Assembly: GCA_963704885.1 (NCBI GenBank)
Contig: CAVPIB010000004.1
Span: 1,024,001-1,088,000, forward strand
Reading direction: 5' to 3'
DNA: 64,000 nt
Origin: an uncultured Actinomycetes bacterium
GTDB lineage: Bacteria; Actinomycetota; UBA4738; HRBIN12
The notes beneath the pieces are model-generated. The model was not told where the DNA came from and searched no databases. It was given only the letters and a program-made list of their open reading frames with translations. Numbering within the stretch: position 1 is the stretch's first letter; each line of letters opens with the position of its first letter. Made by a program: the position numbers and the translations under genes. Positions 1-64,000 of the stretch are shown one piece after another.

Positions 1-1157
1 AACACGAAGTCTCCCGTGGCCGGGTTGGTCTGGCCGCCCCCGAGCGAGGTGACGTACACGCCGCGCTCCGTGGAGGACAGGATCTCGGCCGCGTCCGCGC
101 TCCCGTTCAAGATGTTCGTGTTGGTCATGCGGGGGATCGGCGGCGACGCGTAGGACTGCCGCCGTCCGTTCCCGGTGGGTGGCAACCCGTCCTTGTCGGC
201 GTGCATCCGGTCGTACAACAGCCCCTGCAGCACCCCACCCTCGAACAGGGAGGTCCGCTGCGATGGCGTTCCCTCGTCATCGAACGCGTAGGACCCCCAG
301 CCGTTGGGGATGGAGGCGTCGTCCACGCCGTCGATCAGCTCGGACGCGCAGCGTTCGCCGATCAGACCGCGATACACGCTCGCCTCTTTGTCGATCGCGT
401 CCGACTCGAGCGGATGCCCGACCGCCTCGTGGAAGAGCACCCCGCCCATCCCCGGGGCGAGCACCACGGTCATCTCCCCCGCTGGAGCAGGGATGGAGTC
501 CAGCATGGTGACCGCCCTGCGGGCCGCGGTCTCGGCGGTGTCACGCGGTGGATGCCGATCCACGAACTCCACTCCGCTGCACGCGGCGGGACCGTGGAAG
601 CCTGTCTGGATGTTCCCGTCGCGCGCGGCCACCACCTGGGCCACCAGGCGTATCCGGGGACGCGACTCCTCGACCCACCGACCGTCGGATGTGGCGATCA
701 GCACGCGCTGGAGGGAGTCCCCGTAGATGCCGACCACCTGTGTGACCTCGGGGCTGAACGATCGAGCGGCGTCGTCGACCTGTCGGAGCCAGGCCACCTT
801 CTCGGCGGCCGGCACGCTGTCCGCCGCGCGCTCGACGGTGTTCACGACCGACCCTGAACCCCCTCGCAGATCCACGACGCCGCCGCTCTCGCCCTCAGGG
901 AGAGCGGCGCTCGCCGCCTCGGCCGCTGCCAGGAGGGCCTCGCGGTCCAGCCTGTTCGAGTAGGCGTAGCCGTAGGAGGTGCCGAGGCAGACCCTCACGC
1001 CCGCGCCCCGGTCCAGTCCGGTCGTAAGCTCCTCGACCTTCCCGTCGTCCAGACGGATCGACGTGGACGTCTTCTCCTCCACGAACACCTCGGCGAACGA
1101 GCCTCCTCGCCGTCGAGCGACGCGCAGCACCTCTTGCACGAGTAGCGGATCCAGCAT
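1..1157 (-). CDS. tldD: TldD/PmbA family metalloprotease, TldD subunit (runs off window edge)
   Basis: Manual minus-strand translation from ATG 1157: MLDPLLVQEVLRVARRRGGSFAEVFVEE...GLDRGAGVRV; zinc motif GVLFHEAVGHPLE; RRQSYASPPIPRMTNTNI. Absent from ORF track because no stop in window. Confidence 0.9.
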   Translation of the reverse strand, partial: MLDPLLVQEVLRVARRRGGSFAEVFVEEKTSTSIRLDDGKVEELTTGLDRGAGVRVCLGTSYGYAYSNRLDREALLAAAEAASAALPEGESGGVVDLRGGSGSVVNTVERAADSVPAAEKVAWLRQVDDAARSFSPEVTQVVGIYGDSLQRVLIATSDGRWVEESRPRIRLVAQVVAARDGNIQTGFHGPAACSGVEFVDRHPPRDTAETAARRAVTMLDSIPAPAGEMTVVLAPGMGGVLFHEAVGHPLESDAIDKEASVYRGLIGERCASELIDGVDDASIPNGWGSYAFDDEGTPSQRTSLFEGGVLQGLLYDRMHADKDGLPPTGNGRRQSYASPPIPRMTNTNILNGSADAAEILSSTERGVYVTSLGGGQTNPATGDFV

Positions 1158-1239
1158 GGGCAGGAGGCTACCAACGTACCCGGACCACGCCGGGTGGTGA
1201 CCGCAGGTGCCGCCGACACGTGCGCTACAGTCAGCCGCC

Positions 1240-3108
1240 ATGGAGGGGTCCGGGTCTGCGCGCCCCGCGAGGGAGCTGGCGTGGCTCGCGGGCGTCGGGC
1301 TCGCCGTCATGGCCGTGTTGCTGGCTCCGACCGTCCGCCACGGCTACCGGTTCGCGTTGGGGCCCGACACTCCCGTGTACCTGTGGTGGACGCGCGTCGG
1401 CGCCTCCCAGGGGCTCTCCGTGGTCGGTCAACGACCTGGTAGCCCCGCGCTGATCGCCGTCCTGTCGGGAGTCCTACACGTGCCGATCTCCGCGGTGACG
1501 GCGGGACTCGAGGCTGCGCTCGGATGCGCGACGGCCGTCGCCACCGCGATGCTGGTTAGGGCCGCTGCGGCGATGGGCGGCGAGCGCCGTGGAGCCCGGG
1601 CCGCTTGGGTCCTGGCCGGCGTCCTCACAGGCCTGTTCACGATCCACCTGGCCAGCGGCTACCTGGCCAACCTGGCGTTCGCTGCACCTTTCGTTGGGGC
1701 GACCGTGTGTCTGGCCCTGGGCACGAGGCGCTCGGCCGTGGCCGGTGCCCTGCTGCTCGGCGGCGGGGGACTCGCCCACCCGCAGTTCTTCCTGGTGGGC
1801 GCCATCGTTCTCGTGGCGGTGGCGCTCTGGTCGCTCATCCGACGGGAGGGCCGATCGGGAGATGCGGTGAACGTGGCGCTCGCCACGCTCGGCGGAGGCG
1901 CGGTCGTGGGCGCCGGTCTCCTGTCGATGTCTATCGGACCGTCGCTGTTGGCGGTCGACACCTCGCGGGACGGATTCCTGCGGCGCGCCGGGATGACCGC
2001 CACCGTGCAACAGGCGTACCTGGACAGGTTCCGCTTCCGATGGGCGAGATACGTTCAATGGCTGGCCCTGCCGCTCGCCGTGCTGGGCTCCATGCGAACC
2101 AGCGGGTTCGCGCGGCGCATCCTGGTGTCCTGGACCGCGTTGGTGGTGATCGGCGCACCGGTCGGCCTGCTGACCGGCTGGTACCCGCCGGATCGGCTCA
2201 TCACGTTCGGCTTCTCGGTCCCGGCGCTCGCAGGGGTCGGAGTGGTAGCCGTGTGGCTGTGGCTCTCGCGGCGGAGATGGCTGGCGGCCGTCGTTGCCGC
2301 CACGCTGTTCGGACTCATGGCCGCCGGAGCACTGATCGCCTGGAACCGCCAGCTCCCATACATCTCTCGCACCGAGGTCGAACAGGTGACGATGGCGGCG
2401 CGCATCGCCCGGGCCTCCGCGCCCGACGCGCCGATGGTCTTCGTCATGGACGATCGCGAAGGGAGCGCCTCGTTCCTGGCTACCAGGGCCGCGAACGTGA
2501 TCCGCGCGGCCGTCCCGCCCGATCGCGCTGCGGACGTGTACGTCTACGTCGGGAACCCCTCGAACCTGGCCGAGGGTGAGCCGACCGTTCGCGGACTGCC
2601 GGAGCACGACGCCCTCTCGCGCCTGTACCTCTCCGATATCCCGCAGGGGCCGAACACGGTCTTCTGGCTGAGCGCGTTCAACACTGGGATCACCTCGGAC
2701 GGAGCCGATCTGTACACGTGGGGTGGCGGCGTGTCGTCCTCCGTGGCGCCCGGCGACGTGGGGACCCGGTTCGCGCCCGCCCGTGAACCTCTTCGGCCGT
2801 CCTCGGCCGGGCAGATCGTTCTGACCGCCTTCGCGATCCTCGGCCTCTGTGGCGTGGTCGGGTTCGGGTGGGCGCGCTGGACCGGGCTGGACGCGGTCGC
2901 CGCCGCGGCGATCGCCCCGGCGTTCGGCGTGGCCACGCTCGCTCTGTTGGGCGTGGCGATGGAGAGGTTCGGCCTACCGCTCTCCGGCGCCGGCGGCCCG
3001 GCGATCGTCGCGATCCTCGCCGGTGCCCCCGGCTACGGTCTTTCGATCCTGCAGCGGCCGCCCGCCGCGCCACCGGCGCCATCCGTCGAGCAACAGCCAT
3101 CCGAGTAG
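1240..3108 (+). CDS. Multi-pass membrane protein, possibly GT-C fold glycosyltransferase-like
   Basis: Many hydrophobic segments; N-terminal loop GPDTPVYLWW after first TM is reminiscent of GT-C enzymes; adjacent to a GT-C mannosyltransferase. Confidence 0.6.
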   Translation: MEGSGSARPARELAWLAGVGLAVMAVLLAPTVRHGYRFALGPDTPVYLWWTRVGASQGLSVVGQRPGSPALIAVLSGVLHVPISAVTAGLEAALGCATAVATAMLVRAAAAMGGERRGARAAWVLAGVLTGLFTIHLASGYLANLAFAAPFVGATVCLALGTRRSAVAGALLLGGGGLAHPQFFLVGAIVLVAVALWSLIRREGRSGDAVNVALATLGGGAVVGAGLLSMSIGPSLLAVDTSRDGFLRRAGMTATVQQAYLDRFRFRWARYVQWLALPLAVLGSMRTSGFARRILVSWTALVVIGAPVGLLTGWYPPDRLITFGFSVPALAGVGVVAVWLWLSRRRWLAAVVAATLFGLMAAGALIAWNRQLPYISRTEVEQVTMAARIARASAPDAPMVFVMDDREGSASFLATRAANVIRAAVPPDRAADVYVYVGNPSNLAEGEPTVRGLPEHDALSRLYLSDIPQGPNTVFWLSAFNTGITSDGADLYTWGGGVSSSVAPGDVGTRFAPAREPLRPSSAGQIVLTAFAILGLCGVVGFGWARWTGLDAVAAAAIAPAFGVATLALLGVAMERFGLPLSGAGGPAIVAILAGAPGYGLSILQRPPAAPPAPSVEQQPSE

Positions 3109-4554
3109 CCCGATCACGACGGGCGTTATCAAGTAGTGCCCCACAAGCACGTTCAGGTCGTACGCGGCCGGGAACAGGCCGGGTTCCGCGGTCCACTGAG
3201 AGAGAGCCAGCGCCACGGACGTGGCCACCAGCACGTCGCGGGGAACGCGGGGGAGCAGCCACGCGAGGGGTAGGGCCCACACCACGTACCAGGGCAGCAG
3301 CACCGGTCCGAGCATCATCAGGAGCAGGAGCGACCACCCCCACGCGGCCCCGAGCTCCAGGACCGGGTCCTCGAGTGCGAGCTTCCGCGTTGCCTCGCGC
3401 CACACGATCCGGCAAAGGAGAACCACGGCGCTCACCAACAGCGCCGCGAACCCGATCCTCGCGACGACCCCGAGCGTGTCTCCCGACGCTGCGTCCAGGA
3501 ACCTGCGGAAGAACCTCGACGGGGCGAGCCACCCCTCGTGTCCCGCAAGCTCGAGCATCCCGAGGGTGGGGTCGTGGAGTTGGAAGAACGGCGCCGCGAA
3601 CACCGCGCCGATCGCCACCGCGAGTCCGCCGCGCGTGAGGAGCATGCGGAGCCGCCTTCCGGATGGCGCGCGAGCCAGGAGCCATACGAGAAGGAGCAGC
3701 AGAGGCAGGGCCGCGGTCGCCTTGACCAGTGTCCCGAGCGTCAGGACGGCGACGGCGAGCAGGTCCCTCCGGCGCCGCATCAGCGCGAACGCGCCGGCCA
3801 CCGCGAGCGCCACCAGGATGTCGTTGTGGCCGCTCGCCACCGTCTGGAACAGCACGACGGGGCTGAGTCCGAACGCCACCACGGCGAACGCCGCACGCGT
3901 TGGCCATGCGCGACGCACCGTCGTCGCGATCACCGCGACGGTACCCAGGCTGGCGGCGGCCGCCGTCCATCGGAACGTCTCGACCTGCGCGCCCAGTGTG
4001 TGCACGGTTCGCACCACGATCGACGCGTAGCCGGTGAAGAGCGGTCCGTATACCGCAGGGGTCGAGAACCACTTCGGGCCCACGAGCGCCGCGACCGCGT
4101 CGAGAGGGAAGTCGGCCGGCGTCTGCACGTATGGGTTCGCGTGGTGCAGCGCGGCGATGTTGCCGTACGCGATGTAGGAGTACACATCGCGCGAGATCAA
4201 GAGCGGGAGTGAAAGGACGACCGCGTGCGCAGCGACGGCTAGGAACACCACGGTTCTCAAGGAGACGGCACCGCGCCACGCGGCCCGGAGCATCAGCAAG
4301 AACCCCCCGGTCGCGAGCACGACCGCGGCGACCCCGACCCAGACCAGAGCCGAACCATTCAAACCGTCCACGCCGAGGGCGCCAGCCAGCCAGGCGAACG
4401 GCCCGTGCGGCTGTACGCCGGGTGCCAGGATCGGGTGCAGCGGCGAATCCGGAACGGACGCCGCGGTGGCGATCGCCGTGAGCCCGATCAGGAAGCCGGC
4501 GATCGCGAGCGACGACGATCGTGAGGAGCGCTCCACGGGGCCCGAACGTATCAC
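2974..4554 (-). CDS. Polyprenol-phosphomannose-dependent alpha-1,6-mannosyltransferase (MptA/MptB-like, GT-C)
   Basis: Motifs LPLLISRDVYSYIAYG, HANPY, TPAVYGPLF, SGHNDIL, LVKATA, LLPWYVVW; multi-TM. Confidence 0.8.
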   Translation of the reverse strand: MIRSGPVERSSRSSSLAIAGFLIGLTAIATAASVPDSPLHPILAPGVQPHGPFAWLAGALGVDGLNGSALVWVGVAAVVLATGGFLLMLRAAWRGAVSLRTVVFLAVAAHAVVLSLPLLISRDVYSYIAYGNIAALHHANPYVQTPADFPLDAVAALVGPKWFSTPAVYGPLFTGYASIVVRTVHTLGAQVETFRWTAAAASLGTVAVIATTVRRAWPTRAAFAVVAFGLSPVVLFQTVASGHNDILVALAVAGAFALMRRRRDLLAVAVLTLGTLVKATAALPLLLLLVWLLARAPSGRRLRMLLTRGGLAVAIGAVFAAPFFQLHDPTLGMLELAGHEGWLAPSRFFRRFLDAASGDTLGVVARIGFAALLVSAVVLLCRIVWREATRKLALEDPVLELGAAWGWSLLLLMMLGPVLLPWYVVWALPLAWLLPRVPRDVLVATSVALALSQWTAEPGLFPAAYDLNVLVGHYLITPVVIGLLGWLLLDGWRRWRGGRPLQDRKTVAGGTGEDRDDRRAAGAGER

Positions 4555-4774
4555 CGGCGGCGGTCCCGACCTTCGACCCGGCAGGTCCCGCCGTTCGGCC
4601 TAGGGACCGTTCGAGCGCATGGTGCGATACTCGGCGGACGGGGTGCCCCAGCCCACGTCGACAGACGCGAGCTCCGACATCCTCCACTGCTCAAGGCCGG
4701 GGGCCCGCGCTTCGCGCGGGCCCCCGCGCATCACGCCCCTTGTCGCCGGCGGGCGCGGCCCGGAGACTGGCCGG

Positions 4775-5461
4775 GTGGATGACCGGCGGATGTTCCAGCG
4801 CGACGGACAGGTCGACCGTCAGGTCACCGAGATCCAGGAGGAGTTCCGTCGTGGGTTCGAGCTGGTCAACTCGATCGAACGGCCGTCCGTCTCGATCTTC
4901 GGATCGGCCCGGCTGGGCCCGTCCGACCCCGCCTACGCATGGGCCAGGGCCACCGGCCGGGCGTTCGCGGAGCGCGGTTGGGCCGTGGTGACCGGAGGCG
5001 GCCCCGGGATCATGGAGGCCGCGAACCGCGGGTGCCGCGAGGCCGGTGGGCTGTCCGTCGGGTTCAACATACGCCTCCCGCATGAGCAGGGAGACAACCC
5101 CTTCCTGGATCTCGCGATCGAGTTCAGCCACTTCTACGCGCGCAAGACCATGTTCGTGAAGGCGGCTGAGGGTTTCGTGGTCTTCCCCGGCGGGTTCGGG
5201 ACGCTGGACGAGCTCTTCGAGGCGCTCACGCTTCTCCAGACCGGTGTGATCCGCCATTTCCCGGTGGTCCTCTTCGGGAGCGAGCACTGGCGGCCGGTCC
5301 TCGCGTGGGCCGAGGGAGAGCTGCTCCGGGACGGGCTTATCTCACGGTCGGACCTCGGGCTCGTCTCCGTGACGGACGACCCGACGGTCGCCACGCAGAC
5401 CGTCATCGACTGCTACGAGCGCACGTGCGCCCACGACGTCCCCGAAGAACGGGGGGACTAG
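4775..5461 (+). CDS. LOG family nucleotide phosphoribohydrolase (TIGR00730-like)
   Basis: VSIFGSAR, TGGGPGIMEAANRG, HFYARKTMFVK, PGGFGTLDELFE. Start set at GTG 4775 (ORF track extends to 4619). Confidence 0.9.
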   Translation: MDDRRMFQRDGQVDRQVTEIQEEFRRGFELVNSIERPSVSIFGSARLGPSDPAYAWARATGRAFAERGWAVVTGGGPGIMEAANRGCREAGGLSVGFNIRLPHEQGDNPFLDLAIEFSHFYARKTMFVKAAEGFVVFPGGFGTLDELFEALTLLQTGVIRHFPVVLFGSEHWRPVLAWAEGELLRDGLISRSDLGLVSVTDDPTVATQTVIDCYERTCAHDVPEERGD

Positions 5462-5991
5462 GCGTGCGCGCCCGCGCCGACCGGCTGCGAGCGACGCTCG
5501 AAGGAGAGCACCAACTTGCGGAGCAGCGCATTGAGACGTTTCTGCTCCGCCGGCGTGAGGACCGATAGCACGGCGATCTCGTTGTCGATCCCCGCGTTGA
5601 CGGCCTGATCGATCTTGGCGATCCCCGCGGGCGTCAGGCGTACGATAAGGGCGCGGCGATCCTCGGGGTCAGGTTCGCGGGTGATGAGCCCGGCCTCCTC
5701 CAGCCCGTCGAGGCGGTTGGTCATGGCCCCGGACGACAACATCAGGCACTCCCCCAGCTCGCCGGGCGACATGGCGATGTCGGGATCGCGCTGACGGAGC
5801 TGAGCGAGCAGCTTGAACTCGCCCTTGTTCAGTTCGAACTCGGCGCTGCCGTGCTCCAGGATGCCGTCGAACCTCTTCGCGACCTTATGTACCCGATCGA
5901 CGATCCCTTCGACCTCCGGATCCAGCCGGGGGAAGATCTTGCACGCGCGCTCCACGAAGTCGTCTATCGAATCCCTCGTTCCCATCGCCAC
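5458..5991 (-). CDS. MarR family regulator, UrtR/PecS/TamR-like subfamily
   Basis: wHTH SPGELGECLMLSSGAMTNRLDGLEEAGLITREPDPEDRR; N-terminal helix DSIDDFVERACKIFPRLD typical of UrtR-like MarRs. Confidence 0.88.
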   Translation of the reverse strand: MAMGTRDSIDDFVERACKIFPRLDPEVEGIVDRVHKVAKRFDGILEHGSAEFELNKGEFKLLAQLRQRDPDIAMSPGELGECLMLSSGAMTNRLDGLEEAGLITREPDPEDRRALIVRLTPAGIAKIDQAVNAGIDNEIAVLSVLTPAEQKRLNALLRKLVLSFERRSQPVGAGAHA

Positions 5992-6014
5992 TCGCTCCTT
6001 TCGACAGCAAGACT

Positions 6015-6068
6015 CTTGACATCGGATTTCTTGACATCAAGCTACATCTGAAGTATCTTCACGTCAAG
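6015..6068 (+). promoter_or_regulatory. Sigma70-type promoter (TTGACA 6031-6036, N17, TATCTT 6054-6059) overlapped by three MarR operator-like boxes
   Basis: CTTGACATCGGA 6015-6026, palindromic CTTGACATCAAG 6030-6041 and CTTCACGTCAAG 6057-6068, in an AT-rich gap between the divergent MarR and small ORF. Confidence 0.8.
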
Positions 6069-6095
6069 CTATCACGGGAGGGAGGTGAGCGCGAG

Positions 6096-6326
6096 ATGGT
6101 CCAGACCCCACAGCTCCGTACGGATGAGCAGAGGCTGCGCGAGCACGAACTCCGCCGGGCGACCGAAGATGCCCGCCGCGAGGGCGTCAGGCCCGCCACC
6201 CGCACGGGGAAGATGGCGGCAGGAGCGTTGCGAGCGATCTCCGCGGCGCTCACGCGCACGGCGAACGCGCTCGACGCGCCTTCCGAGCGTCTCGAGCGAA
6301 GCGTCCGCATGGTCGACCGGGCCTGA
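6096..6326 (+). CDS. Small hypothetical protein (76 aa)
   Basis: Strong SD GGAGGTG upstream, canonical promoter upstream and a long hairpin downstream; helical, charged sequence. Confidence 0.7.
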   Translation: MVQTPQLRTDEQRLREHELRRATEDARREGVRPATRTGKMAAGALRAISAALTRTANALDAPSERLERSVRMVDRA

Positions 6327-6348
6327 CCCGATCGGTCGTCGGACCGAC

Positions 6349-6415
6349 GAGGCCGAGCCGAGCCCAAGATGCCCAGGTGCGCCACACCCCCGCATCGAGG
6401 GCTCGGCTCGGCCTC
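6349..6415. terminator. Long GC-rich hairpin, probable terminator
   Basis: Perfect 17-bp inverted repeat GAGGCCGAGCCGAGCCC (6349-6365)/GGGCTCGGCTCGGCCTC (6399-6415), with inner GATGC/GCATC. Confidence 0.6.
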
Positions 6416-6446
6416 CGTCTCACGCGCAGGACCGATACTGACGTTC

Positions 6447-7436
6447 ATGCGACATCGGTGGGTACCTCTCTTGGCGCCGATGCTGCTGGCTGCTGCCTGC
6501 TCGCGCGCATCTGGCACGGAGCCCTCCAGCGCGGCGCCCGGGACACCGCCAGACACGGCCACCTCCGGCTGCCCCGCAGCCGGAGAGCTGGCGCCACCCC
6601 GAACCTTGATCCTGTTCCGTAAGGACGGGTGCGTCCCCACATCCGAACTGTTCGCGTTCCAGTGTTCTCCGATCGATCCGCCCGTGATCGAGACCCAAGC
6701 CGAAGGCTTGACCGAGCGGTTCATAGGCGGGCGGTTCGCATTGCCTTTGCGATCGCTCCCAGCGGGCGCTTCGCCCGTGGGCGAGGGAGCCGGCATGCAG
6801 GTGTACACGGTCATGGGGAACCCGGCGCTCCTGTACGTGGGACAGGGCGAAGGCGTGACGCGTTGGCTTCGGCTGCCCCGGCGCCGGATCGGTGAGCCTC
6901 CCAACGCGTACGTCATCGGCGACTCGATCGCGGATGGCTCCTCGCCTTTCATCACCGCGGCGCTCCCGGAGTGGTCGATCGACTTCGACACCGTCATCGG
7001 TCGGGGTACGGACTCCGCGCTTCCGATCGCAGCCGCCCAGGGCGCCGAGCGGCCCGACGTAGTGGTCGTCGAACTCGGCACGAACGACGCCGACCCGGTG
7101 GCTTTCCGTGAGAACGTGATGGCGATGATGGCGTCGCTACGACGGGTGCCATTGGTGGTGTGGCAGACGGCACACGGTCCCCTGGTGAACATCCCAGATG
7201 TCAACATGCTCATCCGCGACCTGATGGCCCAGTACCCCAACACGTGGATCGCCGACTGGGACGCGTTCGTAGACGACGAGGAACTGATCGCCGACGGAGT
7301 GCATCCCGCGCCGGAACACCAGGACCTGATGGCCCGGCTCGTCGCACCGATGCTCACTCGATGGCTAGAGGTGGCGAGCGGTGAAGGTGCCGCGTCGTGC
7401 AGCGCCCAGGCCGAGGGCGCGGCCGGAGTCTCCTAG
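6447..7436 (+). CDS. Lipoprotein with C-terminal SGNH/GDSL hydrolase domain (OatA-C-like)
   Basis: Lipobox LAAAC; SGNH blocks IGDSIA, GRG, ELGTND, DGVHP. Confidence 0.75.
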   Translation: MRHRWVPLLAPMLLAAACSRASGTEPSSAAPGTPPDTATSGCPAAGELAPPRTLILFRKDGCVPTSELFAFQCSPIDPPVIETQAEGLTERFIGGRFALPLRSLPAGASPVGEGAGMQVYTVMGNPALLYVGQGEGVTRWLRLPRRRIGEPPNAYVIGDSIADGSSPFITAALPEWSIDFDTVIGRGTDSALPIAAAQGAERPDVVVVELGTNDADPVAFRENVMAMMASLRRVPLVVWQTAHGPLVNIPDVNMLIRDLMAQYPNTWIADWDAFVDDEELIADGVHPAPEHQDLMARLVAPMLTRWLEVASGEGAASCSAQAEGAAGVS

Positions 7437-7451
7437 AGTACCGACACCGCT

Positions 7452-8384
7452 TCAACCGGCGGGCGCGGGCGACTCCGGTTCTTCGAAGGTGTCGGCGAGC
7501 GGTCGCGATCGCTGACGCAGCAGCACGACCGCCGTCGATCCCAACACCATCAGTCCTCCGACGATCACGGGGGTGGTGAGCTGCTCATCCAGCAACGCCC
7601 ACGCGGCGATAGAGCCGACGATCGGCTGGGTCTGGGTGATGAGCGAGCCCAGCCACGCCTCCACGAACCGGTGCGACCAAGCGACCATCAGATGGCCGAG
7701 CATCCCGGGCACGAGCGTCACCAGCCAGATCCAGGCCCAATCGACGCGCCGCGGAAGGGCGAGGCCCTGTCCTGAAGCCACGGCGAAGACGGTCATCAAC
7801 ATGGCCGACACCAGCATGACGCTCGCCATGTACTCCAGAGCTCCCACGCCGGACCTAACCCTCTTGGAGAACAGCCAGTACCCGGTCCACGACAACACGC
7901 TGATCCCGGCGAACACGTCGCCCCAGGCACCGGAGGTTGGCGAGCCCGCCGATCCGATCGCCACGATCGCCACGCCCAGGAACGACGTGGCGATGAAGAC
8001 CAGATCGCGGCGCCCGACGCGCTCCCCGAACCATCTCGCTGCGCCTATCGCGATGAGCACCGGAGCCAGGGCCCCGATGATCGTGGCGTTGGCGACGCTC
8101 GTGAGCTGGAACGCCAGGAAGCTGCACCCGATGTCGATCGCGAAGACGACGCCGCCCAACGCGCAGGTCCGCAAGGTCGTCCAAGGCAGGCGCCGGCCGG
8201 TCATCGCGAACACGGCGACGTAGACGAGCACTCCCATCCAGAGGCGGTACGCGGCGAAAGACAGTGCCGGCATCTCCGTCTGCTTCAAGATCAGCGGGAC
8301 GAGTCCCCACGCGACCGTGGCGAAGGACAAGGCCATGATCCCGGCGGTTCTCCGATCAGGCCCCGTTCGCGTCTCGGTGGACAT
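7452..8384 (-). CDS. DMT/EamA family transporter
   Basis: About 10 TMs in two repeats; TSVANATIIGALAPV, WFGERVG, LLDEQLT. Confidence 0.88.
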   Translation of the reverse strand: MSTETRTGPDRRTAGIMALSFATVAWGLVPLILKQTEMPALSFAAYRLWMGVLVYVAVFAMTGRRLPWTTLRTCALGGVVFAIDIGCSFLAFQLTSVANATIIGALAPVLIAIGAARWFGERVGRRDLVFIATSFLGVAIVAIGSAGSPTSGAWGDVFAGISVLSWTGYWLFSKRVRSGVGALEYMASVMLVSAMLMTVFAVASGQGLALPRRVDWAWIWLVTLVPGMLGHLMVAWSHRFVEAWLGSLITQTQPIVGSIAAWALLDEQLTTPVIVGGLMVLGSTAVVLLRQRSRPLADTFEEPESPAPAG

Positions 8385-8444
8385 CGCCCGACGCTACCAG
8401 CGCGGCCCGCGCCGACCTGGACGCACCCGATAGCATCAACCGGA

Positions 8445-9410
8445 ATGGGCCTCGGATCCGATCCGTTCGCCGCCGACGGGGAGTGGCTGAAGACCGCTCT
8501 GCACACCCACACGTCCGTCTCCGACGGCGAGCTGGAGCCGGGAGCCGTTGCGGCGCACTACGAGTGGGCTGGGTTCGATGTCTTGGCGATCACTGATCAT
8601 TGGACCCTCACGTATCTCCCTTCAACCGAGAACCTCCTCGTCATCACGGGCGCCGAGCTCGCCGTCGATCCGATGGGACCGGGTCGCTACACGGAGATCT
8701 TGGCCATCGGCATCGACGACATCCCCCAGGATCCAGGCGGGGATCGCGCCCACTGGGAGACGATCGACGGCTACGAGTTCAAGACGTTCCCGGATCTCAC
8801 GGTGGCGGCGGCCAACATCACGGGACAGGGAGGTGCCGCCTTCGTGGCGCATCCCTATTGGAGCGGACTCACGCCCGAGGTCATCTTGGAGGCGCAGGGG
8901 CTCACTGGCATCGAGCTCTTCAACGCATCGTCGCACCGCGAGAACGACCGCGGCGATTCCTCCTACATCTGGGACCTAGCGCTCGAGGCCGGTATGTCGC
9001 TCTCAGGGATCGCCGCCGATGACAGCCACTACCCGCTGTTCGACATCGGTGACGCCTGGACCATGGTGCGTGCCGCGGAGCGCACGCAGGAGGCCGTGCT
9101 CGATGCGCTCCGAGAACACCGGACCTACGCGTCGAGTGGCCCGGTCATGCACGACGTCGCTCGCGAGGGGAACGTCGTCGAGGTGAGATGCAGCCCGTGC
9201 CCGTCGGTCGTGTTGCACTCGCGTTACCAGGAGGGCTGGTCGGTGCGCGCCGACCATCGTGGGCGCCAAGAGTCCGCGCGGATCCTGGAGCGAGACGACC
9301 GAGGGATGATCGTTCGCGCTTCGTTCCAGCCGCCGGTCGACGACCTGCCGTTCGTCCGCGTGGTGGCGACCGACGAGCAGGGTCGATCCGCCTGGACGAA
9401 CCCCGTCTAG
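8445..9410 (+). CDS. PHP-domain metallohydrolase (CehA/McbA-like)
   Basis: LHTHTSVSDG, AITDH, VAHPYWS, IELFN, ADDSH. Confidence 0.85.
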   Translation: MGLGSDPFAADGEWLKTALHTHTSVSDGELEPGAVAAHYEWAGFDVLAITDHWTLTYLPSTENLLVITGAELAVDPMGPGRYTEILAIGIDDIPQDPGGDRAHWETIDGYEFKTFPDLTVAAANITGQGGAAFVAHPYWSGLTPEVILEAQGLTGIELFNASSHRENDRGDSSYIWDLALEAGMSLSGIAADDSHYPLFDIGDAWTMVRAAERTQEAVLDALREHRTYASSGPVMHDVAREGNVVEVRCSPCPSVVLHSRYQEGWSVRADHRGRQESARILERDDRGMIVRASFQPPVDDLPFVRVVATDEQGRSAWTNPV

Positions 9411-10231
9411 GTCTGGTCCTCGGGCACCGTCGTCGCGGCCGGAGGCTCGGGCACGACGGGTGGCTCGGCTGCCTGGGGTGCGGACTCGGCTACGACTGGC
9501 ATCTCGGATACCGGCGGCGCCTCCAGAGTTGCGCCATCGGACGGGCCGTCGGCTGTCGCCGCGGATCTGCGACGCATCATCAGCACCGCTCCGATCACGA
9601 CGAGCACCGCGACCGCAGCGATCACGATCCACAGCACCGGGGACGAGGACGAGCCCGACGGGATCGCACTCGCCTGTGCCTGAAGCTCGGTCCGTTCCCC
9701 CAACTTCGGCGTCCAGGAAACCGTGTTCCCGTTGATCTCGCCGTTGGACGACGCCACCGGGCCAGGGAACGTGATCGAGATGCTGATATCCGCCGAAGAC
9801 AGCGCGTTCTGCACGGCCTCGTTCGCGTCCGCGCCACCGGTGTCGTTCGTCATATCGAGCGCGCCGGTCACCGTGAAGACGTCGCCCTCGCGCGCGATCT
9901 TCAGCGCGTCCGCGTCCTCCAACTCGCTGAGCGCTGCGATCGGCACTCCGTCGAACGTGATCTCCTGCCCGACGAACGTGTCGTCCTCGTAGTCAGAGGT
10001 CGTCAGTCCTTCCGTGCCTTCGGGGGCGATCGTGTCGCCGCCGAAGATCTCATCTACCGGTTGGCCGCTGAGCGCGAGCAGCTGCTTGTCGACGGCGACG
10101 ATCGCCGAACCGCTAACGGTGTTGTCCGTGGAGACCGTCAGATCCATGTTGAGCTTGATGCAGCTCGAGAGCAGTATCACGAGCCCCGCTACCGCGAGCA
10201 TCCTGCCCGCCATCGAGTTGGTCCGCTTCAT
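9407..10231 (-). CDS. LppM-like lipoprotein with C-terminal TM anchor
   Basis: Lipobox LLSSC, IKLNMDLTVSTDNTVSG, ITFPGPVASSNG, C-terminal TM followed by RRR. Confidence 0.75.
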   Translation of the reverse strand: MKRTNSMAGRMLAVAGLVILLSSCIKLNMDLTVSTDNTVSGSAIVAVDKQLLALSGQPVDEIFGGDTIAPEGTEGLTTSDYEDDTFVGQEITFDGVPIAALSELEDADALKIAREGDVFTVTGALDMTNDTGGADANEAVQNALSSADISISITFPGPVASSNGEINGNTVSWTPKLGERTELQAQASAIPSGSSSSPVLWIVIAAVAVLVVIGAVLMMRRRSAATADGPSDGATLEAPPVSEMPVVAESAPQAAEPPVVPEPPAATTVPEDQT

Positions 10232-10378
10232 GGGAGCTCCCATTCGATCCGGATCGTTCGCTCGATTATCAGCCCACTTGAGGCCCTCACCTCGCAAGGG
10301 AGGGGTCTCGGAAGCTAGCCCAACTGACCGCGACGCTGCGTCCGACCGCATCGGCCGCGAACCTCGTAGTCTCGGCGC

Positions 10379-10878
10379 GTGACTTCGGCAGGATGGCAGG
10401 TCGCGCAGGTGAACATCGCGCTCCACGGGCACCCATCGACTCGCCGCAACTCGCGGACTTCGTCGCGTTGCTCGAACCCATCAACGAACTGGCTGATCAC
10501 AGTCCCGGGTTCGTCTGGCGCCTTCAGACCGAGGACGGCGACGCCACCGCGGTCCGCGCGTTCGACGACGATCGGATCATCGTGAACATGTCGGTGTGGG
10601 GATCCCTCGACGATCTGGGGACGTTCGTCTACGCCACCGGCCATCTTGAGGTCCTGCGTCGCCGTCGCGAGTGGTTCGCGCGCATGGCCGAGTCTCACCT
10701 CGCGCTCTGGTGGGTTCCCGCCGGGACGCTGCCCGATGTGGCCGAAGCCGAACGCAGGCTGGCGCACCTCCAAGAGCACGGCGCCTCGCCGCACGCGTTC
10801 ACTCTCCGCGAGCCATACCCACCGCCGAACGCGGTCTCGCCGATCACTCCCGACGATCGCTGGGTTTGCCCCGTCTAG
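10379..10878 (+). CDS. DUF3291 family protein (apparent 1-nt deletion near 10423)
   Basis: Frame A MTSAGWQVAQVNIAL joins frame B (P)RAPIDSPQLADFV...SPGFVWRLQ...NMSVW...RRREWF...LWWVPAG if one C is restored in CTCC(C)A. Confidence 0.8.
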
Positions 10879-10884
10879 AGCCCG

Positions 10885-12435
10885 TCAGTCCCGGACGGTG
10901 AACCAGGAACGCGCCAAGACACGGTAACCATCGTCGGCTAGCAGGTAGACGCTGTACTTGCCGGCTCGAAGCGGCCACGGGCCATAGGAGTGGGCGTCCA
11001 GGACCGCGGATCCCTGGATCGACGCGTTCGTGTAGAACCACAGGAGGTACGAGGCGACGTTCGGATCGGCTCCCCGCCTGTAGACGCCGATCCAGTCCCA
11101 TCTCTGACCGGGCGTGTTGGCCCACCACACGCGGATCGACTCGCCAGTCCCGAACACGCGCTCGGACACGAGCACCTGCGGCTTGGCTCCGGGCAGGCTC
11201 ACCCAGAACCGCGTGCGCGAACGAACCTGACCGCCGTCGAGCAGGAGGGCCACGTATGTTCCAGGCTCCCAACCGTCGGTCGGCACCGCGACGGTGCCAT
11301 CGGTGGCACCGCCGGTCGATACCTCGAAGAGCGGCGCCGCCGGGTCACCGCCCGCACGGATGACCGCCACCTCCTCGTCGGATCCGCCCGATCCGTGGAA
11401 CGTGACCTGTTGGTCGTCTCCGACCCCTAACAACCGGCTGCCCGCCGCGACGAAGATCGGCGGAGCGCCCGGCGTCGCGGAGAACGTCGAGACAACGGCA
11501 CGGTGATCGGTCCCCCAGGGGTCCACCGAAAGGGTCACGCCGGGACCTCCGGGCTCGCCAACCAGCTCGCTCTGCAGCGTCTGCGCCGGACCCGCCGCGT
11601 ACACGTAGTCGATCCGGTCCTGCGGCGCGTGCGGCCCCGGGTTCCAGCCGTCGTCCGTGTCTGGGCGTTCCGACGGCCAGGTGAGACCCGGGTCGGTCAC
11701 GGGATCGGGGTGCGCCTCGTGCCAGGAGTCGACGAATCCAGCCTTCTCCACGAACGCGCTCACCGGCCAGCGAACCGGATACGTGATCTGGGGCCGAAGC
11801 CCCACGGTGTCAGTGGTCCAGTCGTGGAGCGACGGCGCGTTGAAGTCCCCGGTGAGGAAGACTGGGATGTCCAGGCCCGCGAGCTCCGAGAGCGCCACGA
11901 CGCTGGGCGTCACGGCAGGCACCCGGACACGCCGCTCGATCTCCAAGATCTGGCTCCGAGGGGCGCCGCGCCTGGTCAGGTTGGGGCTGTAAGGACCGGC
12001 GGGCAGATGGACGTTGCCGATCGCCACCACTTGACCCGGGGCGATCTGCACGAAGAGATACAGGCCGTCGCCGCCGGCTGGATCGATCAGTGGATACCGC
12101 GAGATCACCTGGAGGCGCTCGTTGTAGTACGGATAACCGAGCGTCTTCGCCAGCCGGTCGATGTTGCCCTGCCCTTCCTGCAGACCCACCACGTCGGCAT
12201 CGGCCACCTGCACCCCTTGCACGATGCTGTGGAAGCTGATGACGGTGCCGCCGTACTCCATGTTGAACGTCATGACCTTGAGGTCCAAAGGAGCGGCGCT
12301 GCCGAGCGCGGGCCGGGGTACCGTGGGTCGCGCCGAGGCGGGGACCGCGGCGATGCCGGACGACAGGGCCATCACGATCGCGAACGTGGCCAGGGAGCGG
12401 AGCCGAACGCGGGGGGTCGTCACGGCCGACATCAT
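10885..12435 (-). CDS. Secreted endonuclease/exonuclease/phosphatase (EEP) family protein with C-terminal beta domains
   Basis: Signal peptide; VMTFNME, GLQE, LTGDFNAPS, DRIDYVY, GTDHRAV. Confidence 0.85.
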   Translation of the reverse strand: MMSAVTTPRVRLRSLATFAIVMALSSGIAAVPASARPTVPRPALGSAAPLDLKVMTFNMEYGGTVISFHSIVQGVQVADADVVGLQEGQGNIDRLAKTLGYPYYNERLQVISRYPLIDPAGGDGLYLFVQIAPGQVVAIGNVHLPAGPYSPNLTRRGAPRSQILEIERRVRVPAVTPSVVALSELAGLDIPVFLTGDFNAPSLHDWTTDTVGLRPQITYPVRWPVSAFVEKAGFVDSWHEAHPDPVTDPGLTWPSERPDTDDGWNPGPHAPQDRIDYVYAAGPAQTLQSELVGEPGGPGVTLSVDPWGTDHRAVVSTFSATPGAPPIFVAAGSRLLGVGDDQQVTFHGSGGSDEEVAVIRAGGDPAAPLFEVSTGGATDGTVAVPTDGWEPGTYVALLLDGGQVRSRTRFWVSLPGAKPQVLVSERVFGTGESIRVWWANTPGQRWDWIGVYRRGADPNVASYLLWFYTNASIQGSAVLDAHSYGPWPLRAGKYSVYLLADDGYRVLARSWFTVRD

Positions 12436-12503
12436 GCCCCTCGGGCCGACGGCCGGGCAAGCGAGCGCGTGACACGGGAGTGACCGACGGGCACACTGCC
12501 CCG

Positions 12504-14186
12504 ATGGATGCGGAGGGACCCGCCGAGCTGGCGTTCGTTAACGGGGCAGTGCAAACGGTCGATGGCTCGAACACCCGCGCGCAGGCGGTTGCCGTTCGCA
12601 ACGGCCGGATAGCGGCGGTCGGCTCGAACGACCTGATACGCGGGTCCAGCGGGCGTGCCACCGAGACGATCGACTTGGCGGGCCGCTCCCTGCTCCCGGG
12701 GTTCCAGGACGCGCACATCCACCCTGGGGGCGGCGGCCTCGACCGTCTGCGGTGTGACCTCAGCCAGGTCCATGCGTTAGACCGCTACTTCGCTCTGATC
12801 CGTGCATACGCGGACACGCATCCCGACCAGCCGTGGATCCTGGGCGGCGGATGGGCAATGGACGTCTTCCCCGGCGGCACACCGGACCGCGCCGTGCTCG
12901 ACGCCGTGGTGCCGGACAGGCCGGTGTTCCTGACGAATCGAGACAGCCATGCGGCCTGGGTGAACAGCGCCGCGTTGCGCCTCGCGCGCATCGACGCGTC
13001 GACGCCCGACCCCGCCGACGGGAGGATCGAGCGGAACGCATCGGGCGAGCCGCAAGGCACGTTGCAGGAGGGGGCTATGTCGCTCGTCAAGCGGCACGTC
13101 CCGCCTGTCGCGGCCGCCGACATCGAGCGCGGCATCCTGTTGGCGCAGGAGTACCTGCACTCGCTCGGCATCACCGCTTGGCAGGACGCGATCGTCGGCG
13201 ACGGCTATCCCCCGTTCCCGAACGCCCGCGACGTTTACCCCTCGCTGGCTGCGCGTGGCGTCCTCACCGCTCGTGTGGTGGGGGCGCTGTGGTGGGACCG
13301 CGCTCGCGGTCTGGAGCAGGTCGATGAGCTGATCGAGGTGCGCGAGCGGACGACCGGCGGACGCTACCGCGCAACCAGCGTCAAGATCATGCAGGACGGT
13401 GTGATCGAGAACCTCACCGCCTGCATGCTCCACCCGTACCTCGACCCCACCGGGACGAAAGACAACCGCGGCCTCGCCTATGTAGATCCGGGCGAGCTGC
13501 CCCGCTTCGTCACGCGCCTGGACGCCGAGGACTTCCAGGTGCACGTCCACGCGATCGGCGACAGGGCGGTCCGCGACACGCTGGATGCGTTCCAAGCGGC
13601 TCGAGACGCGAACGGCGTCCGCGACAACCGACACCACATGGCCCATCTGCAGGTCGTGCACCCCGACGACATGCCCCGGTTCGGCGCGCTCGGTGTCACA
13701 GCGAACGGCCAGCCGCTGTGGGCCTCCAACGACCCGGCCATGGTCGATCTGACCCTCCCCGTGATCGGCCCAGAGCGAGGCACCTGGCAGTACCCGTTCG
13801 GCGGCCTGCTTCGCGCCGGCGCCACCCTGGCGTTCGGTAGCGACTGGCCGGTCTCGTCGCCCGACGTCCTGGAGGAGATCCACGTGGCGGTGAACCGGAC
13901 CACGCCTCCCGGGTTCCTGTACGCGAGCGGAGCCGCGGTCGAGGAGGAGCCGTTCCTGCCCGAACATCGGATCACGCTCGAGCAGGCGGTGAGGGCGTTC
14001 ACCATGGGGTCGGCGTTCGTGAACCACCTGGACGACCGAACCGGATCGATCGAGGTCGGGAAGCTCGCCGACCTGGTGGTCCTGTCGGAGGACCTGTTCG
14101 GGCTGGAGCCGGCCCACATCACGAAGGCGAAGGTCGACATGACGTTCGTGGACGGCCGTGCGGTCTACGAGCGAACGGGATCGTGA
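12504..14186 (+). CDS. Amidohydrolase 3 family protein (YtcJ-like)
   Basis: PGFQDAHIH, HVHAIGDRA, HMAHLQ, FGSDWPVS, GSIEVGKLADLVVL. Confidence 0.88.
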   Translation: MDAEGPAELAFVNGAVQTVDGSNTRAQAVAVRNGRIAAVGSNDLIRGSSGRATETIDLAGRSLLPGFQDAHIHPGGGGLDRLRCDLSQVHALDRYFALIRAYADTHPDQPWILGGGWAMDVFPGGTPDRAVLDAVVPDRPVFLTNRDSHAAWVNSAALRLARIDASTPDPADGRIERNASGEPQGTLQEGAMSLVKRHVPPVAAADIERGILLAQEYLHSLGITAWQDAIVGDGYPPFPNARDVYPSLAARGVLTARVVGALWWDRARGLEQVDELIEVRERTTGGRYRATSVKIMQDGVIENLTACMLHPYLDPTGTKDNRGLAYVDPGELPRFVTRLDAEDFQVHVHAIGDRAVRDTLDAFQAARDANGVRDNRHHMAHLQVVHPDDMPRFGALGVTANGQPLWASNDPAMVDLTLPVIGPERGTWQYPFGGLLRAGATLAFGSDWPVSSPDVLEEIHVAVNRTTPPGFLYASGAAVEEEPFLPEHRITLEQAVRAFTMGSAFVNHLDDRTGSIEVGKLADLVVLSEDLFGLEPAHITKAKVDMTFVDGRAVYERTGS

Positions 14187-14203
14187 GATGAGGAGGCGAG
14201 GGT

Positions 14204-14776
14204 ATGGCCGAGGTTCACGTCCTGAGTGAGGGCTACATCCGCGAGGGCGACATAGAGCTCCGAGTAGGCTCCACCGTCGGGTTCGTGAGGGACGGCGACA
14301 CGTTGGTCGTGATCGACCCAGGGATGGTTCCCGGCGTCGGGTCGATCCTGGACCCGCTCACGACGCTGGGTGTCGCCGCCGGCGACGTCACGGACGTGGT
14401 GATCTCACATCACCATCCCGATCACACCGTCAACGTCGCGCTCTTCCCGCGAGCACAGATCCACGACCACTGGGCGACCTACCGGGACGATCTGTGGATC
14501 TCACGCCCGGCCGAGGGGTTCGACGTTTCGCCCAACGTCTCGCTGATCGAGACCCCGGGGCACACGCCTCAGGACATCACGACCCTCGTGGAGACCGATG
14601 AGGGCGTGGTGGCCTTCACGCACCTGTGGTGGATGGCCGAAGGGCCCGCCGATGACCCGTACGCCCCGGATCTGGCGCTCCTGAGGAGCAGCCGGGCCCG
14701 GGTTCTCGACCTGGCAACGGCGATCGTTCCCGGGCACGGCCCGATGTTCACCCCCAACGACTTCACGCCGCGCTGA
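14204..14776 (+). CDS. MBL-fold metallo-hydrolase
   Basis: ISHHHPDHT, TPGHT, VPGHG; SD GAGGAGG. Confidence 0.88.
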   Translation: MAEVHVLSEGYIREGDIELRVGSTVGFVRDGDTLVVIDPGMVPGVGSILDPLTTLGVAAGDVTDVVISHHHPDHTVNVALFPRAQIHDHWATYRDDLWISRPAEGFDVSPNVSLIETPGHTPQDITTLVETDEGVVAFTHLWWMAEGPADDPYAPDLALLRSSRARVLDLATAIVPGHGPMFTPNDFTPR

Positions 14777-14807
14777 GGGTCGCTGGGCATAGGATCGCCG
14801 TGCCGGC

Positions 14808-15740
14808 CTAGCCGACGAGTGCGCCCACCCGTTGCACGACGTCGCGGCAGAACGCCGCCACATGTGACCGGTCGTCGATGAACTGCGACGGCTTGATGCA
14901 GATGGTGGTGAAGCCGCGCGCGATCTGTTCTGGGATGGACGCGAGAGCCTGATCCAGGTCGGCCACGCCCGACGCGTCAGAGAACGAGCCGCGCGTCCCG
15001 CCGAGCATCTCCAGCTCGCCCATGTCGCGGCCCGCTTCTTCCATTTCGCGCGCGAGCCGCTCCAGGTCGCCGGGATCGGTGGATCCGAGCGGGTTGAACC
15101 CGCTGCCATACGAGACCAACCGGCGGAGGAGACGCTCGTGCAGCGAGCTGCCGCCGAACCACAGAACGGGACCTGTCGGCCGGAAGGCCTTGGGTTCCAG
15201 GTAAACATCGGCGAACCGGTAGTGTGCCCCTTCGAACGAGGCGGGACTCTGCCCCCACAACGCGCTCCAGGCCGCCAGGTGCTCGTCGAGCAGCTCGCCT
15301 CGTCGCTCGAACGGAACCCCGAGCGCCTCGTACTCGGCCCGATGCCAGCTGACGGTGGGCTGCACGACCAGCCGGCCCTCGCAGAGCAGATCGAGCGTGG
15401 CGAGCTGTTTGGCGATCAGCAGCGGGTGACGAAGGGGTGGGATCACGGAGCCGGCGATCAGCCGCAAGCGGCTGGTCGCCTGCGCGATCGCGGCCAGCAG
15501 TACGAGAGGATCCGGCCACGGAGTGGCCGGATCCTGGTTGCCGACCAAGGCGTAGTCGCGCGGGTTCACCGGAAGGCCGCCAGAGTCCGCGCCACGCCCC
15601 ATGACCACGTGCTCGCTGACCATGACCGCATCGAACCCGGCCTCTTCGGCCGCGACGGCGATCCTGACCAGTCCGCGCAGGTCTCGTGGCGAGGTCATCG
15701 TCCAGTTCTCGCTCAGGAGCAACACGAGTTTGGGCATCAT
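14808..15740 (-). CDS. LLM-class (probably F420-dependent) oxidoreductase
   Basis: AEEAGFDAVMVSEHVV, DPLVLLAAIA, LRHPLLIAKQLATLDLL, RGELLDEHL. Confidence 0.85.
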   Translation of the reverse strand: MMPKLVLLLSENWTMTSPRDLRGLVRIAVAAEEAGFDAVMVSEHVVMGRGADSGGLPVNPRDYALVGNQDPATPWPDPLVLLAAIAQATSRLRLIAGSVIPPLRHPLLIAKQLATLDLLCEGRLVVQPTVSWHRAEYEALGVPFERRGELLDEHLAAWSALWGQSPASFEGAHYRFADVYLEPKAFRPTGPVLWFGGSSLHERLLRRLVSYGSGFNPLGSTDPGDLERLAREMEEAGRDMGELEMLGGTRGSFSDASGVADLDQALASIPEQIARGFTTICIKPSQFIDDRSHVAAFCRDVVQRVGALVG

Positions 15741-15802
15741 CCGGCCATCCTACGGAGACGGCCCACACCCAGGTCGTAGACTCGCCGTTCGCGACCACGA
15801 GG

Positions 15803-17692
15803 GTGGTGACGACCACGGCACGAGCGCTCAGAGCGACGACGGTATTCCTGGCGGTAACGGCGATCATGGGCTCCGCGCTGATCACCCGACCGGTCCTTGC
15901 CGGCTCCTCGCCCTCTCGGACAGCCGGCTCGTCGGGGGGGGGCGGCAACGCTGGACCCCCTCTCCGCGGAGCACAGCCACCAGATTCGCTCCCCGGGATC
16001 GACGTGTCGCACTATCAAGAGACCATCAACTGGACGAAGGTGGCCGCCTCGGGGCGACGGTTCGCGATCGTGAAGGCCACCGACGGGCGTTCGTTCATCG
16101 ACCCGATGTACGCCACGAACAAGGCCGAGGCTACCGCTGCGGGCCTGGTGTTCGGCGCGTACCACTTCGCGCGTCCCGACGGTTCGGCGAACGACGCGGT
16201 CATAGAGGCCAACCACTTCGTAGATGTGGCCCAGCTCGGGCAAGGCGATCTGCTCCCGGTCCTGGACCTGGAGGTGACCGGCGGCCTCACGCCGAAGCGG
16301 CTGATCGGATGGATGCTCTCTTGGTTGGATGAGGTCACCGCCAGGACCGGCGTTAGGCCCATGATCTACACGAGCCCATATGGCTGGGCGTCACGGACCA
16401 ACGACTCGACGGCGATCGTCGACGCGGGCTACACGGTGCTGTGGGTCGCCCATTGGAGGGTGAACGAGCCGACGCTGCCGGCCAACGATTGGCAGGGTCA
16501 CGGCTGGACGTTCTGGCAGCACAGCAACTGCGGCTCCGTCCCCGGGATCAAGGGCTGCGTGGACGCCGACTGGTTCAACGGGTTGTCTTTCGAAGCGGTG
16601 ACGATCCCGTCGCCCGACTCCACTCCCCCGACCGCGACGCTCGCCGTCCCACCCGGCGTGAGCGGATCGGTCGACGTCCGTTTCAGCGAGATCGTGCGCG
16701 GCGTGACCTCCGACAACGTGACGCTCCGTGTGCTGGATACCGGCGAGGACGTACCGTCAGCACTCACGTGCGTCTCGAAGGACGGTCGCACGGTGGACTG
16801 CGCCACGGGGAAGATAGTCAGCGCCACCGTTCAACCGAACGGCCCGTTGATCCCCGGACAGATCTACGCGGCGACGGTGAACCCGTCCGATGCACCCGCT
16901 CCGGTCATGGATCGCAGCGACAACGTCGCGCCCACTACGGAGCAGACCTTCGGCGCCCCCTCCGAGATCGAGCAAGGGAGCGAGGCCGTCACGTACGGCT
17001 GGCGAACGGTGAAGAAGGCGGGCGCGTACGGGGGCTCCTACGTCAGTGAGCACATCGCGGGGGCGACGGCATCGTTCAGCTTCTCCGGCAAGAAGGTCAC
17101 CTGGTTCACCGTGACGGGTCCGAGCCACGGGAAGGCGTCCGTATGGATCGACGGTCGTCCGAAGGGGACGTTCGATCAGTACTCGGCGTCGGTCCACACG
17201 AAGGTAGCCAGATCGTTCACGGGCCTGGCCCGGGGTCCGCACACGATCACGGTTCGCGCGCTCGGTCAGGCGGGGTCGTCCCGCGGAACGGATGCACAGG
17301 TCGCGGTTGACGCCTTCCAAGGGGGCGGGAGGATCATCTGGACGCCGCCGCTCCGAACGACGTGGCAGCGGGCCGCCGTGACCGGCGCATCCGGGGGCAG
17401 CGTCGCCGTCGGCGATCAAGCCCGAACAACGGTCTCGCTCACGTTCCGTGGCAGCGGTGTTCGATGGCAGACCGTTCGCGGTCCCGACCAGGGTCGCGCG
17501 CAGATCTTCATCGACGGCGCGCTGGTGAAGACCTTGGACAACTACTCCGCCGACACCACCACGGGAGTGCTGCGATCGATCACTGGGTTGACGGCGGGCG
17601 TCCACCAACTCTTGATCGTCGTGAAAGGCGAGGCCCGGCCCGCGGCGCATGGGACGAAGATCTCCGTCGACCGGTTCTCGATCCTGGCCTGA
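15803..17692 (+). CDS. Secreted GH25 lysozyme with Ig-like domain and two tandem C-terminal beta-sandwich repeats
   Basis: GIDVSHYQ, VKATDG, GAYHFARP, catalytic VLDLE, WTFWQHS; VRFSEIVRGV Ig-like segment; duplicated motif S.TF.G..V.W.T..GP..G.A...IDG. Start uncertain. Confidence 0.85.
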   Translation: MVTTTARALRATTVFLAVTAIMGSALITRPVLAGSSPSRTAGSSGGGGNAGPPLRGAQPPDSLPGIDVSHYQETINWTKVAASGRRFAIVKATDGRSFIDPMYATNKAEATAAGLVFGAYHFARPDGSANDAVIEANHFVDVAQLGQGDLLPVLDLEVTGGLTPKRLIGWMLSWLDEVTARTGVRPMIYTSPYGWASRTNDSTAIVDAGYTVLWVAHWRVNEPTLPANDWQGHGWTFWQHSNCGSVPGIKGCVDADWFNGLSFEAVTIPSPDSTPPTATLAVPPGVSGSVDVRFSEIVRGVTSDNVTLRVLDTGEDVPSALTCVSKDGRTVDCATGKIVSATVQPNGPLIPGQIYAATVNPSDAPAPVMDRSDNVAPTTEQTFGAPSEIEQGSEAVTYGWRTVKKAGAYGGSYVSEHIAGATASFSFSGKKVTWFTVTGPSHGKASVWIDGRPKGTFDQYSASVHTKVARSFTGLARGPHTITVRALGQAGSSRGTDAQVAVDAFQGGGRIIWTPPLRTTWQRAAVTGASGGSVAVGDQARTTVSLTFRGSGVRWQTVRGPDQGRAQIFIDGALVKTLDNYSADTTTGVLRSITGLTAGVHQLLIVVKGEARPAAHGTKISVDRFSILA

Positions 17693-17720
17693 CCATCGCC
17701 GATCCGACCAGCCCGCCAAG

Positions 17721-17856
17721 GTAGTACGCTTGATACCTCGGGCAACGCCCCGAGGGTTCGCGTCGCGCGACCGATCGGTGGAAGCCTAAGGCTCCACCTC
17801 CTTCTCCGCCTCGACGGATCAAAGTGTGCCCTCGGGCAGGAATGAAGGGAGCGCCC
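17721..17856 (+). promoter_or_regulatory. Promoter plus putative structured 5' leader of the small CCCH protein gene
   Basis: -10 TACGCT (17725-17730); several stems; 21/23-nt identity to the helicase upstream region (59175-59197, minus strand). Confidence 0.5.
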
Positions 17857-18048
17857 ATGGCGACGACGAGCAGCAAGCAGGTCCAGTTCGGTCCTCCGGA
17901 CCGCGGCAAAGATGCGGCGTCTCGCGCCTCCACCGGTCGCCACTGCTCAGAACCTGGCTGTGCCACGGTGCTCTCGACCTACAACGACTCCACCAACTGC
18001 TGGCTGCACTCCGCGCCGTCGTACCGGCATCCGCTAGCTCGACAGTAG
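17857..18048 (+). CDS. Small CCCH zinc-finger-like protein (63 aa)
   Basis: C-x4-C-x12-C-x2-H (CSEPGC-ATVLSTYNDSTN-CWLH); SD GAAGGGAG before ATG 17857. Confidence 0.7.
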   Translation: MATTSSKQVQFGPPDRGKDAASRASTGRHCSEPGCATVLSTYNDSTNCWLHSAPSYRHPLARQ

Positions 18049-18079
18049 CGCCACGCCGTGTAAGCCCGATCGACGCCGG

Positions 18080-18685
18080 GTGAGCCACGACCTCACCCGG
18101 CCGATACTCTTCCGTCGCGTGCGCTCCGACCCAGATCTCCGACAGATCCTCACCGAGCGACTGCTGTTGCGCCGCTCACGCGCCGACGACGCCGAAGCCA
18201 TCTCCGCCTATCGTAGCGACCCCGATGTCCACCGCTACCAGGGATGGGATCGCACCGACCCGGACGGCGTCCGCGAGGAGATAGAAGAGATGAGCGCGCG
18301 GGCGCCCGGCGATCCTGAAGGATGGGTCCAGTTCTCGGTGGAGGAGCGCGCCACCGGGACGCTCGTCGGCGACGTCGGTATCAGCCCCGCCGAAGGCGAA
18401 CCCGGCGTGATCAAGCTCGGTTACACCATGTCGCCACCGGCTCAAGGTCGCGGCTACGCCACCGAGGCGATCAGCGCCCTCGTCACGTACGCGTTCGAAA
18501 CGCTCGAGGCCGATGTGGTCCGCGCATACGCGAGCGAGGTGAACGTCCCCTCCATCCGTGTCGCCGAGAAGGCCGGGCTCCGCCTCATCGAACGCGTCGA
18601 GCGAAGCTACGAGGGCGAGATCTGGTTCGGCGTCCGATACGAGCTCCGTCGCAAGGACCTCAGGTCGACGGGCGACCCGAGGTAG
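18080..18685 (+). CDS. GNAT N-acetyltransferase (RimJ/RimL-like)
   Basis: ILTERLLLR, LGYTMSPPAQGRGYATEA, NVPSIRVAEKAG. Confidence 0.88.
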   Translation: MSHDLTRPILFRRVRSDPDLRQILTERLLLRRSRADDAEAISAYRSDPDVHRYQGWDRTDPDGVREEIEEMSARAPGDPEGWVQFSVEERATGTLVGDVGISPAEGEPGVIKLGYTMSPPAQGRGYATEAISALVTYAFETLEADVVRAYASEVNVPSIRVAEKAGLRLIERVERSYEGEIWFGVRYELRRKDLRSTGDPR

Positions 18686-18693
18686 GCTCGGCC

Positions 18694-19071
18694 ATGGCCT
18701 ACGATGAGGAGCTCGCCGAACGGGTCCGGGCCGCTCTGGGCACCGTCGCGGGCGTGACCGAGATCAAGATGTTCGGCGGGCTCTGCTACACGGTGCGCGG
18801 TCACATGGCGGTTGGCGTCACCGGCCAGGATCTGATGGTGCGGATGGACGCAGAGGCGGCCCAGGTGGCCCTCTCCGAGCCCGGCGCCCGGCCCATGGAC
18901 TTCACCGGCAGACCGATGAAGGGGTTCCTGTTCGTAGGACCCCAGGGCGTGGGGACCGAACGTTCGCTCCAGACCTGGATCGAACGGGGCGTCTCCTACG
19001 CGTCGTCCCTGCCGCCTAAGAAGCCGAAGAAGCCGAAGGCTCCCGGATCGGGCCGAACGTCCCGCCCGTAG
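18694..19071 (+). CDS. TfoX/Sxy N-terminal domain protein
   Basis: MAYDEELAERVR, KMFGGLCY, PMDFTGRPMKGFLFV, SLPPK. Confidence 0.88.
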   Translation: MAYDEELAERVRAALGTVAGVTEIKMFGGLCYTVRGHMAVGVTGQDLMVRMDAEAAQVALSEPGARPMDFTGRPMKGFLFVGPQGVGTERSLQTWIERGVSYASSLPPKKPKKPKAPGSGRTSRP

Positions 19072-19127
19072 CCGGCCATCTGCCCCCTGTCCGCTCTCCG
19101 AGCTTCGGCCATCCTTCCCCTGAGCGT

Positions 19128-19158
19128 GAAGACCGCCCGTCCCACCCGGGCGGTCTTC
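19128..19158. terminator. Hairpin between convergent genes, probable terminator
   Basis: GAAGACCGCCCG...CGGGCGGTCTTC 12-bp stem. Confidence 0.6.
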
Positions 19159-19198
19159 CGTTTGCGGGGCTCGGGCTCAAGGGCGATCGACCCTCGAA

Positions 19199-20053
19199 CT
19201 ACTCGCAGGCGTCGACGATCTCGCCATCGGTACACGTATCCGTTCCACCGCCGCCGGTGAGGCTGTCACTCCCTCCACCGCCGTCCAAGAGATCATCGCC
19301 GTCACCCGAGGTCGGCAACTCCATATCACCGTAGATCTCGTCGTTGCCGTCCTCGCCGAAGAGCCGGTCGTCGCCTAGCTCGCCGAAGATCAGATCGGCG
19401 CCATCACCGCCGCGGATCAGATCCGCCCCGTCCTTCGTGGAGTCGTACTTGTCGTTGCCGTCTAGCCGATCCTTCCCGGCGCCGCCCAAGATCGTGTCGG
19501 AGCCCGGTCCCCCGGCCAGCACATCGTTGCCATCGCCACCGACCAGCCGGTCCCGGCCCGCTTCGCCGGACAGATCGTCAGCCTGGGGGCTGCCAACCAG
19601 GAGATCGTCGCCCGCTCCTCCGTTCTGGACGCCGCCACCGTTCGCACCCGGCAGGCCCGGTCCGCTGTAGAGACGATCGTTGCCGGTGCCGCCCTCCAGG
19701 TGGTCGGCCCCGTCGCGACCGTAGAGAAGGTCGTTGCCGTGATCGCCGGTGATCAGGTCGGGGTCGGGTCCACCGTCGATCATGTCGTCCCCGCCGCCAC
19801 CGTGGATCACGTCCGTGCCGCTCCCGCCGCAGATCCGATCGTTGCCCCCTCCGCCGGAGATGAGGTCCTGGTTCCCGAAGCCCACGATGACGTCTGCGTG
19901 AGGTGTGCCGTAGATCGCGTCGACGTGGCTGCTGCCCACGATCGTCGCCGGCCGGCCGAAACAGGTGGGCTGCGCGAACGCGGGCGACGCCGTCAGCGCC
20001 CCGACGAGCGCGACGGCGGATGCCGCCCCAGTAAGGACCCACCCACGTCTCAC
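19199..20053 (-). CDS. Secreted hemolysin-type (RTX) calcium-binding repeat protein
   Basis: Signal peptide ending AFA, TCFGRPATIVG, then many GGxGxDxLx nonapeptides, ending DTC..GE...CE. Start GTG 20053. Confidence 0.85.
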   Translation of the reverse strand: MRRGWVLTGAASAVALVGALTASPAFAQPTCFGRPATIVGSSHVDAIYGTPHADVIVGFGNQDLISGGGGNDRICGGSGTDVIHGGGGDDMIDGGPDPDLITGDHGNDLLYGRDGADHLEGGTGNDRLYSGPGLPGANGGGVQNGGAGDDLLVGSPQADDLSGEAGRDRLVGGDGNDVLAGGPGSDTILGGAGKDRLDGNDKYDSTKDGADLIRGGDGADLIFGELGDDRLFGEDGNDEIYGDMELPTSGDGDDLLDGGGGSDSLTGGGGTDTCTDGEIVDACE

Positions 20054-20152
20054 GGCATAGGTGTCGGCAGGAACGGTGCGAGCTCTTGAACGAAGATCAC
20101 CTCGGTCGCAGCATCGAGCGCCCCGACCGACGGGCGCGGGCATACTAGCTCC

Positions 20153-20584
20153 GTGATCGGTCCACTCCGCGTGACACGCTCGGTGGTCGTGCCCGAGGGG
20201 GAGTTGAGATGGCGGTTCAGCCGGTCGTCGGGCCCCGGCGGTCAGTCGGTCAACACCGCCGACTCGCGCGTCGAGCTCAGTCTCGACGTCGCCAAGACGA
20301 CGGCGTTGGGTCCTGTACAGCGAGCCCGCGTTCTCGAGCGCCTGGCCGGCCGGCTGGTGGACGGGGTCCTCACCATCACGGCCTCGGAGCACCGATCGCA
20401 ACTGCAGAACCGCGAAGCCGCGCTCGAGCGGCTCGCCGCGATACTCGCGAAGGCGCTCGCACCTCCGCCACCGCGCCGGCGTCCGACGAAGGCGAGCCGT
20501 GCAGCCGTGGAACGCCGCCTGGCGGCCAAGAAGCAACGGGCGAAGACCAAGGAGCTCCGTCGCGCAGGCAACGACGACGACTAG
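20153..20584 (+). CDS. arfB: Alternative ribosome rescue peptidyl-tRNA hydrolase ArfB
   Basis: RSSGPGGQSVN (GGQ), RSQLQNR, basic tail RRPTKAS...RRLAAKKQRAKTKELR. Confidence 0.95.
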   Translation: MIGPLRVTRSVVVPEGELRWRFSRSSGPGGQSVNTADSRVELSLDVAKTTALGPVQRARVLERLAGRLVDGVLTITASEHRSQLQNREAALERLAAILAKALAPPPPRRRPTKASRAAVERRLAAKKQRAKTKELRRAGNDDD

Positions 20585-20586
20585 GT

Positions 20587-22056
20587 TCAGACCGTGGGGT
20601 GGGCCTCGACGTAGCCCGGCGGTGGCGTCTCGCCCGGTGCGGGCTCGTGCACGAGCCCAGGCCCCGACTCCGCACGAAGCCCTTCCATCTCGAGCTCGCC
20701 GGAAGCCAACAGAGAGAGCATGTCGATGTCCAGCTCTCGTGCGTCGACCGTTCGCCGCACGGTCCACCGGTAGTCGGCGTCGCGGATCCTCTCACTGAGA
20801 TCTCGCTCTTCCGGCTCACACGAGCTCCCGGTGGCATCGAGGATCATCTTGAGCGTGGGATGGGCGAGAAGCCGTTCGTGGTTACGGACGACCACTCCCA
20901 CCTCGCCGGTGGAGAGCTCGGCCAGCGTGCCGATCGGGTAGAGACCCATCATCCGTACGAATGCGCGAACGACGCGAGGGTCGAACCCTTTGCCGGCGCC
21001 GGCCTGGAGCAGTGACAACGCTTGCCGCCGCTCCTCGGGCTGGCGGTAGGGCCTCGCGCTGGTGACGGCGTCGAAGCAATCCGCGACCGCCACGATCCGC
21101 GAGAGCAAGGTCGGCTGACGATTGCCTCGCAGAGAGGGATACCCGGAGGCGTCGTACGCCGCGTGATGCTCCAACACCACGGTGGCCGCCGGGTGATACA
21201 GGTCCCGGCTCGTCTGCAGGATCAAACCGGTTCCGTCGACCGGATGGTGCTGCACGATCCGCCACTGTTCCTCGTCCAGCGGTCCCGCCTGTTGCAGGAT
21301 CTGCCGCGGTACCTTGACCTTGCCGACGTCGTGCAGGAGCGCGCCGATCCCGAGGTTGATCACCTGCACTCGGTCCAGGCCGATCGCGTGCCCGAGTGCC
21401 AAGGACAGGACGCAGACGTTGATCATGTGGTGGTACGTGTATTCGTCGTGGGACTTCACGGTCGTCAGCAGGAGCGCCTGCGCGGGGTCCGCCGCGACGT
21501 GGTCTGCGAAACGTTCGGTGATCTGCCGGGTCTCGTCCATGTTGCCCGGTTGACCCGCCAGCAGGCGAGAGGCGGTCTCACGGAGGAACTCGAGCCCCAT
21601 CGCGTAGCTGCCCAGCAGCTCGGTCATCTCGGTTCCCCCGACGCCGGGGCTCTCCCCTCCGGAGTCGTTGATCGCCAGATGCACCAGCTCGTCCTCCGAG
21701 TACGGCTCGCCGATCAATGCGCGCACGAAGGCGTCCAGATCCTGATCTCCGACCGTCCGTGGCAGCTCGAACGACTCGATCCCGGCGCGCTCGAACGCTG
21801 ATGCCAACCGGAGCAGCGTGAGCGACTCCCAGGCGAGCATCGTTCGGCCCAGATAGAAGCGATGACGCGAGCGGAACAGGACCGGGACGGAGCTGGCGGC
21901 TCCACGCAGCAGGTCGGCCGCCTGGGCGAGTCCGGCCGCGTGTGCCCGCCTATCCGGGTGGCCAACCGGGTAAAGGCCGTACATCTGAGTGGCCGACGAG
22001 AGCGCACGTAGGAACCCTCCGGCGCGGTCGATCGCGATGGGCGACGCCGATCTCAT
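20587..22056 (-). CDS. HD-GYP domain cyclic-dinucleotide phosphodiesterase
   Basis: DEYTYHHMINV, LLHDVGK, HHPVDG, EHH, SGYP, ADCFDAVTSARPYR. Confidence 0.88.
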   Translation of the reverse strand: MRSASPIAIDRAGGFLRALSSATQMYGLYPVGHPDRRAHAAGLAQAADLLRGAASSVPVLFRSRHRFYLGRTMLAWESLTLLRLASAFERAGIESFELPRTVGDQDLDAFVRALIGEPYSEDELVHLAINDSGGESPGVGGTEMTELLGSYAMGLEFLRETASRLLAGQPGNMDETRQITERFADHVAADPAQALLLTTVKSHDEYTYHHMINVCVLSLALGHAIGLDRVQVINLGIGALLHDVGKVKVPRQILQQAGPLDEEQWRIVQHHPVDGTGLILQTSRDLYHPAATVVLEHHAAYDASGYPSLRGNRQPTLLSRIVAVADCFDAVTSARPYRQPEERRQALSLLQAGAGKGFDPRVVRAFVRMMGLYPIGTLAELSTGEVGVVVRNHERLLAHPTLKMILDATGSSCEPEERDLSERIRDADYRWTVRRTVDARELDIDMLSLLASGELEMEGLRAESGPGLVHEPAPGETPPPGYVEAHPTV

Positions 22057-23990
22057 CGCTCACCTCCCGGGTTCGTTCCGCGGACCAACGCTTGCGCTCG
22101 CTTGCGTAGGGAGCGCGGGAGGCGCGGCCGCGAGCGCCTGCGTCGGGAGAACGATGCCAGCGCGGTCGCGGCCTCCGGGGAAGCGTGGACGGCGAGCGCG
22201 TCCAACGCCGCACGTCGGGTCTTCAGGTCGCCGGATCTGGTTACGACGCCGGCGAGTGCCTCCGCCGATCCGACGCCTGCGATCCCACGCAGCGCCTCGA
22301 TCGCCAAGAGCCGCACGGACGCGTCGGGCCCGGCGGCCAGCGCACCGAGGTAGGGAGCGGCGGCTTCACCACCCGCGGCGAGTCCGAAGACGGCCTCCCG
22401 GCGCACCGCTCCGGCCGCGTGTTTGGCGGCCTCGGCCATCAGATCCAACGACCGGGGATGACGCGAGTAGCGGAGCACGTTGACGGCGTTCCGCACTACG
22501 TACCACCTGTCGTCGTCCAGTCGACGTACCACGGGCTCGGATCGACCAGGCGCCAGCTGACGGAGGACGGCCAGGAGCGCAGCTCGGCGGCCGCGGTCTT
22601 CCTCATCGGCCAGCTCTGCGAACAACACGTCGACGGCCGTCTCCCCGAACGGGGAGAGCAGCAGGAAGGGCGTAGGTTCGTCTTCGGGCGGCTCATGATC
22701 GACGATCTCGGCCACCACGTGGCGGTCGATCGCGAGCGGTGCGAACGCATCGATGAACGAACGTCCGTCGCGTGGATCACGGGACGCCTCCACGGTGGAC
22801 ACGAGCTCCAGCACTCGGAGGTGGTCACGGCGCACTAGCGCCTCGCGCGTGGAACGTGCCCACACGTCCGCGACCAGTTCGAACTGTATCGGATCGTTCT
22901 CTAGCTCCAGGTAGTCCTGCAGCGTGGCCAGGCCCAGGGCGTTGCCCTGTCGTTCACCCGCCGTCGAGAGCTCGAGCAGGGCTCGCGTATCGGTGGGTTC
23001 GGACGCGAGGAGATGTTCAGCGAGCGCGTCGGCGACCGCCGTCCCAGGCCCGTCGACCGGACTGCCGATCTGCTCGAGGCCGGCGAGGATCGTGCTTCCA
23101 TCCTCGAACCCAGCCTCAAGCGCTGCGGTGAAGTCCACGATGTCGGGCATGCGGACACCCGAATCAGCCAGCCGCTGCGCCCTGGCCAGCGGCTCGCCCT
23201 CGTTCCCCCCCAGGCTCACGATGGCCCGGCTCAGCTCCGCGTTGCTGAGCGAGCCGATCAGCCTTTCCGCGAGCGGATCGGCTGCGCCCTGTTCGACGAG
23301 CTTGCCTATGACCGAGCGCCGCAGCTCCTCGGGAAGCACCACCAGCGCGCCGCACAGATCCGAGTAGATGTCCGCATCCGTCGTGACAGGGACGGCGCCA
23401 CTCGAGAGTGTTCCGCGGAACCGCGCTAGGACGGCCTCGGCCTGATCGTCGATCGAACCCGACAAGCCTTCGGTGAGCGAGGCCGCACTGGTCGGATCCG
23501 GCAGGTCGACCAGGGGATCGAACCCCTCCACTGCGACTGGACCACGGCCGCCCGGGTATCGCGTCGGCCCGAGACGCAACAGGGCGAGCGACGTGACGCC
23601 GGAAAGACGCGACTCCAGGCCGCCCGTCCGATCGAGCTCCTCGATCGGAGCAGTCAGCGCGGCGAACAGGGTATTCAGATCCGAGACCGACGGGACGCTC
23701 ATCATCCTCAGGGATTCGGCGCGTCGTTCGAAGCAAACGCGTGCCAAGCGAACCAGCGGCGTCTCGGCGGGAAGCTCCAGGTCCGGGGCGGAGAACCCCT
23801 TGGCCGAGATCTCGATGTCGGGGGGGTCGGCCAGCAGGACCGAGCGGGCCGCTTCCTGGATCAGGCCGGCCGTGGTCACGAACCCCGATCGCTCTGGGTC
23901 ATCCGGATACAGCCGATAGGTCGCCAGCCCGAACCAGAGCTGCCGAAGGAAGCCCGCGACCGCGCGGCTGCGCTCGTTAGCCGTTGCCAT
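22053..23990 (-). CDS. HEAT-repeat protein coupled to the HD-GYP gene
   Basis: C-terminal HEAT repeats LDDDRWYVVRNAV, AVRREAV, SVRLLAIEAL; N-terminal YRLYP.DP motif like the HD-GYP N-terminus (YGLYPVGHP); ATGA overlap. Confidence 0.75.
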   Translation of the reverse strand: MATANERSRAVAGFLRQLWFGLATYRLYPDDPERSGFVTTAGLIQEAARSVLLADPPDIEISAKGFSAPDLELPAETPLVRLARVCFERRAESLRMMSVPSVSDLNTLFAALTAPIEELDRTGGLESRLSGVTSLALLRLGPTRYPGGRGPVAVEGFDPLVDLPDPTSAASLTEGLSGSIDDQAEAVLARFRGTLSSGAVPVTTDADIYSDLCGALVVLPEELRRSVIGKLVEQGAADPLAERLIGSLSNAELSRAIVSLGGNEGEPLARAQRLADSGVRMPDIVDFTAALEAGFEDGSTILAGLEQIGSPVDGPGTAVADALAEHLLASEPTDTRALLELSTAGERQGNALGLATLQDYLELENDPIQFELVADVWARSTREALVRRDHLRVLELVSTVEASRDPRDGRSFIDAFAPLAIDRHVVAEIVDHEPPEDEPTPFLLLSPFGETAVDVLFAELADEEDRGRRAALLAVLRQLAPGRSEPVVRRLDDDRWYVVRNAVNVLRYSRHPRSLDLMAEAAKHAAGAVRREAVFGLAAGGEAAAPYLGALAAGPDASVRLLAIEALRGIAGVGSAEALAGVVTRSGDLKTRRAALDALAVHASPEAATALASFSRRRRSRPRLPRSLRKRAQALVRGTNPGGER

Positions 23991-24112
23991 AGATGCCCGC
24001 TCTTCCCGTTCGACGTTCATAAGTCCTATCGGCCGGGTTCGCACGGGCATGAAATCCGGACGGCCGAGGCTCTTGAACCACCCTTGGAGCCGGAGCGCCT
24101 ACCATTCGCGCC

Positions 24113-25285
24113 GTGGACGACCGGATCGTGACCCTGCTGAGCACCGCGCCTCTGATCGACGGGCACAACGACCTGTTGTGGGCGGTACGGGAAGCTCGTG
24201 AGAAGGACGGCACCGAGCTCGACGTGGCCCAACGCACGCCTCAGCTCCAGACGGACCTGCCGCGCTTGGGCGAAGGCGGCGTGGGCGGGCAGTTCTGGTC
24301 GGTGTATGTGCCCTCGCACCTGCCACCCGACGAGGCGGTGACGAAGACGCTCGAGCAGATCGATGCTCTCTTCGAGCTCGTCCAGCGCCACCCCACGCGC
24401 CTGGAGCTCGCGCGGACGGCCGATGACGTCGAGCGGATCGCAGGTGCCGGCCGGATCGCGTCGATGATCGGCGTCGAGGGCGGGCACTCGATAGGTGGCT
24501 CGCTCGGCACGCTCCGGATCCTCGCGCGACTGGGCGCCGGCTACATGACGCTCACGCACAACGACGACACGGCCTGGGCGGACTCTGCCACGGGCGAACA
24601 CCCACACGGCGGCCTCACCACGTTCGGCGAAGAGGTGGTCCGAGAGCTGAACCGGTGCGGCGTGCTCGTGGACCTCAGTCACGTGTCCGACGACACCATG
24701 CGTCAAGCGATCGGGGTGAGCGAGGCGCCGGTGATCTTCTCCCACTCGTCGGCCCGGGCGCTGTGCGACGTGACGCGCAACGTTCCCGACGACGTGCTCG
24801 AGCTGATCGGCAAGGCCGGGGGCGTGGTGATGGTCGCATTCGTGCCCGTGTTCGTCGCGCCCGAGGGCGCCGAGGCGAACCGGGCATCCTGGGTGAAGGC
24901 GCGCGAGCTCCGCGCCCAGCACGGGGAGGATCAAGAGGCGCTCGCCGCAGCGATGGAGGAATGGTGGACCTCACTCGAAGCGGTGCCGGCGACCGTGGTC
25001 CAGGTGGCGAACCACGTCGACCACGTGCGCGCCGTCGCCGGGATCGACCACATCGGCGTCGGCGGAGACTACGACGGCGCGGGAACGATGCCCGAGGGAC
25101 TTGAGGACGTGTCGGGCTACCCGGCCCTGTTCGACGAGCTGGCAGGACGTGGCTACACCGACGAGGAACTCCAGAAGATCGCCGGACGGAACGTGCTCCG
25201 CGTGATGCGCGAGGCCGAGCAGGTCGCCGAGCGACTGAGACGTGAACGTCCACCATCGATGGCGACGATCGAGACGACGGACTGA
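24113..25285 (+). CDS. Membrane dipeptidase (peptidase M19)
   Basis: IDGHNDL, GGQFWSVY, GVEGGHSI, MTLTHN, DLSHVS, FSHSSA, GGDYDG. Confidence 0.93.
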   Translation: MDDRIVTLLSTAPLIDGHNDLLWAVREAREKDGTELDVAQRTPQLQTDLPRLGEGGVGGQFWSVYVPSHLPPDEAVTKTLEQIDALFELVQRHPTRLELARTADDVERIAGAGRIASMIGVEGGHSIGGSLGTLRILARLGAGYMTLTHNDDTAWADSATGEHPHGGLTTFGEEVVRELNRCGVLVDLSHVSDDTMRQAIGVSEAPVIFSHSSARALCDVTRNVPDDVLELIGKAGGVVMVAFVPVFVAPEGAEANRASWVKARELRAQHGEDQEALAAAMEEWWTSLEAVPATVVQVANHVDHVRAVAGIDHIGVGGDYDGAGTMPEGLEDVSGYPALFDELAGRGYTDEELQKIAGRNVLRVMREAEQVAERLRRERPPSMATIETTD

Positions 25286-25365
25286 GACGGCCGCACGGGC
25301 GCGCTTTGACCGGTCCCAACACGGGGGCATAGGCTCGCCGGAACGCTCTAGGGAAGGCGTTCTGC

Positions 25366-26175
25366 ATGCTGGGTCCATCCACGCTCAGCGGTCTGGCCGA
25401 GGAGTTCGAGCGGCTGGCGCCGCTCGTCGATCGCGACGTGGCCCGTCCGGCGAAGTGGCGCGGTCCGATCCGGCGGGAGTACGAGCGTGGGTGGCAAAGC
25501 CCCGACGAGCGCGCAGCGCTGGCATCCGCGTTCGATCGATGGATACGCGCCCCGGCTGACGGGTCGCCGATCTCACCAGGGATCCTCATGATGATGCATC
25601 GAACCCTGACGGGTGACGAGACCGGGTACCGCTCGGGGCTCGTCCGCGTGGGCTCGCGCGCACTCCCACCCGAGACCGTCCCGCGCGCTCGCGATGTTCC
25701 AGGTCTCGTCGAGGCATCGCTAGCACGCGCTGCCGGCGGCTTCGAGCCGCTCCCGCTGGTCGCGGCGCGGCTGCATCTCGAGTTGTTGTTGATACATCCG
25801 TTCTCCGATGGCAACGGGCGCGCCGCCCGTCTGGCGGCCTCACACGTGCTCGCGCGGGCCGGCTACCGCTCAACGTTGATCACCGCCGTCGAGCAGCACT
25901 CCCGCGCAGACCCCGAGGCCTACGCCCTCGCGTTCGGAGCGCTCCGAGCGGGCGACTTCGTCGATCACGACGGCTGGCTGGAGGTCGCGCTTCGCGCCGC
26001 CGTCGGTCGCGTCACGTTCGCCTGCTGGTGGAAGGCGGAAGGGGAGCCGGAGCTCGCGGACGCGGGACAGCTGCGACGGTGGCGGCGACGGCATCCGCGA
26101 AACGCCGAGGAGCTGGATCGACAGATCCGCCGGCTGAAGACCGAGGAAGCGGACGTGGTGGCGATGTCCGCTTGA
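25366..26175 (+). CDS. Fic/DOC family protein
   Basis: Canonical motif HPFSDGNGRAAR. Confidence 0.85.
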   Translation: MLGPSTLSGLAEEFERLAPLVDRDVARPAKWRGPIRREYERGWQSPDERAALASAFDRWIRAPADGSPISPGILMMMHRTLTGDETGYRSGLVRVGSRALPPETVPRARDVPGLVEASLARAAGGFEPLPLVAARLHLELLLIHPFSDGNGRAARLAASHVLARAGYRSTLITAVEQHSRADPEAYALAFGALRAGDFVDHDGWLEVALRAAVGRVTFACWWKAEGEPELADAGQLRRWRRRHPRNAEELDRQIRRLKTEEADVVAMSA

Positions 26176-26753
26176 ACCCGAGGAAGATCTGGGGCGTCCT
26201 GCTCATCGCGGGAGGTCTCATCTTGGGCATCATCGCGGTCGCGGAGATGCTCGGGCGCGGCGACACGGGCGCAGACGCGCAGGGCGTACCGTCTGTATCG
26301 TCGACTGGTTCACTCTCGCCGTCGCCCTCCCCGACATCGTCGCCTTCGCCGAGCGAGAGCCCGTCGCCGAGCCCTTCCGTCCGGCCGGCGGAGACGGCCG
26401 AGGAGTTCTTCGCACGCTTCTCTGCGGCGCTTCGGTCGGGCAAGATCGCGTTCCAGCTCGCCAGGATGCATCCGTTCGTGCTCGATCGCTATGCCGAGAC
26501 GGACTGCCGCGCCTACTTCGGTGGACTCGAACTCCCCGACTACGCCGTGGAGGTGCTGGAGACCGGAAAGGCCATGGAGTTCGTATGGGAGACCGATGAT
26601 CAGCGACGCACCATCCCGAGGGCTGTGACGATCCGCGTCCGGTTGACCGAGGATGGCGATACCTTCGTCGAGACAGACACGCACCTGGTTCTCCGCGATG
26701 GCAAGTACCTCTTCCTGAGCGACTGTGGATCGCCGAAGGAGGGCGCCCGATGA
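26172..26753 (+). CDS. Hypothetical membrane-anchored protein with Ser/Pro linker
   Basis: TTG overlapping the Fic stop; N-terminal TM, SPSPSP linker, ~110-aa domain with two Cys. Confidence 0.65.
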   Translation: MNPRKIWGVLLIAGGLILGIIAVAEMLGRGDTGADAQGVPSVSSTGSLSPSPSPTSSPSPSESPSPSPSVRPAETAEEFFARFSAALRSGKIAFQLARMHPFVLDRYAETDCRAYFGGLELPDYAVEVLETGKAMEFVWETDDQRRTIPRAVTIRVRLTEDGDTFVETDTHLVLRDGKYLFLSDCGSPKEGAR

Positions 26754-29257
26754 TCTTCCGACGGAACGTGATCAGGCTCGTACTGCTCGTGCTCACCGGG
26801 GTATCGGCCCTCCCCGCACAGACCGCCGCCGCCCAGACGCCGGTCGATCTGGTGGAGCAGCTGGTCGCGAAGCTCACGACGGCCGCAGGCACCGGCGAGG
26901 ACGTGTTCGCGTGGGACGAACTCCCGCAGACGAGCCAGGCGACCGACGAAACGGACGACCTGTTCGTGGTCGAGGGTGGAACCCCCTCGTACAGACCGCC
27001 TTCTGCAGATCTGGTGCAGGAGAGCCAGTTCGGAACGACGTTCTCGGATCAAGCGTTCCGTGAGCTGTTCGGTAAGGACGGAGCGCTCGACTGTGAGGCG
27101 GCGACCGTCTCCTGTGCCTCCTACGGCTCCCGAGCGAACCGGTTCGCAGACGGTGCGATCGTCGTCGGCTTCCAACTCGCGGGCACGGCGGAGGTCTCGG
27201 GCACCGAGGCTCTGACGATCGCTGTGCTCGCGAACGACGACGATTTCCCTACCTTCCAGGACCCTCGGCCCGCGTCGCCTTTCGTAGACACGAACAAGGC
27301 TTGGCGGCTGGATCTGTCCGCGAACGGGGACACCGTGTCGTACCTCCAGGTAACTGGCGGTCCGTTCCAGGAGTTCCGCACAGACGCACGCGTGCTGCTC
27401 ACGGGAGAGATGGGATGGTTCTTCATCCCGCCGTCGGAGTTCCCGCTCGCGAGCACGATCACCGGCTTCGACGTGCACAGCTTCGCGGTGCCGGGTCCGG
27501 ACGCACCCGCCAAGCAGCAGGCGGCCGACACGGTCGGAAGCGTCGCCCCACGCACGCTGTCCGTGCCGGTCGGCCCGACGGCGCTGATGCTCTTCGCGCC
27601 GGTGACGGTCGCCTCTCCTACGACGTCGCCCTCCCAGTCCGCATCGCCGGTCCCAGATTCCGGGGATGGCCAGGCCGCCTCCGACTCGAGCCCCAACCTG
27701 GCCCTCCTGATGGGGTTGGTGTTCTTGGCCGCCGTGATGATCTACCTGGGCGCCGCGCTCCTGATCGGCTCCTGGCCGTTCCCAAGGAAGGAGGAGCCGA
27801 CCCCGCTGCCGCCCACCGTCGTGAAGGAGAAGCGCACACGTCGCGTCCAGCGGCGGGTGGAGCACACCGGCACGGAGACCATCATCGAAACGATGGAGGA
27901 GGAGTACGAGGTCGAGGTCCCGGTCGTGGTGAGACCCCCTGAGGAGCCGAAGGAGGTCTCGCCTCCCGAACCCCCCGAACAGCTCGAGCATCCTCCGGGC
28001 GCCGATGTCTCCGACATCCTCGAAGCCACTCCAGGTCCCGGATCGCTCGCGGGGATCGGGGCCGGCGTGGCCATCGCCGAAGGCATGCCACCGGAGACCC
28101 CGTGCCTCGAGGAATACCGGCGATGGAAGGCCGCCGAAGGGTTGTGCACCTCGGCCCAGCAGGCGGCGGAGCTGGCGGAGACCGCGGCCGAAGAGGCGCG
28201 TGTCGAGCTCGAGCATCTGAGGTCGGAGTTCCCGCCGCTTGGGTTCGATCAGAGCGACGAACCCGTGATCGTGATGGACGACGGAAGCCGTATGAGCGAA
28301 CTCGACGCGGGGCTGCTGGGTTGGGATCGCGCGAACAGGCCGCAGCCCCCACGACCGAAGGATCCGCGCGAGCGGCTGGAGCAGACGAAGGAGCAACTCC
28401 GACGCCTCCGCGACGAGCTAGCACGGATGAAGGCGAAGGAAGCCGAGCTGGCCACGAAGCTCGCCGAGGCCGAGGCGGCCGCACGCCAGGCACGCGCCCA
28501 CGCCGATGAGGTGTGCGCGCAGGCGGCAGAAGCGAAGGCCGCCTGGGAGCGGTGCGTCGGGGTCTCCGGCGGGGCGAAGGGCGGCGTCGTCGCTCCACCG
28601 GGCGGAGGCGAGCAACCGAAACCAGATCAGCCGAAGCCCGAGCCACCCAAGCCGGAGCCGCCGAAGAAGCCTGAGACCCCCGAGCCCCCTGAGGCCCCTG
28701 AAACCCCCAAGCCTCCGGCTCCGCGAAAGCCCGAGCCCCCCAAGCCGGCTCCACCCAAGCCCGGGGGCGGAGCAGGCGGCGGCGAGACGCCATCGGGCGG
28801 ATGCAAGGAGGGGGAAACGAGGGAAACGGACGTCACCACGCTCGTGCTCGAGGTGCCACGCCGGGGAGGAAGGGCGACGATCACGATCACGCAAGAGGCT
28901 GGTGGGGCAGTGGAGTTCGAAGGACATCCGGCGCAGGTGTTCCTCGACGCGCGCCAGTGGGCGCAGCCGATCCCCGCGACCATGCGCGGCGGCTCCTCAC
29001 TCTATCGTCTCGACATCACTCTCCAGATGGAGCGCATCAGCGCCAGGTGCTACCGGGTCGAGCGCTGCTTCGGCGGGCGCTGGGTAGCCAGCTCCGGACG
29101 TACCCGGGAAGTGGCGGACCCCGATCCCTTCGAGAAGAAGCTGGTGCATGCCGAGGAGCTAGACGGTGAGGCTCTGCGCCGGGCCCTGAACCGGGCACGG
29201 GGCACGTTCATGACAGCCGATGCATCCAGGGAGAAGCTGGACTCGTTCTGCGAGTGA
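26750..29257 (+). CDS. Large single-pass membrane protein (exported N-domain, coiled coil, Pro-rich repeats, Cys-containing C-domain)
   Basis: 835-aa ORF with ATGA coupling; signal peptide, TM near aa 320-345, coiled coil, PKPEPP repeats. Confidence 0.7.
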   Translation: MIFRRNVIRLVLLVLTGVSALPAQTAAAQTPVDLVEQLVAKLTTAAGTGEDVFAWDELPQTSQATDETDDLFVVEGGTPSYRPPSADLVQESQFGTTFSDQAFRELFGKDGALDCEAATVSCASYGSRANRFADGAIVVGFQLAGTAEVSGTEALTIAVLANDDDFPTFQDPRPASPFVDTNKAWRLDLSANGDTVSYLQVTGGPFQEFRTDARVLLTGEMGWFFIPPSEFPLASTITGFDVHSFAVPGPDAPAKQQAADTVGSVAPRTLSVPVGPTALMLFAPVTVASPTTSPSQSASPVPDSGDGQAASDSSPNLALLMGLVFLAAVMIYLGAALLIGSWPFPRKEEPTPLPPTVVKEKRTRRVQRRVEHTGTETIIETMEEEYEVEVPVVVRPPEEPKEVSPPEPPEQLEHPPGADVSDILEATPGPGSLAGIGAGVAIAEGMPPETPCLEEYRRWKAAEGLCTSAQQAAELAETAAEEARVELEHLRSEFPPLGFDQSDEPVIVMDDGSRMSELDAGLLGWDRANRPQPPRPKDPRERLEQTKEQLRRLRDELARMKAKEAELATKLAEAEAAARQARAHADEVCAQAAEAKAAWERCVGVSGGAKGGVVAPPGGGEQPKPDQPKPEPPKPEPPKKPETPEPPEAPETPKPPAPRKPEPPKPAPPKPGGGAGGGETPSGGCKEGETRETDVTTLVLEVPRRGGRATITITQEAGGAVEFEGHPAQVFLDARQWAQPIPATMRGGSSLYRLDITLQMERISARCYRVERCFGGRWVASSGRTREVADPDPFEKKLVHAEELDGEALRRALNRARGTFMTADASREKLDSFCE

Positions 29258-29930
29258 TGAACGCGATGACGGAGCAGATCGACGTCGATGGACCGCGCTC
29301 TCTGTCGCCTTCGCTGGCCAGCCGGTCGCCGGTGCAACGCCCAAGCGTGCGGATCAGGCAGAGTGACGCGATGAGCTGCTCCGCACACGCCTTCGCGGAC
29401 GCCGTTCGATCCGGGGGGAATCCAAGATCCGCGAGCGACTCATCCATGCCGGCCAGGCAGAGGATCCCGTAGGCCGTCCTGCGCCGAGCAGCCGGTTCCG
29501 ATCCCGGATGAGCGGCGGCGAGTTCGGAGTCGAGTAGGTGTTCCAGTTCCAGGTACATCTCCCGGAGGCGCTCTCGCAAGACGGGATCGTCCGCGCTTGC
29601 CCCGATGAGCGTGTCGACCAAGCGGGCCGTCGGGTCTGAGGTCTCCTTGGCGAAAACCGCCTCAAGGAGCGTTCTCAACCGCTCGGCCGGTGGGCGACCC
29701 TCGCCCAGCGCCTGCAGTCTGTTGACGTACCGCTCGCGGACGTGGTCGAGGAGGGCACGGTCCACGTCGACGCGGTTTCCCAGGTAGTGACGGACCAGGC
29801 CGCGCGTAACCCCAGCCTCCTCGGCGATGCGGTCAAGCGTCGCCCCCTCTGAGCCGTGCTTCAGGAGCGACCGGGCATACGCCTCCAGGAGTTGAGGGCG
29901 CCGGAGTTCCGCAAGACTCGGTCTTGGCAT
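29208..29930 (-). CDS. TetR/AcrR family regulator (true end probably ~29354)
   Basis: HTH GATLDRIAEEAGVTRGLVRHYLGN; removing one base at 29360 gives ...IASLA-stop and removes the overlap with the upstream gene. Confidence 0.85.
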   Translation of the reverse strand: MPRPSLAELRRPQLLEAYARSLLKHGSEGATLDRIAEEAGVTRGLVRHYLGNRVDVDRALLDHVRERYVNRLQALGEGRPPAERLRTLLEAVFAKETSDPTARLVDTLIGASADDPVLRERLREMYLELEHLLDSELAAAHPGSEPAARRRTAYGILCLAGMDESLADLGFPPDRTASAKACAEQLIASLCLIRTLGRCTGDRLASEGDRERGPSTSICSVIAFITRRTSPASPWMHRLS

Positions 29931-30001
29931 GCCGTCGATTCCTTATCCAGAGCGCCTATCATACGCGCCTCCATCGGAGCTCGTAGCCTCTGGAGACGCG
30001 G

Positions 30002-30041
30002 TTGACAAAGGGGCGAGTTTCTTATCTACTCTGGCAAAGAA
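30002..30041 (+). promoter_or_regulatory. -35 TTGACA and imperfect palindrome (candidate TetR operator) upstream of M28 peptidase
   Basis: TTGACA 30002-30007; TTCTTATCTACTCTGGCAAAGAA 30019-30041; related half-site TTCCTTATCCAGAG near 29939. Confidence 0.45.
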
Positions 30042-30077
30042 TCGGGGTGTCGGCGCTTCAGGAGTGGAGGAGACGTT

Positions 30078-32117
30078 ATGAGACTCGTATCCGTTGGAGG
30101 CAAGGTCGCGGCCGGGATCGCGGTCGTCACCATGCTCGCGCTGGGTCTCGGGCCCATCCCGGTCGAGAGGGCCGCCGCCGATCCGTCGCTCGTCGACAGC
30201 CTCGACATGGGCTACGTGCGGCAGGTGACGAAGCACCTCACGACGATCGGCTCCGTGCCGGGCGGATTCCGTGTCGCCGGCACGCCCCAGGATGAGGAAA
30301 CCGCCGACTACCTCGCCGACCAGATGGATGCGATCGGACTAGAGGATGTATCTGTCGAGACGCTCACCGTGGACGGGTGGCTCTTCGAGGGCGCTTCGGT
30401 CCGGGTGAAGGGATCAGGCCTCGACCGCACCTTCCGGGCATCATCCCTCGGAGGCATCCCCGGCACCCCGTCCGGAGGCGTTTCCGGGCGGATCGTCCCT
30501 GTCGGGTACGGCACCGCTCCCGAGTACCGTGGTCTCGACGTCGAGAACAAGATCGTGTTCGCCTGGTGGGACTACGACAGCGAGGGCATCTGGCCGAACT
30601 ACATCGCGTACGAGGCGAAGGCCCATGGCGCCAGAGCCGTCATCATCGCCTCGGCCCCGGCGAACGGGTGGTACACCGCGGGGGACGGACGGGCGCTCGG
30701 TAGCAACGACGCGGAGTGCAGCACTACCCTCTGCGTCCCGCTCGTCGTCATCAGCCGGCGCTCGGCGGCGAAGCTCGTCGACGCGCTCGACACGGGCCGG
30801 GTGCAGGGCACCGCCGAGCTGAACGCTCAGAACCTCCTCGACGCGACGGGCCACCAGCCGATCGGCCAGATCACCGGCACCGAGTATCCGGACCGGGCGA
30901 TCGTGTTCACGGCACACCAGGACGCGTGGTTCACCTCGGCCGCCGACGACTCGGTCGGCGTCGCGATGATGATGGCGATCGCGAAAGCGGCGATCGACAG
31001 CGGGTACCAACCGAAGTACACGTGGATCTTCGCTCCCGTCACCGGAGAGGAATACGGGCTGGCCGACGCCTACTACGACTGGCTCCAGGGCGCGTTCCAC
31101 CGGATCACGTCCTCGCACACCGAGTGGCAGACGCAGGCGATGGCCGTGCTCAACTGGGAGGTCCACTCTCCGCCCTACTACCTGGGGGCAGGGGTCCCGC
31201 GCGAGCTCCGCTCGTTCCTCGGCGGGTCGCTCGCCTCTAGTCAGGCGGACGGGCTGATCGACGGATTCAGGCTCTCAGAGGTCTACGCCTGGAACGACGG
31301 GTTCACTTACACGGCCGAGGGTGCGCCCGCCGTTACGTTCGCGGCCGCCGGCCCCGACTACTGGGGTCGCTACCACACGGACTACGACTCGCTCGAGACC
31401 CTCGACTTCAAGGCGCTCGAGCCGGTCCTGCAGGCCGAGACCCGGGTGGCGCTCGACCTGGACGACACCCTGATGCCGTACCGCTTCGGGGGAAGGATCA
31501 ACAACCTGGAGGCAAGCATCGACCCGGCATCGATGGCTCGCTACGACGCCGACGCTCAGGGGGTGGCCGACGCCACCGCCAGACTGAAGGCCGCATGGCA
31601 GGCAGCGAAGGACGCGACACCCTCCGTCTGTGCTTCGATCGCTCTGCGGGAGGCGACCAGGATCTCGGACGACCAGCTCACCGCGTTGTCCTTCTCCGAC
31701 GACACGATCTATCCGCATCAACAGGTCCAGTGGGATCTCTATCTGCTGGCTGCCGCGATCCGACAGCTTTCCCACGGCCGGGCGCAGAAGGCCGCAGGTT
31801 CGATCGCGGGTATCGACCTGAACGGGCTGGCACCGATCCTGAGCCGGGCGCCGTTCCTGGAGGAGCTGATGCACCACGACCCGGGATACGAGCGCATCTC
31901 GTGGGGAGCGCAGGGCCAGTTGTCTGATCCGATCGACCTCTACGGCGTGTGGCACAAGGTCGCATCGTCACGGCCCGGAGCGGACTTCGAACAGCAGATC
32001 GAGCGCCTGCGGGCGGCCCGCGCCGCGACGATCCCCGTCTATCGCGGTCGGATCGACGGGCTCATCGCAAGCGTGAACGACGTGGCGGCCGAACTCGAGG
32101 CGGTGGCTGCCTGCTGA
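30078..32117 (+). CDS. Secreted M28 family peptidase with PA domain
   Basis: Signal peptide; PA segment VGYGTAPEY..LDVENKIV; TAHQDAW, AADDSVGV, TGEEYG, YHTDYD. Confidence 0.82.
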   Translation: MRLVSVGGKVAAGIAVVTMLALGLGPIPVERAAADPSLVDSLDMGYVRQVTKHLTTIGSVPGGFRVAGTPQDEETADYLADQMDAIGLEDVSVETLTVDGWLFEGASVRVKGSGLDRTFRASSLGGIPGTPSGGVSGRIVPVGYGTAPEYRGLDVENKIVFAWWDYDSEGIWPNYIAYEAKAHGARAVIIASAPANGWYTAGDGRALGSNDAECSTTLCVPLVVISRRSAAKLVDALDTGRVQGTAELNAQNLLDATGHQPIGQITGTEYPDRAIVFTAHQDAWFTSAADDSVGVAMMMAIAKAAIDSGYQPKYTWIFAPVTGEEYGLADAYYDWLQGAFHRITSSHTEWQTQAMAVLNWEVHSPPYYLGAGVPRELRSFLGGSLASSQADGLIDGFRLSEVYAWNDGFTYTAEGAPAVTFAAAGPDYWGRYHTDYDSLETLDFKALEPVLQAETRVALDLDDTLMPYRFGGRINNLEASIDPASMARYDADAQGVADATARLKAAWQAAKDATPSVCASIALREATRISDDQLTALSFSDDTIYPHQQVQWDLYLLAAAIRQLSHGRAQKAAGSIAGIDLNGLAPILSRAPFLEELMHHDPGYERISWGAQGQLSDPIDLYGVWHKVASSRPGADFEQQIERLRAARAATIPVYRGRIDGLIASVNDVAAELEAVAAC

Positions 32118-32232
32118 GCACAGCCTCGAGCGAACATCCGGTCTGAGGCTCGAAGCGTTGAGTTCGGCGTGTGACGGCCGCGAGCCGGATGGGGCAGACT
32201 GAACCTTCTCTTCCAAAGGGGGGCTCTGGCCC

Positions 32233-33606
32233 ATGAGGACGCTCATCACCGGCGGTACCGTCGTCACCGCCATCGAGACCACGCAAGCCGACGTCGTTAT
32301 CGAAGACGAGAAGGTCGCCGCGATCGGCCGGGGTATGAGCGTCGAGCCGGACGTCACGATCGACGCCACCGACCGATACGTGATGCCGGGTGGCGTCGAC
32401 GTCCACACTCACATGGAGCTGCCGTTCGGCGGAAGCTTCTGCTCGGACGACTTCGAGACCGGCACCCGCGCCGCGGCGTTCGGCGGCACGACCACGATCG
32501 TCGACTTCGCGGTGCAGGACTACGGCGAGGGTCTGCGCCAAGGTCTGGATCGGTGGTTCGCCAAGGCGCAGAACGCCTGCACCGACTACGGCTTCCACGT
32601 GATCGTCCGCGAGGTGAACGACCAGGTCCTCAAGGAGATGGACGAACTGGTCGGCGAGGGAGTCACGTCATTCAAGCTGTTCATGGCATATCCGGGTGTG
32701 TTCATGCTGGACGACGCTTCGATATTCCGAGCCATGCGCCAGGCGGCCGACTCGGGCGCGCTGATCATGATGCACGCCGAGAACGGCGGCCCGATCGACG
32801 TGCTGGTCCGTCAGTTCCTGGAGGAAGGCAAGACCGATCCCATCAACCACGGCCTGACGCGCCCCGCCGTCATGGAGGGCGAAGCTGTGCACCGGGTGTT
32901 CAAGCTGGCCGAGCTTGCGGGCACGCCTGCCTACATCGTCCACCTGTCCTCGCGGGATGCGCTGAACGCGCTCCGCGAGGCGCGCGATCGCGGTCAAGCC
33001 GCCTTCGCGGAGACGTGTCCGCAGTACCTCTATCTGAGCCAGGACGACATGGCGAAGCCGGGCTTCGAGGGCGCGAAGTACGTCTGCTCACCACCGCTCC
33101 GCACGGCCGACCACCAGGAGGAGCTCTGGATGGGGCTGCGCTCCGGCGACCTCTCGGTCGTGTCCACCGATCACGCGCCGTTCAACTACGAAGGTCAGAA
33201 GGACCTGGGCAAGGGGGACTTCTCCAAGATCCCGAACGGGCTTCCCTCCGTCGAGGATCGGTTCACGCTGCTGTACGGAGGGGTCGAGGCGGGCCACATC
33301 GACCTGAACCGCTTCGTGGAGCTGGTGGCCACCGCGCCGGCCAAGATGTTCGGCCTCTACCCGCGCAAGGGAACGATCGCGCCGGGATCCGATGCCGACA
33401 TCGTGGTTTTCGACCCGAAGAAGGAGCGGACGATCTCCTCGTCCACCCACCACATGCGCGTGGACTACTCGGCCTACGAGGGCCGCGTGGTTCGCGGGCT
33501 CCCCGAGGTCGTCATGCAACGCGGCGAGGTCCTGGTGAGCGGCGGGGAGTTCCTGGGCAAGCCGGGACAGGGACGCTTCCAGCCCAGGAGCCGGCTCACG
33601 GCGTAG
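32233..33606 (+). CDS. hydA: Dihydropyrimidinase / D-hydantoinase
   Basis: PGGVDVHTHM, GTRAAAFGGTTTIVDF, SFKLFMAY, MHAENG, ETCPQYL, STDHAPF, IPNGLPSVE. Confidence 0.93.
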   Translation: MRTLITGGTVVTAIETTQADVVIEDEKVAAIGRGMSVEPDVTIDATDRYVMPGGVDVHTHMELPFGGSFCSDDFETGTRAAAFGGTTTIVDFAVQDYGEGLRQGLDRWFAKAQNACTDYGFHVIVREVNDQVLKEMDELVGEGVTSFKLFMAYPGVFMLDDASIFRAMRQAADSGALIMMHAENGGPIDVLVRQFLEEGKTDPINHGLTRPAVMEGEAVHRVFKLAELAGTPAYIVHLSSRDALNALREARDRGQAAFAETCPQYLYLSQDDMAKPGFEGAKYVCSPPLRTADHQEELWMGLRSGDLSVVSTDHAPFNYEGQKDLGKGDFSKIPNGLPSVEDRFTLLYGGVEAGHIDLNRFVELVATAPAKMFGLYPRKGTIAPGSDADIVVFDPKKERTISSSTHHMRVDYSAYEGRVVRGLPEVVMQRGEVLVSGGEFLGKPGQGRFQPRSRLTA

Positions 33607-35944
33607 CCGTGGCAGTCGGCGGTCCGGACGAGGTCCGTGGCCCGACGAGCCCGACGAGGTCGTCGGGCTTCACCGGTACCCGGTTCAGCTCGCGTCCTGT
33701 CGCATCTCGCAGGGCGGCGACGATGGCCGCGGTGGCCACGACGGTCGACGGCTCGCCGACGCCCTTCGCACCGAAGGGCACGCCCGGCTCCGGTTCCTGC
33801 ACCAGCACCGTCAACATGGGCGGCATGTCGAGGATCGTCGGGATCAGATAGTCGGTGAACGACGCGTTGCGGATGTGGCCATCCTCGAGTAGCAGCTCCT
33901 CCATCAGCGCCAGACCCAGGCCCTGCGCCGTCCCGCCCTCGACCTGTCCCTCCACGCTCTTGGGGTTGAGCGCGTTGCCGACGTCTTGGGCGGCGGCTAT
34001 CTGGATCACGCGGACCAGTCCGAGATCCTGATCCACCTCCACGACCGCGCGTTCGACCGCGAAGGCGAACGAGACGTGGACATCCCCCTGTCCCGACTCG
34101 TCCATGGGTTGGGTAGGACGGTGGTGATAGACGCGGGTCGCTTCGATGGGCTCGCCCAGGAGATCCGCGACCGAACCGAGCGCGGACCCCTCGGCCAACA
34201 CCTGTCCCCCGTCCAGGCGTAGCTCGACGGCCCGGTCGATCGAGGGCGTTCGGGCCCGCACACGATCGAAGAGCTTGTTGCGCACGGCGGCGCACGCGAG
34301 CTGCACCGCCCCTCCAGACATCATGGTCTGCCGCGAAGCCGAGCTGGAACCCGCGGAGCCGATGCTCGTGTCGGATGGATCGAGGATCACTTCTTCCACA
34401 CCCAGCTCGCTGCGAGCGATCTGCATCAAGACGGTGTGCACACCCTGGCCGACCTCCGCCGCCGCGCTGTGTATCTCCACGAGCGGCCCGTCGGCTCCCA
34501 TCGAGAGCCTGACGCTCGCCTCCGACGAGTCGTCGAACCCCTCGCTGTAGGCCGTGTTCTTGTACCCGACCGCGAAGCCGACACCGCGTCTCAAGCCCTC
34601 ACCGTGCCCGACGTTCTGCGCTCCCCCCGGGACGGTGATGGGATCCCTTCCGTCCAGACCCGCCGCCCGCTCGGGCGGCATCGGGATCGCCGCGCATCGC
34701 TCGATGAGCTCCCTGACCGGCGCAGTCCCGCCGATGACCTGGCCCGTGGGCAGGGTCGAGCCGGTGGACAGGGCGTTCTTCAGGCGGAGCTCGACCGGGT
34801 CCATGCCCAGTGCGTGGGCGAGCTTGTCCATCTGTCCCTCGTAGGCGAAGCAGGCCTGGACCGCGCCGAACCCACGCATCGCGCCGCACGGCGGATTGTT
34901 GGTGTAGACGCCCGTCCCTTCGATGAGCGCATTCGGAACCTCGTAGGGCCCGCATGCGAACGTGGCGGCGTTTCCGATCACGGCCGTCGACGACGAGGCG
35001 TAGGCTCCTCCGTCCATCAGCAATCGGGCCCGGACGTTGACGAGGCTGCCGTCAGTGTTGGCTCCGTGACGCATCCAGATCCGCGAGGGATGGCGATGCA
35101 CGTGGCCGAGGAAGGACTCGGCACGTCCGTACGACATCTTCACGGGCCTGCCGGTGTGCAGTGCCAGCATGCTCGCGTGTATCTGCATGCTGAGGTCCTC
35201 GCGTGCGCCGAACGCTCCGCCGACCCCCGCGAGATGCACGCGGACCTTCTCTTCGGGCAGACCCAGGCAGGGTGCCATCTGCTGGCGGTCTACGTGCAGC
35301 CACTGGGTGGCGACGTAGACGTCGATCCCTCCGTCCTCGGCGGGCACCGCCAGACCCGCCTCCGGCCCCAGCGGCGCCTGGTCCTGCATCCCCGTCTCGT
35401 AGTAGCCCTCCACCCACACGTCGGCATCCGTATCGGGATCGCCGTGGACGATGCGGACGTTGCGCAGGATGTTGCCGAGCCCCGCGACCTTCGGCGCGTC
35501 GGGCCTGAGCGCCTCCTCCATGTCGGTGACGGCCGGGAGGATCTCGTAGTCCACCACCACGCTGGCCGCCGCCCGTCGAGCCAGCTCCGGATGCTCGGCC
35601 GCCACGATCACGACCGGCTCTCCCACGTACCGCACCTCGTCCCAAGCCAGGACGGGCTGGTCGGCGACATCCAGGCCGTACGTCCTCTTGCCGGGAACGT
35701 CGTCGGCGGTGAGCACGGCGTAAACCCCGGGGCTCGCCACCGCGCCCGCCACCTGTATCGAGCGGATCCTGGCGTGCGGATGAGGGCTGCGGAGCGTATG
35801 TCCCCAGAGCATCTCGTTCGCCCACAGGTCGCTCCCGTAGGCGAACGAACCCTTGGTCTTGGGGATCCCGTCTATCCGCGCGACGTCTTCCCCCATACCC
35901 CCCCGGGTGCGATCCCTCAGGCGCGTGTCACTCAAGGTCGACAC
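33596..35944 (-). CDS. pucD: Xanthine dehydrogenase family molybdopterin subunit (PucD-like)
   Basis: LRSPHPHARI, QDQAPLGPE, GGAFGARED, AMRGFGAVQ, SAGSSSASRQT, GQVEGG, GAKGVGEP. Start GTG 35944. Confidence 0.88.
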   Translation of the reverse strand: MSTLSDTRLRDRTRGGMGEDVARIDGIPKTKGSFAYGSDLWANEMLWGHTLRSPHPHARIRSIQVAGAVASPGVYAVLTADDVPGKRTYGLDVADQPVLAWDEVRYVGEPVVIVAAEHPELARRAAASVVVDYEILPAVTDMEEALRPDAPKVAGLGNILRNVRIVHGDPDTDADVWVEGYYETGMQDQAPLGPEAGLAVPAEDGGIDVYVATQWLHVDRQQMAPCLGLPEEKVRVHLAGVGGAFGAREDLSMQIHASMLALHTGRPVKMSYGRAESFLGHVHRHPSRIWMRHGANTDGSLVNVRARLLMDGGAYASSSTAVIGNAATFACGPYEVPNALIEGTGVYTNNPPCGAMRGFGAVQACFAYEGQMDKLAHALGMDPVELRLKNALSTGSTLPTGQVIGGTAPVRELIERCAAIPMPPERAAGLDGRDPITVPGGAQNVGHGEGLRRGVGFAVGYKNTAYSEGFDDSSEASVRLSMGADGPLVEIHSAAAEVGQGVHTVLMQIARSELGVEEVILDPSDTSIGSAGSSSASRQTMMSGGAVQLACAAVRNKLFDRVRARTPSIDRAVELRLDGGQVLAEGSALGSVADLLGEPIEATRVYHHRPTQPMDESGQGDVHVSFAFAVERAVVEVDQDLGLVRVIQIAAAQDVGNALNPKSVEGQVEGGTAQGLGLALMEELLLEDGHIRNASFTDYLIPTILDMPPMLTVLVQEPEPGVPFGAKGVGEPSTVVATAAIVAALRDATGRELNRVPVKPDDLVGLVGPRTSSGPPTATATP

Positions 35945-35945
35945 C

Positions 35946-37301
35946 TCAGCTCTTCCCCGCCAGGCGCCGCCCGACCCGCCGGGCTTCGGCCGCAACCTCG
36001 TCCTCATCGACGTTGGCCAGGCGGCCCTCACGAACGACAACCCTGCCCTCCACGAAGAGATGCCGCACCTGCTTGGGAGCGCACAGGAGCACCGCCGCGA
36101 CCGGGTCGGCCTCGGCGCCGGCGAAGCCGAGGCCATCCAGCCCGACGAGAGCGATATCGGCTCGCTTCCCGGGCTCGAGCGATCCGATGTCGTCCCTGCC
36201 CAGGCACGCCGCGCCGCCCCGCGTTGCCACCCGCAGGACGTCACGGGCGGCCATAGCCTCCGCGCCTCCGAACGCTCGCGCCGACAGCAGAGCCTGACGC
36301 GACTCGGCGAGCATGTTGCCGATGTCGTTCGACGCCGAGCCGTCCACACCCAGGCCGACGATGGCGCCCGCGTCGAGGAGCGATCGGGCGGGAGCGATGC
36401 CCGAGCCGAGCCGCATGTTCGACGAGGGACACCAGGCGACACCGGAGCCGGTCTCCGCGATCCTGTGGATGTCTGCGTCGTCCAGGTGCACGCAGTGGGC
36501 CAGCCAGACGTCTGGCCCCAACCAGCCTTGTTCCTCGAGCAGTTCGATCGGACGTTTCCCGAAGGTCTCCAGGCAGAAGGCCTCTTCGTCCTTCGTCTCG
36601 GCGATGTGCGTGTGGAGCCTGACACCCAGACGACGAGCGAGCTCGGCCGACTCGCGCATCAGCTTGTCGGTGGCGGAGAAGGGCGAGCACGGAGCCACCC
36701 CGATCCGCAGCATCGCGCCCGGCTCGGGGTCGTGGAACCGCCCGACCGTATCCTCGGTCTGCGCCAGGATCGTGTCGGTCTCCTGAACGACCGAGTCGGG
36801 CGGCAGCCCTCCCGCCGAGCTGCCCAGATCCATCGAGCCCCGGCAGGGGTGGAACCGCAGGCCGATCTCGGCCGCCGCCTCGATCTCGGTTTCCAGCAGC
36901 TCCCCCGCCCCCTGGGGGAACACGTAGTGGTGGTCCGCGGTCGTGGAGCATCCGGAGAGGGCGAGCTCGGCCAGGCCCACGGCCGACGCCGCACGCATCC
37001 ACTCCTGGTCGACGCCGGCCCACACGGGGTAGAGCTCGGTGAGCCAACCGAACAACCCCTGGTCGGCCGCCCGAGCCCGGGTCATGGTCTGGTAGAGGTG
37101 GTGGTGCGTGTTCACCAGACCGGGGATGGCCACGGTGCCGCGGCCGTCCACGCGCTCGGCTCCCTCCGCGCCGGGGGGCGCACCCGAACCGGCCCATGCG
37201 ATGACGCCGTCGTTCACAAGGATGGAGCCCCCTGCGATCTCGGATCCTCGGTCGTCCATGGTCACGACGACCTCGCACGACTCGATGAGCACCTGGCCCA
37301 C
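35946..37301 (-). CDS. 8-oxoguanine deaminase family amidohydrolase
   Basis: PGLVNTHHHLYQTMTRA, LFGWLTELYPVW, RGSMDLG, APCSPFS, HTHIAET, CPSSNMRLGSG, GVDGSASND. Confidence 0.88.
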   Translation of the reverse strand: MGQVLIESCEVVVTMDDRGSEIAGGSILVNDGVIAWAGSGAPPGAEGAERVDGRGTVAIPGLVNTHHHLYQTMTRARAADQGLFGWLTELYPVWAGVDQEWMRAASAVGLAELALSGCSTTADHHYVFPQGAGELLETEIEAAAEIGLRFHPCRGSMDLGSSAGGLPPDSVVQETDTILAQTEDTVGRFHDPEPGAMLRIGVAPCSPFSATDKLMRESAELARRLGVRLHTHIAETKDEEAFCLETFGKRPIELLEEQGWLGPDVWLAHCVHLDDADIHRIAETGSGVAWCPSSNMRLGSGIAPARSLLDAGAIVGLGVDGSASNDIGNMLAESRQALLSARAFGGAEAMAARDVLRVATRGGAACLGRDDIGSLEPGKRADIALVGLDGLGFAGAEADPVAAVLLCAPKQVRHLFVEGRVVVREGRLANVDEDEVAAEARRVGRRLAGKS

Positions 37302-37775
37302 CTAGCTCGCCTCCTCGGGCATCCGCTCCGCGGCGAGCCACACCGCATCGAGGATCTTCGCGTACCCCGTGCAGCGACATAGATTGCCCGACAGCGCCTC
37401 TCGAACAACGGGCTCGGTCGGCGCCGGGTCATGCTCCAGCAGGTCGGTCACGGCCACGATCAGGCCCGGCGTGCAGAACCCGCACTGAACCGCGCCCGCA
37501 TCGACGAACGCCCGCTGTACAGGATGGACCTGGTCGGTCGCCGCGAGCCCCTCGACCGTTCGGACCTCTCGCTCATGCGCCTGCGCCGCCAGGACCAGGC
37601 ACGAGCACACCAGCTCGCCGTCCAGCCAAACGGTGCACGAGCCGCATTCGCCTTGTTCGCATGCGTTCTTCGACCCGGGCAGGCCCATCTCCTCCCGCAG
37701 CACATACAGGAGGTTGGAGCCGGGCCAGACGTCGGCCTCCCGCCACTCGCCGTTGACGCTCACCCGGATCAGCAC
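37302..37775 (-). CDS. Xanthine dehydrogenase 2Fe-2S subunit (PucE/CoxS-like)
   Basis: [30 protein letters not shown]. Confidence 0.92.
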
Positions 37776-37788
37776 CGCCACCCCCCGG

Positions 37789-38667
37789 TCATGTTCGCTC
37801 GATCCCATCCCGGCGCGACGCCAGGGCCCACCCCAGCGCACGTCGCGCCAGGACCAAGCATGCGTGTCGCCGGTACGCGGCCGACCCTCGCACATCGTCG
37901 ATAGGTCTCGCCGCGGCCGCGACCCGTTCGGCGAACCCCTCTATCTCCTCCGAGGCCAGAGCCGCCGCCGGCTCGTCCCATGTGCCGGACCGAGCCAGCG
38001 CCTCGGCCACGAACACCTCAGCGTCGGGCGCACGCAAGACGGTCGGTCCCACGGATCCGAGGGCGACGCGGACCGCGCGGGCGTCCTCGTCCAGCACCAG
38101 ACACAAGCCGGCCACCGAGATCACCATGGCGTTGCGCGTCCCTATCTTCGAGAACGAACCTGGCCCGCGAACCGCTCGCCATCTGGCGCCCAGGATCAGC
38201 TCTTCGGGTTCCAAGGCGGTCTGTTTCGGGCCGAGGTGGAACTCGTCCCAGCGCAAGGTCCGGGTGCGCCTCGCGCTCACGAGGACTATCTGCGCGTCGT
38301 AGGCGGCGAGCACCGGTAGCGCATCGCCGGCGGGCGAACCGGTGCCCAGATTGCCTCCCACCGTTCCGCGGGTGCGGATCTGTGGGGAGCCCACCGTCCG
38401 GGACGCCTGCGCGAGCGGCGTGAGATCGGACAGCTCTCGCAGGATCCGGCCATACGTCACGCCCGCCCCGAGGAAGATGGCGCCCTCCTCTCGCCTCCAC
38501 TCGCGCAGCTCTGGCAGGCGGCAGATGTCGATCATGATCTCCGGCCGGCGCAGGTCGAAGTTCAGCTCGACCATCACGTCAGTACCTCCGGCTATCGGGA
38601 GCGCTCCCGGGTGGGCGGCCCTCATCTCCAGGGCCTCGTCGAGCGTCCGCGCCAGCAACACATCCAT
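37789..38667 (-). CDS. Xanthine dehydrogenase FAD subunit (PucC/CoxM-like)
   Basis: PIAGGTDVMV, TVGSPQIRTRGTVGGNLGTGSPAGD, PIDDVRGSAAYRR. Confidence 0.92.
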   Translation of the reverse strand: MDVLLARTLDEALEMRAAHPGALPIAGGTDVMVELNFDLRRPEIMIDICRLPELREWRREEGAIFLGAGVTYGRILRELSDLTPLAQASRTVGSPQIRTRGTVGGNLGTGSPAGDALPVLAAYDAQIVLVSARRTRTLRWDEFHLGPKQTALEPEELILGARWRAVRGPGSFSKIGTRNAMVISVAGLCLVLDEDARAVRVALGSVGPTVLRAPDAEVFVAEALARSGTWDEPAAALASEEIEGFAERVAAAARPIDDVRGSAAYRRHACLVLARRALGWALASRRDGIERT

Positions 38668-38678
38668 GAAGGATCCCC

Positions 38679-39696
38679 TTAGAACTCCCCGTCGGCGAAG
38701 GCGTCGATCATCGCAGGCACATCGTCTCCGACCGGGTAAAGGATCGGGCAGGTGCAGCCGGCCTCGACGTACTCGCGGACCTTCGCCCTGCACTCGTCGG
38801 GCGTTCCCGCGGCGGAGATCAGCTGCACTGCTTCGTCTGGCACGAGCTTCATGGCGCGGTGGATCTCCTCCGGTCCCGCCGGCCACGTGAGGACCTTGCC
38901 GATCTCCTCGATCAGTGCAGGGTCGATGCCGCTCGCCTTCATGATGTGCGGCTGCTGGCCAAGGTATTGCGTGAGCAGCTCACGAGCTCGATCGAGCGCG
39001 ACGTCTCGATCGTCGTCGAGCGAGCACACGACCAGCTGCGGACGATCGATGTCTTCCACACTTCTACCTACGCGAGCCGCTCCGGCGGCCAGAGCGCGCA
39101 TGGCCTCCTGGTTGTATAGAGGTCCCACCATGTAGTTGAGCACCACTCCGTCCGCGATCTCGCCGGCGAGCTCCATCATCTTCATCCCGGTCGCTCCGAC
39201 GTAGATCGGAACGTTCTTCGGCGAGCGATCGCCGTGCACGATGTCGATCTCGATGTCGTCGACATGGACGAGCTCCCCGTGGAACGTCACGCGTTCCATC
39301 GCCAGGAGCCGTCGCACGACCTCCACGGTCTCGCGCATCGCCAGCAGGGGTTTCCGACGCTGGATCCCGACCTTCGAGGCGAGTGGGTCCCACCAGGCGC
39401 CGATGCCCAGCAGGATCCGTGCCGGGCGCGAGGTCGTCCAGCGTCGAGAACGTGGCCGCGAGCAGACCGACGTTGCGGGTCCAATTGTTGACCACACCCG
39501 AGCCGACCTTGATCCGATCGGTAACGGCGGCGAACGCGGCCATCGGCACGGTCGCTTCTCGGACCAGCCGGCTCTCGGCCTGCCACACCGCCTCGAATCC
39601 CCGCTCCTCGGCGTAGCGCGCATACTCCATCCCCTCGCGGATCGGATGCTTGTCCTGCAGATACAGCGCCACCCTTCCCTCGGTCCTCACGCTCAA
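38679..39696 (-). CDS. Mer-like LLM-class oxidoreductase, putatively F420-dependent (apparent 1-nt insertion at 39420)
   Basis: N-part [20 protein letters not shown]...[12 protein letters not shown] joins [10 protein letters not shown]...[22 protein letters not shown] if one base is removed. Confidence 0.8.
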
Positions 39697-41024
39697 GAGG
39701 CGTCTCCTCCCAACGGATCGAAGCCGTGCGGCTCGATCGACGAGTACCGCTCCCACAGGCGTCGGGCGACCTCCGAGGCTTTCGCCGCGAGTTCGTCTTG
39801 GTCGACCTTGACGAGCCGCCGTTCCCGCACCACGAGCTCGCCGGCCACGATGACGTCTCGCACAGCGCGGGAGGCGAGGCCGAACATCCGATGTCCGGCC
39901 AGGTTCTCGGCCGTCAGCGGGGTGGGCACAGGAGCATCGAGCACCACGAGATCCGCGGCGGCCCCGGGCTCGATCCGCCCGAACGCCGTCTCTTCGAAGA
40001 GCCTGCCCACGAGGCGGCCGCCCTCGGCCAGGCGTGCCGACGGCCATCCGATCGGGAACGAGACGTCGTCATCCCTGGCCCGGAAGTACGCAGCCTTGGC
40101 CTCCGCGAACATGTCGGCGCCGATGCCATCGGTGCCCAGCGCGACCCTATCGCCGAGCGCTGCGACCGCCGCATGACCGACCGAGTTGTTCATATTGGAC
40201 GTGGGGTTGTGCGCGACCGACGCACCCGACTCCCGCACGGACGCCGTCTCGGCTTCGTCAAGGTGGATGCAGTGGGCGAGCAGGGCGCCATCATGCAGCA
40301 CGCCCGCCTTCTCGAGCCTCGGAACCACCCTGATGCCGAAGCGCTCGACCGCGTCTCTTTGATCGCTCACGTCTTCAGCGACGTGGATGTGCAGGCCCGC
40401 GCCCGTCCGTGCCGACACATCCACGCACGCGTCGAGCGTCTCAGGCGAGAGCGTGAAGGACGCGTGGGCCCCCACCATGCCTCGCGCCAGGGGCCGGCGC
40501 TGCGCGAGGAACCGTTCGTTCTCAAGTACTCCAGCCGCGGCGATCCCGGCGCCGTCCCTGTCGCTCACCTCGTAGCAGAGCACCGACCGTATGCCGACCT
40601 CCTCGAGCGCGTTGGCCACGATGTCGAGCGAGCCGTCGACGGCGTTCGGGGATGCGTGGTGATCGACCACCGTGGTGGTTCCGCAGAGCAGCGCTTCCAT
40701 GCCGCCGACCAGCGCGGAAGCGCGGATCGACTCCTCATCCAACGCCCGGTCCAGCCGCCACCAGATGCGCTGGAGGATCTGCACGAAGTTCTCAGGTGGG
40801 GCGAGCCCGTAAGGCATGCCGCGCGCGAGAGCGGAATACAGATGGGTGTGGGCGCACACGTTGCCCGGCACGATCAGGCACCCGGTGCAATCGAGCCTGG
40901 TCCCGCCGCCGGTGGCACTCCCCGGCGCCGAAACGTGGCCGCCTTCCACCACCACGTCGGTCCGTTCGATCATGGGGGGCTCGAGCGCGGAGACCACCGT
41001 CCCCCCCGAGAGCACGAGGGTCAT
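39693..41024 (-). CDS. ssnA: SsnA-like amidohydrolase
   Basis: [80 protein letters not shown]. Confidence 0.85.
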
Positions 41025-41040
41025 CGTTCGCCCGCTCCGC

Positions 41041-43680
41041 CTACGCCCTCGCGCCTTCACCGGCCTCGGCGCGCGCCGAGGCCAGCCGCGGCACCGCCGC
41101 GCGGGCTGCAGGGGAATCGGTCATCGGCAACCGTGTCCTACGCACCCTGTCGAACGCATACAGCGCTCCGGCGACGGCACCGGCCGTCGGAACCAGGGCT
41201 ATCTCGCCGACGCCCTTAGCACCGTAGGGCCCCTCCGGCTGGTGCTCCTCTACGAAGATGCACTCGAGCGGCGGCATCCCCATCGGAGGGATGATGTTGA
41301 GCGACTTCAGCGTCTGCGTCATCGGGATGCCATCCGCCATCACGAGCTCCTCCGACAGCGAGTGTCCGAGACCCATGTGGAGTCCGCCCTCCACCTGTCC
41401 TTCCAGGAGCGTTGGATTGATGACCTTGCCGACGTCGTGTGCGGCGACGATCTTCTCGATAGCGCCGTCGTCGTCAAGGATCACCACCTGGGTCGCCCAG
41501 CCGTAGGCGAAATGCGTTGCGGACCCCTCGGGCCCTTCGCCGGGCTTGTGCGTCCAGTCGATCAACACCTCGCCATAGAACTCTTGTCCCGCAAGGTCTT
41601 CTAGGCGTCCACCGTTCATCGCGGCCTTGAGCTTGGCCGCCGCCTCGATGACTGCTCGCCCGCCCAGCACGGTCGCGCGTGAGGCTGTCGTCTGCCCCGT
41701 GCCGAGCTCCCGCATCGTGTCGACGACGACCACCACGCGGTCCGGTGTAAGACCGAGCTCCTCGCACGCGATCTGCATCAGAGCCGTGTTCGAGCCCTGG
41801 CCCATCTCGGTCCATGAGTGGAACAGGGTCACGCCGCCGTCAGATCCCGGTCGCAGGATCGCCTTCCCGTACTCCGGGAGGCCGTTGCCGATGCCCGTGT
41901 TCTTCACGCCGCACGCAACGCCAGCGTGTTTCGCGCCTCGATAGGCATCTTTGACCGCGAGCAGCGTTCTCTTGAGACCCACGCCGGGGCCCAGAACCTG
42001 ACCGGTCGAGAACGTATCGCCGACCTCCAGCGCGTTGCGCCAGCGGATCTCCCAGCCGTCGATCCCCACCTTCTCGGCCAAGATGTCCATCATGCCCTCG
42101 ATGGCGAAGTTCGACTGGTTGGCACCGAAGCCGCGCATCGCCCCGCACGGTGGGTTGTTCGTGAAGACCGCGCGAGCCTCGATATCCACGTTCGGCACCC
42201 GGTACGCGCTGCAGGCGTGACCCGCAGCTCGTTCGAGGACCTTGTCGCCCACGCTCGCGTACGCGCCGGTATCTCCCACCATCCGGCTCCGGACCGCCAC
42301 CAGCCGGCCCTCTTCGTCGCAGCCGACCGTGTACTCCATGGTGATGGGGTGTCGCTTCGGGTGGAAGCGGATGCTTTCGGCCCTGGAGAGCGTGAGGAGA
42401 ACGGGCCGTCCCGTCATGCGCGCCAGCAAGCATGCATGCGTCTGGACGTTCAGGTCCTCCTTGGCACCGAAAGCGCCGCCGTTGGAGACCTGGGTCACGC
42501 GCACCTGATCGTTGGGCACCCCGAGGAAGGACGCGATCTGGTCTCGGTCTTCCCAGACACCCTGCCCCTGGGAGAAGCAGTGGATGCCTTCGTCGGTCGG
42601 CATAGCGAAGGCCGACTCGGGCTCCAGGAAGGCATGTTCGATGAACTGCGTCCGGAAGGTCTCGGTGGCAACGTGCGCGGCCGTCGCCAGCGCACCGTCC
42701 ACGTCGCCCCGCTTGACCTCGGAGATCGAGAAGAGATTGCCGTTCTCGTGGATCTCCGGAGCACCGTCGGCGATCGCGTCGAATGGATCGGTGACGGGCT
42801 CGAGGACCTCGTACTCGACATCGATCAGAGCCGCAGCCTCTCGCGCGGCCACGCGGTCTTCCGCCGCTACGACGGCCATGACGTCGCCGACGTAGCTCGT
42901 GATCTCGCCCTCCGCGACGAACTGTCGCCAGTCCTTGACGATCAACCCCTGCCTTCGCTCCCCCGGCACGTCCTTCCACGTGGCGACGGCCGCGACGCCG
43001 GGGTATGCCTCAGCCCTCGACGTGTCGATCTTCGTGATGAGCGCGCGCGGATGCTCGGACCAGGCAACGGCCCCGTGCAGCATGCGGGGCGCCTTCATGT
43101 CGTTGATGTAGGCCTTGTCGCCGAGCGCGAGGTCGTGCCCCTGGTACCTGGCCGTCCTAGACCCGACGCGGCCGCTACGGTCGATCTCGGGCATCGGCTC
43201 GCCACGCCTGGCCCCGGCCACCAACCGGATGGCGTCGATGATCTTGACGTAGCCGGTGCACCGGCAGAGGTTCCCGGCGAGCGCCTTGGCCACATCCTCA
43301 CGAGACGGGTTCGGGCTCTTCGCCAGTAGCGATTCGGACTTCATCACGATGCCGGGCGAGCAGAACCCGCACTGGGACGCTCCGGCCGCGACGAAGCAGT
43401 CCGCCCACTGGTGCCGCCGATCGGGTGTGAGTCCCTCCTGGGTCGTGATGCTCTTCCCGATGAACCTGGCGGCAGGCTGCGCGCACGATACGACGGCCTT
43501 CGCGTCGACCAACACGGTGCAGGCGCCGCACGATCCTTCCGGCGCGCATCCGTCCTTGACCGACGTGACACCGCAGCCCACGCGCAGGAGGTCGAGGAGG
43601 CTGGCGCCCCCGCCGACCTCGACGGACATCGGCTCACCGTTGAGTATGAATTCCACCCTGAGCCTCCGGTCCCGAGCCAT
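41041..43680 (-). CDS. xdh: Selenium-dependent-type xanthine dehydrogenase family molybdoenzyme (fused 2Fe-2S + Moco, no FAD domain)
   Basis: SVKDGCAPEGSCGAC, QCGFCSPG, CRCTGYVKI, EHAFLEPES, GGAFGAKEDL, KRHP, KNTGIGNG, TTASR, GAKGVGEI; context with ssnA/ygeXYW. Confidence 0.82.
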   Translation of the reverse strand: MARDRRLRVEFILNGEPMSVEVGGGASLLDLLRVGCGVTSVKDGCAPEGSCGACTVLVDAKAVVSCAQPAARFIGKSITTQEGLTPDRRHQWADCFVAAGASQCGFCSPGIVMKSESLLAKSPNPSREDVAKALAGNLCRCTGYVKIIDAIRLVAGARRGEPMPEIDRSGRVGSRTARYQGHDLALGDKAYINDMKAPRMLHGAVAWSEHPRALITKIDTSRAEAYPGVAAVATWKDVPGERRQGLIVKDWRQFVAEGEITSYVGDVMAVVAAEDRVAAREAAALIDVEYEVLEPVTDPFDAIADGAPEIHENGNLFSISEVKRGDVDGALATAAHVATETFRTQFIEHAFLEPESAFAMPTDEGIHCFSQGQGVWEDRDQIASFLGVPNDQVRVTQVSNGGAFGAKEDLNVQTHACLLARMTGRPVLLTLSRAESIRFHPKRHPITMEYTVGCDEEGRLVAVRSRMVGDTGAYASVGDKVLERAAGHACSAYRVPNVDIEARAVFTNNPPCGAMRGFGANQSNFAIEGMMDILAEKVGIDGWEIRWRNALEVGDTFSTGQVLGPGVGLKRTLLAVKDAYRGAKHAGVACGVKNTGIGNGLPEYGKAILRPGSDGGVTLFHSWTEMGQGSNTALMQIACEELGLTPDRVVVVVDTMRELGTGQTTASRATVLGGRAVIEAAAKLKAAMNGGRLEDLAGQEFYGEVLIDWTHKPGEGPEGSATHFAYGWATQVVILDDDGAIEKIVAAHDVGKVINPTLLEGQVEGGLHMGLGHSLSEELVMADGIPMTQTLKSLNIIPPMGMPPLECIFVEEHQPEGPYGAKGVGEIALVPTAGAVAGALYAFDRVRRTRLPMTDSPAARAAVPRLASARAEAGEGARA

Positions 43681-43703
43681 GCTGGCCCGCGTTCAACGAG
43701 TCG

Positions 43704-44848
43704 TCAATCCGTGCCCACGATCTGGCGATAGGCCTGTGGGTCGGTTGCCCCTTCCGTAGAGACCACCAGCACGGTGCTGCCACCGTCGACGCCCAGCGAG
43801 CGCCGCGCGTCCTCAGCGGAGGGGCCGGTCAGGACTTCGAGCAGCCCGCCCAACCCCGAGGCGCCGGACTCCCCGGAAACGATGCCCTCCTTCGCGAGCA
43901 GTCGCATCGCCTCGCGCGCACGTTCGTCCTCGATCGCGACGAACACATCGATACCACGGGAGAGCACGGGCCAAGCGATCAGCGACGGCGTCCCGCAGTT
44001 GAGGCCAACCATGATCGAGCGGTGAGGACCCGGAACGCTCACGACCGTTCCCGCGCGAGCGGACTCGAGCGCACAGTCGGCGTCGAGGGGCTCGACGCCG
44101 ACGATCGCCGTGTGTCCGACAGCGTCGGGGCTCCGCAGATGCTGCACCACCGCACACGCGAAGGCCCCAACGCCGATCTGGGCGGCCGCGAGGTCGATCC
44201 GGTCGCCTGTCGCATCGAGCGCTCCCTGCACCTCGCGCATCACCGTTCCGTATCCCTCGATGATCCACCGCGGAACGCGGTCGTAGCCGGGCCAGGAGGT
44301 GTCGGAGATCACGAGGCAGTCATCAGACGCCTCGGCCGCCGATCGACGGATCGTCTCGTCGTAGTCGCCGTCCACCACGGTCACGCGGGCGCCCTCCGAC
44401 GCGATCGCAGCGATGCGCGCGTCCGACGTCCCTTCAGGCACGAGGATGTCAGCGCCCAGGCCCAGGAGCGCCGCCATCCGCGCGACCGCTCGGCCGTGGT
44501 TCCCGTCGGTCGCCGCCGCGAGCGAAAGGGGCTTGATCGGTGCCAACAGCTCGCCGAGTTGATCGAACGTCTCCCAAGCGGGGAGCGGATCGCCCAGCTT
44601 CTCCAGGACCGCTCGATAGACGGCCCAGGACGCGCCGAGGATCTTGAACGAGGGCAGGCCGAACCGGCTGGACTCGTCCTTCACGAGGACGCGGGCGACC
44701 CCAAGAGCTGCGGCGATACCAGGCGCGCTCAGCAATGGCGACGGCTCGTACCCAGGCAAGCGCTCGTGGAACCGCAGAGGCTCCGGCGTTGGTGGCTCAT
44801 CCAGGCGGAACCGCCGCGCCTCTTCTAGGTTGTCGAACCGCTCGCTCC

Positions 44849-44852
<4 letters not shown>
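43704..44852 (-). CDS. dpaL: Diaminopropionate ammonia-lyase (YgeX/DpaL)
   Basis: [64 protein letters not shown]. Confidence 0.9.
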
Positions 44853-46341
<1,489 letters not shown>

Positions 46342-46345
<4 letters not shown>

Positions 46346-47340
46346 ACTCGAAACCCGCCCATGGTGAGAGCCATGAGGGCCTTCCCCGTGTGTAGGCGGT
46401 TCTCGGCTTCCTGGAAGACGACCGAGTGCGGCCCGTCGATCACCTCGTCGGTGACCTCCGAGCCTCGGTCGGCCGGCAGGCAATGCATGTAGAGGGAGTC
46501 CTCTCGCGCGAGCGACATCCGGCGAGCGTCGCAGATCCAGTCCTGATACTTCGAGCCGTCGGCAAGTGCTTCCTGCTCGTTGCCGAACAGATCCAGCCGG
46601 CCCCAAGACTTCGGATAGACCACGTCGGCGCCTTCGAATGCTGCGTCCATGTCGTCTACGAAAGTGATCGAGCCTCCACCCTGCGCGGCGGCGTCTTCGG
46701 CTCGCTTCTGCAGCTCGGGCATGAAGCCGTAGCCCGGCGGATGGGCTACTACAACCTCTGCGCCGAATCGCGGAAGGAGAGCCACCAGGCCCTGCGGCAC
46801 CGAGATCGGCTTCGCGTAGGACGGCGCGTGCGCCCAGCTGACGGCAACACGTAGCCCCCGGATGTCGTTGCCGCGAAGCTCTCTGATGGTCATGAGATCC
46901 GCGAGCGTCTGCGTCGGGTGGTCCACGTCGCACTGGAGGTTGATCACGGGCACCTCCGCCCACTCGGCGACCGCGCGCATATACGCATTGCCCTCATACG
47001 GAACGAGGTCATGACGGATCGCGATGCCGTGCCCGTAGCTCGAGAGGATGATGCCGAAGTCCTTCGGGCTCTCGCCGTGCGCCACCTGCGTCTTCTCGGC
47101 GTCGAGATAGTGGGCGTGTCCCCCCAACTGGGTCATCCCTGCCTCGAAAGCGTTGCGGGTCCTCGTCGACTTGTCGAGGAACAACATGAACAGCGTCTTG
47201 TCGGGAAGCAGGCGGTGCGCCTCGCCCCGCTTGAACTTGTCCTTCAGCTCCCCGGCGACGTCGAGAGCCTCGTCGATCGCCTCGACTGACCAATCGAGCG
47301 TCTCGATGTAGTCGTGTCCGGCCAGCGTCTCGCGATCCAC
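46342..47340 (-). CDS. ygeW: YgeW-like carbamoyltransferase
   Basis: [16 protein letters not shown], YgeW-type [30 protein letters not shown]. Confidence 0.78.
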
Positions 47341-47374
47341 CCCTGGTCCTCCTCTCGCCTCGGAAAGTCTGGGC

Positions 47375-48595
47375 TCAGCTCGACCCCGCACCCGACGCCG
47401 CAAGGTACCGCTCGGGGAAGGCCGCGTACCACGCTGCGGCCGTGGCGAGATGTTCGACCGGACACTGGTCGTCGACGCTGTGCGCGTAGATCTCGTTCGC
47501 GGGCCCGAACCCGATCGTCGGGATCCCGAGCTCCCCGGCGCTCGAGACGCCGTTCGTCGAGAAGATCCAACGGCTGACCTTCGGGGTCCGGCCGAGGGCG
47601 TGCTCGCCGGCCTCGACCCCTGCCTTCACGGAAGGATGAGCTTCATCCGTCACCCAGGTCGGGAAGTACTTGGGCGTCTTGAGCGTGAGCCCGGTGTAGG
47701 CCTTGCCCTCGTACTGCACGAGCTCGATCTGCGCGTCCCCGTCCTGGACGGCCGGCAGCGACTCCAGCTCGGCCTGGGACGACTCCACCGACTCGCCGAT
47801 CGTCAGGCGCCTGTCGAGGAAGATCGTGCATCCGTCCGGCACGGCGTTCAGCGAGGGCGTCTGGCACTCCACCTTCGAGACGACGACGGTCCCTTTGCCC
47901 AGGAACGGATCGGGGGCGAGTCGCTCGTTCAGTTGCTCGATCTGCTGGGCGATCGGAGCCATCATGTAGATGGCGTTGACCCCGCGCTCGGGAGCCGAGG
48001 CGTGGGCCGCCTTGCCGCGCGTGTGGATAGCGAACTCCGCGCGCCCACGGTGCCCCCGGTATACCTGCAGGTTCGTCGCCTCACCGAGCACGACCACCTC
48101 GGCTTTGGGGATCACGTTCGTCAGGAGGTATCCGAGCGCCAACCCGTCGCAGTCCTCCTCTTGGACGGTACCCACTACCCATAATGTGAACCTCGACGTG
48201 TCGATGCCGAGGCGTCGGATGAGCGACGCGCCGTAGACCATCGAGGCGATCGCCGCCTTGTTGTCCGAAGCGCCGCGGCCGTACAGGACGCCACCTTCGA
48301 TCCTGGCTTTGAACGGATCGGACTTCCACAGGCTTAGGTCGCCGGTGTCGACCACGTCGATGTGGGAGTCGTAGACGATGTGGACGGGGCCGTCACCGAT
48401 GCGACCGATCACGCTGCCGAACCCATCGACGATGACCTCGTCGAAACCCATCCGCGTCATCTCGTTGCCGATGCGCTGCACGACCGAGTTCTCGTCCCTC
48501 GACAGGCTCGGCAAGGAGACCAAGTCGGCCAGGAAGGACGTCACCGCCTCGGAATCCCGATCGGCTTCCTTCTGGTAGCGCTCGTCGAGCTTCAT
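47375..48595 (-). CDS. ygeY: YgeY family M20 hydrolase
   Basis: DSHIDVV, GRGASDNK, GTVQEEDCDG, YRGHRGR, HASAPERGVNAIY, SLNAVPD, RWIFSTNGV, GFGPANE..AH. Confidence 0.88.
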   Translation of the reverse strand: MKLDERYQKEADRDSEAVTSFLADLVSLPSLSRDENSVVQRIGNEMTRMGFDEVIVDGFGSVIGRIGDGPVHIVYDSHIDVVDTGDLSLWKSDPFKARIEGGVLYGRGASDNKAAIASMVYGASLIRRLGIDTSRFTLWVVGTVQEEDCDGLALGYLLTNVIPKAEVVVLGEATNLQVYRGHRGRAEFAIHTRGKAAHASAPERGVNAIYMMAPIAQQIEQLNERLAPDPFLGKGTVVVSKVECQTPSLNAVPDGCTIFLDRRLTIGESVESSQAELESLPAVQDGDAQIELVQYEGKAYTGLTLKTPKYFPTWVTDEAHPSVKAGVEAGEHALGRTPKVSRWIFSTNGVSSAGELGIPTIGFGPANEIYAHSVDDQCPVEHLATAAAWYAAFPERYLAASGAGSS

Positions 48596-48696
48596 CCGTC
48601 AACCCTCCGGCCCCAGGCCGTCCCCCGGCGGGTAGCCATCCGCGATAGCCGTCGACATCCCGCCGACAAGCCTTCACCGGCAGTAAACCACAGGCG

Positions 48697-48729
48697 GCTG
48701 GACGGGCTGCCGTAGGCAGCCCGTCCAGC
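48697..48729. terminator. Perfect 15-bp hairpin downstream of the ABC substrate-binding gene (terminator or mRNA stabiliser)
   Basis: GCTGGACGGGCTGCC-GTA-GGCAGCCCGTCCAGC. Confidence 0.65.
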
Positions 48730-48773
48730 TACTCCACCCGACCTCAGGCCGGCTCAGTCACCCGCGGCGATCC

Positions 48774-49932
48774 TTACGCGCCGCCCTCCTCGAGCGTGAC
48801 CTCCGTCGGCGCATAGCTATCGCCGGACGTGTCAACGCCCAGATCGGCCAAGGCCGCGAGCGCCTCGTTCACGATGTCGTTCGTCCACGCCCCATCGGTC
48901 GGCTCCGCGGTAAGCACCGTGGCTCCCTCCAGGTTCGGAGTATCCATCGCGATCTGGACCGTGCGGTCCCACGCGGCCTCGTCGATCACGCCGATCCCGT
49001 TCGAGGACGGCCAGATCAGCTGGTTGATCTCGTTCATCTGCCACAGCTGGTGGCTGTTGCCGAGCTTCGAGCCCTTCGCCACGACGATGTCGCGGCACTC
49101 CTCGACGTTGTCCCGGCAGTAAGCCCATCCCTGCAGCGACGCGGTCACGAACCGTACCGCCATGTCGCGGTATGCGGCGTCGGACTCGAGCTTGTCGGCG
49201 TTCGCCCAGATCGCATCCTGCAGCATGCCGACGCCCTCGCCCTCGTAAGACACGACGTTCAGCTCGTCCGGCGTGTACAGCTCACCCGTGTCCGGGTTCA
49301 CGGCCTCCAGCACCTGCGCGTACTCGTTGTAGATCATGGCCTCGGCGGCGTCGATGTCGCCCGACAGCAGCCCAAGCATGTCGAACTGCTGCTGCACCAA
49401 CGAGACGTCGTTAGCGGGGTCGAGGCTCTTCCTTGGCCAGGGCGGCGAAGATCTCGTACTCGTTGCCGAAACCCCAGTTGCCGATCGTCTTTCCGGCGAA
49501 GTCGGCGGCCGACGTGATCCCGGCGTCCTTGAACGAGACCTGCAGCGTGCCGGAACGCTGGAACACCTGCGCGATGTTCACGATGTTCGCCCCGGCCTCG
49601 CGGCTCGCGAGGGCCTTCGGGACCCACGCCATCGCGAAGTCCACGGCGCCATCGGCGAGCTGCTGCTGGGGCACGATGTCGACGCCGCCCTCGACGATCG
49701 TCACGTCCAGGCACTGGTCGGCGTAGAAGCCCTTGTCCTGCGCCGCGAAGAACCCTGCGAACTGAGCCTGGATGAACCACTGCAGCTGGAGCTTGACCGA
49801 GTCGGTCGTCGTGCACTCCTCTTCGCCGCCGCCGCCGCCCCCGCCTCCTCCGTCGTCGTTGCTACATGCTGCGCCCACGAGCGCGAGCGCCACCACCCCT
49901 GCGGCGATGAGACGGAATCGATGACCCCTCAT
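48774..49932 (-). CDS. ABC transporter substrate-binding lipoprotein, NMT1/THI5-like (apparent 1-nt insertion near 49427)
   Basis: Lipobox VGAAC; LQLQWFIQAQFAGFFAA, AQVFQRSG; LAKE(G)LDPANDVSLVQQQFDM joins the two ORF-track fragments. Confidence 0.85.
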
Positions 49933-50000
49933 GTGTTGCCTCCTCCCCCCGGGGCGACAGCCCCGCTCGAACTTCTCTCAAGACGATCGGCCATCATGCC

Positions 50001-50813
50001 CTATCGAGACGTCGGCCGCCGACCCGGCGTGGCGACGCGCTCCAACCCCACCGCGATCAGGTAGAACGTGAGCCCCAGGAGGCAGGCCCCCATCACGTAG
50101 GCCCAGGCCGATGCGTTCTTCGAGATCGCGATGCTCGCGACTATCCGGCTCCCCAGGCCGTTCTGGCTGCCGCCGAAGTACTCCGAGACGAACGCCGTGA
50201 TAACGGCGGCCGGCGCCGCGATCCTGAGCGCCGTGAACAGGTACGGCACCGCGTTCGGCACCCGGACCTTCCGCAGGATCGCGACCTCGCTGGCCGCGTA
50301 GGAGCGCATCAACTCGAGCTGCGTCGGACCGACCTCCCTTAGACCTCTGGCCACATTCACCAATACGATGAAATAGACGACGAGGCTCACCATCAGCCGC
50401 CGAGGCACCTCGCTGGTGATCGAGAACATGTTATTGAACACCGACACCAGGACGAAGATCGGTACCGCGTTGAGTCCGATCGCGAGCGGCGTGACCAGGT
50501 CGTTCAACAGGCGGAACCGCACCAGCAGGAAGCTCATCGTGATGCCGAGCCCGGTTCCCACCAGCAACCCGATCAGGGCGTTCAGCCCGGAGACCTTCGT
50601 CGCGTTCCATATCAGGGTCGTGTTCTCGTTGAACTGCTGCCAGATCGAAGTCGGTGCCGGCAGGAAGTAGGGCTTGAAGTCGAACACCTTCACGGCGAGC
50701 TCCCAGAGCACGAGGAACCCGAGACCGAACACGACCGGCGGCCACAGGGACTGGAACAGCGACCCGGTCGAGCGGGTCCGCCGGGCCTGGCTGGACGCCA
50801 GCGCGGAGCTCAC
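50001..50813 (-). CDS. ABC transporter permease (TauC/SsuC-like)
   Basis: YFLPAP, EAA-like ELMRSYAAS...KVRVPNAVPYLF, SEYFGG. Confidence 0.9.
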   Translation of the reverse strand: MSSALASSQARRTRSTGSLFQSLWPPVVFGLGFLVLWELAVKVFDFKPYFLPAPTSIWQQFNENTTLIWNATKVSGLNALIGLLVGTGLGITMSFLLVRFRLLNDLVTPLAIGLNAVPIFVLVSVFNNMFSITSEVPRRLMVSLVVYFIVLVNVARGLREVGPTQLELMRSYAASEVAILRKVRVPNAVPYLFTALRIAAPAAVITAFVSEYFGGSQNGLGSRIVASIAISKNASAWAYVMGACLLGLTFYLIAVGLERVATPGRRPTSR

Positions 50814-51649
50814 GGTTCCAGCACCGCCTCGTCCAGGTCGGTCACCTGCATCCCGCGGAGTGCCTCGCGCACCTCCGTGACCTTCCGGAAGAAGGCAGCG
50901 TCCTCGCGCGTGTCGACGTCGCGCCGAGCACCCAGGTCAACGTCGATCATGGTCTTGATCCGGCCCGGCCGCGGAGACATCACGACCACTCGGGTCGACA
51001 GGTAGACAGCCTCTGGGATCGAGTGGGTCACGAACACGACCGTGGTCTCGGTCTCGCCGCAGATCCGAAGGAGCTCGGTCTGCATGTGCTCGCGGGTCAT
51101 CTCGTCCAGGGCGCCGAACGGCTCGTCCATCAGCAGCAGCGGCGGGTGCGCGGCCAGCGCGCGGGCGATCGCCACGCGCTGTTGCATGCCACCCGAGAGC
51201 TGCCACGGAAGATGATCCGCGAACTCCGGTAGCTTCACGAGCTCCAACATCTCCATCGCGCGCTTGCGCCGTTCCTCCTTGCCACGGCCCTTCAGCTCCA
51301 GCGGCAGCTCCACGTTCTTCGCAACCGTGCGCCATTCGAACAGGCCGGCATGCTGGAACGCCATGCCGTAGTCCTGGTCCAACCGCGCCTGCCGCGCAGG
51401 CTTTCCGTTCACCAGGACCTCGCCGGAGGTGGGCTCCAGCAGGTTCGCGATCAACCGGAGCTGTGTGGACTTCCCGCATCCCGACGGCCCGATCAGCGAG
51501 ACGAACTCCCCAGGCGAGATCGTCAGGTCTATGTCCACCAGCGCGTCGACCGCATTGGGCAGCCCGGCGTTGAACGTCTTCGTCAGGTCCCTGACCTCGA
51601 CGGCAGCCGCGGCCGGCGCATCGGAGATCACGCTCTTGGGATCGCTCAT
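50810..51649 (-). CDS. ABC transporter ATP-binding protein
   Basis: GPSGCGKST, LSGGMQQR, LLMDEPFGALD, VTHS. Confidence 0.93.
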   Translation of the reverse strand: MSDPKSVISDAPAAAAVEVRDLTKTFNAGLPNAVDALVDIDLTISPGEFVSLIGPSGCGKSTQLRLIANLLEPTSGEVLVNGKPARQARLDQDYGMAFQHAGLFEWRTVAKNVELPLELKGRGKEERRKRAMEMLELVKLPEFADHLPWQLSGGMQQRVAIARALAAHPPLLLMDEPFGALDEMTREHMQTELLRICGETETTVVFVTHSIPEAVYLSTRVVVMSPRPGRIKTMIDVDLGARRDVDTREDAAFFRKVTEVREALRGMQVTDLDEAVLEP

Positions 51650-52551
51650 CCCGCGGCCTCCTTCGGCGGACGGTTCCGCATCGTGGCCAGGTCGATGACG
51701 GCGACCAGCCCTGCCATCACAAGCCCGATCGCCGCGGCCCCGAACACCGCCGTGAAGACCTTCGCGGGATCGCTCGTCGCCTCTCGCGCGTACTCGATGA
51801 TCAGCCTCCCCACTCCCCCGGCCAGCCCGGTCGAGATCTCGGCCACGACCACCCCGATCACCGAGGCCGTTGCCGCCAGCTTCAGAGCCGGGATCATGAA
51901 CGGAACCGCCGCTGGGAACCGCAGCTTGAAGAGCGTCTGGCGCCAAGACGCCGCGTAGGAGTCCATCAGCTCCAGCGATGTCGGCTGCGGCGCCGAGGTC
52001 AGGCCCTTCAACGTCCCGACGGCGACCGGGAAGAACGCCAGGAACGCGCCCAGCACGGCCGCCGAGAGCCATCGCGGCCACTCGAACCCACCGATGTGGA
52101 GCTTGCCTCCCCAGCTCACGACGAGCGGCGCCAGCGCGATCAGCGGCACCGTCTGGCTGATCACCAGGTACGGCAGCAGGCCGCGCTCCACGACCTTGTA
52201 CCGCGCCATCAGCACGGCCAGGCCGATGCCGATCAACGTCCCGAAGACGAAGCCCGTCATCGCCAAACGGAACGAGAACCACGCGCCCGACAGGACCACC
52301 AGGAAGATCGAGCTGGACGCGCCTCGCCGCTCGGGCCGGGCATAACGCGAGAGCATCTCCCACACGTGCGGCATCGCGGTGTCGTTCGCCCGCGGCAGGA
52401 TCTTCATGCCGAAGACCTGCCCGCCGTCCTGCGGACCCACCAGCTTGTAGAGCTCCCACAGGACCGCGACAGATACGAGCGCCAGCATGAACATCCAGGC
52501 GCGCCGTATCCGCGGTCGCGACAGCGCTCCCCCCAACCCCGCGGTCGTCAC
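51646..52551 (-). CDS. ABC transporter permease
   Basis: SQTVPLIALAP, FFPVAV, ELMDSYAAS...KLRFPAAVP. Confidence 0.9.
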   Translation of the reverse strand: MTTAGLGGALSRPRIRRAWMFMLALVSVAVLWELYKLVGPQDGGQVFGMKILPRANDTAMPHVWEMLSRYARPERRGASSSIFLVVLSGAWFSFRLAMTGFVFGTLIGIGLAVLMARYKVVERGLLPYLVISQTVPLIALAPLVVSWGGKLHIGGFEWPRWLSAAVLGAFLAFFPVAVGTLKGLTSAPQPTSLELMDSYAASWRQTLFKLRFPAAVPFMIPALKLAATASVIGVVVAEISTGLAGGVGRLIIEYAREATSDPAKVFTAVFGAAAIGLVMAGLVAVIDLATMRNRPPKEAAG

Positions 52552-53570
52552 GACTTCGCGAGCGCGCTTTCTGCGATGGCGGGGAGCACCTTCTCGCCGT
52601 AGGCCTGCAGGGTCCCGTCTTTGTCGTCGTGTTGCAGGTAGACGGCGAACTGGTCCACGCCCAAGCTCCTGAGCTCCTCAAGCCGGCGCACGTGCTCCTC
52701 GACCGGTCCGAGGATGCAGAATCGGTCGACGATCTCGTCGGGCACGAACTGCGTGTGGACGTTGCCCGCCTGGCCGTGTTGGTTGTAGTCGTATCCCTCG
52801 CGACCCTTGATGTAGTCGGTCAGCGCGGCCGGAACCTCCGACGACTCGCCGTAGCGCGCGACGATGTCGGCGACGTGATTGCCCACCATGCCGCCGAACC
52901 ACCGCGTCTGGTCGCGCGCGTGGCCGAGGTCGTCGGTCACGTAGGCGGGCGCCGCGACGCAGATCGTGATCTCCGACGGATCCCGCCCGGCTTCCTCGGC
53001 CGCCTTCCGCACCGCTCCGATCGTCCACGCCGCGATGTCGGGATCGGCCAGCTGCAGGATGAACCCGTCGCCTACCTCACCGATCAGCTTCAACGCCTTC
53101 GGGCCGTAGCCCGCGATCCACGCCTCCATCCGGCTCTTCCCCGCCCACGGGAACCGGAGCATCGAGTCCCGGTACTTCACCTCGCGGCCGTTCGCCAACT
53201 CGCGGATGACGTGGACGGCGTCGCCCAACCCGGCGAGCGTCGAGGGTTTTCCGTCGATCACCCGTACCGCCGAGTCGCCGCGTCCGATCCCCATCACGGT
53301 CCTGTTGCCGAACATCTCGTTCATGGTGGCGAAGAGGCTGGCGGTGACGGTCCAGTCTCGCGTGAGCGGATTCGTGACCATGGTGCCAACGGTGACGTTG
53401 CGTGTCTCGGCGAGGATCTGCGTGAAGATCGGGAAAGGCTCCTGCCAAAGCAGGTGACTGTCGAACGCCCAGACGTTACTGAAGCCGTACGTCTCCGCCC
53501 TCTTCGCCAGGTCCACCACCCGCGCGCTCGGCGGGGTGGTCTGCAGGACGACTCCGATGTCCATCGTCAT
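52548..53570 (-). CDS. LLM-class F420-dependent oxidoreductase, CPS_4043 family (TIGR03842-like)
   Basis: MDIGVVLQTTPP, FDSHLLWQEP, VTNPLTRDWTVTASLFAT, GIGRGDSA, WFGGMVGNHVAD, YDYNQHGQAGN. Confidence 0.88.
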   Translation of the reverse strand: MTMDIGVVLQTTPPSARVVDLAKRAETYGFSNVWAFDSHLLWQEPFPIFTQILAETRNVTVGTMVTNPLTRDWTVTASLFATMNEMFGNRTVMGIGRGDSAVRVIDGKPSTLAGLGDAVHVIRELANGREVKYRDSMLRFPWAGKSRMEAWIAGYGPKALKLIGEVGDGFILQLADPDIAAWTIGAVRKAAEEAGRDPSEITICVAAPAYVTDDLGHARDQTRWFGGMVGNHVADIVARYGESSEVPAALTDYIKGREGYDYNQHGQAGNVHTQFVPDEIVDRFCILGPVEEHVRRLEELRSLGVDQFAVYLQHDDKDGTLQAYGEKVLPAIAESALAKS

Positions 53571-54409
53571 CACCTGGCCACGATGTCGTCGTACGCGTCG
53601 GGCCGACGGTCGCGGTAGAACGCCCAGCGGTCGCGAACGGCGCGGATCTTGTCCAGGTCCAGGTCTCGCACGATCAGCTCGGGCTTGTACGCGTCTGCGG
53701 GCTCGCCCACGAACTGCCCCTCCGGATCGACGAAGTAGCTCTGCCCGTAGAAATCGTTCTCGCCCAGCGGTTCGATCCCGACGCGGTTGATCGCACCCAC
53801 GTAGTACATGTTCGCGACCGCGGCGGCCGGCTGCTCCAGGCGCCAGATGTACTCGGAGAGCCCGCGATGCGTTGCCGACGGGTTGAATACGATCTCGGCG
53901 CCGTGCAGGCCGAGCATGCGCCACCCCTCGGGGAAGTGGCGGTCGTAGCAGATGTAGACACCGACCTTGCCGACGGCCGTCTCGAAGACCGGGAACCCTT
54001 CGGTCCCGGGCGTGAAGTAGAACTTCTCCCAGAAGCCCTTCACCTGGGGGATGTGATGCTTGCGGTACTTGCCCAGGTAGGTGCCGTCGGCGTCGATCAC
54101 CGCGGCGGTGTTGAAGTACTGGCCCGCCTGCACGATCTCGTACATCGGCAGCACGAGCACCATCCCCAGTTCCTTAGCGACGCTCTGGAACCGCTTGGTG
54201 GTCGGCCCGTCGGGGATCGGCTCCGTGTAGCTGTAGTACTCCGCGTCCTGAACCTGGCAGAAGTACGGCCCGTAGAAGAGCTCCTGGAAGCACATCACCT
54301 GAGCGCCCTGGGCGGCGGCGTCTCGGGCGGCTTCCTCGTGCTTGTCGATCATGGACGCCTGGTCGCCCGACCAGTCGGTCTGCAGCAATGCGGCCTTCAC
54401 GGTGGTCAT
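53570..54409 (-). CDS. Nitrilase-family C-N hydrolase, beta-ureidopropionase-like
   Basis: FQELF, KYRKHHIP, FWEKFYF, YICYDRHFPEGWR, FYRDRRP. Confidence 0.88.
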   Translation of the reverse strand: MTTVKAALLQTDWSGDQASMIDKHEEAARDAAAQGAQVMCFQELFYGPYFCQVQDAEYYSYTEPIPDGPTTKRFQSVAKELGMVLVLPMYEIVQAGQYFNTAAVIDADGTYLGKYRKHHIPQVKGFWEKFYFTPGTEGFPVFETAVGKVGVYICYDRHFPEGWRMLGLHGAEIVFNPSATHRGLSEYIWRLEQPAAAVANMYYVGAINRVGIEPLGENDFYGQSYFVDPEGQFVGEPADAYKPELIVRDLDLDKIRAVRDRWAFYRDRRPDAYDDIVAR

Positions 54410-54528
54410 CGCGCAACTCCCTCTTCCGGCTCTGGGTGCCATGGTAGTCAGCCGGTCCGAACGGCGCGACCCTAACGCCCCGCGACAGGCGGTGGCGCTC
54501 GGCATCCCATCGGCCGTAGGCTCGACGG

Positions 54529-57500
54529 ATGCTGACCTGCGGCAACTGTGGCCGGGAGAGCCCGCAGGATCATGCGTTCTGTCCGGCGTGCGGTGCGTCG
54601 CTCGTTCCTCAGACACCGGTCCGCGAGGTCCGCAAGACGGTCACCGTCGTGTTCTGCGACGTCACGGGCTCCACCGCCCTCGGCGAGCGCCTGGATCCCG
54701 AATCGCTCCGTGACGTGCAGTCACGCTATTTCGACGCGATGCGCGAGGCGATCGAGCGCCATGGGGGAACCGTCGAGAAGTACATCGGCGACGCGGTCAT
54801 GGCCGTGTTCGGGATCCCCCAGCTCCATGAGGACGACGCGCTTCGGGCCGCGCGGGCGGTCGTCGACATGCGTGAAGGGCTCGCCGCGTTGAACAAGGAG
54901 CTCGAGCGCGATCGGGGCGTCACGATCGCGGTGCGCATAGGCGTGAATACCGGCGAGGTCGTGGCAGGCGATCCGACCGCCGGGCAGGCGCTCGTGACAG
55001 GCGACGCCGTCAACGTAGCCGCCCGTCTGGAGCAGCACGCGGCTCCCGGCGAGATCCTCCTGGGAGAGGACACCCACCGGCTCGTGCGCGACGCGGTGGA
55101 CGTGGAACCGGTCGAGCCGCTCGAGCTGAAGGGCAAGGCCGAACGTGTCCCGGCTTGGCGACTCCTCGGCGTGCGGGACGTGACCTCTGCCGTGCCGAGA
55201 CACATGGGCTCGCCGATGGTCGGGCGCGAGCGGCAGCTCGCCCAGCTCCGTCAGGCGTTCGAGGCCGCGGTCGAAGATGCGGGGTGTCAGCTCTTCACGC
55301 TCCTCGGTTCAGCCGGAGTGGGCAAGTCCCGTCTGGTCGAGGAGTTCATCTCCGGACTCGGAACCGGAGCGACCGTCCTGGTTGGCCGATGCCTGCCCTA
55401 CGGCGAGGGGATCACCTACTACCCGGTCGTAGAGGCGATCAAGCAGGCCACCGGGCTGGCCGACTTCGACCTGCCGGAGGTCGTCGAAGCGAAGGTCTGC
55501 TCGATCCTGGAGGGCGACGAGCACCAGGAGCGGGTCTGCCGTCATGTCGCCCAGCTGATGGGCGTGGCCGAGTCTGCCGCCGGCGAGGAGACGTTCTGGG
55601 CGATCCGCAGGTTCTTCGAGGCATCCGCGCGTGAAGGTCCGCTCGTGCTCGTGTTCGACGACATCCATTGGGGCGAGCCCACGTTCCTGGATCTCGTCGA
55701 GCACATCGCGGACTGGTCGCGGGGCTCACCCATCCTCTTGCTGTGCATGGCGCGTTCCGATCTACTCGACATCCGGCCGGCGTGGGGAGGCGGGAAGCTG
55801 AATGCCGCCAGCGTGTCGCTCGAGCCCCTCAACGAGGAACAGGCGGGGGCGCTCGTGGCCAACCTCCTCGGCGCGGCCGAACTGCCGACAGAGCTCGCTG
55901 AGGGGATCGTCGAGAAGGCCGAAGGGAATCCGCTGTTCGTGGAGGAGACCCTCGCGATGCTGATCGACGACGGCGTCCTCATCCGCCAGGACGAAGGGTG
56001 GCTCGTGATCGGTGATCTGTCCGCCGTCACGGTTCCACCTTCGATCCACGCGCTGCTCGCTGCTCGCCTGGATCGCCTCACCCCTGAGGAGCGCACGGTG
56101 CTCGAGGCGGCGGCGGTCATCGGGAAGGACTTCTTCGTCGGCGCCGTCCGAGACCTGGTGCCCGAGGACGCCCGCCAGCGCGTGCCATCGGATCTGATGG
56201 CGCTCGTACGCAAGGAACTGATCCAGCCAGAGCGCACCACCCTTCCGGGCGAAGACGCGTTCCGGTTCCGCCACCTGCTGATCCGCGATTCGGCGTACGA
56301 CGCGATCGCGAAGACCCGCCGCGCCGAGCTGCATGAGCGGGTGGCGGAATGGCTGGAGCGGGTGGCAGGGGACGGGGTCTTCGAGCAGGAGGAGATCGTC
56401 GGTTATCACCTGGAGCAGGCCCATGCCTACCGCACCCAGCTCGGTCCCCCAGACGATCGTTCGGACGCGATCGGACGGCGGGCGGCTGCCCGCCTTGCGA
56501 CGGCGGGACGTCGGGCGACTGGTCGAGGCGACTTCCCGGCTTCGGCGAACCTCCTCCGCCGGGCCTTGAGGGTCGGTCCGAGCGACGATGCCGAGCAGGC
56601 CGCGAACCTCTACCACCTCGGCGTCGCCCTGGACGAGGTCGGCGATATCCAAGCGACGTTAGAGGCGTTCGACGAGGCCGTACGGCTCGCCGCCGCCTCC
56701 GGCGACCGTTCGCTGGAGTGGCTCGCCCGCATCTGGCGCTCTGAGGTGCTGACGAACGCCGATCCGCGCAATACGTCTACGCAGGAGTGCCGCGAGCAGC
56801 TCGAAGAGGCCATCCGCCGGTTCGAGGAGCTCAGCGACGAAGCCGGACTGGCGACGGCGTGGGCGAAGCTCGCATTCCTCGAGTTCATCCCATGCCGGTA
56901 CGATCACGCTCAGCGAGCGGCGCGCCGAGCCGTGGACCACGCACGTCGGAGCGGCGACGATCGGCTCCTCACCGACGCCATCCGATACCTGCTCTTATCG
57001 CAGTGTTTCGGGCCCGCCACGCCGGAGGAAGGACGCCGGACGCTGGACGAATTGACCGAAGACATCTCCCGCACCCGATCGCTCGAGGCGACTGCCCTCG
57101 CCGTCCGCGGGTCGTTCCGGGCCATGGAAGGGTCGTTCGACGAAGCACGCCGACTGACGGGACTCAGCATCGAGATCGCGGAGGCCCTCGGGTCCCGGGT
57201 GATGGTCGCGGTGTACGAGTCATTCGTGGGTTCCGTAGAGCGAGAGGCCGGCGATGCGATCGCAGAGGAGCGCTCCTTCCGGCGGAACTACGAGATCTTG
57301 GACCAGATGGGTCAGGAGGGCTTCAAGTCGACGGCCGCGGCCGAACTGGCTCAGACCCTTTGCGCGCTCGGCCGGTTCGATGAAGCCGAGACGTTCGCCA
57401 CGATCGCCCGAGACGTCGCAGCCGAGGACGACCTTTCGTCCCAGGTGTTCGGACGGTCGGCGCAGGCGCTGGTGCTCGCCGAACGCGGCGAGTTCGACGA

Positions 57501-57729
57501 AGCCGAGCGACTCGCCCATGAGGCTGTCCAGATGCTCGAGGACGCCGAGAATCCGAACGGCCAGGGCGGCGTGAACATGGATCTGGCGCAAGTCCTACGG
57601 ACGGCCGGGAAGACCGCGGCAGCCGCCGACGCTGCCCGCGAAGCGCTCGCTTTCTTCGAGCGCAAGGGGAACCGGCCGTCGGCCGCCTCCACCCGAGCAT
57701 TCCTCCAGGAGCTCGGCGCCACCAGCTGA
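54529..57729 (+). CDS. Zinc-ribbon + class III adenylate/guanylate cyclase + STAND-type NTPase + TPR protein
   Basis: CGNC/CPAC; FCDVTGST, KYIGDAVM, GDAVNVAARL; Walker A GSAGVGKS, Walker B VFDDIHW, GNPLFVEE, FRHLLIRD; TPR-like tail. Confidence 0.9.
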   Translation: MLTCGNCGRESPQDHAFCPACGASLVPQTPVREVRKTVTVVFCDVTGSTALGERLDPESLRDVQSRYFDAMREAIERHGGTVEKYIGDAVMAVFGIPQLHEDDALRAARAVVDMREGLAALNKELERDRGVTIAVRIGVNTGEVVAGDPTAGQALVTGDAVNVAARLEQHAAPGEILLGEDTHRLVRDAVDVEPVEPLELKGKAERVPAWRLLGVRDVTSAVPRHMGSPMVGRERQLAQLRQAFEAAVEDAGCQLFTLLGSAGVGKSRLVEEFISGLGTGATVLVGRCLPYGEGITYYPVVEAIKQATGLADFDLPEVVEAKVCSILEGDEHQERVCRHVAQLMGVAESAAGEETFWAIRRFFEASAREGPLVLVFDDIHWGEPTFLDLVEHIADWSRGSPILLLCMARSDLLDIRPAWGGGKLNAASVSLEPLNEEQAGALVANLLGAAELPTELAEGIVEKAEGNPLFVEETLAMLIDDGVLIRQDEGWLVIGDLSAVTVPPSIHALLAARLDRLTPEERTVLEAAAVIGKDFFVGAVRDLVPEDARQRVPSDLMALVRKELIQPERTTLPGEDAFRFRHLLIRDSAYDAIAKTRRAELHERVAEWLERVAGDGVFEQEEIVGYHLEQAHAYRTQLGPPDDRSDAIGRRAAARLATAGRRATGRGDFPASANLLRRALRVGPSDDAEQAANLYHLGVALDEVGDIQATLEAFDEAVRLAAASGDRSLEWLARIWRSEVLTNADPRNTSTQECREQLEEAIRRFEELSDEAGLATAWAKLAFLEFIPCRYDHAQRAARRAVDHARRSGDDRLLTDAIRYLLLSQCFGPATPEEGRRTLDELTEDISRTRSLEATALAVRGSFRAMEGSFDEARRLTGLSIEIAEALGSRVMVAVYESFVGSVEREAGDAIAEERSFRRNYEILDQMGQEGFKSTAAAELAQTLCALGRFDEAETFATIARDVAAEDDLSSQVFGRSAQALVLAERGEFDEAERLAHEAVQMLEDAENPNGQGGVNMDLAQVLRTAGKTAAAADAAREALAFFERKGNRPSAASTRAFLQELGATS

Positions 57730-57773
57730 GGCGCTGAGGCGCTGAGACCGACGAAGACCCTGGGTGCCCTCGC

Positions 57774-59084
57774 TCAGCGACGACGTTGAGGTTGGCGCGT
57801 CGCCTGCGGCTGACGGTTGCCGCGACCATTGGATCGGGGTCTGGGGCGTGGAGTCGCCCCTCGATCGGGGCCATCCGCGTTTCCCATCCCGGCGTCGCGC
57901 CATTCGGCGTGCAGGTCGAGCTCGTTCGCGATCCTGCGAACGTCAGCCCGTTGGTCGGGCATCACGAACGTGATGCCCTCTCCCCCGCGTCCGGCTCGCG
58001 CCGTGCGACCAACCCGGTGAACGTACGCCTTCCCGTCCTCGGGCGGATCGAAGTTCACCACGTGCGTGATGTGCTCCAGATCCAGGCCGCGAGCGGCGAC
58101 ATCTGTGGCGACCAACACGTCGTTGCGACCCCTGGCGAACTGCGCGAGAGCGCGGTCGCGCTGCGGTTGTGACATGTTTCCGTGCAACGCACCCGCGCTG
58201 AACCCCTGCTGCGTCAACCGCTGCTTCAAGCGGTCGGCGCCGCGCTTGGTCCGCACGAACACCAGTGTCAGTCCGCGGTCTGCGGCGAGCTCGCGCACCA
58301 GCGTGGAGACCTTGTGCTGGTGCTCCACCGCGATGAAGCGGTGGTCAGCCTCCGTCACCACCGGGCGTGGATCGTCGATCTCGTGCAGGACGGGCTCGAT
58401 CGTGAACTCCTTGGCGAGGCGTCCCACCTCGCCATCGAGCGTCGCGGAGAAGAGCATGGTCTGACGACCGGTAGGCAGCTGCTCCAAGATCCTTCGGACG
58501 TCGGGCAGGAACCCCATGTCCAGCATGCGGTCGGCCTCGTCCAGCACGCAGATGCGCGCCTTGTCCAGGCGGAGCATCTTGCGGCCCAACAGGTCGAGCA
58601 AGCGGCCCGGTGTCGCGATCACGACATCGGCGCGGCGCGCGCGCTTCGCCTGGTCGTGCATCCCGACGCCGCCGTAGACGGTCGCGATCTGCATCCGGCG
58701 CACGTCGGCGATCGCACGGAACTCCTCGGCCACCTGACTGGCCAGCTCGCGCGTAGGGACCAGGATCAGGGCCTTCGGGCTGCGGCCGTCGGGCTGGATC
58801 CGTTCCACGATCGGCACGGCGAACGCGAGCGTCTTGCCCGAGCCCGTCCTCGAGCGCGCCAGCACGTCGCGCCCGGCGAGCGCGTCGGGCAGCACGAGCG
58901 CCTGGATCGCGAACGGCGCGGTGAAGCCGCGCATCGCGAGCGCCTGGGCGACCGGCCGAGAGACGCCGAGCTGGTCGAACGACGCGAGGGACGGGTCGGC
59001 GGCCTGCTGAACCGCGGGCGCGGTAGGTCTGGGTGCGTCGCGTCGGGGCGTGTTGCGACGGTGTTCGGTACGGGTGGTGGTCAA
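57774..59084 (-). CDS. DEAD-box RNA helicase (RhlE-like)
   Basis: Q motif PFAIQ, TGSGKT, PTRELA, TPGRL, DEAD, SAT, ARGLD, HRVGRTAR; TTG start. Confidence 0.95.
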   Translation of the reverse strand: MTTTRTEHRRNTPRRDAPRPTAPAVQQAADPSLASFDQLGVSRPVAQALAMRGFTAPFAIQALVLPDALAGRDVLARSRTGSGKTLAFAVPIVERIQPDGRSPKALILVPTRELASQVAEEFRAIADVRRMQIATVYGGVGMHDQAKRARRADVVIATPGRLLDLLGRKMLRLDKARICVLDEADRMLDMGFLPDVRRILEQLPTGRQTMLFSATLDGEVGRLAKEFTIEPVLHEIDDPRPVVTEADHRFIAVEHQHKVSTLVRELAADRGLTLVFVRTKRGADRLKQRLTQQGFSAGALHGNMSQPQRDRALAQFARGRNDVLVATDVAARGLDLEHITHVVNFDPPEDGKAYVHRVGRTARAGRGGEGITFVMPDQRADVRRIANELDLHAEWRDAGMGNADGPDRGATPRPRPRSNGRGNRQPQATRQPQRRR

Positions 59085-59197
59085 TGTGGGCCTTCCTGCA
59101 TGGCGCGACAGCGGTTACGAGGAGCGTGGCGCGCGCAAGGGCTCGGATGAGCCACCAGGATCCTTCGGGCGAGCGCCCGAGGTATCCAGAGTACTAC
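59085..59197 (-). promoter_or_regulatory. Promoter plus putative structured 5' leader of the DEAD-box helicase
   Basis: Minus strand GTAGTACTCTGGATACCTCGGGC-GCTC-GCCCGAAGG, then GTGGC...GCCAC stem, CTCCT and SD GCAGGAAGG. Confidence 0.5.
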
Positions 59198-59271
59198 GTG
59201 GATGCCCACCGCGAGCTGAAGAAGCCGGGCGAAGGTGTTGGCTCACACCGGGAGGCTCCTATACTCCCGGC

Positions 59272-59850
59272 GTGAGCAGGCGTTCGCTCCCTCTCCTGCT
59301 GGCGGCGACGATCTTCGCGTCGCTGATGGTTAGCCCCGGCTCCGCGACCGCGAGGCAGGCCCCTTACCGGCCCGATGCATGGATCAAGCTGTGCGGCCTC
59401 AGCACGGGCTGCACGATCGATCCTCTCCCGCATCCATGGCTCGGCGACAACGTCTACAACCGGACGGGAGCAAGGCAGAAGATCGCCGTTCGGTTGGAGG
59501 ACGGAGAGGACGTCCGGTTCTGGATCACGCTTCAGAACGACAGCGAACAAGAGGACTCGATCAGGGTCAAAGGCTGTAAGGGAACCCGGCTGTTCGTGAT
59601 CATCGCGGTGAAGATCGGCTTCCTGAAGCGCCCGGACTGGCGACCGAAGGACGTCACCGTCGAGTTCAAGAACGGCACGTTGACGTTCCCGTTCCCACCC
59701 GCGTCTGAGGGCAAGAAGGTTCCGCTGACGCTCGCGTTCATCGCACCGACAACGGCCGAGGGTGTCACTTACCGCTGCCCGATCACGATCCGGTCCCAGA
59801 ACGACCCGACCCGGCGGGACAGGATCATGGCCATCATGACCACGTACTGA
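59272..59850 (+). CDS. Secreted hypothetical protein
   Basis: GTG 6 nt after TATACT; signal peptide; four Cys; beta-rich composition. Confidence 0.65.
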   Translation: MSRRSLPLLLAATIFASLMVSPGSATARQAPYRPDAWIKLCGLSTGCTIDPLPHPWLGDNVYNRTGARQKIAVRLEDGEDVRFWITLQNDSEQEDSIRVKGCKGTRLFVIIAVKIGFLKRPDWRPKDVTVEFKNGTLTFPFPPASEGKKVPLTLAFIAPTTAEGVTYRCPITIRSQNDPTRRDRIMAIMTTY

Positions 59851-59882
59851 GCCGGGCGGCCCAGAACCCTAGACTCCGGCGG

Positions 59883-60780
59883 ATGGACAGAACCTTCCGC
59901 GTCGGCGTGCAGCTACCAGAGGTCGAACGCGAGGTGCGCTTCCCGGAGTACGCGGCCATGGCCCGGGCGGCCGAGGAGGTCGGGTTCGACTCGATCTGGA
60001 TGGGCGACCATCTGCTCTACCGTGGCGACGGACGCCCCGAGCGCGGGCCCTGGGAGGCGTGGACGCTCCTAGCCGCGCTGGCCGCGGTCACCGACCGAGT
60101 CCGGCTCGGTCCATTGGTCGCTTGCGCCGGGTTCCACGCGCCCGCGATGCTCGCGAAGATGGCCGCGACGGTCGACGAGATCAGCGGTGGGCGCCTGGTC
60201 CTTGGTCTAGGCGCCGGGTGGAACCGCGAGGAGTTCGACGCGTTCGGCCTGCCGTTCGACCATCGGGCGTCCCGATTCGAGGAGTCGTTCGAGGTCGATC
60301 CGGCGCCTGCTCTCCGGCGAGCGCGTCACGCTTCACGGGCGGTTCTCCCACGTTGACGATGCGGTGCTCCTTCCGGCTCCGGCGCGTCGTCCGACCTTGA
60401 TGATCGGCAGCAGCGGTGAGCGAGTGTTGCGGGCCGCACTGCCCCACGTAGACGCGTGGAACACGTGGTACGACCTCTACGGCAACACGCCCGAGGGGTT
60501 CGCGGCAGAGAACGCGAAGATCGACGAGGCGGCCGCGCTGGCTGGCCGGAGGCCTGGCGAGATCATGCGGAGCGCGTGCGTCCGCGTGGTGCTCGACCGC
60601 TCGGCGGACGAGCGACCTATCGACCCCGCGTGCCCGCCGCTCGAGGGTGGCGCGGATCGGATCGCCAACGGCTTGCGCGCGATATCCGAAGCGGGCGCGG
60701 ATGAGGTGATCCTGGTCGTGACACCGATCACGGAGACGTCGATCCGCGAACTGGGTGCGGTGCTCGTCGAACTGCGGTAG
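59883..60780 (+). CDS. LLM-class flavin/F420-dependent oxidoreductase (apparent 1-nt insertion near 60296)
   Basis: GFDSIWMGDHL, AKMAATVDEISGGRLVLGLGAGW; FEVIRRLL restored by removing one base, continuing PTLMIGSSGERVL. Confidence 0.82.
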
Positions 60781-60998
60781 TCACGCGCGGACCGGCGTGG
60801 GTGAGTGGTTCGACGGCCCGCATCGACACCATCGCGTCCACGGATCGACACCGACCAGATGCGGCTCAAGCCACCGCCGATAAGGCCACTCCCCGTCTAT
60901 ACCCTTCAGCCGGTGCACGCCGCGGTTCAGGAACGCGATCTCGGACCCGACCACCAGATCCCCGGCGCGCGGCCGGTCCCTCTGTCCATACTTGACCC

Positions 60999-62399
60999 AT
61001 GAGCTCGGCCGAGCACGTCGACCTGGTGGTGGTCGGGGGCGGCGCGGCCGGCGAGAAGGGCGCCGCACAGGCCGCCTACTTCGGCAAGCGCGTGGTGGTG
61101 GTCGAGCGCCGGTCCGAGCCCGGGGGTGCCACCATCCACACGGGCACGCTCCCCTCGAAGACCCTACGTGAGGCAGCGCTGTTCCTCTCGGGGTATCGCC
61201 AGCGGGACTTGTACGGGGTGTCGGTGGAGGTGTCGCGCGACCTCAGCGTGTCCAGGTTGATCCACCGGAAGGACGCCGTCCGCCGGATGGAGACCGAGCG
61301 GATGCGCACCAACCTCGACCGCCACCACGTCGAGCTGGTGCACGGTGTGGCGCGCCTGGTGGACGCCACCTCGGTCGAGGTGACCGACAGCGACGGTGGC
61401 AGGCGTGGGTTCGTCGCCGACGCCGTCCTGATCGCCACGGGCTCCCACCCGTTCCGCCCGCCCGGCATCCCCTTCGACGACCCGGACGTGCACGACTCCG
61501 ACAGCATCCTCGAGATCGACCGGCTGCCCGCCTCGCTCGCGGTCCTGGGCGGTGGAGTGATCGGCTGCGAGTACGCATCGACGTTCGCGGCGTTGGGCAC
61601 CGAGGTGCACGTGCTCGAACGGCGGACGCCTCTGCTGTCGTTCCTGGACGGCGAGATCGTCGAGCGGATGATGGAGGGTATGACGGCTCTAGGCGTGCGG
61701 TTCCACCTGGGCGAACGAGCCGACGCCGTCATGCGCCGCGACGCCGAACTCGTGTGCACGCTGACGTCGGGCGACGAGCTCGCGGCGGAGAAGGTGCTCG
61801 TGACGTCGGGCCGTGTAGGCAACACGGCAGAGCTGGGGCTGGAGGCGGTCGGCGTGCAGGTCGACGATCGCGGCCGGGTCGCGGTGGACGGATCGTTCCG
61901 CACCGCCGTGCCGAGCATCTACGCGGCCGGAGATGTGATCGGGTCGCCGGCCCTGGCGTCCGCGTCGATGGAGCAGGCGCGCGTGGCCGTGTGCAAGGCG
62001 TTCGGGTTCGAGTACAAACAGGAGATATCGAGCCTGATGCCGTTCGCGGTGTACACGATCCCAGAGGTGAGCAGCGTCGGGCTCTCGGCGCAGGAGGCCG
62101 CGGACCGGGGGGTCGACGCCGTCGTCGGGCGCGCGCCGTTCCACGACAACGCTCGTGGGGCGATCATCGGGGACCGCGAGGGGATGACGAAGCTGGTGTT
62201 CGACCGCGCGACGCGGCGGCTGATCGGGATCCAGTGCGTCGGCGAGCGGGCATCCGAGTTGGTGCATGTGGGCCATGCCGTGCTGACGCTGGGGGGAACG
62301 GTCGAGACCTTCATCGACATGGTCTTCAACTACCCAACACTCAGCGAGACCTATAAGTACGCGGCCTACGACGCGCTGGGGAAGATGGAACAAAGGTAG
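60999..62399 (+). CDS. sthA: Soluble Si-specific NAD(P)+ transhydrogenase
   Basis: GGGAAGEKGAAQAAYFGK, HTGTLPSKTLREA (no redox CxxxxC), GGGVIGCEYAS, FNYPTLSETYKYAA. Confidence 0.88.
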   Translation: MSSAEHVDLVVVGGGAAGEKGAAQAAYFGKRVVVVERRSEPGGATIHTGTLPSKTLREAALFLSGYRQRDLYGVSVEVSRDLSVSRLIHRKDAVRRMETERMRTNLDRHHVELVHGVARLVDATSVEVTDSDGGRRGFVADAVLIATGSHPFRPPGIPFDDPDVHDSDSILEIDRLPASLAVLGGGVIGCEYASTFAALGTEVHVLERRTPLLSFLDGEIVERMMEGMTALGVRFHLGERADAVMRRDAELVCTLTSGDELAAEKVLVTSGRVGNTAELGLEAVGVQVDDRGRVAVDGSFRTAVPSIYAAGDVIGSPALASASMEQARVAVCKAFGFEYKQEISSLMPFAVYTIPEVSSVGLSAQEAADRGVDAVVGRAPFHDNARGAIIGDREGMTKLVFDRATRRLIGIQCVGERASELVHVGHAVLTLGGTVETFIDMVFNYPTLSETYKYAAYDALGKMEQR

Positions 62400-62406
62400 G
62401 CGCCGA

Positions 62407-63552
62407 TCAGGAAGCTGGCACCTTCTTCTGTGGGTCGACGAACGGGATAGGGGCCGTCAGGCCGACACGCCCCCCGTCATCCGTCTCGACGTCCAGGCGT
62501 GTGCCGGGAGCCGCGAGCTCGATCGGCACCCAGACGTAGCCGATGTTCTTCTCCAGACGCGGCGACCAGCACGCGTCGGTGACGTGGCCGACCGCCTCGC
62601 CCCCGTGCGACACCGGCCAGTGCTGCGTCGGCTGGTCCACCGGCTCGCCTTCCAGTTCGATGCCTACTAGCTTGCGCGACACGCCCTCTCGCCGGATCCG
62701 CTCGAGCGCGGCCTTGCCGATGTAGTCGGCCTCTTGATCCTCCACCAGGCGCTCGAGGCCCGTGATCTCTAACGGGTTGTCTCCCAGGCCGATGTCGGAC
62801 CCCCAATCGAAGATGCCCGCCTCCATACGTCGGATATCCGAGGAGGGCGTGACACGGATGCCGTGCGGCTTGCCGGCGTCGAGGATGCGCTCCCACAGGT
62901 CGTCGCCACGGCTCGGGTCGCGCAGGTAGATCTCGTAGCCGACCACAGCGGTCCAGCCGGTCCGGCTGATCACGACGGGGATGCCGTCGAGGTCCGTCTC
63001 GTCGCACCAGTAGTACTTCATGTCCAACACCCAGTCGCCGAAGAGATCGCGCATCGTGTCCTTGGCCTTGGGTCCCTGTACCTGAACGGGGTAGACCTCG
63101 GGGTGCGTGACCTTCACGTCCATGCCGGAGTTCACGGCGACACCCATCGCATAGAGGCCGGCATCGGAGTCGGCCAGGGCGAGCCACCACCGGTTCTCCT
63201 CGATCCGCAGCAGCACAGGGTCGTTCACGATGCCGCCGTCCTCGGCAGTCATCAGAACGTACTTGCCCTGCTTCACCGCGCACTTGGTGAGATCGCGGCA
63301 GGTCAGCAGGTTCGTGAACGCGCTCGAGTCGGGTCCCGTGATCTCGACGATGCGCTCGACGCTCACGTCCCAGAGCGTCACGTCGTTCACGAGCGCCCAG
63401 TACTCCTCGATGGGATCGCCGTACGTGTTCGGGTGGTACATGTGCTGGTAGACGTCATAGGCGGAGCAGCCTGCTCGCAGCGTCGCTTCGAAGAACGGCG
63501 ACCTGAGGTACCAGGGCCCCCAGTTGAGCGTGGTGTTGTCCGGTATCGCCAT
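62407..63552 (-). CDS. GcvT-family aminomethyltransferase/demethylase (DmdA-like)
   Basis: LWDVSVERIVEITGPD, GGIVNDPVLLR, VQVQGPK, SRTGWTAVVGYEIY, WSPRLEKNIG. Confidence 0.85.
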   Translation of the reverse strand: MAIPDNTTLNWGPWYLRSPFFEATLRAGCSAYDVYQHMYHPNTYGDPIEEYWALVNDVTLWDVSVERIVEITGPDSSAFTNLLTCRDLTKCAVKQGKYVLMTAEDGGIVNDPVLLRIEENRWWLALADSDAGLYAMGVAVNSGMDVKVTHPEVYPVQVQGPKAKDTMRDLFGDWVLDMKYYWCDETDLDGIPVVISRTGWTAVVGYEIYLRDPSRGDDLWERILDAGKPHGIRVTPSSDIRRMEAGIFDWGSDIGLGDNPLEITGLERLVEDQEADYIGKAALERIRREGVSRKLVGIELEGEPVDQPTQHWPVSHGGEAVGHVTDACWSPRLEKNIGYVWVPIELAAPGTRLDVETDDGGRVGLTAPIPFVDPQKKVPAS

Positions 63553-63676
63553 CGGATCCTCCTCGGCTCGGTCGGTTGCGGAGTCTACGGGCGTCTGCCT
63601 CGTAGCCGGTAGCTGGGTTCCCGCACCTGCGCATCATCTTCTCGGTCGTGCTACGAAGACGACGGGAGGGAGTTCG

Positions 63677-63931
63677 TTGGAGAGAGAACGTTCGAGGCTC
63701 ACCAGACCGCGGTATCCGATGCCGTCGTCCGTGCGTGATGCACTCACGCGACGGGGGCTCATGGACGCCTATCGGGCGCGCCCCGACTACCAGCAGAATG
63801 ACTACATCGGCTGGATCACGCGAGCCAAGCGCGAGGAGACGCAGCAGAGGCGCCTCCAGCAGATGCTGGACGAGCTTCGGCGCGGAGACACGTATATGAA
63901 GATGACCTACCGCCCGAAGGACGGCGCCTAG
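63677..63931 (+). CDS. YdeI/OmpD-associated family protein
   Basis: YPMPSSVRDAL...AYRARPDYQQNDYIGWITRAKREETQQRRLQQMLDEL; SD GGAGGGAG before TTG 63677. Confidence 0.8.
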   Translation: MERERSRLTRPRYPMPSSVRDALTRRGLMDAYRARPDYQQNDYIGWITRAKREETQQRRLQQMLDELRRGDTYMKMTYRPKDGA

Positions 63932-64000
63932 GCGTGCCCCTCGTTCCATACGTCGGTGATCTCCGCGTAGCGGACCGACTGGGATCCGAAGAGCGGCTTG
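63928..64000 (-). CDS. 3' end of an unidentified gene (partial)
   Basis: Open frame ...KPLFGSQSVRYAEITDVWNEGHA-stop converging on the YdeI-like gene. Confidence 0.4.
   Translation of the reverse strand, partial: KPLFGSQSVRYAEITDVWNEGHA

Follow-up and report, generated by a model that had tools for sequence, protein, structure and literature searches.

It was not until 2025 that the reductive degradation of urate through 2,8-dioxopurine was solved, in bacteria of the gut. According to the available text of Li et al., YgfK and UacX have each been shown, together with SsnA, to convert 2,8-dioxopurine (Li et al. 2025, PMC12507026). The accessible part of a preprint reports that XdhAC was shown to be the 2,8-dioxopurine dehydrogenase and that YgeW/YqeA were shown to generate ATP (10.1101/2025.04.24.650524). 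A commentary describes the pathway as restricted to obligate or facultative anaerobes and names four matters as still open: in what order the ureido groups are cleaved, the stereochemistry, what donates electrons to the first enzyme, and whether the pathway is an ancient one or arose recently as an adaptation to the gut (PMC12990295). The E. coli genes form the cluster ygeW-ygeX-ygeY-hyuA-yqeA...ygfK-ssnA-ygfM-xdhD, and the C. sporogenes and C. difficile clusters, with UacX and UacY, carry, as far as the available descriptions go, a fused Fe-S and Mo enzyme (XdhAC, the DOPDH) without a FAD subunit of its own. A further variant, in which a luciferase-family F420 reductase (a PF00296 protein beside ssnA) replaces YgfK or UacX, is proposed for Chloroflexota clusters in the available text of Li et al., where the presence of SsnA in Actinomycetota is also noted (Li et al. 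2025, PMC12507026). No literature linking F420 to the pathway was found beyond this paper, and the accessible part of the preprint contains no mention of F420, luciferase, Chloroflex-, Actinobacteri- or Actinomycet- (10.1101/2025.04.24.650524).

The window analysed here, a 64-kb stretch of DNA, carries a gene cluster whose closest match is this predicted F420 variant. The region is probably an operon for oxygen-free purine breakdown via urate and 2,8-dioxopurine to pyruvate, with an F420-type LLM protein as the reductase, and the operon is proposed to belong to a large environmental branch (soil and groundwater MAGs) of the E. coli/Clostridium pathway. Its novelty is modest: the F420 replacement and the SsnA of Actinomycetota are already in print, as the available text of Li et al. 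makes clear (PMC12507026), and the window adds a further example of a variant predicted there.

Compared with the E. coli cluster, the window holds homologues of SsnA, YgeY, YgeX, HyuA and YgeW, and the proposed urate-to-pyruvate chemistry is alike. YgfK, YqeA, YgfM, YqeB, YqeC, MocA and UacT are missing from the window in tblastn searches with the E. coli proteins, the first of these absences being one that the sequence-only reading had stated. The window also differs in having a Mo enzyme of another lineage, in adding an LLM protein and a PLP enzyme (PLP2), and in placing the xanthine dehydrogenase and 8-oxoguanine deaminase genes inside the same operon. As in the Clostridium clusters the fused Mo enzyme has no FAD subunit of its own, whereas the reductase is an LLM protein and neither YgfK nor UacX; UacX and DHO_dh are likewise absent from the window.

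Gene order and family membership

Eleven minus-strand genes span positions 33596-48595, with consecutive genes overlapping by up to 20 nt or lying at most 34 nt apart. The hydA gene lies on the plus strand (32233..33606) and converges on the operon, its 3' end overlapping that of pucD by 11 nt. All twelve genes named in the sequence-only reading were found, in the order and on the strands that it gave. The actinobacterium-like host that it suggested agrees with the homologues of the window's DEAD-box helicase, since all eight that bear a taxon label are from Actinomycetota or Actinobacteria. Curated NCBIfam cut-offs are reached by seven of the twelve proteins, namely YgeY, DpaL, the TIGR03311 Mo hydroxylase, SsnA (borderline), 8-oxoguanine deaminase, PucD and HydA.

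For comparison, 80 related SsnA loci were collected and gene neighbours were counted within 10 kb; 53 of these loci have at least 5 kb of sequence on either side and served as a better-covered subset. The block from the Mo enzyme through SsnA, LLM, PucC, PucE and 8-oxoguanine deaminase to PucD aligns to one of them, locus L001, at 80.8% identity across 10,073 nt. Because of this alignment, and because related arrangements recur among the 80 loci and across phyla, the grouping is not a chance one.

Urate would be supplied by the genes at the downstream end of the operon, all on the minus strand. PucD, the molybdopterin subunit of xanthine dehydrogenase (33596..35944), scores 863 bits against a TIGR03196 cut-off of 783.65, and 8-oxoguanine deaminase (35946..37301), whose product is urate, scores 657.2 bits with NF006055 (cut-off 532). 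The pucE-like 2Fe-2S subunit (37302..37781; Fer2_2 108 bits, Fer2) and the pucC-like FAD subunit of the Mo hydroxylase (37789..38667; FAD_binding_5 144 bits, CO_deh_flav_C) are recognised by Pfam domains and fall below the NCBIfam cut-offs.

SsnA (39693..41060, minus strand), the amidohydrolase that would open the reduced purine ring, is 37% identical to E. coli SsnA. It passes NF005540 by 0.1 bit (444.1 versus 444) and scores 426.6 bits with TIGR03314, under the cut-off of 455.5. In a FastTree phylogeny with nine outgroup rows of 8-oxoguanine and guanine deaminases, the window SsnA stands with E. coli SsnA among 81 SsnA rows, and the outgroup splits off with 99% support. The protein is thus inside the SsnA clade, the position on which the earlier reading depended, and together with the NCBIfam matches this upholds the claim of a reductive urate (2,8-dioxopurine) gene set. 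Of the profile models suggested for that claim, TIGR03311, NF005540 and the YgeY and DpaL models were passed, and the YgeW models and TIGR03314 were not.

The fused 2Fe-2S and molybdopterin hydroxylase (41041..43680, minus strand) scores 981.2 bits with TIGR03311 against a cut-off of 830.45, a family whose name refers to a selenium-dependent XDH, and contains the Pfam domains Fer2_2, Ald_Xan_dh_C, MoCoBD_1 and MoCoBD_2. Its identity to E. coli XdhD is only 27%, and Glu606 of XdhD is inapplicable as a marker, sitting in an insertion that is missing from the window-type enzyme. On its TIGR03311 score and domain architecture, the protein is proposed to be the DOPDH equivalent.

Upstream of ygeY and co-oriented with it lie the genes of an ABC transporter (48774..52677, minus strand), which comprise a permease, an ATPase, a second permease and an NMT1/THI5-like binding protein by Pfam and have no counterpart in the 80 SsnA loci. 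Between the transporter genes and ygeY, a script scan located a GC-rich minus-strand hairpin with perfect 15-bp arms (48697..48729) and no clear T-tract behind it, which is possibly a terminator or a processing site. A sigma-70 scan of positions 33400-53390 gave 0 promoters, not above shuffled sequence, and the eight terminator-like sites in the same interval were not above shuffles either (5.3 +/- 2.1). When a shared operator was sought in the tetR-M28 and SBP-ygeY intergenic regions and those upstream of the transporter and of the CN-hydrolase gene, two 10-mers only were found and taken as chance. The window contains no Rfam match and no tRNA.

The reductase slot behind ssnA

The LLM gene (38679..39690, minus strand) follows ssnA directly and is broken in frame, with PF00296 recognised in both halves; its top NCBIfam matches are all F420 families. 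Intact copies from related loci match F420-class LLM models only, the best being Mer at 168-191 bits, and the intact L001 protein reaches 181 bits against the Mer cut-off of 276, with no F420 family cut-off attained. The best solved-structure matches are also F420-dependent Mer enzymes. Mer is therefore the closest family of the window LLM, and both would pass a hydride from F420H2 to a carbon beside a ring nitrogen; with scores so far under the Mer cut-off, however, the LLM is not a Mer, and its proposed substrate is a purine. We infer that the window LLM uses F420. F420-biosynthesis genes and Fno were looked for and are not encoded in the window.

The SsnA-linked LLM proteins are 68-89% identical across phyla, whereas identity to another LLM protein within the window is 28%, over 105 residues only. 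Among the 80 SsnA loci, 36 carry the LLM gene, 15 carry UacX, eight carry YgfK and 21 carry none of the three; two reductases never occur together. In the 53 better-covered loci, the counts are 29 with LLM, 12 with UacX, five with YgfK and seven with none. The LLM gene comes immediately after ssnA in 31 of its 36 loci, and in the remaining five, from Anaerolineae, the interval between ssnA and LLM is filled by genes for Fno, CofE, the FbiB C-domain, CofD and CofC. Limnocylindria-type and 'Chloroflexia' loci have UacX in place of LLM. Because the three reductases do not co-occur, and because F420-biosynthesis genes lie between ssnA and LLM in the Anaerolineae loci, the LLM most likely stands in for YgfK in reducing 2,8-dioxopurine. 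The sequence-only reading had regarded the LLM as an added part; it instead occupies the slot of YgfK and UacX straight after ssnA.

By label, the LLM loci are from Actinomycetota (26), Chloroflexota (5), Sysuimicrobiota (1) and Pseudomonadota (1), with three unclassified. Li et al., in the text available, assign the predicted F420 variant to Chloroflexota (PMC12507026), whereas most LLM loci found here are Actinomycetota-labelled.

Ureido removal and the PLP enzymes

YgeY (47375..48595, minus strand), an M20 hydrolase that would remove one ureido group by N-carbamoyl hydrolysis, is 46% identical to its E. coli namesake and passes NF009555 (476.9 versus 321) and TIGR03526 (460 versus 321.5). 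DpaL/YgeX, the 2,3-diaminopropionate ammonia-lyase (43704..44852, minus strand), is 35% identical to E. coli YgeX and scores 363 bits with NF006058 (cut-off 276). HydA, a D-hydantoinase of the HyuA type, is 44% identical to E. coli HyuA and scores 591.1 bits with TIGR02033 (cut-off 393.25); a copy that is 64% identical adjoins xdhD in locus L005. The hydA gene, on the opposite strand from the operon and behind an M28 peptidase gene, could serve another pathway.

The carbamoyltransferase gene (46342..47340, minus strand) starts with GTG at 47340, preceded by a ribosome binding site, and its product would release carbamoyl phosphate by ureido phosphorolysis. The protein remains below every relevant cut-off, with 247 bits against 306 for OTC and 234 and 222 bits against 453 and 500 for the two YgeW models. 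It is 36% identical to E. coli YgeW, with which it shares the motifs LQCD[IV]DHPTQ and PSYxKPxSVPQG, and it is without the SMG loop of OTC. In a quick tree, a 17-row clade containing it (100% support) joins E. coli YgeW in a 24-row clade (95%), and ArgI falls outside. By tree and motifs it is a shorter relative of YgeW, in a sister group, so that the earlier label 'ygeW-like' holds for its grouping and motifs and fails at the profile cut-offs. Carbamate kinase YqeA, absent from the window, is found in 32 of the 80 related loci. According to the available part of the preprint, some strains, C. sporogenes among them, have YqeA outside the cluster (10.1101/2025.04.24.650524), so that the lack of YqeA from the window is not disqualifying.

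PLP2 (44849..46339, minus strand) is a CysK/CBS-like enzyme of 496 amino acids with a PALP domain and N- and C-terminal extensions. Its core is a fold-type II domain as in CysK and cystathionine beta-synthase, with which it also has the lysine, Asn-loop, Gly-loop and Ser motifs in common; across 33 sequences there is no variation in Lys112, Ser362 or the PSTGN and GSxGT loops. CysK, in contrast, is a single domain of ~300 amino acids that acts in sulfur assimilation, whereas the context of PLP2 is purine catabolism. PLP2 scores 78 bits with the CysK model against a cut-off of 351, among solved structures it is matched best by cysteine synthases, over residues ~134-398 only, and ~100 extra residues at either end have no solved-structure match. 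A protein-cluster search with one homologue (P0085) returned generic 'PLP-dependent enzyme' clusters only. Because all catalytic motifs of the cysteine-synthase type are kept, PLP2 is probably a catalyst of beta-elimination or beta-replacement, acting on an intermediate with a free alpha-amino group (albizziin or diaminopropionate). It does not simply stand in for HyuA or YgeY, since it co-occurs with each in several loci, nor for DpaL, since the window carries both. Twelve longer PLP2-containing proteins were also seen, and PALP-PALP and amidohydrolase-PALP forms are among the ten that were scanned with Pfam; each fused form has 1-6 members and comes from one contig, and these may be gene-calling read-throughs.

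PLP2 is present in 50 of the 80 SsnA loci, usually beside a ThrC-like PLP protein that is missing from the window. The enzyme is thus conserved in most related clusters regardless of the reductase, and is not the lineage-specific addition that it was first taken for. In the available part of Li et al. 2025, all PF00291 proteins are coloured alike, and CysK-like and ThrC-like PALP proteins are not separated from YgeX. Environmental MAGs of Actinomycetota and Chloroflexota commonly carry the core genes (Mo enzyme, SsnA and reductase), and the downstream half of these relatives has two transferases and two PLP enzymes instead of YgeY and YgeX. Within 10 kb of the relatives' ssnA, HyuA occurs in 11 of 80 loci, YgeY in 10 and DpaL in none. 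Given the absence of DpaL from all 80, the window is a mixture of a soil-type core and a YgeY/DpaL/HydA tail like that of E. coli. The scheme taken over from E. coli offers no step for PLP2 and is to that extent incomplete for this branch.

Proposed pathway and competing explanations

In the proposed pathway, PucCDE xanthine dehydrogenase and 8-oxoguanine deaminase would supply urate, and the TIGR03311-type Mo enzyme would remove its 6-oxo group to give 2,8-dioxopurine. The Mer-like LLM with F420H2 would then dearomatise the ring by hydride transfer, the step of YgfK in E. coli and of UacX in C. difficile. SsnA would open the reduced ring, and HydA would open the second ring to yield 2,3-diureidopropionate. 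The short YgeW-type carbamoyltransferase would take off one ureido group as carbamoyl phosphate, YgeY would hydrolyse the other, and DpaL would convert 2,3-diaminopropionate to pyruvate and ammonia. Each of these steps has homology and gene context as its basis.

The broken LLM frame raises the question of whether the operon is a decaying remnant in which the pathway is no longer run. Relative to L001, the gene is split by a 1-nt insertion near 39419-39421, at a site outside any homopolymer, and the binding-protein gene of the neighbouring transporter is split into two frames near 49412-49429; both would be real mutations if the operon were decaying. However, the same kind of split affects an unrelated LLM gene at a distance of 20 kb, which brings the split genes in the window to at least three and points to a general indel problem of the assembly. 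The two halves of the LLM are 86/88 (98%) and 220/247 (89%) identical to the intact L001 protein with no further lesion, the LLM is the best-conserved protein of the block shared with L001, and the other ten operon genes are all intact. The orthologues in the 36 LLM loci cover the C-terminal part of the reference at 0.98-1.0, and on reading of the locus maps two adjacent ORF pieces match one reference protein in 11 of the 80 loci. With two further window genes also split, the insertion is most likely an assembly error rather than the mark of a pseudogene, and decay is the less favoured, rather unlikely explanation. Were the insertion real, the reduction step would be lost to this organism and the pathway blocked there.

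An intact LLM might also have another redox task, such as supplying the Mo enzyme with electrons or working on an intermediate further down the pathway, with the ring reductase encoded elsewhere. According to the available texts, it has yet to be established which physiological donor supplies clostridial XdhAC with electrons (10.1101/2025.04.24.650524; PMC12990295), and the 21 loci that have none of the three reductases nearby show that an off-cluster reductase is possible. Such a task is nevertheless improbable given that LLM, YgfK and UacX exclude one another in all 59 loci that carry any of them, and that the LLM takes the same position immediately behind ssnA. Characterised Mer and Fgd enzymes, moreover, pass their hydride directly to small substrates and are not known to pass it to proteins. 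Still less probable, indeed very doubtful, is that the cluster breaks down another N-heterocycle and represents an ordinary xanthine dehydrogenase operon joined to genes for the use of hydantoins or pyrimidines. In favour of this, HydA is of the generic D-hydantoinase/dihydropyrimidinase kind, a CN-hydrolase gene lies at 53570-54640, the transporter binding protein is of the NMT1/THI5 type, and the two Mo hydroxylases could take different substrates. Yet SsnA, YgeY, DpaL, the YgeW-type transferase and the TIGR03311 enzyme occur together as in characterised clusters, urate is the product of both 8-oxoguanine deaminase and PucCDE, and synteny is kept across phyla. Oxygen-free breakdown of urate with the LLM as ring reductase thus remains the preferred reading.

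The window and its 80 relatives, with three interchangeable reductase types, bear on the open questions of the commentary. If the role of the LLM is confirmed, it would be, to our knowledge, the first F420-dependent purine-ring reductase, and engineered urate-degrading strains could be given a soluble enzyme free of iron-sulfur clusters in place of YgfK. More tentatively, and as a possibility that we would not yet favour, the reductive urate pathway may not be confined to anaerobes of the gut but be an old route, spread across environments and used by soil Actinomycetota and Chloroflexota, in which the ring is dearomatised by F420H2-LLM or UacX. Two carbamoyltransferases and carbamate kinase could then give two ATP per urate, and the CysK-like PLP2 with its ThrC-like partner might carry out reactions that the E. 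coli and Clostridium pathways lack, such as beta-elimination from albizziin or the handling of D-configured intermediates.

Gene content of the operon and its surroundings

Eleven minus-strand genes, from ygeY to pucD, span 33596-48595 of the window (G+C content 65-71%), and hydA (32233-33606, +) converges on the last of them. With start codons read from the sequence, adjacent genes range from a 20-nt overlap to a 34-nt gap, and because the spacings are this narrow the run is treated as one operon-like block. Curated NCBIfam cut-offs are reached by seven proteins of the region: YgeY (476.9 bits against a cut-off of 321), diaminopropionate ammonia-lyase, DpaL (363 against 276), the TIGR03311 “selenium-dependent xanthine dehydrogenase” (981.2 against 830.45), SsnA (444.1 against 444 for NF005540; TIGR03314, at 426.6 against 455.5, is unmet), 8-oxoguanine deaminase (657.2 against 532), PucD (863 against 783.65) and D-hydantoinase, HydA (591.1 against 393.25). 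Scored as an allantoinase, HydA reaches 270-271 bits, short of both cut-offs (358 and 631). For the PucC-like and PucE-like subunits, the expected Pfam domains are present and every NCBIfam cut-off is missed. These matches and spacings bear out the packed gene run with a converging hydA described in the sequence-only reading, and its statement that ygfK is missing holds within the window: tblastn with the proteins of the E. coli K-12 locus gave no window match for YgfK, YqeA, YqeB, YqeC, MocA, XanQ or UacT. With proteins of related loci as references, UacX, Fno, CofC/D/E, the ThrC-like PALP protein and adenine deaminase were not found in the window, and no uricase domain was matched among the window ORFs scanned with Pfam. 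The observed gene set is real, and its reading as a reductive urate cluster with non-canonical parts appears correct.

An actinobacterial host is a reasonable assignment, since all eight taxon-labelled homologues among the best 120 of the window DEAD-box helicase are Actinomycetota or Actinobacteria, the closest being 88% identical. Upstream of ygeY, and co-oriented with it at a distance of 178 nt, lie ABC transporter genes (48774-52677). The gap contains a perfect hairpin (48697-48729; arms of 15 bp, loop of 3 nt) with no clear T-tract behind it, and a counterpart of the transporter was found in none of the 80 related loci; the transporter may be a separate transcription unit. Further upstream, a CN-hydrolase (53570-54640, -) resembles N-carbamoylputrescine amidase (254 bits, below the AguB cut-off of 410) and could possibly be an N-carbamoyl-amino-acid amidase acting on a ureido intermediate. 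On the other side, an M28 peptidase gene precedes hydA, with a divergent TetR gene at 29208-29942. Unrelated neighbours include a Fic-domain protein (25333-26175, +), an adenylate-cyclase/AAA/TPR regulator (54520-57729, +) and the soluble transhydrogenase SthA (60996-62399, +; 547 bits against 465).

A luciferase-like protein as the candidate reductase

The closest SsnA among species-representative genomes is 82% identical to that of the window, so the set searched does not include the genome from which the window comes. A contig scan with the window SsnA gave at least 588 confirmed relatives, and the best 80 loci of these were analysed. ORFs of at least 60 aa were translated and assigned by best BLASTP match to the window, to E. 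coli or to a few locus-derived references, which were checked with Pfam and NCBIfam before use. The 80 loci are those nearest to the window SsnA, not a random sample, and counts include contig-truncated loci; 53 of the 80 are full loci, flanked on each side by 5 kb or more. The commonest order is PLP2 (a CysK-like PLP protein), ThrC-like PALP, CTaseB (an ATCase-like transferase), TIGR03311-type Mo enzyme, SsnA and reductase, followed by (PucC-PucE-PucD), CTaseA (a short YgeW-type carbamoyltransferase) and carbamate kinase. The window-type Mo enzyme occurs in 43/80 loci and the E. coli-type XdhD in 7/80; YqeA is present in 32/80, PucD in 19/80, hydantoinase in 11/80, YgeY and 8-oxoguanine deaminase in 10/80 each, and DpaL/YgeX in none of the 80. 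One locus (L018) is titled Pseudomonadota, but in the trees its SsnA and both of its carbamoyltransferases group within Gaiellales and Actinomycetes sequences; it represents either a mis-binned contig or a transferred cluster.

In the window, ssnA is followed by a luciferase-like (LLM) gene at 38679-39690 (-). The candidate reductase near ssnA is an LLM in 36/80 loci, a DHO_dh-family homologue of UacX in 15/80 and a YgfK homologue in 8/80, with none in 21/80 and two together in 0/80. The 53 full loci comprise 29 with LLM, 12 with UacX, 5 with YgfK and 7 with none of the three; the YgfK call in L004 is uncertain, being a partial match to the Fe-S domains only. In 31 of the 36 LLM loci the LLM gene directly follows ssnA; in the remaining five (L049, L053, L054, L060 and L066, all Chloroflexota by title and Anaerolineae-type) about 4 kb lie between the two genes (for example 11366-15065 in L053), in which Pfam identifies F420-dependent NADP oxidoreductase (Fno), F420 gamma-glutamyl ligase (CofE), a nitroreductase-type FbiB C-domain, CofD and CofC. 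L060 and L066 also encode a DUF6909 protein between their Mo-enzyme genes.

For intact LLM copies the best NCBIfam model is Mer (168-191 bits, cut-off 276), and the remaining listed matches are all F420-class; because no cut-off is reached, the LLM belongs to an unnamed family. Among solved structures, F420-dependent Mer enzymes match best. LLMs linked to SsnA keep 68-89% identity to the window copy, and this includes those of Anaerolineae, whose SsnA is only 42-46% identical, while the intact LLM of the most closely related locus, L001, shares only 28% identity over 105 residues with another LLM of the window. Mapped onto the SsnA phylogeny, the LLM type requires at least two origins (four changes, two of them forced by well-supported branches), which argues that the reductase was swapped more than once. 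Taken together, locus exclusivity, adjacency to ssnA, in-cluster F420 genes, F420-class matches and conservation provide good context evidence that the LLM probably substitutes functionally for YgfK or UacX and would use F420H2. The LLM had been regarded as an addition to the pathway; its failure to occur with either reductase in any of the 80 loci makes it a predicted substitute instead. A further LLM gene in the window (14808-15749, -) passes the cut-off of the TIGR03619 F420-dependent family (189 against 166.9), and the three LLM genes of the window are consistent with an F420-using host.

The window copy of the ssnA-linked LLM gene is frameshifted. Relative to L001, a single base is inserted within an Arg codon at about 39419-39421, a site that is not a homopolymer, so that the first 90 and last 247 codons lie in different frames. 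A true pseudogene is one reading of this lesion, and an assembly error is the other. Against a pseudogene, the halves agree with the L001 protein at 86/88 and 220/247 positions with no further lesion, and two other genes of the window are split as well: the upstream transporter's gene for an NMT1/THI5-like binding protein (48774-49977, -), split near 49412-49429 with its N-terminal frame stopping at a TAA at 49411-49413, and an unrelated LLM gene (59709-60780, +), with PF00296 positions 16-133 in ORF 59709-60356 and 133-236 in ORF 60211-60780. By our own tally, 11/80 loci likewise have a single reference protein spread over two neighbouring ORF fragments. An assembly error is accordingly the likely cause of the LLM frameshift.

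The PLP enzymes and carbamoyltransferases

PLP2 of the window (496 aa; 44849-46339, -) matches cysteine synthases and cystathionine beta-synthases over residues ~134-398. Down to 37% identity, 33 sequences share without exception the PLP lysine (K112), the carboxylate loop PSTGN, the phosphate loop GSxGT, Q216 and S362; since these catalytic motifs do not vary, we take PLP2 to act on a free alpha-amino acid, probably by beta-elimination or beta-replacement. A cysteine synthase assignment was rejected (78 bits against the CysK cut-off of 351). The family is very large, with all 8000 of 8000 scored candidates at E <= 1e-10 (at least 8000 members), and source names are limited to “cysteine synthase” or “PLP-dependent enzyme”. 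PLP2 occurs in 50/80 loci and, among full loci, in 26/29 with LLM, 10/12 with UacX and 3/5 with YgfK; it thus accompanies SsnA irrespective of reductase type. In relatives it almost always adjoins the ThrC-like PALP protein (47/80 loci; e.g. L013 5352-6470 and L053 5233-6507). Between Actinomycetota and Anaerolineae the ThrC-like protein shares 30% identity, and its L053 version scores above a threonine-synthase cut-off (315.6 against 303). Predicted fusions of PLP2 and PALP, in either order, occur among a few database proteins, each on one contig only. Neighbouring genes in two loci may tie the cluster to pyruvate and C1 metabolism: a pyruvate:ferredoxin oxidoreductase gene adjoining hydA (L005, 2-1339) and formate-tetrahydrofolate ligase upstream of PLP2 (L013, 1511-3364).

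The window is exceptional in having DpaL in the usual place of the ThrC-like gene and CTaseB, with YgeY upstream. A module swap could explain this arrangement, in which DpaL and YgeY would have replaced the ThrC-like protein and CTaseB while PLP2 was kept; PLP2 would then perform a step covered by neither module.

CTaseA of the window (46342-47340, -) reaches neither the YgeW nor the OTC cut-off. Its top solved structures are a near tie between 3q98 (204 bits) and an archaeal OTC (202 bits); 3q98, named only “transcarbamylase” in the search output, is presumably E. coli YgeW. In a quick IQ-TREE search of 82 carbamoyltransferases, with one OTC and one ATCase as outgroups, CTaseA belongs to a clade of 17 Actinomycetota rows (100% support). 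This clade and that of E. coli YgeW form a group of 24 rows (95% support), and ArgI falls outside it. YgeW-specific motifs are present in the alignment and the OTC SMG loop is absent, so the earlier label “YgeW-like” is a fair one for what appears to be a shorter sister group. CTaseA or YgeW is found in 46/80 loci.

CTaseB (L013 6190-7368, with equivalents in 36/80 loci) scores 229.5 bits, just under the ATCase cut-off of 237, and groups with PyrB in the same tree (99% support). It accompanies CTaseA and carbamate kinase in loci without YgeY, and we infer that it may remove the alpha-ureido group in YgeY's place. The window has YgeY instead of CTaseB and contains no carbamate kinase; the preprint by Liu et al. 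places carbamate kinase off-cluster in some strains, including C. sporogenes (10.1101/2025.04.24.650524).

Published accounts and the wider family

Li et al. (2025; PMC12507026) showed conversion of 2,8-dioxopurine by SsnA acting with either YgfK or UacX, and reported that SsnA occurs in Chloroflexota and Actinomycetota. The main “new part” of the window, a predicted F420 reductase, is already noted in the literature. The text of the Liu et al. preprint does not mention F420, Chloroflexota, Actinobacteria/Actinomycetota or luciferase, and a literature search beyond Li et al. found no other paper tying F420 to the pathway. By record title, 26/36 LLM loci are Actinomycetota and 5/36 Chloroflexota; 14/15 UacX loci are Chloroflexota with Limnocylindria or “Chloroflexia” labels. 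The UacX-like DHO_dh protein, not LLM, follows ssnA in the Limnocylindria/“Chloroflexia” loci L017, L020, L023, L024, L026, L037-L039, L042, L044, L047 and L056, a slight adjustment that refines the statement made by Li et al.

To this the window itself adds an actinobacterial cluster whose unusual tail resembles that of E. coli and whose frameshift is probably artefactual. If CTaseB does take YgeY's role in the relatives, they would gain two carbamoyl phosphates, and two substrate-level phosphorylations, per urate. The greater interest would lie in the family as a whole, with its apparent reductase swapping, in-cluster F420 genes, twin transferases and unexplained PLP pair.

Follow-up and report, generated by a model that had tools for sequence, protein, structure and literature searches.

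A Mer-like, F420-type luciferase-like (LLM) oxidoreductase gene (38679..39696, minus strand) lies in the xdhD, ssnA, reductase, and FAD-subunit module of a YgfK-less reductive uricolytic cluster in the 64,000-nucleotide stretch of DNA analyzed here (hereafter, the window). We propose with moderate confidence that its product is an F420H2-dependent 2,8-dioxopurine reductase working with SsnA, a prediction covering substrate, cofactor, and reaction direction alike. The original prediction for this DNA had presented such an activity as new, but Li et al. 2025 (Life Metab, PMC12507026; bioRxiv 10.1101/2025.05.19.654654) had proposed it earlier. Their published description places a luciferase-family putative F420-dependent reductase near SsnA in Chloroflexota, where it replaces YgfK/UacX, and assigns it a putative role as yanthine (2,8-dioxopurine) reductase. 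The window LLM is best read from its sequence as a further member of this already predicted kind of enzyme, with a putative activity. We found no biochemical test of the F420-dependent 2,8-dioxopurine reductase proposal in the literature.

Genomic context of the LLM gene

The genes for XdhD, SsnA, LLM, and the FAD subunit are tightly packed in the window, with overlaps or gaps of ≤11 nt, and all are on the minus strand. The first encodes a fused Fe-S and molybdopterin hydroxylase of the XdhD or selenium-dependent XDH type (41041..43680; TIGR03311, 981 bits vs a cut-off of 830) with Fer2_2, Ald_Xan_dh_C, and MoCoBD domains, and is the candidate for making 2,8-dioxopurine from urate. The SsnA-type amidohydrolase (39693..41060) scores 444.1 bits with NF005540 (cut-off 444) and 426.6 with TIGR03314 (cut-off 455.5), and shares 37% identity over 445 aa with E. 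coli SsnA (E 6e-84). Its ORF (41060-39693) ends with TGA at 39695-39693, and the LLM gene starts with TTG at 39696-39694. The two genes therefore overlap in TTGA (39696-39693), as had been noted originally, and intact LLM homologues start M-S-V-R-T-E-G, matching the position of this TTG. The FAD-binding subunit of the XdhB/YgfM type (37789..38667; FAD_binding_5 and CO_deh_flav_C) has its ATG 11 nt past the LLM stop.

Also on the minus strand are genes for a [2Fe-2S] small subunit of a molybdenum hydroxylase (37302..37895, with the true start probably near 37790), an 8-oxoguanine deaminase-type amidohydrolase (35946..37301; NF006055, 657 vs 532 bits), and a PucD-type xanthine dehydrogenase molybdenum subunit (33596..35914; TIGR03196, 863 vs 784 bits, aligned from residue 245). 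A D-hydantoinase/dihydropyrimidinase (32233..33606; TIGR02033, 591 vs 393; 44% identity to E. coli HyuA) is encoded on the plus strand. On the other side of xdhD, again on the minus strand, we identified a diaminopropionate ammonia-lyase (43704..44852; NF006058, 363 vs 276 bits), a second, CysK-like PLP enzyme (44849..46300; profile searches and GC3 phase, start uncertain), a YgeW/OTC-like carbamoyltransferase (46342..47403; under all curated cut-offs, 36% identity to E. coli YgeW), and a YgeY-family M20 hydrolase (47375..48595; NF009555, 477 vs 321 bits). Counterparts of HyuA, YgeW, YgeY, and YgeX (the ammonia-lyase) are all present in the window. No Rfam match reached gathering scores in the whole window. 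Between 33000 and 50500, a promoter scan returned no promoter-like sites and a terminator scan returned six terminator-like sites vs 4.3 expected, which is uninformative.

A single-base insertion in the LLM gene

In frame 1 (39696-38679, minus strand) the LLM gene reads to ...TLDDLAPG and then into nonsense, and the next frame runs on to TAA at 38681-38679. On the minus strand, codon G92 (39423-39421) precedes A-CGG-ATC, and taking ACGG as one step gives a stop-free protein of 338 aa. The window has GGC-AC-GG at this site (39419..39420), whereas its nearest relatives among the 10 loci compared read GGC AGG or GGC CGG, so the inserted base is 39420 or 39419, in line with the extra base first flagged at 39420. 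A GC3 phase switch falls at 39427/39436.

An assembly indel is a likelier explanation for the insertion than a genuine lesion, because two other window genes are also frameshifted, near 49430 and near 60297. We consider it rather unlikely that the frameshift is genuine, i.e., that the LLM gene has recently become a pseudogene here, leaving the reductive pathway either blocked or dependent on a different enzyme. The insertion is in the sequence as given and lies outside any homopolymer, and three frameshifted genes per 64 kb could mean ongoing gene decay; however, the LLM gene has no further sign of decay. At all 199 alignment columns in which 17 homologues are invariant, the read-through protein keeps the conserved residue, and it differs from an intact 338-aa homologue (P0002) at 10 of 338 positions (97% identity). 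Split copies were found in none of 80 related loci, the other scanned cluster genes from ygeY to pucD show no internal frame switch, and three lone single-base switches in otherwise well-conserved genes resemble assembly indel errors. The gene should not be labeled a pseudogene ahead of a read check.

Two other explanations for the insertion were rejected. A programmed frameshift would not fit the site, which has no slippery run, or the homologues, which are contiguous (120/120 among those listed and 80/80 loci). For an error at a methylation motif, two of the three frameshift sites are near GATC, yet this has P of about 0.05 for a motif picked post hoc; GATC occurs 729 times in the window, placing 13% of all bases ≤4 nt from such a site.

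Family, fold, and cofactor class of the LLM

Sequence and predicted fold both place the LLM in a Mer-like family that most probably uses reduced coenzyme F420, consistent with the class first assigned to it. The 3' ORF of the split gene matched Pfam PF00296 (E 4.8e-42; 144.9 bits vs a cut-off of 27.9; profile positions 99-313), and intact orthologues in related loci matched nearly the whole profile (224-250 bits). In an NCBIfam search, the top 16 of 19 matches were F420-dependent LLM families, with Mer the best (183 and 176 bits). The scores with the two Mer equivalogs, 175.9 vs 348.7 for TIGR03555 and 183.1 vs 276 for NF002619, are both below cut-off, and the family models leave the function unnamed because no curated NCBIfam cut-off is reached. 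At E ≤ 1e-10, the sequence matched nine solved structures, every one of an F420 enzyme (Mer, Fgd1, or hydroxymycolic acid dehydrogenase).

The fold was modeled on P0002, the intact homologue 97% identical to the frameshifted protein of the window (AlphaFold, pLDDT 92.5). The model is an LLM-type TIM barrel, and all 30 Foldseek matches listed are LLMs. It aligned to Mer with F420 (8qpl, 1z69) with a TM score of 0.86; among the matches listed, ranks 1-18 were all F420 enzymes and the FMN-type LLMs came below them (TM 0.64-0.74). Structures of Mer and Adf show F420-contacting residues and a non-prolyl cis-peptide bulge. Mer itself transfers hydride from F420H2 to an iminium-type carbon, and the F420H2 hydride transfer proposed for the LLM would be alike. 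Mer is thus the closest relative by sequence (E 8e-44, about 31% identity) as well as by fold. The LLM differs from it in falling under both equivalog cut-offs, in being bacterial, and in its purine-catabolic gene context. A second LLM in the window, of the F420 class TIGR03842, scored above cut-off, and no F420 biosynthesis genes were detected among the scanned ORFs of the 64-kb window.

The LLMs also include the RutA-type pyrimidine oxygenases, of which RutA acts on uracil. This kinship, together with the aerobes that taxon labels suggest among the LLM carriers, would fit an FMN-dependent monooxygenase, which like RutA would attack the ring oxidatively, by opening or hydroxylation, rather than a reductase. 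We regard this as very improbable, given that RutA (TIGR03612) is absent from the NCBIfam matches at E ≤ 1e-10, that the FMN-type families listed score just 52 and 42 bits vs 183 for Mer, and that the FMN LLMs rank under every F420 enzyme in the fold search. In addition, no gene for a flavin reductase was recognized in the cluster, and the Chloroflexota copies of the LLM are associated with F420 genes.

YgfK and other reductases

In E. coli the gene order is ygfK-ssnA-ygfM-xdhD, so ygfK does adjoin ssnA there, as the original prediction had assumed. According to Li et al. 2025 (PMC12507026), YgfK acts with SsnA to convert 2,8-dioxopurine to ureidomethyl-hydantoin, and Liu et al. describe it as an NADPH:2,8-dioxopurine oxidoreductase. 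A YgfK/PreTA-type Fe-S flavoprotein of about 1000 aa had been reported missing from the window, and our searches agree: E. coli K-12 YgfK and YgfT gave best tblastn E values of 2.3 and 0.39 against the window, and at E ≤ 1e-10 neither matched the window or any of the 80 related loci. The two window ORFs of ≥1000 aa are otherwise accounted for, one (33596-36625, 1009 aa) being the PucD-type subunit with an artefactual N-terminal extension and the other (54529-57729) a cyclase/AAA/TPR protein. PF01180, the UacX/PreA type, had no match among the scanned window ORFs.

YgfK (DOPOR) of E. coli and Clostridium sporogenes is encoded alongside SsnA, XdhD, and the FAD subunit in the same module of four genes, and the reaction proposed for the LLM is identical. 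The LLM has no sequence similarity to YgfK, and what is proposed is an analogy of function, not membership. YgfK is described as a 1032-aa Fe-S flavoprotein using NAD(P)H, whereas the LLM is a 338-aa TIM barrel that probably uses F420H2, and the domain searches run found no Fe-S or nucleotide-binding domain in it. A precedent for replacing YgfK exists, because UacX already does so: in the account of Li et al. 2025 (PMC12507026), this PydA/DHODH-like FMN reductase replaces YgfK in Clostridioides difficile. UacX is likewise a non-YgfK solution for the same step, with a fold (PF01180) different from that of the LLM and, as published, a proposed link to ferredoxin.

The window resembles the Chloroflexota system as Li et al. 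describe it, with a PF00296 gene within 15 ORFs of SsnA and neither YgfK (IPR017701) nor UacX (PF01180) among the ORFs scanned, and the proposed function is the same. The Chloroflexota locus L071 also fits that description and carries a 68%-identical LLM orthologue. That the window LLM and the luciferase-family protein of Li et al. are the same family is suggested by this published description. The window copy differs in belonging to an Actinomycetota-type clade, in which the gene is directly after ssnA and often overlaps it.

Conservation of the LLM and its neighbors

The LLM family comprises >8000 protein clusters at E ≤ 1e-20. With one genome per species, relatives were found at no fewer than 568 genome loci, and the best 80 (about 68-91% identity) were examined. 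Adjacency to ssnA was judged in the 68 loci with ≥1300 nt upstream: 45 of them have ssnA as the immediate upstream gene in the same orientation, another 8 have it close by, and the flanks of the remaining 15 lack it. All 45 loci with ssnA directly upstream belong to the Actinomycetota-type clade of a quick IQ-TREE phylogeny, from which L049 (whose translated span overran a stop) and L051 (match <900 nt) were excluded. Where measured, the ssnA stop and LLM start were separated by -28 to +60 nt in 41 of 52 loci. XdhD-like and YgeW-like genes occurred in 37 and 39 of the 80 loci, respectively, and a FAD-subunit gene immediately followed the LLM in 19. Three long representatives (P0203, P0211, and P0214) were scanned as possible Rosetta-stone fusions, and one of them (P0211) matched Amidohydro_1 and the LLM, each in part. 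The length of all three seems to come from gene calls crossing frameshifts, and they are therefore no evidence of true fusion.

The LLM is not bound to ssnA everywhere, because the two genes were adjacent in none of the 10 judged Chloroflexota loci and none of the 5 judged Acidobacteriota loci. In Chloroflexota the commonest LLM neighbors were F420 biosynthesis/reduction genes, which flank it in 8 of 13 loci; searches of the flanks with Chloroflexota queries found such genes in none of the 67 other loci and not in the window. In the Anaerolineales locus L071, one strand carries genes for a Mo subunit, SsnA (534 bits), npdG, cofE, an FbiB-C-terminal-domain-like protein, cofD, cofC, and the LLM. 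XDH subunits occur beside the LLM with yqeC/mocA in L076 and with xdhC in L072, and a PnrA/Bmp-type transporter gene is near it in L078. All 10 Acidobacteriota loci have at least one uricolytic-type gene (PF07969 amidohydrolase in 6, CN-hydrolase in 6, and SsnA in 3). Cultured carriers of the LLM include Fodinibacter luteus (L039) and Aciditerrimonas ferrireducens (L053).

These neighborhoods support one part of the idea that the LLM replaces YgfK, i.e., the pairing with ssnA in a YgfK-less cluster, but count against a general form of it, with the Chloroflexota and Acidobacteriota copies mostly not adjacent to ssnA. Exclusivity toward other reductases held for YgfK (0/80 loci) but is not strict, as a PreA/DHODH-like gene, PF01180-type by NCBIfam matches, adjoins the LLM in the Anaerolineae loci L078 and L079.

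The same observations bear on whether the LLM, though F420-dependent, has another substrate, e.g., another N-heterocyclic or ureide intermediate, or a broader F420-linked reaction, with the ssnA pairing a secondary recruitment in Actinomycetota and the 2,8-dioxopurine reductase encoded elsewhere. In line with this, no ssnA occurs within 10 kb of the LLM at 9 of the 10 judged loci in Chloroflexota and at 3 of the 5 in Acidobacteriota. The F420 genes around the Chloroflexota copies, the PreA/DHODH-like neighbors, and the failure to reach any curated family cut-off also fit this alternative. However, the neighbors are of purine/ureide type even without an adjacent ssnA (L076, L072, L078, and Acidobacteriota), an identity of 68-91% over three phyla fits a single conserved substrate, and 17 of the 52 measured loci share the 4-nt overlap with ssnA. 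We judge a different substrate to be unlikely.

Proposed role in reductive urate breakdown

In the reading that we favor, a 2,8-dioxopurine reductase, the XdhD-type enzyme encoded next to the LLM would make 2,8-dioxopurine (isoxanthine/yanthine) from urate. The LLM would then transfer hydride from F420H2 to the electrophilic C6 of 2,8-dioxopurine, and SsnA, presumably co-translated with it, would open the reduced ring. The hydantoinase, carbamoyltransferase, YgeY, and YgeX would take the product on to diaminopropionate and pyruvate. The LLM would thereby take the place of YgfK (an Fe-S flavoprotein) or UacX, while being unrelated to either.

The LLM family is large and very conserved and has cultured carriers, so the published proposal is directly testable. 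If true, YgfK and UacX would be joined by the LLM as a third, unrelated solution to the dearomatizing step in the reductive breakdown of urate, and coenzyme F420 would gain a central catabolic role in bacteria. More tentatively, and with rather less than even confidence, we suggest that an enzyme of this kind, which would be Fe-S-free and for that reason probably oxygen-tolerant, may enable aerobic members of the Actinomycetota, Acidobacteriota, and Chloroflexota in soil to use the 'anaerobic' reductive route of uric-acid breakdown, and that some Anaerolineales, in which F420 biosynthesis and NADPH:F420 reductase genes lie inside the cluster, may make the cofactor largely for the LLM. The reductive uric-acid pathway would then be a common means of turning over purine nitrogen beyond the gut.

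LLM is encoded within a gene cluster that includes ssnA

The window (G+C ~68%) has a tightly packed row of minus-strand genes spanning 48595 to 33596. It begins with a YgeY-family hydrolase (48595-47375; 477 bits against a cut-off of 321), a YgeW/OTC-like carbamoyltransferase (47403-46342; scores under the cut-offs), a CysK-like PLP enzyme (~46300-44849; PALP domain), and a diaminopropionate ammonia-lyase (44852-43704; 363 bits, cut-off 276). These are followed by a fused Fe-S/molybdopterin hydroxylase of the selenium-dependent XDH type (43680-41041; TIGR03311, 981 bits, cut-off 830), SsnA (41060-39693; NF005540, 444.1 bits, cut-off 444), and the luciferase-like oxidoreductase (LLM; 39696-38679, PF00296). 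Downstream are an FAD subunit (38667-37789; FAD_binding_5), a [2Fe-2S] subunit (ending at 37302; Fer2_2), an 8-oxoguanine deaminase-type protein (37301-35946; 657 bits, cut-off 532), and a PucD-type molybdenum subunit (~35914-33596; 863 bits, cut-off 784). A D-hydantoinase gene on the plus strand (32233-33606) faces this row. The window proteins are 44% (HyuA), 37% (SsnA), 27% (XdhD), 36% (YgeX), 36% (YgeW), and 46% (YgeY) identical to those of E. coli K-12, and carbamate kinase (YqeA) had no match within the window. The order of the E. coli module is ygfK-ssnA-ygfM-xdhD, and LLM lies within the equivalent xdhD/ssnA/FAD-subunit module.

The CysK-like gene, between the carbamoyltransferase and diaminopropionate ammonia-lyase genes, is an extra one that the E. 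coli cluster lacks; one related locus (L036, 4577-6163) has a gene resembling it upstream of LLM. The 8-oxoguanine deaminase-type gene interrupts a conventional XDH gene set, separating its Fe-S subunit gene from its molybdenum subunit gene, which suggests that 8-oxoguanine feeds into urate here.

As originally predicted, the window contains no YgfK-type Fe-S flavoprotein of ~1000 aa: E. coli YgfK and YgfT had no tblastn match (best E-values 2.3 and 0.39), and the only two ORFs of at least 1000 aa encode a cyclase/AAA/TPR protein and the PucD subunit, the latter artificially lengthened at its N-terminus. The predicted overlap of LLM with ssnA was also confirmed, with the TTG start (39696-39694) lying on the ssnA TGA (39695-39693) as TTGA, and intact homologues begin at the same residue.

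The LLM frameshift probably reflects an assembly error

The first frame of LLM ends in ...TLDDLAPG, and the following frame carries the remainder to ...DGEF-stop. The suspected extra base is confirmed directly after the G92 codon (39423-39421). It is base 39420, or base 39419 should the original Arg codon have been AGG, which is found in the nearest relatives. When ACGG is taken as one step, the gene encodes a 338-residue protein without a stop. Along its full length, this protein shares 97% identity with an intact homologue (P0002, 338 aa), from which it differs at ten positions, and every column invariant among 17 homologues (199 in total) is retained. The 120 best homologues listed are all 84-97% identical and 330-350 aa long, and none of the best 80 of at least 568 related loci has a split copy.

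In a GC3 phase plot of the window, the phase changes inside a gene at three places: 39427/39436, 49444/49451, and 60255/60256. The second corresponds to a frameshifted gene for an NMT1/THI5-type ABC transporter solute-binding protein (49977-48774, minus strand; site near 49430), whose halves lie in different frames and match PF09084 positions 2-114 and 120-213. The last is a frameshift in a third LLM gene (59883-60780, plus strand; site near 60297), with halves matching PF00296 positions 15-133 and 133-236; F420-class families, including TIGR03560 and TIGR03619, are the best matches of its N-terminal half. Such isolated single-base switches, three within 64 kb and all in genes showing good conservation otherwise, point to assembly indel errors, and the actual LLM gene is probably intact. 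The insertion site has no homopolymer or slippery sequence. We regard a real frameshift, which would make LLM a true pseudogene, as rather unlikely.

LLM belongs to a distinct group of Mer-like proteins

LLM matched 19 NCBIfam families at E ≤ 1e-10, the top 16 of which are F420-dependent LLM families, led by F420-dependent methylenetetrahydromethanopterin reductase (Mer; 183 and 176 bits). The curated cut-off was reached for none of the 19, and thus no curated family names the protein. All nine solved-structure sequence matches at E ≤ 1e-10 are F420 enzymes, i.e., Mer (six sequence variants), two Fgd1 sequences, and hydroxymycolic acid dehydrogenase. An AlphaFold model of P0002, made from a 33-row alignment (pLDDT 92.5, pTM 0.91), aligned to Mer with bound F420 (8qpl, 1z69) with a TM score of 0.86. 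Among the Foldseek matches listed, ranks 1-18 are all F420 enzymes, and FMN-dependent LLMs come next (TM 0.64-0.74). Both the NCBIfam matches and the fold search disfavour a RutA-like FMN oxygenase, which is thus an unlikely identity for LLM. Exhaustive homologue searching gave 14155 cluster representatives at E ≤ 0.001, of which 429 have E ≤ 1e-30, and for full-length neighbours outside the family the identity falls to at most 53%. The family is a tight, distinct orthologous group that is Mer-like and is not Mer itself.

Pairing with ssnA is characteristic of the Actinomycetota-type clade

Scanning genomes with the family alignment as seed detected at least 568 loci encoding an LLM relative, of which the best 80 (69-91% identity) were analysed. 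By record title, the majority are from Actinomycetota (Thermoleophilia, Gaiellales, Acidimicrobiia, Nocardioides, Fodinibacter, Streptosporangiaceae); Acidobacteriota (Blastocatellia, Chloracidobacterium), Chloroflexota (Anaerolineae, Caldilineae, Ardenticatenales), and one Deinococcus MAG are also included. In the 68 loci with at least 1300 nt upstream of LLM, ssnA was directly upstream in 45, nearby in 8, and absent from the flank in 15. It was directly upstream in 38 of the 44 Actinomycetota-labelled loci (nearby in five, absent in one), all five without a phylum label, and the single Fervidifonticultor and 'Pseudomonadota' MAG loci. None of the ten Chloroflexota (one nearby, nine absent) or five Acidobacteriota loci (two nearby, three absent) had it directly upstream, and it was absent from the flanks of the single Onstottus and Deinococcus loci. 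The ssnA stop and LLM start overlapped by 4 nt (ATGA or GTGA) in 17 of the 52 loci measured, the same overlap as in the window with its TTGA, and their spacing was -28 to +60 nt in 41 of the 52. Among the best 80 loci, 37 have an XdhD-like gene, 39 a YgeW-like gene, and 19 an FAD-subunit gene directly after LLM; no match to YgfK or YgfT was found in any of them at E ≤ 1e-10.

In a quick maximum-likelihood tree of 90 rows (L049 and L051 left out), the window LLM falls within a supported clade (SH-aLRT 98) of 57 Actinomycetota-type rows, with ssnA adjacent in 48, near in five, and absent in one, and the flank too short in three. The Chloroflexota and Acidobacteriota rows are outside this clade. 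Two ssnA-LLM pairs labelled Pseudomonadota and Candidatus Velamenicoccus/Omnitrophota (L008, L029) are nested inside it, reflecting either mis-binned contigs or gene transfer. In Acidobacteriota, LLM is divergent from a conserved PF07969 amidohydrolase gene in six loci, CN-hydrolase genes occur in six, and SsnA (476-478 bits) in three, and all ten loci have at least one of these. PF07969 is the family used for UacY by Li et al. 2025 (PMC12507026).

LLM is linked to F420 genes in Chloroflexota

In an Anaerolineales locus (L071), genes for a Mo-hydroxylase subunit, an unassigned ORF, SsnA (534 bits), NADPH-dependent F420 reductase (npdG), cofE, a protein like the FbiB C-terminal domain, cofD, cofC, and LLM follow one another on one strand. 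Other Chloroflexota loci have cofD-cofC-LLM, with xdhC and XDH subunits farther downstream (L072), npdG-cofE-LLM (L078 and L079, the former with a PnrA/Bmp-type ABC transporter upstream), LLM followed by an Fno-like gene (L056), or LLM, an XDH FAD/Fe-S subunit, and a Mo subunit, with a fused yqeC/mocA farther downstream (L076). In total, F420 biosynthesis or reduction genes flank LLM in 8 of 13 Chloroflexota loci and were detected in none of the 67 other loci or the window, where the Chloroflexota-derived queries have limited sensitivity. A PreA/DHODH-like gene (UacX type) is directly downstream of LLM in L079 (11068-12141, plus strand) and L078 (~11110, plus strand), scoring 173 and 166 bits, under the cut-offs.

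Other genes in the window

At 54616-48774 (minus strand), an N-carbamoyl-amidase-like CN-hydrolase is followed by a TIGR03842 F420-class LLM (570 bits, cut-off 295) and an ABC transporter. Together with the D-hydantoinase, these genes might represent F420-dependent reductive pyrimidine or hydantoin breakdown; full-text literature on F420 with dihydropyrimidine dehydrogenase and uracil yielded nothing relevant. The Acidobacteriota LLM clusters contain CN-hydrolases 58% identical to that of the window. At 12480-15740, a 568-aa PF07969 amidohydrolase is encoded together with a metallo-beta-lactamase-fold protein and a fourth LLM (14808-15740, minus strand), recognised by Pfam only; this amidohydrolase is not close to the Acidobacteriota LLM partner (no tblastn match). 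The window also encodes an ORF with RTX calcium-binding repeats (19199-20767, minus strand) and a 1066-aa adenylate/guanylate cyclase-AAA-TPR regulator (54529-57729, plus strand) oriented away from the cluster.

A predicted F420-dependent 2,8-dioxopurine reductase

The pathway was elucidated in two studies from 2025. Li et al. (PMC12507026) demonstrate that XdhD-YgfM reduces urate to 2,8-dioxopurine, that YgfK and SsnA then yield ureidomethyl-hydantoin, and that HyuA, YgeW (or UacY), YgeY, and YgeX perform the later steps; they suggest coupling to SsnA as the reason that their YgfK required SsnA. Liu et al. describe YgfK as an NADPH:2,8-dioxopurine oxidoreductase. The original prediction offered F420H2-dependent reduction of 2,8-dioxopurine as a new activity; however, Li et al. 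2025 state that Chloroflexota lack YgfK and UacX near SsnA and note a luciferase-family, putative F420-dependent yanthine (2,8-dioxopurine) reductase there, so the idea had been published before, on the basis of gene neighbourhoods. In full-text literature, F420 co-occurs with SsnA only in that paper and its preprint. Among the matches listed for F420 together with dioxopurine, isoxanthine, yanthine, or uric acid, only Li et al. is relevant, and no biochemical test of such a reductase was found.

The F420-type family, the place of LLM in the ssnA module, its reading-frame overlap with ssnA, the linkage to F420 genes, and the lack of ygfK nearby favour the reductase reading, and the original interpretation is partly supported. 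Counting against it, the family is not beside ssnA everywhere, no curated family names LLM, and the window has no detected F420 biosynthesis gene. The proposed mutual exclusivity fits the lack of YgfK matches within the 80 loci and is weakened by the UacX-type gene adjoining LLM in L078 and L079, which also counts against the reductase reading.

Mer reduces the methylene carbon of methylene-H4MPT. By analogy, LLM would transfer a hydride from F420H2 to C6 of 2,8-dioxopurine, and ring opening by SsnA would pull this reaction forward. LLM is a new Actinomycetota-type member of this predicted kind of enzyme, and because no Fe-S domain was seen in it, it could allow aerobes to use this 'anaerobic' route.
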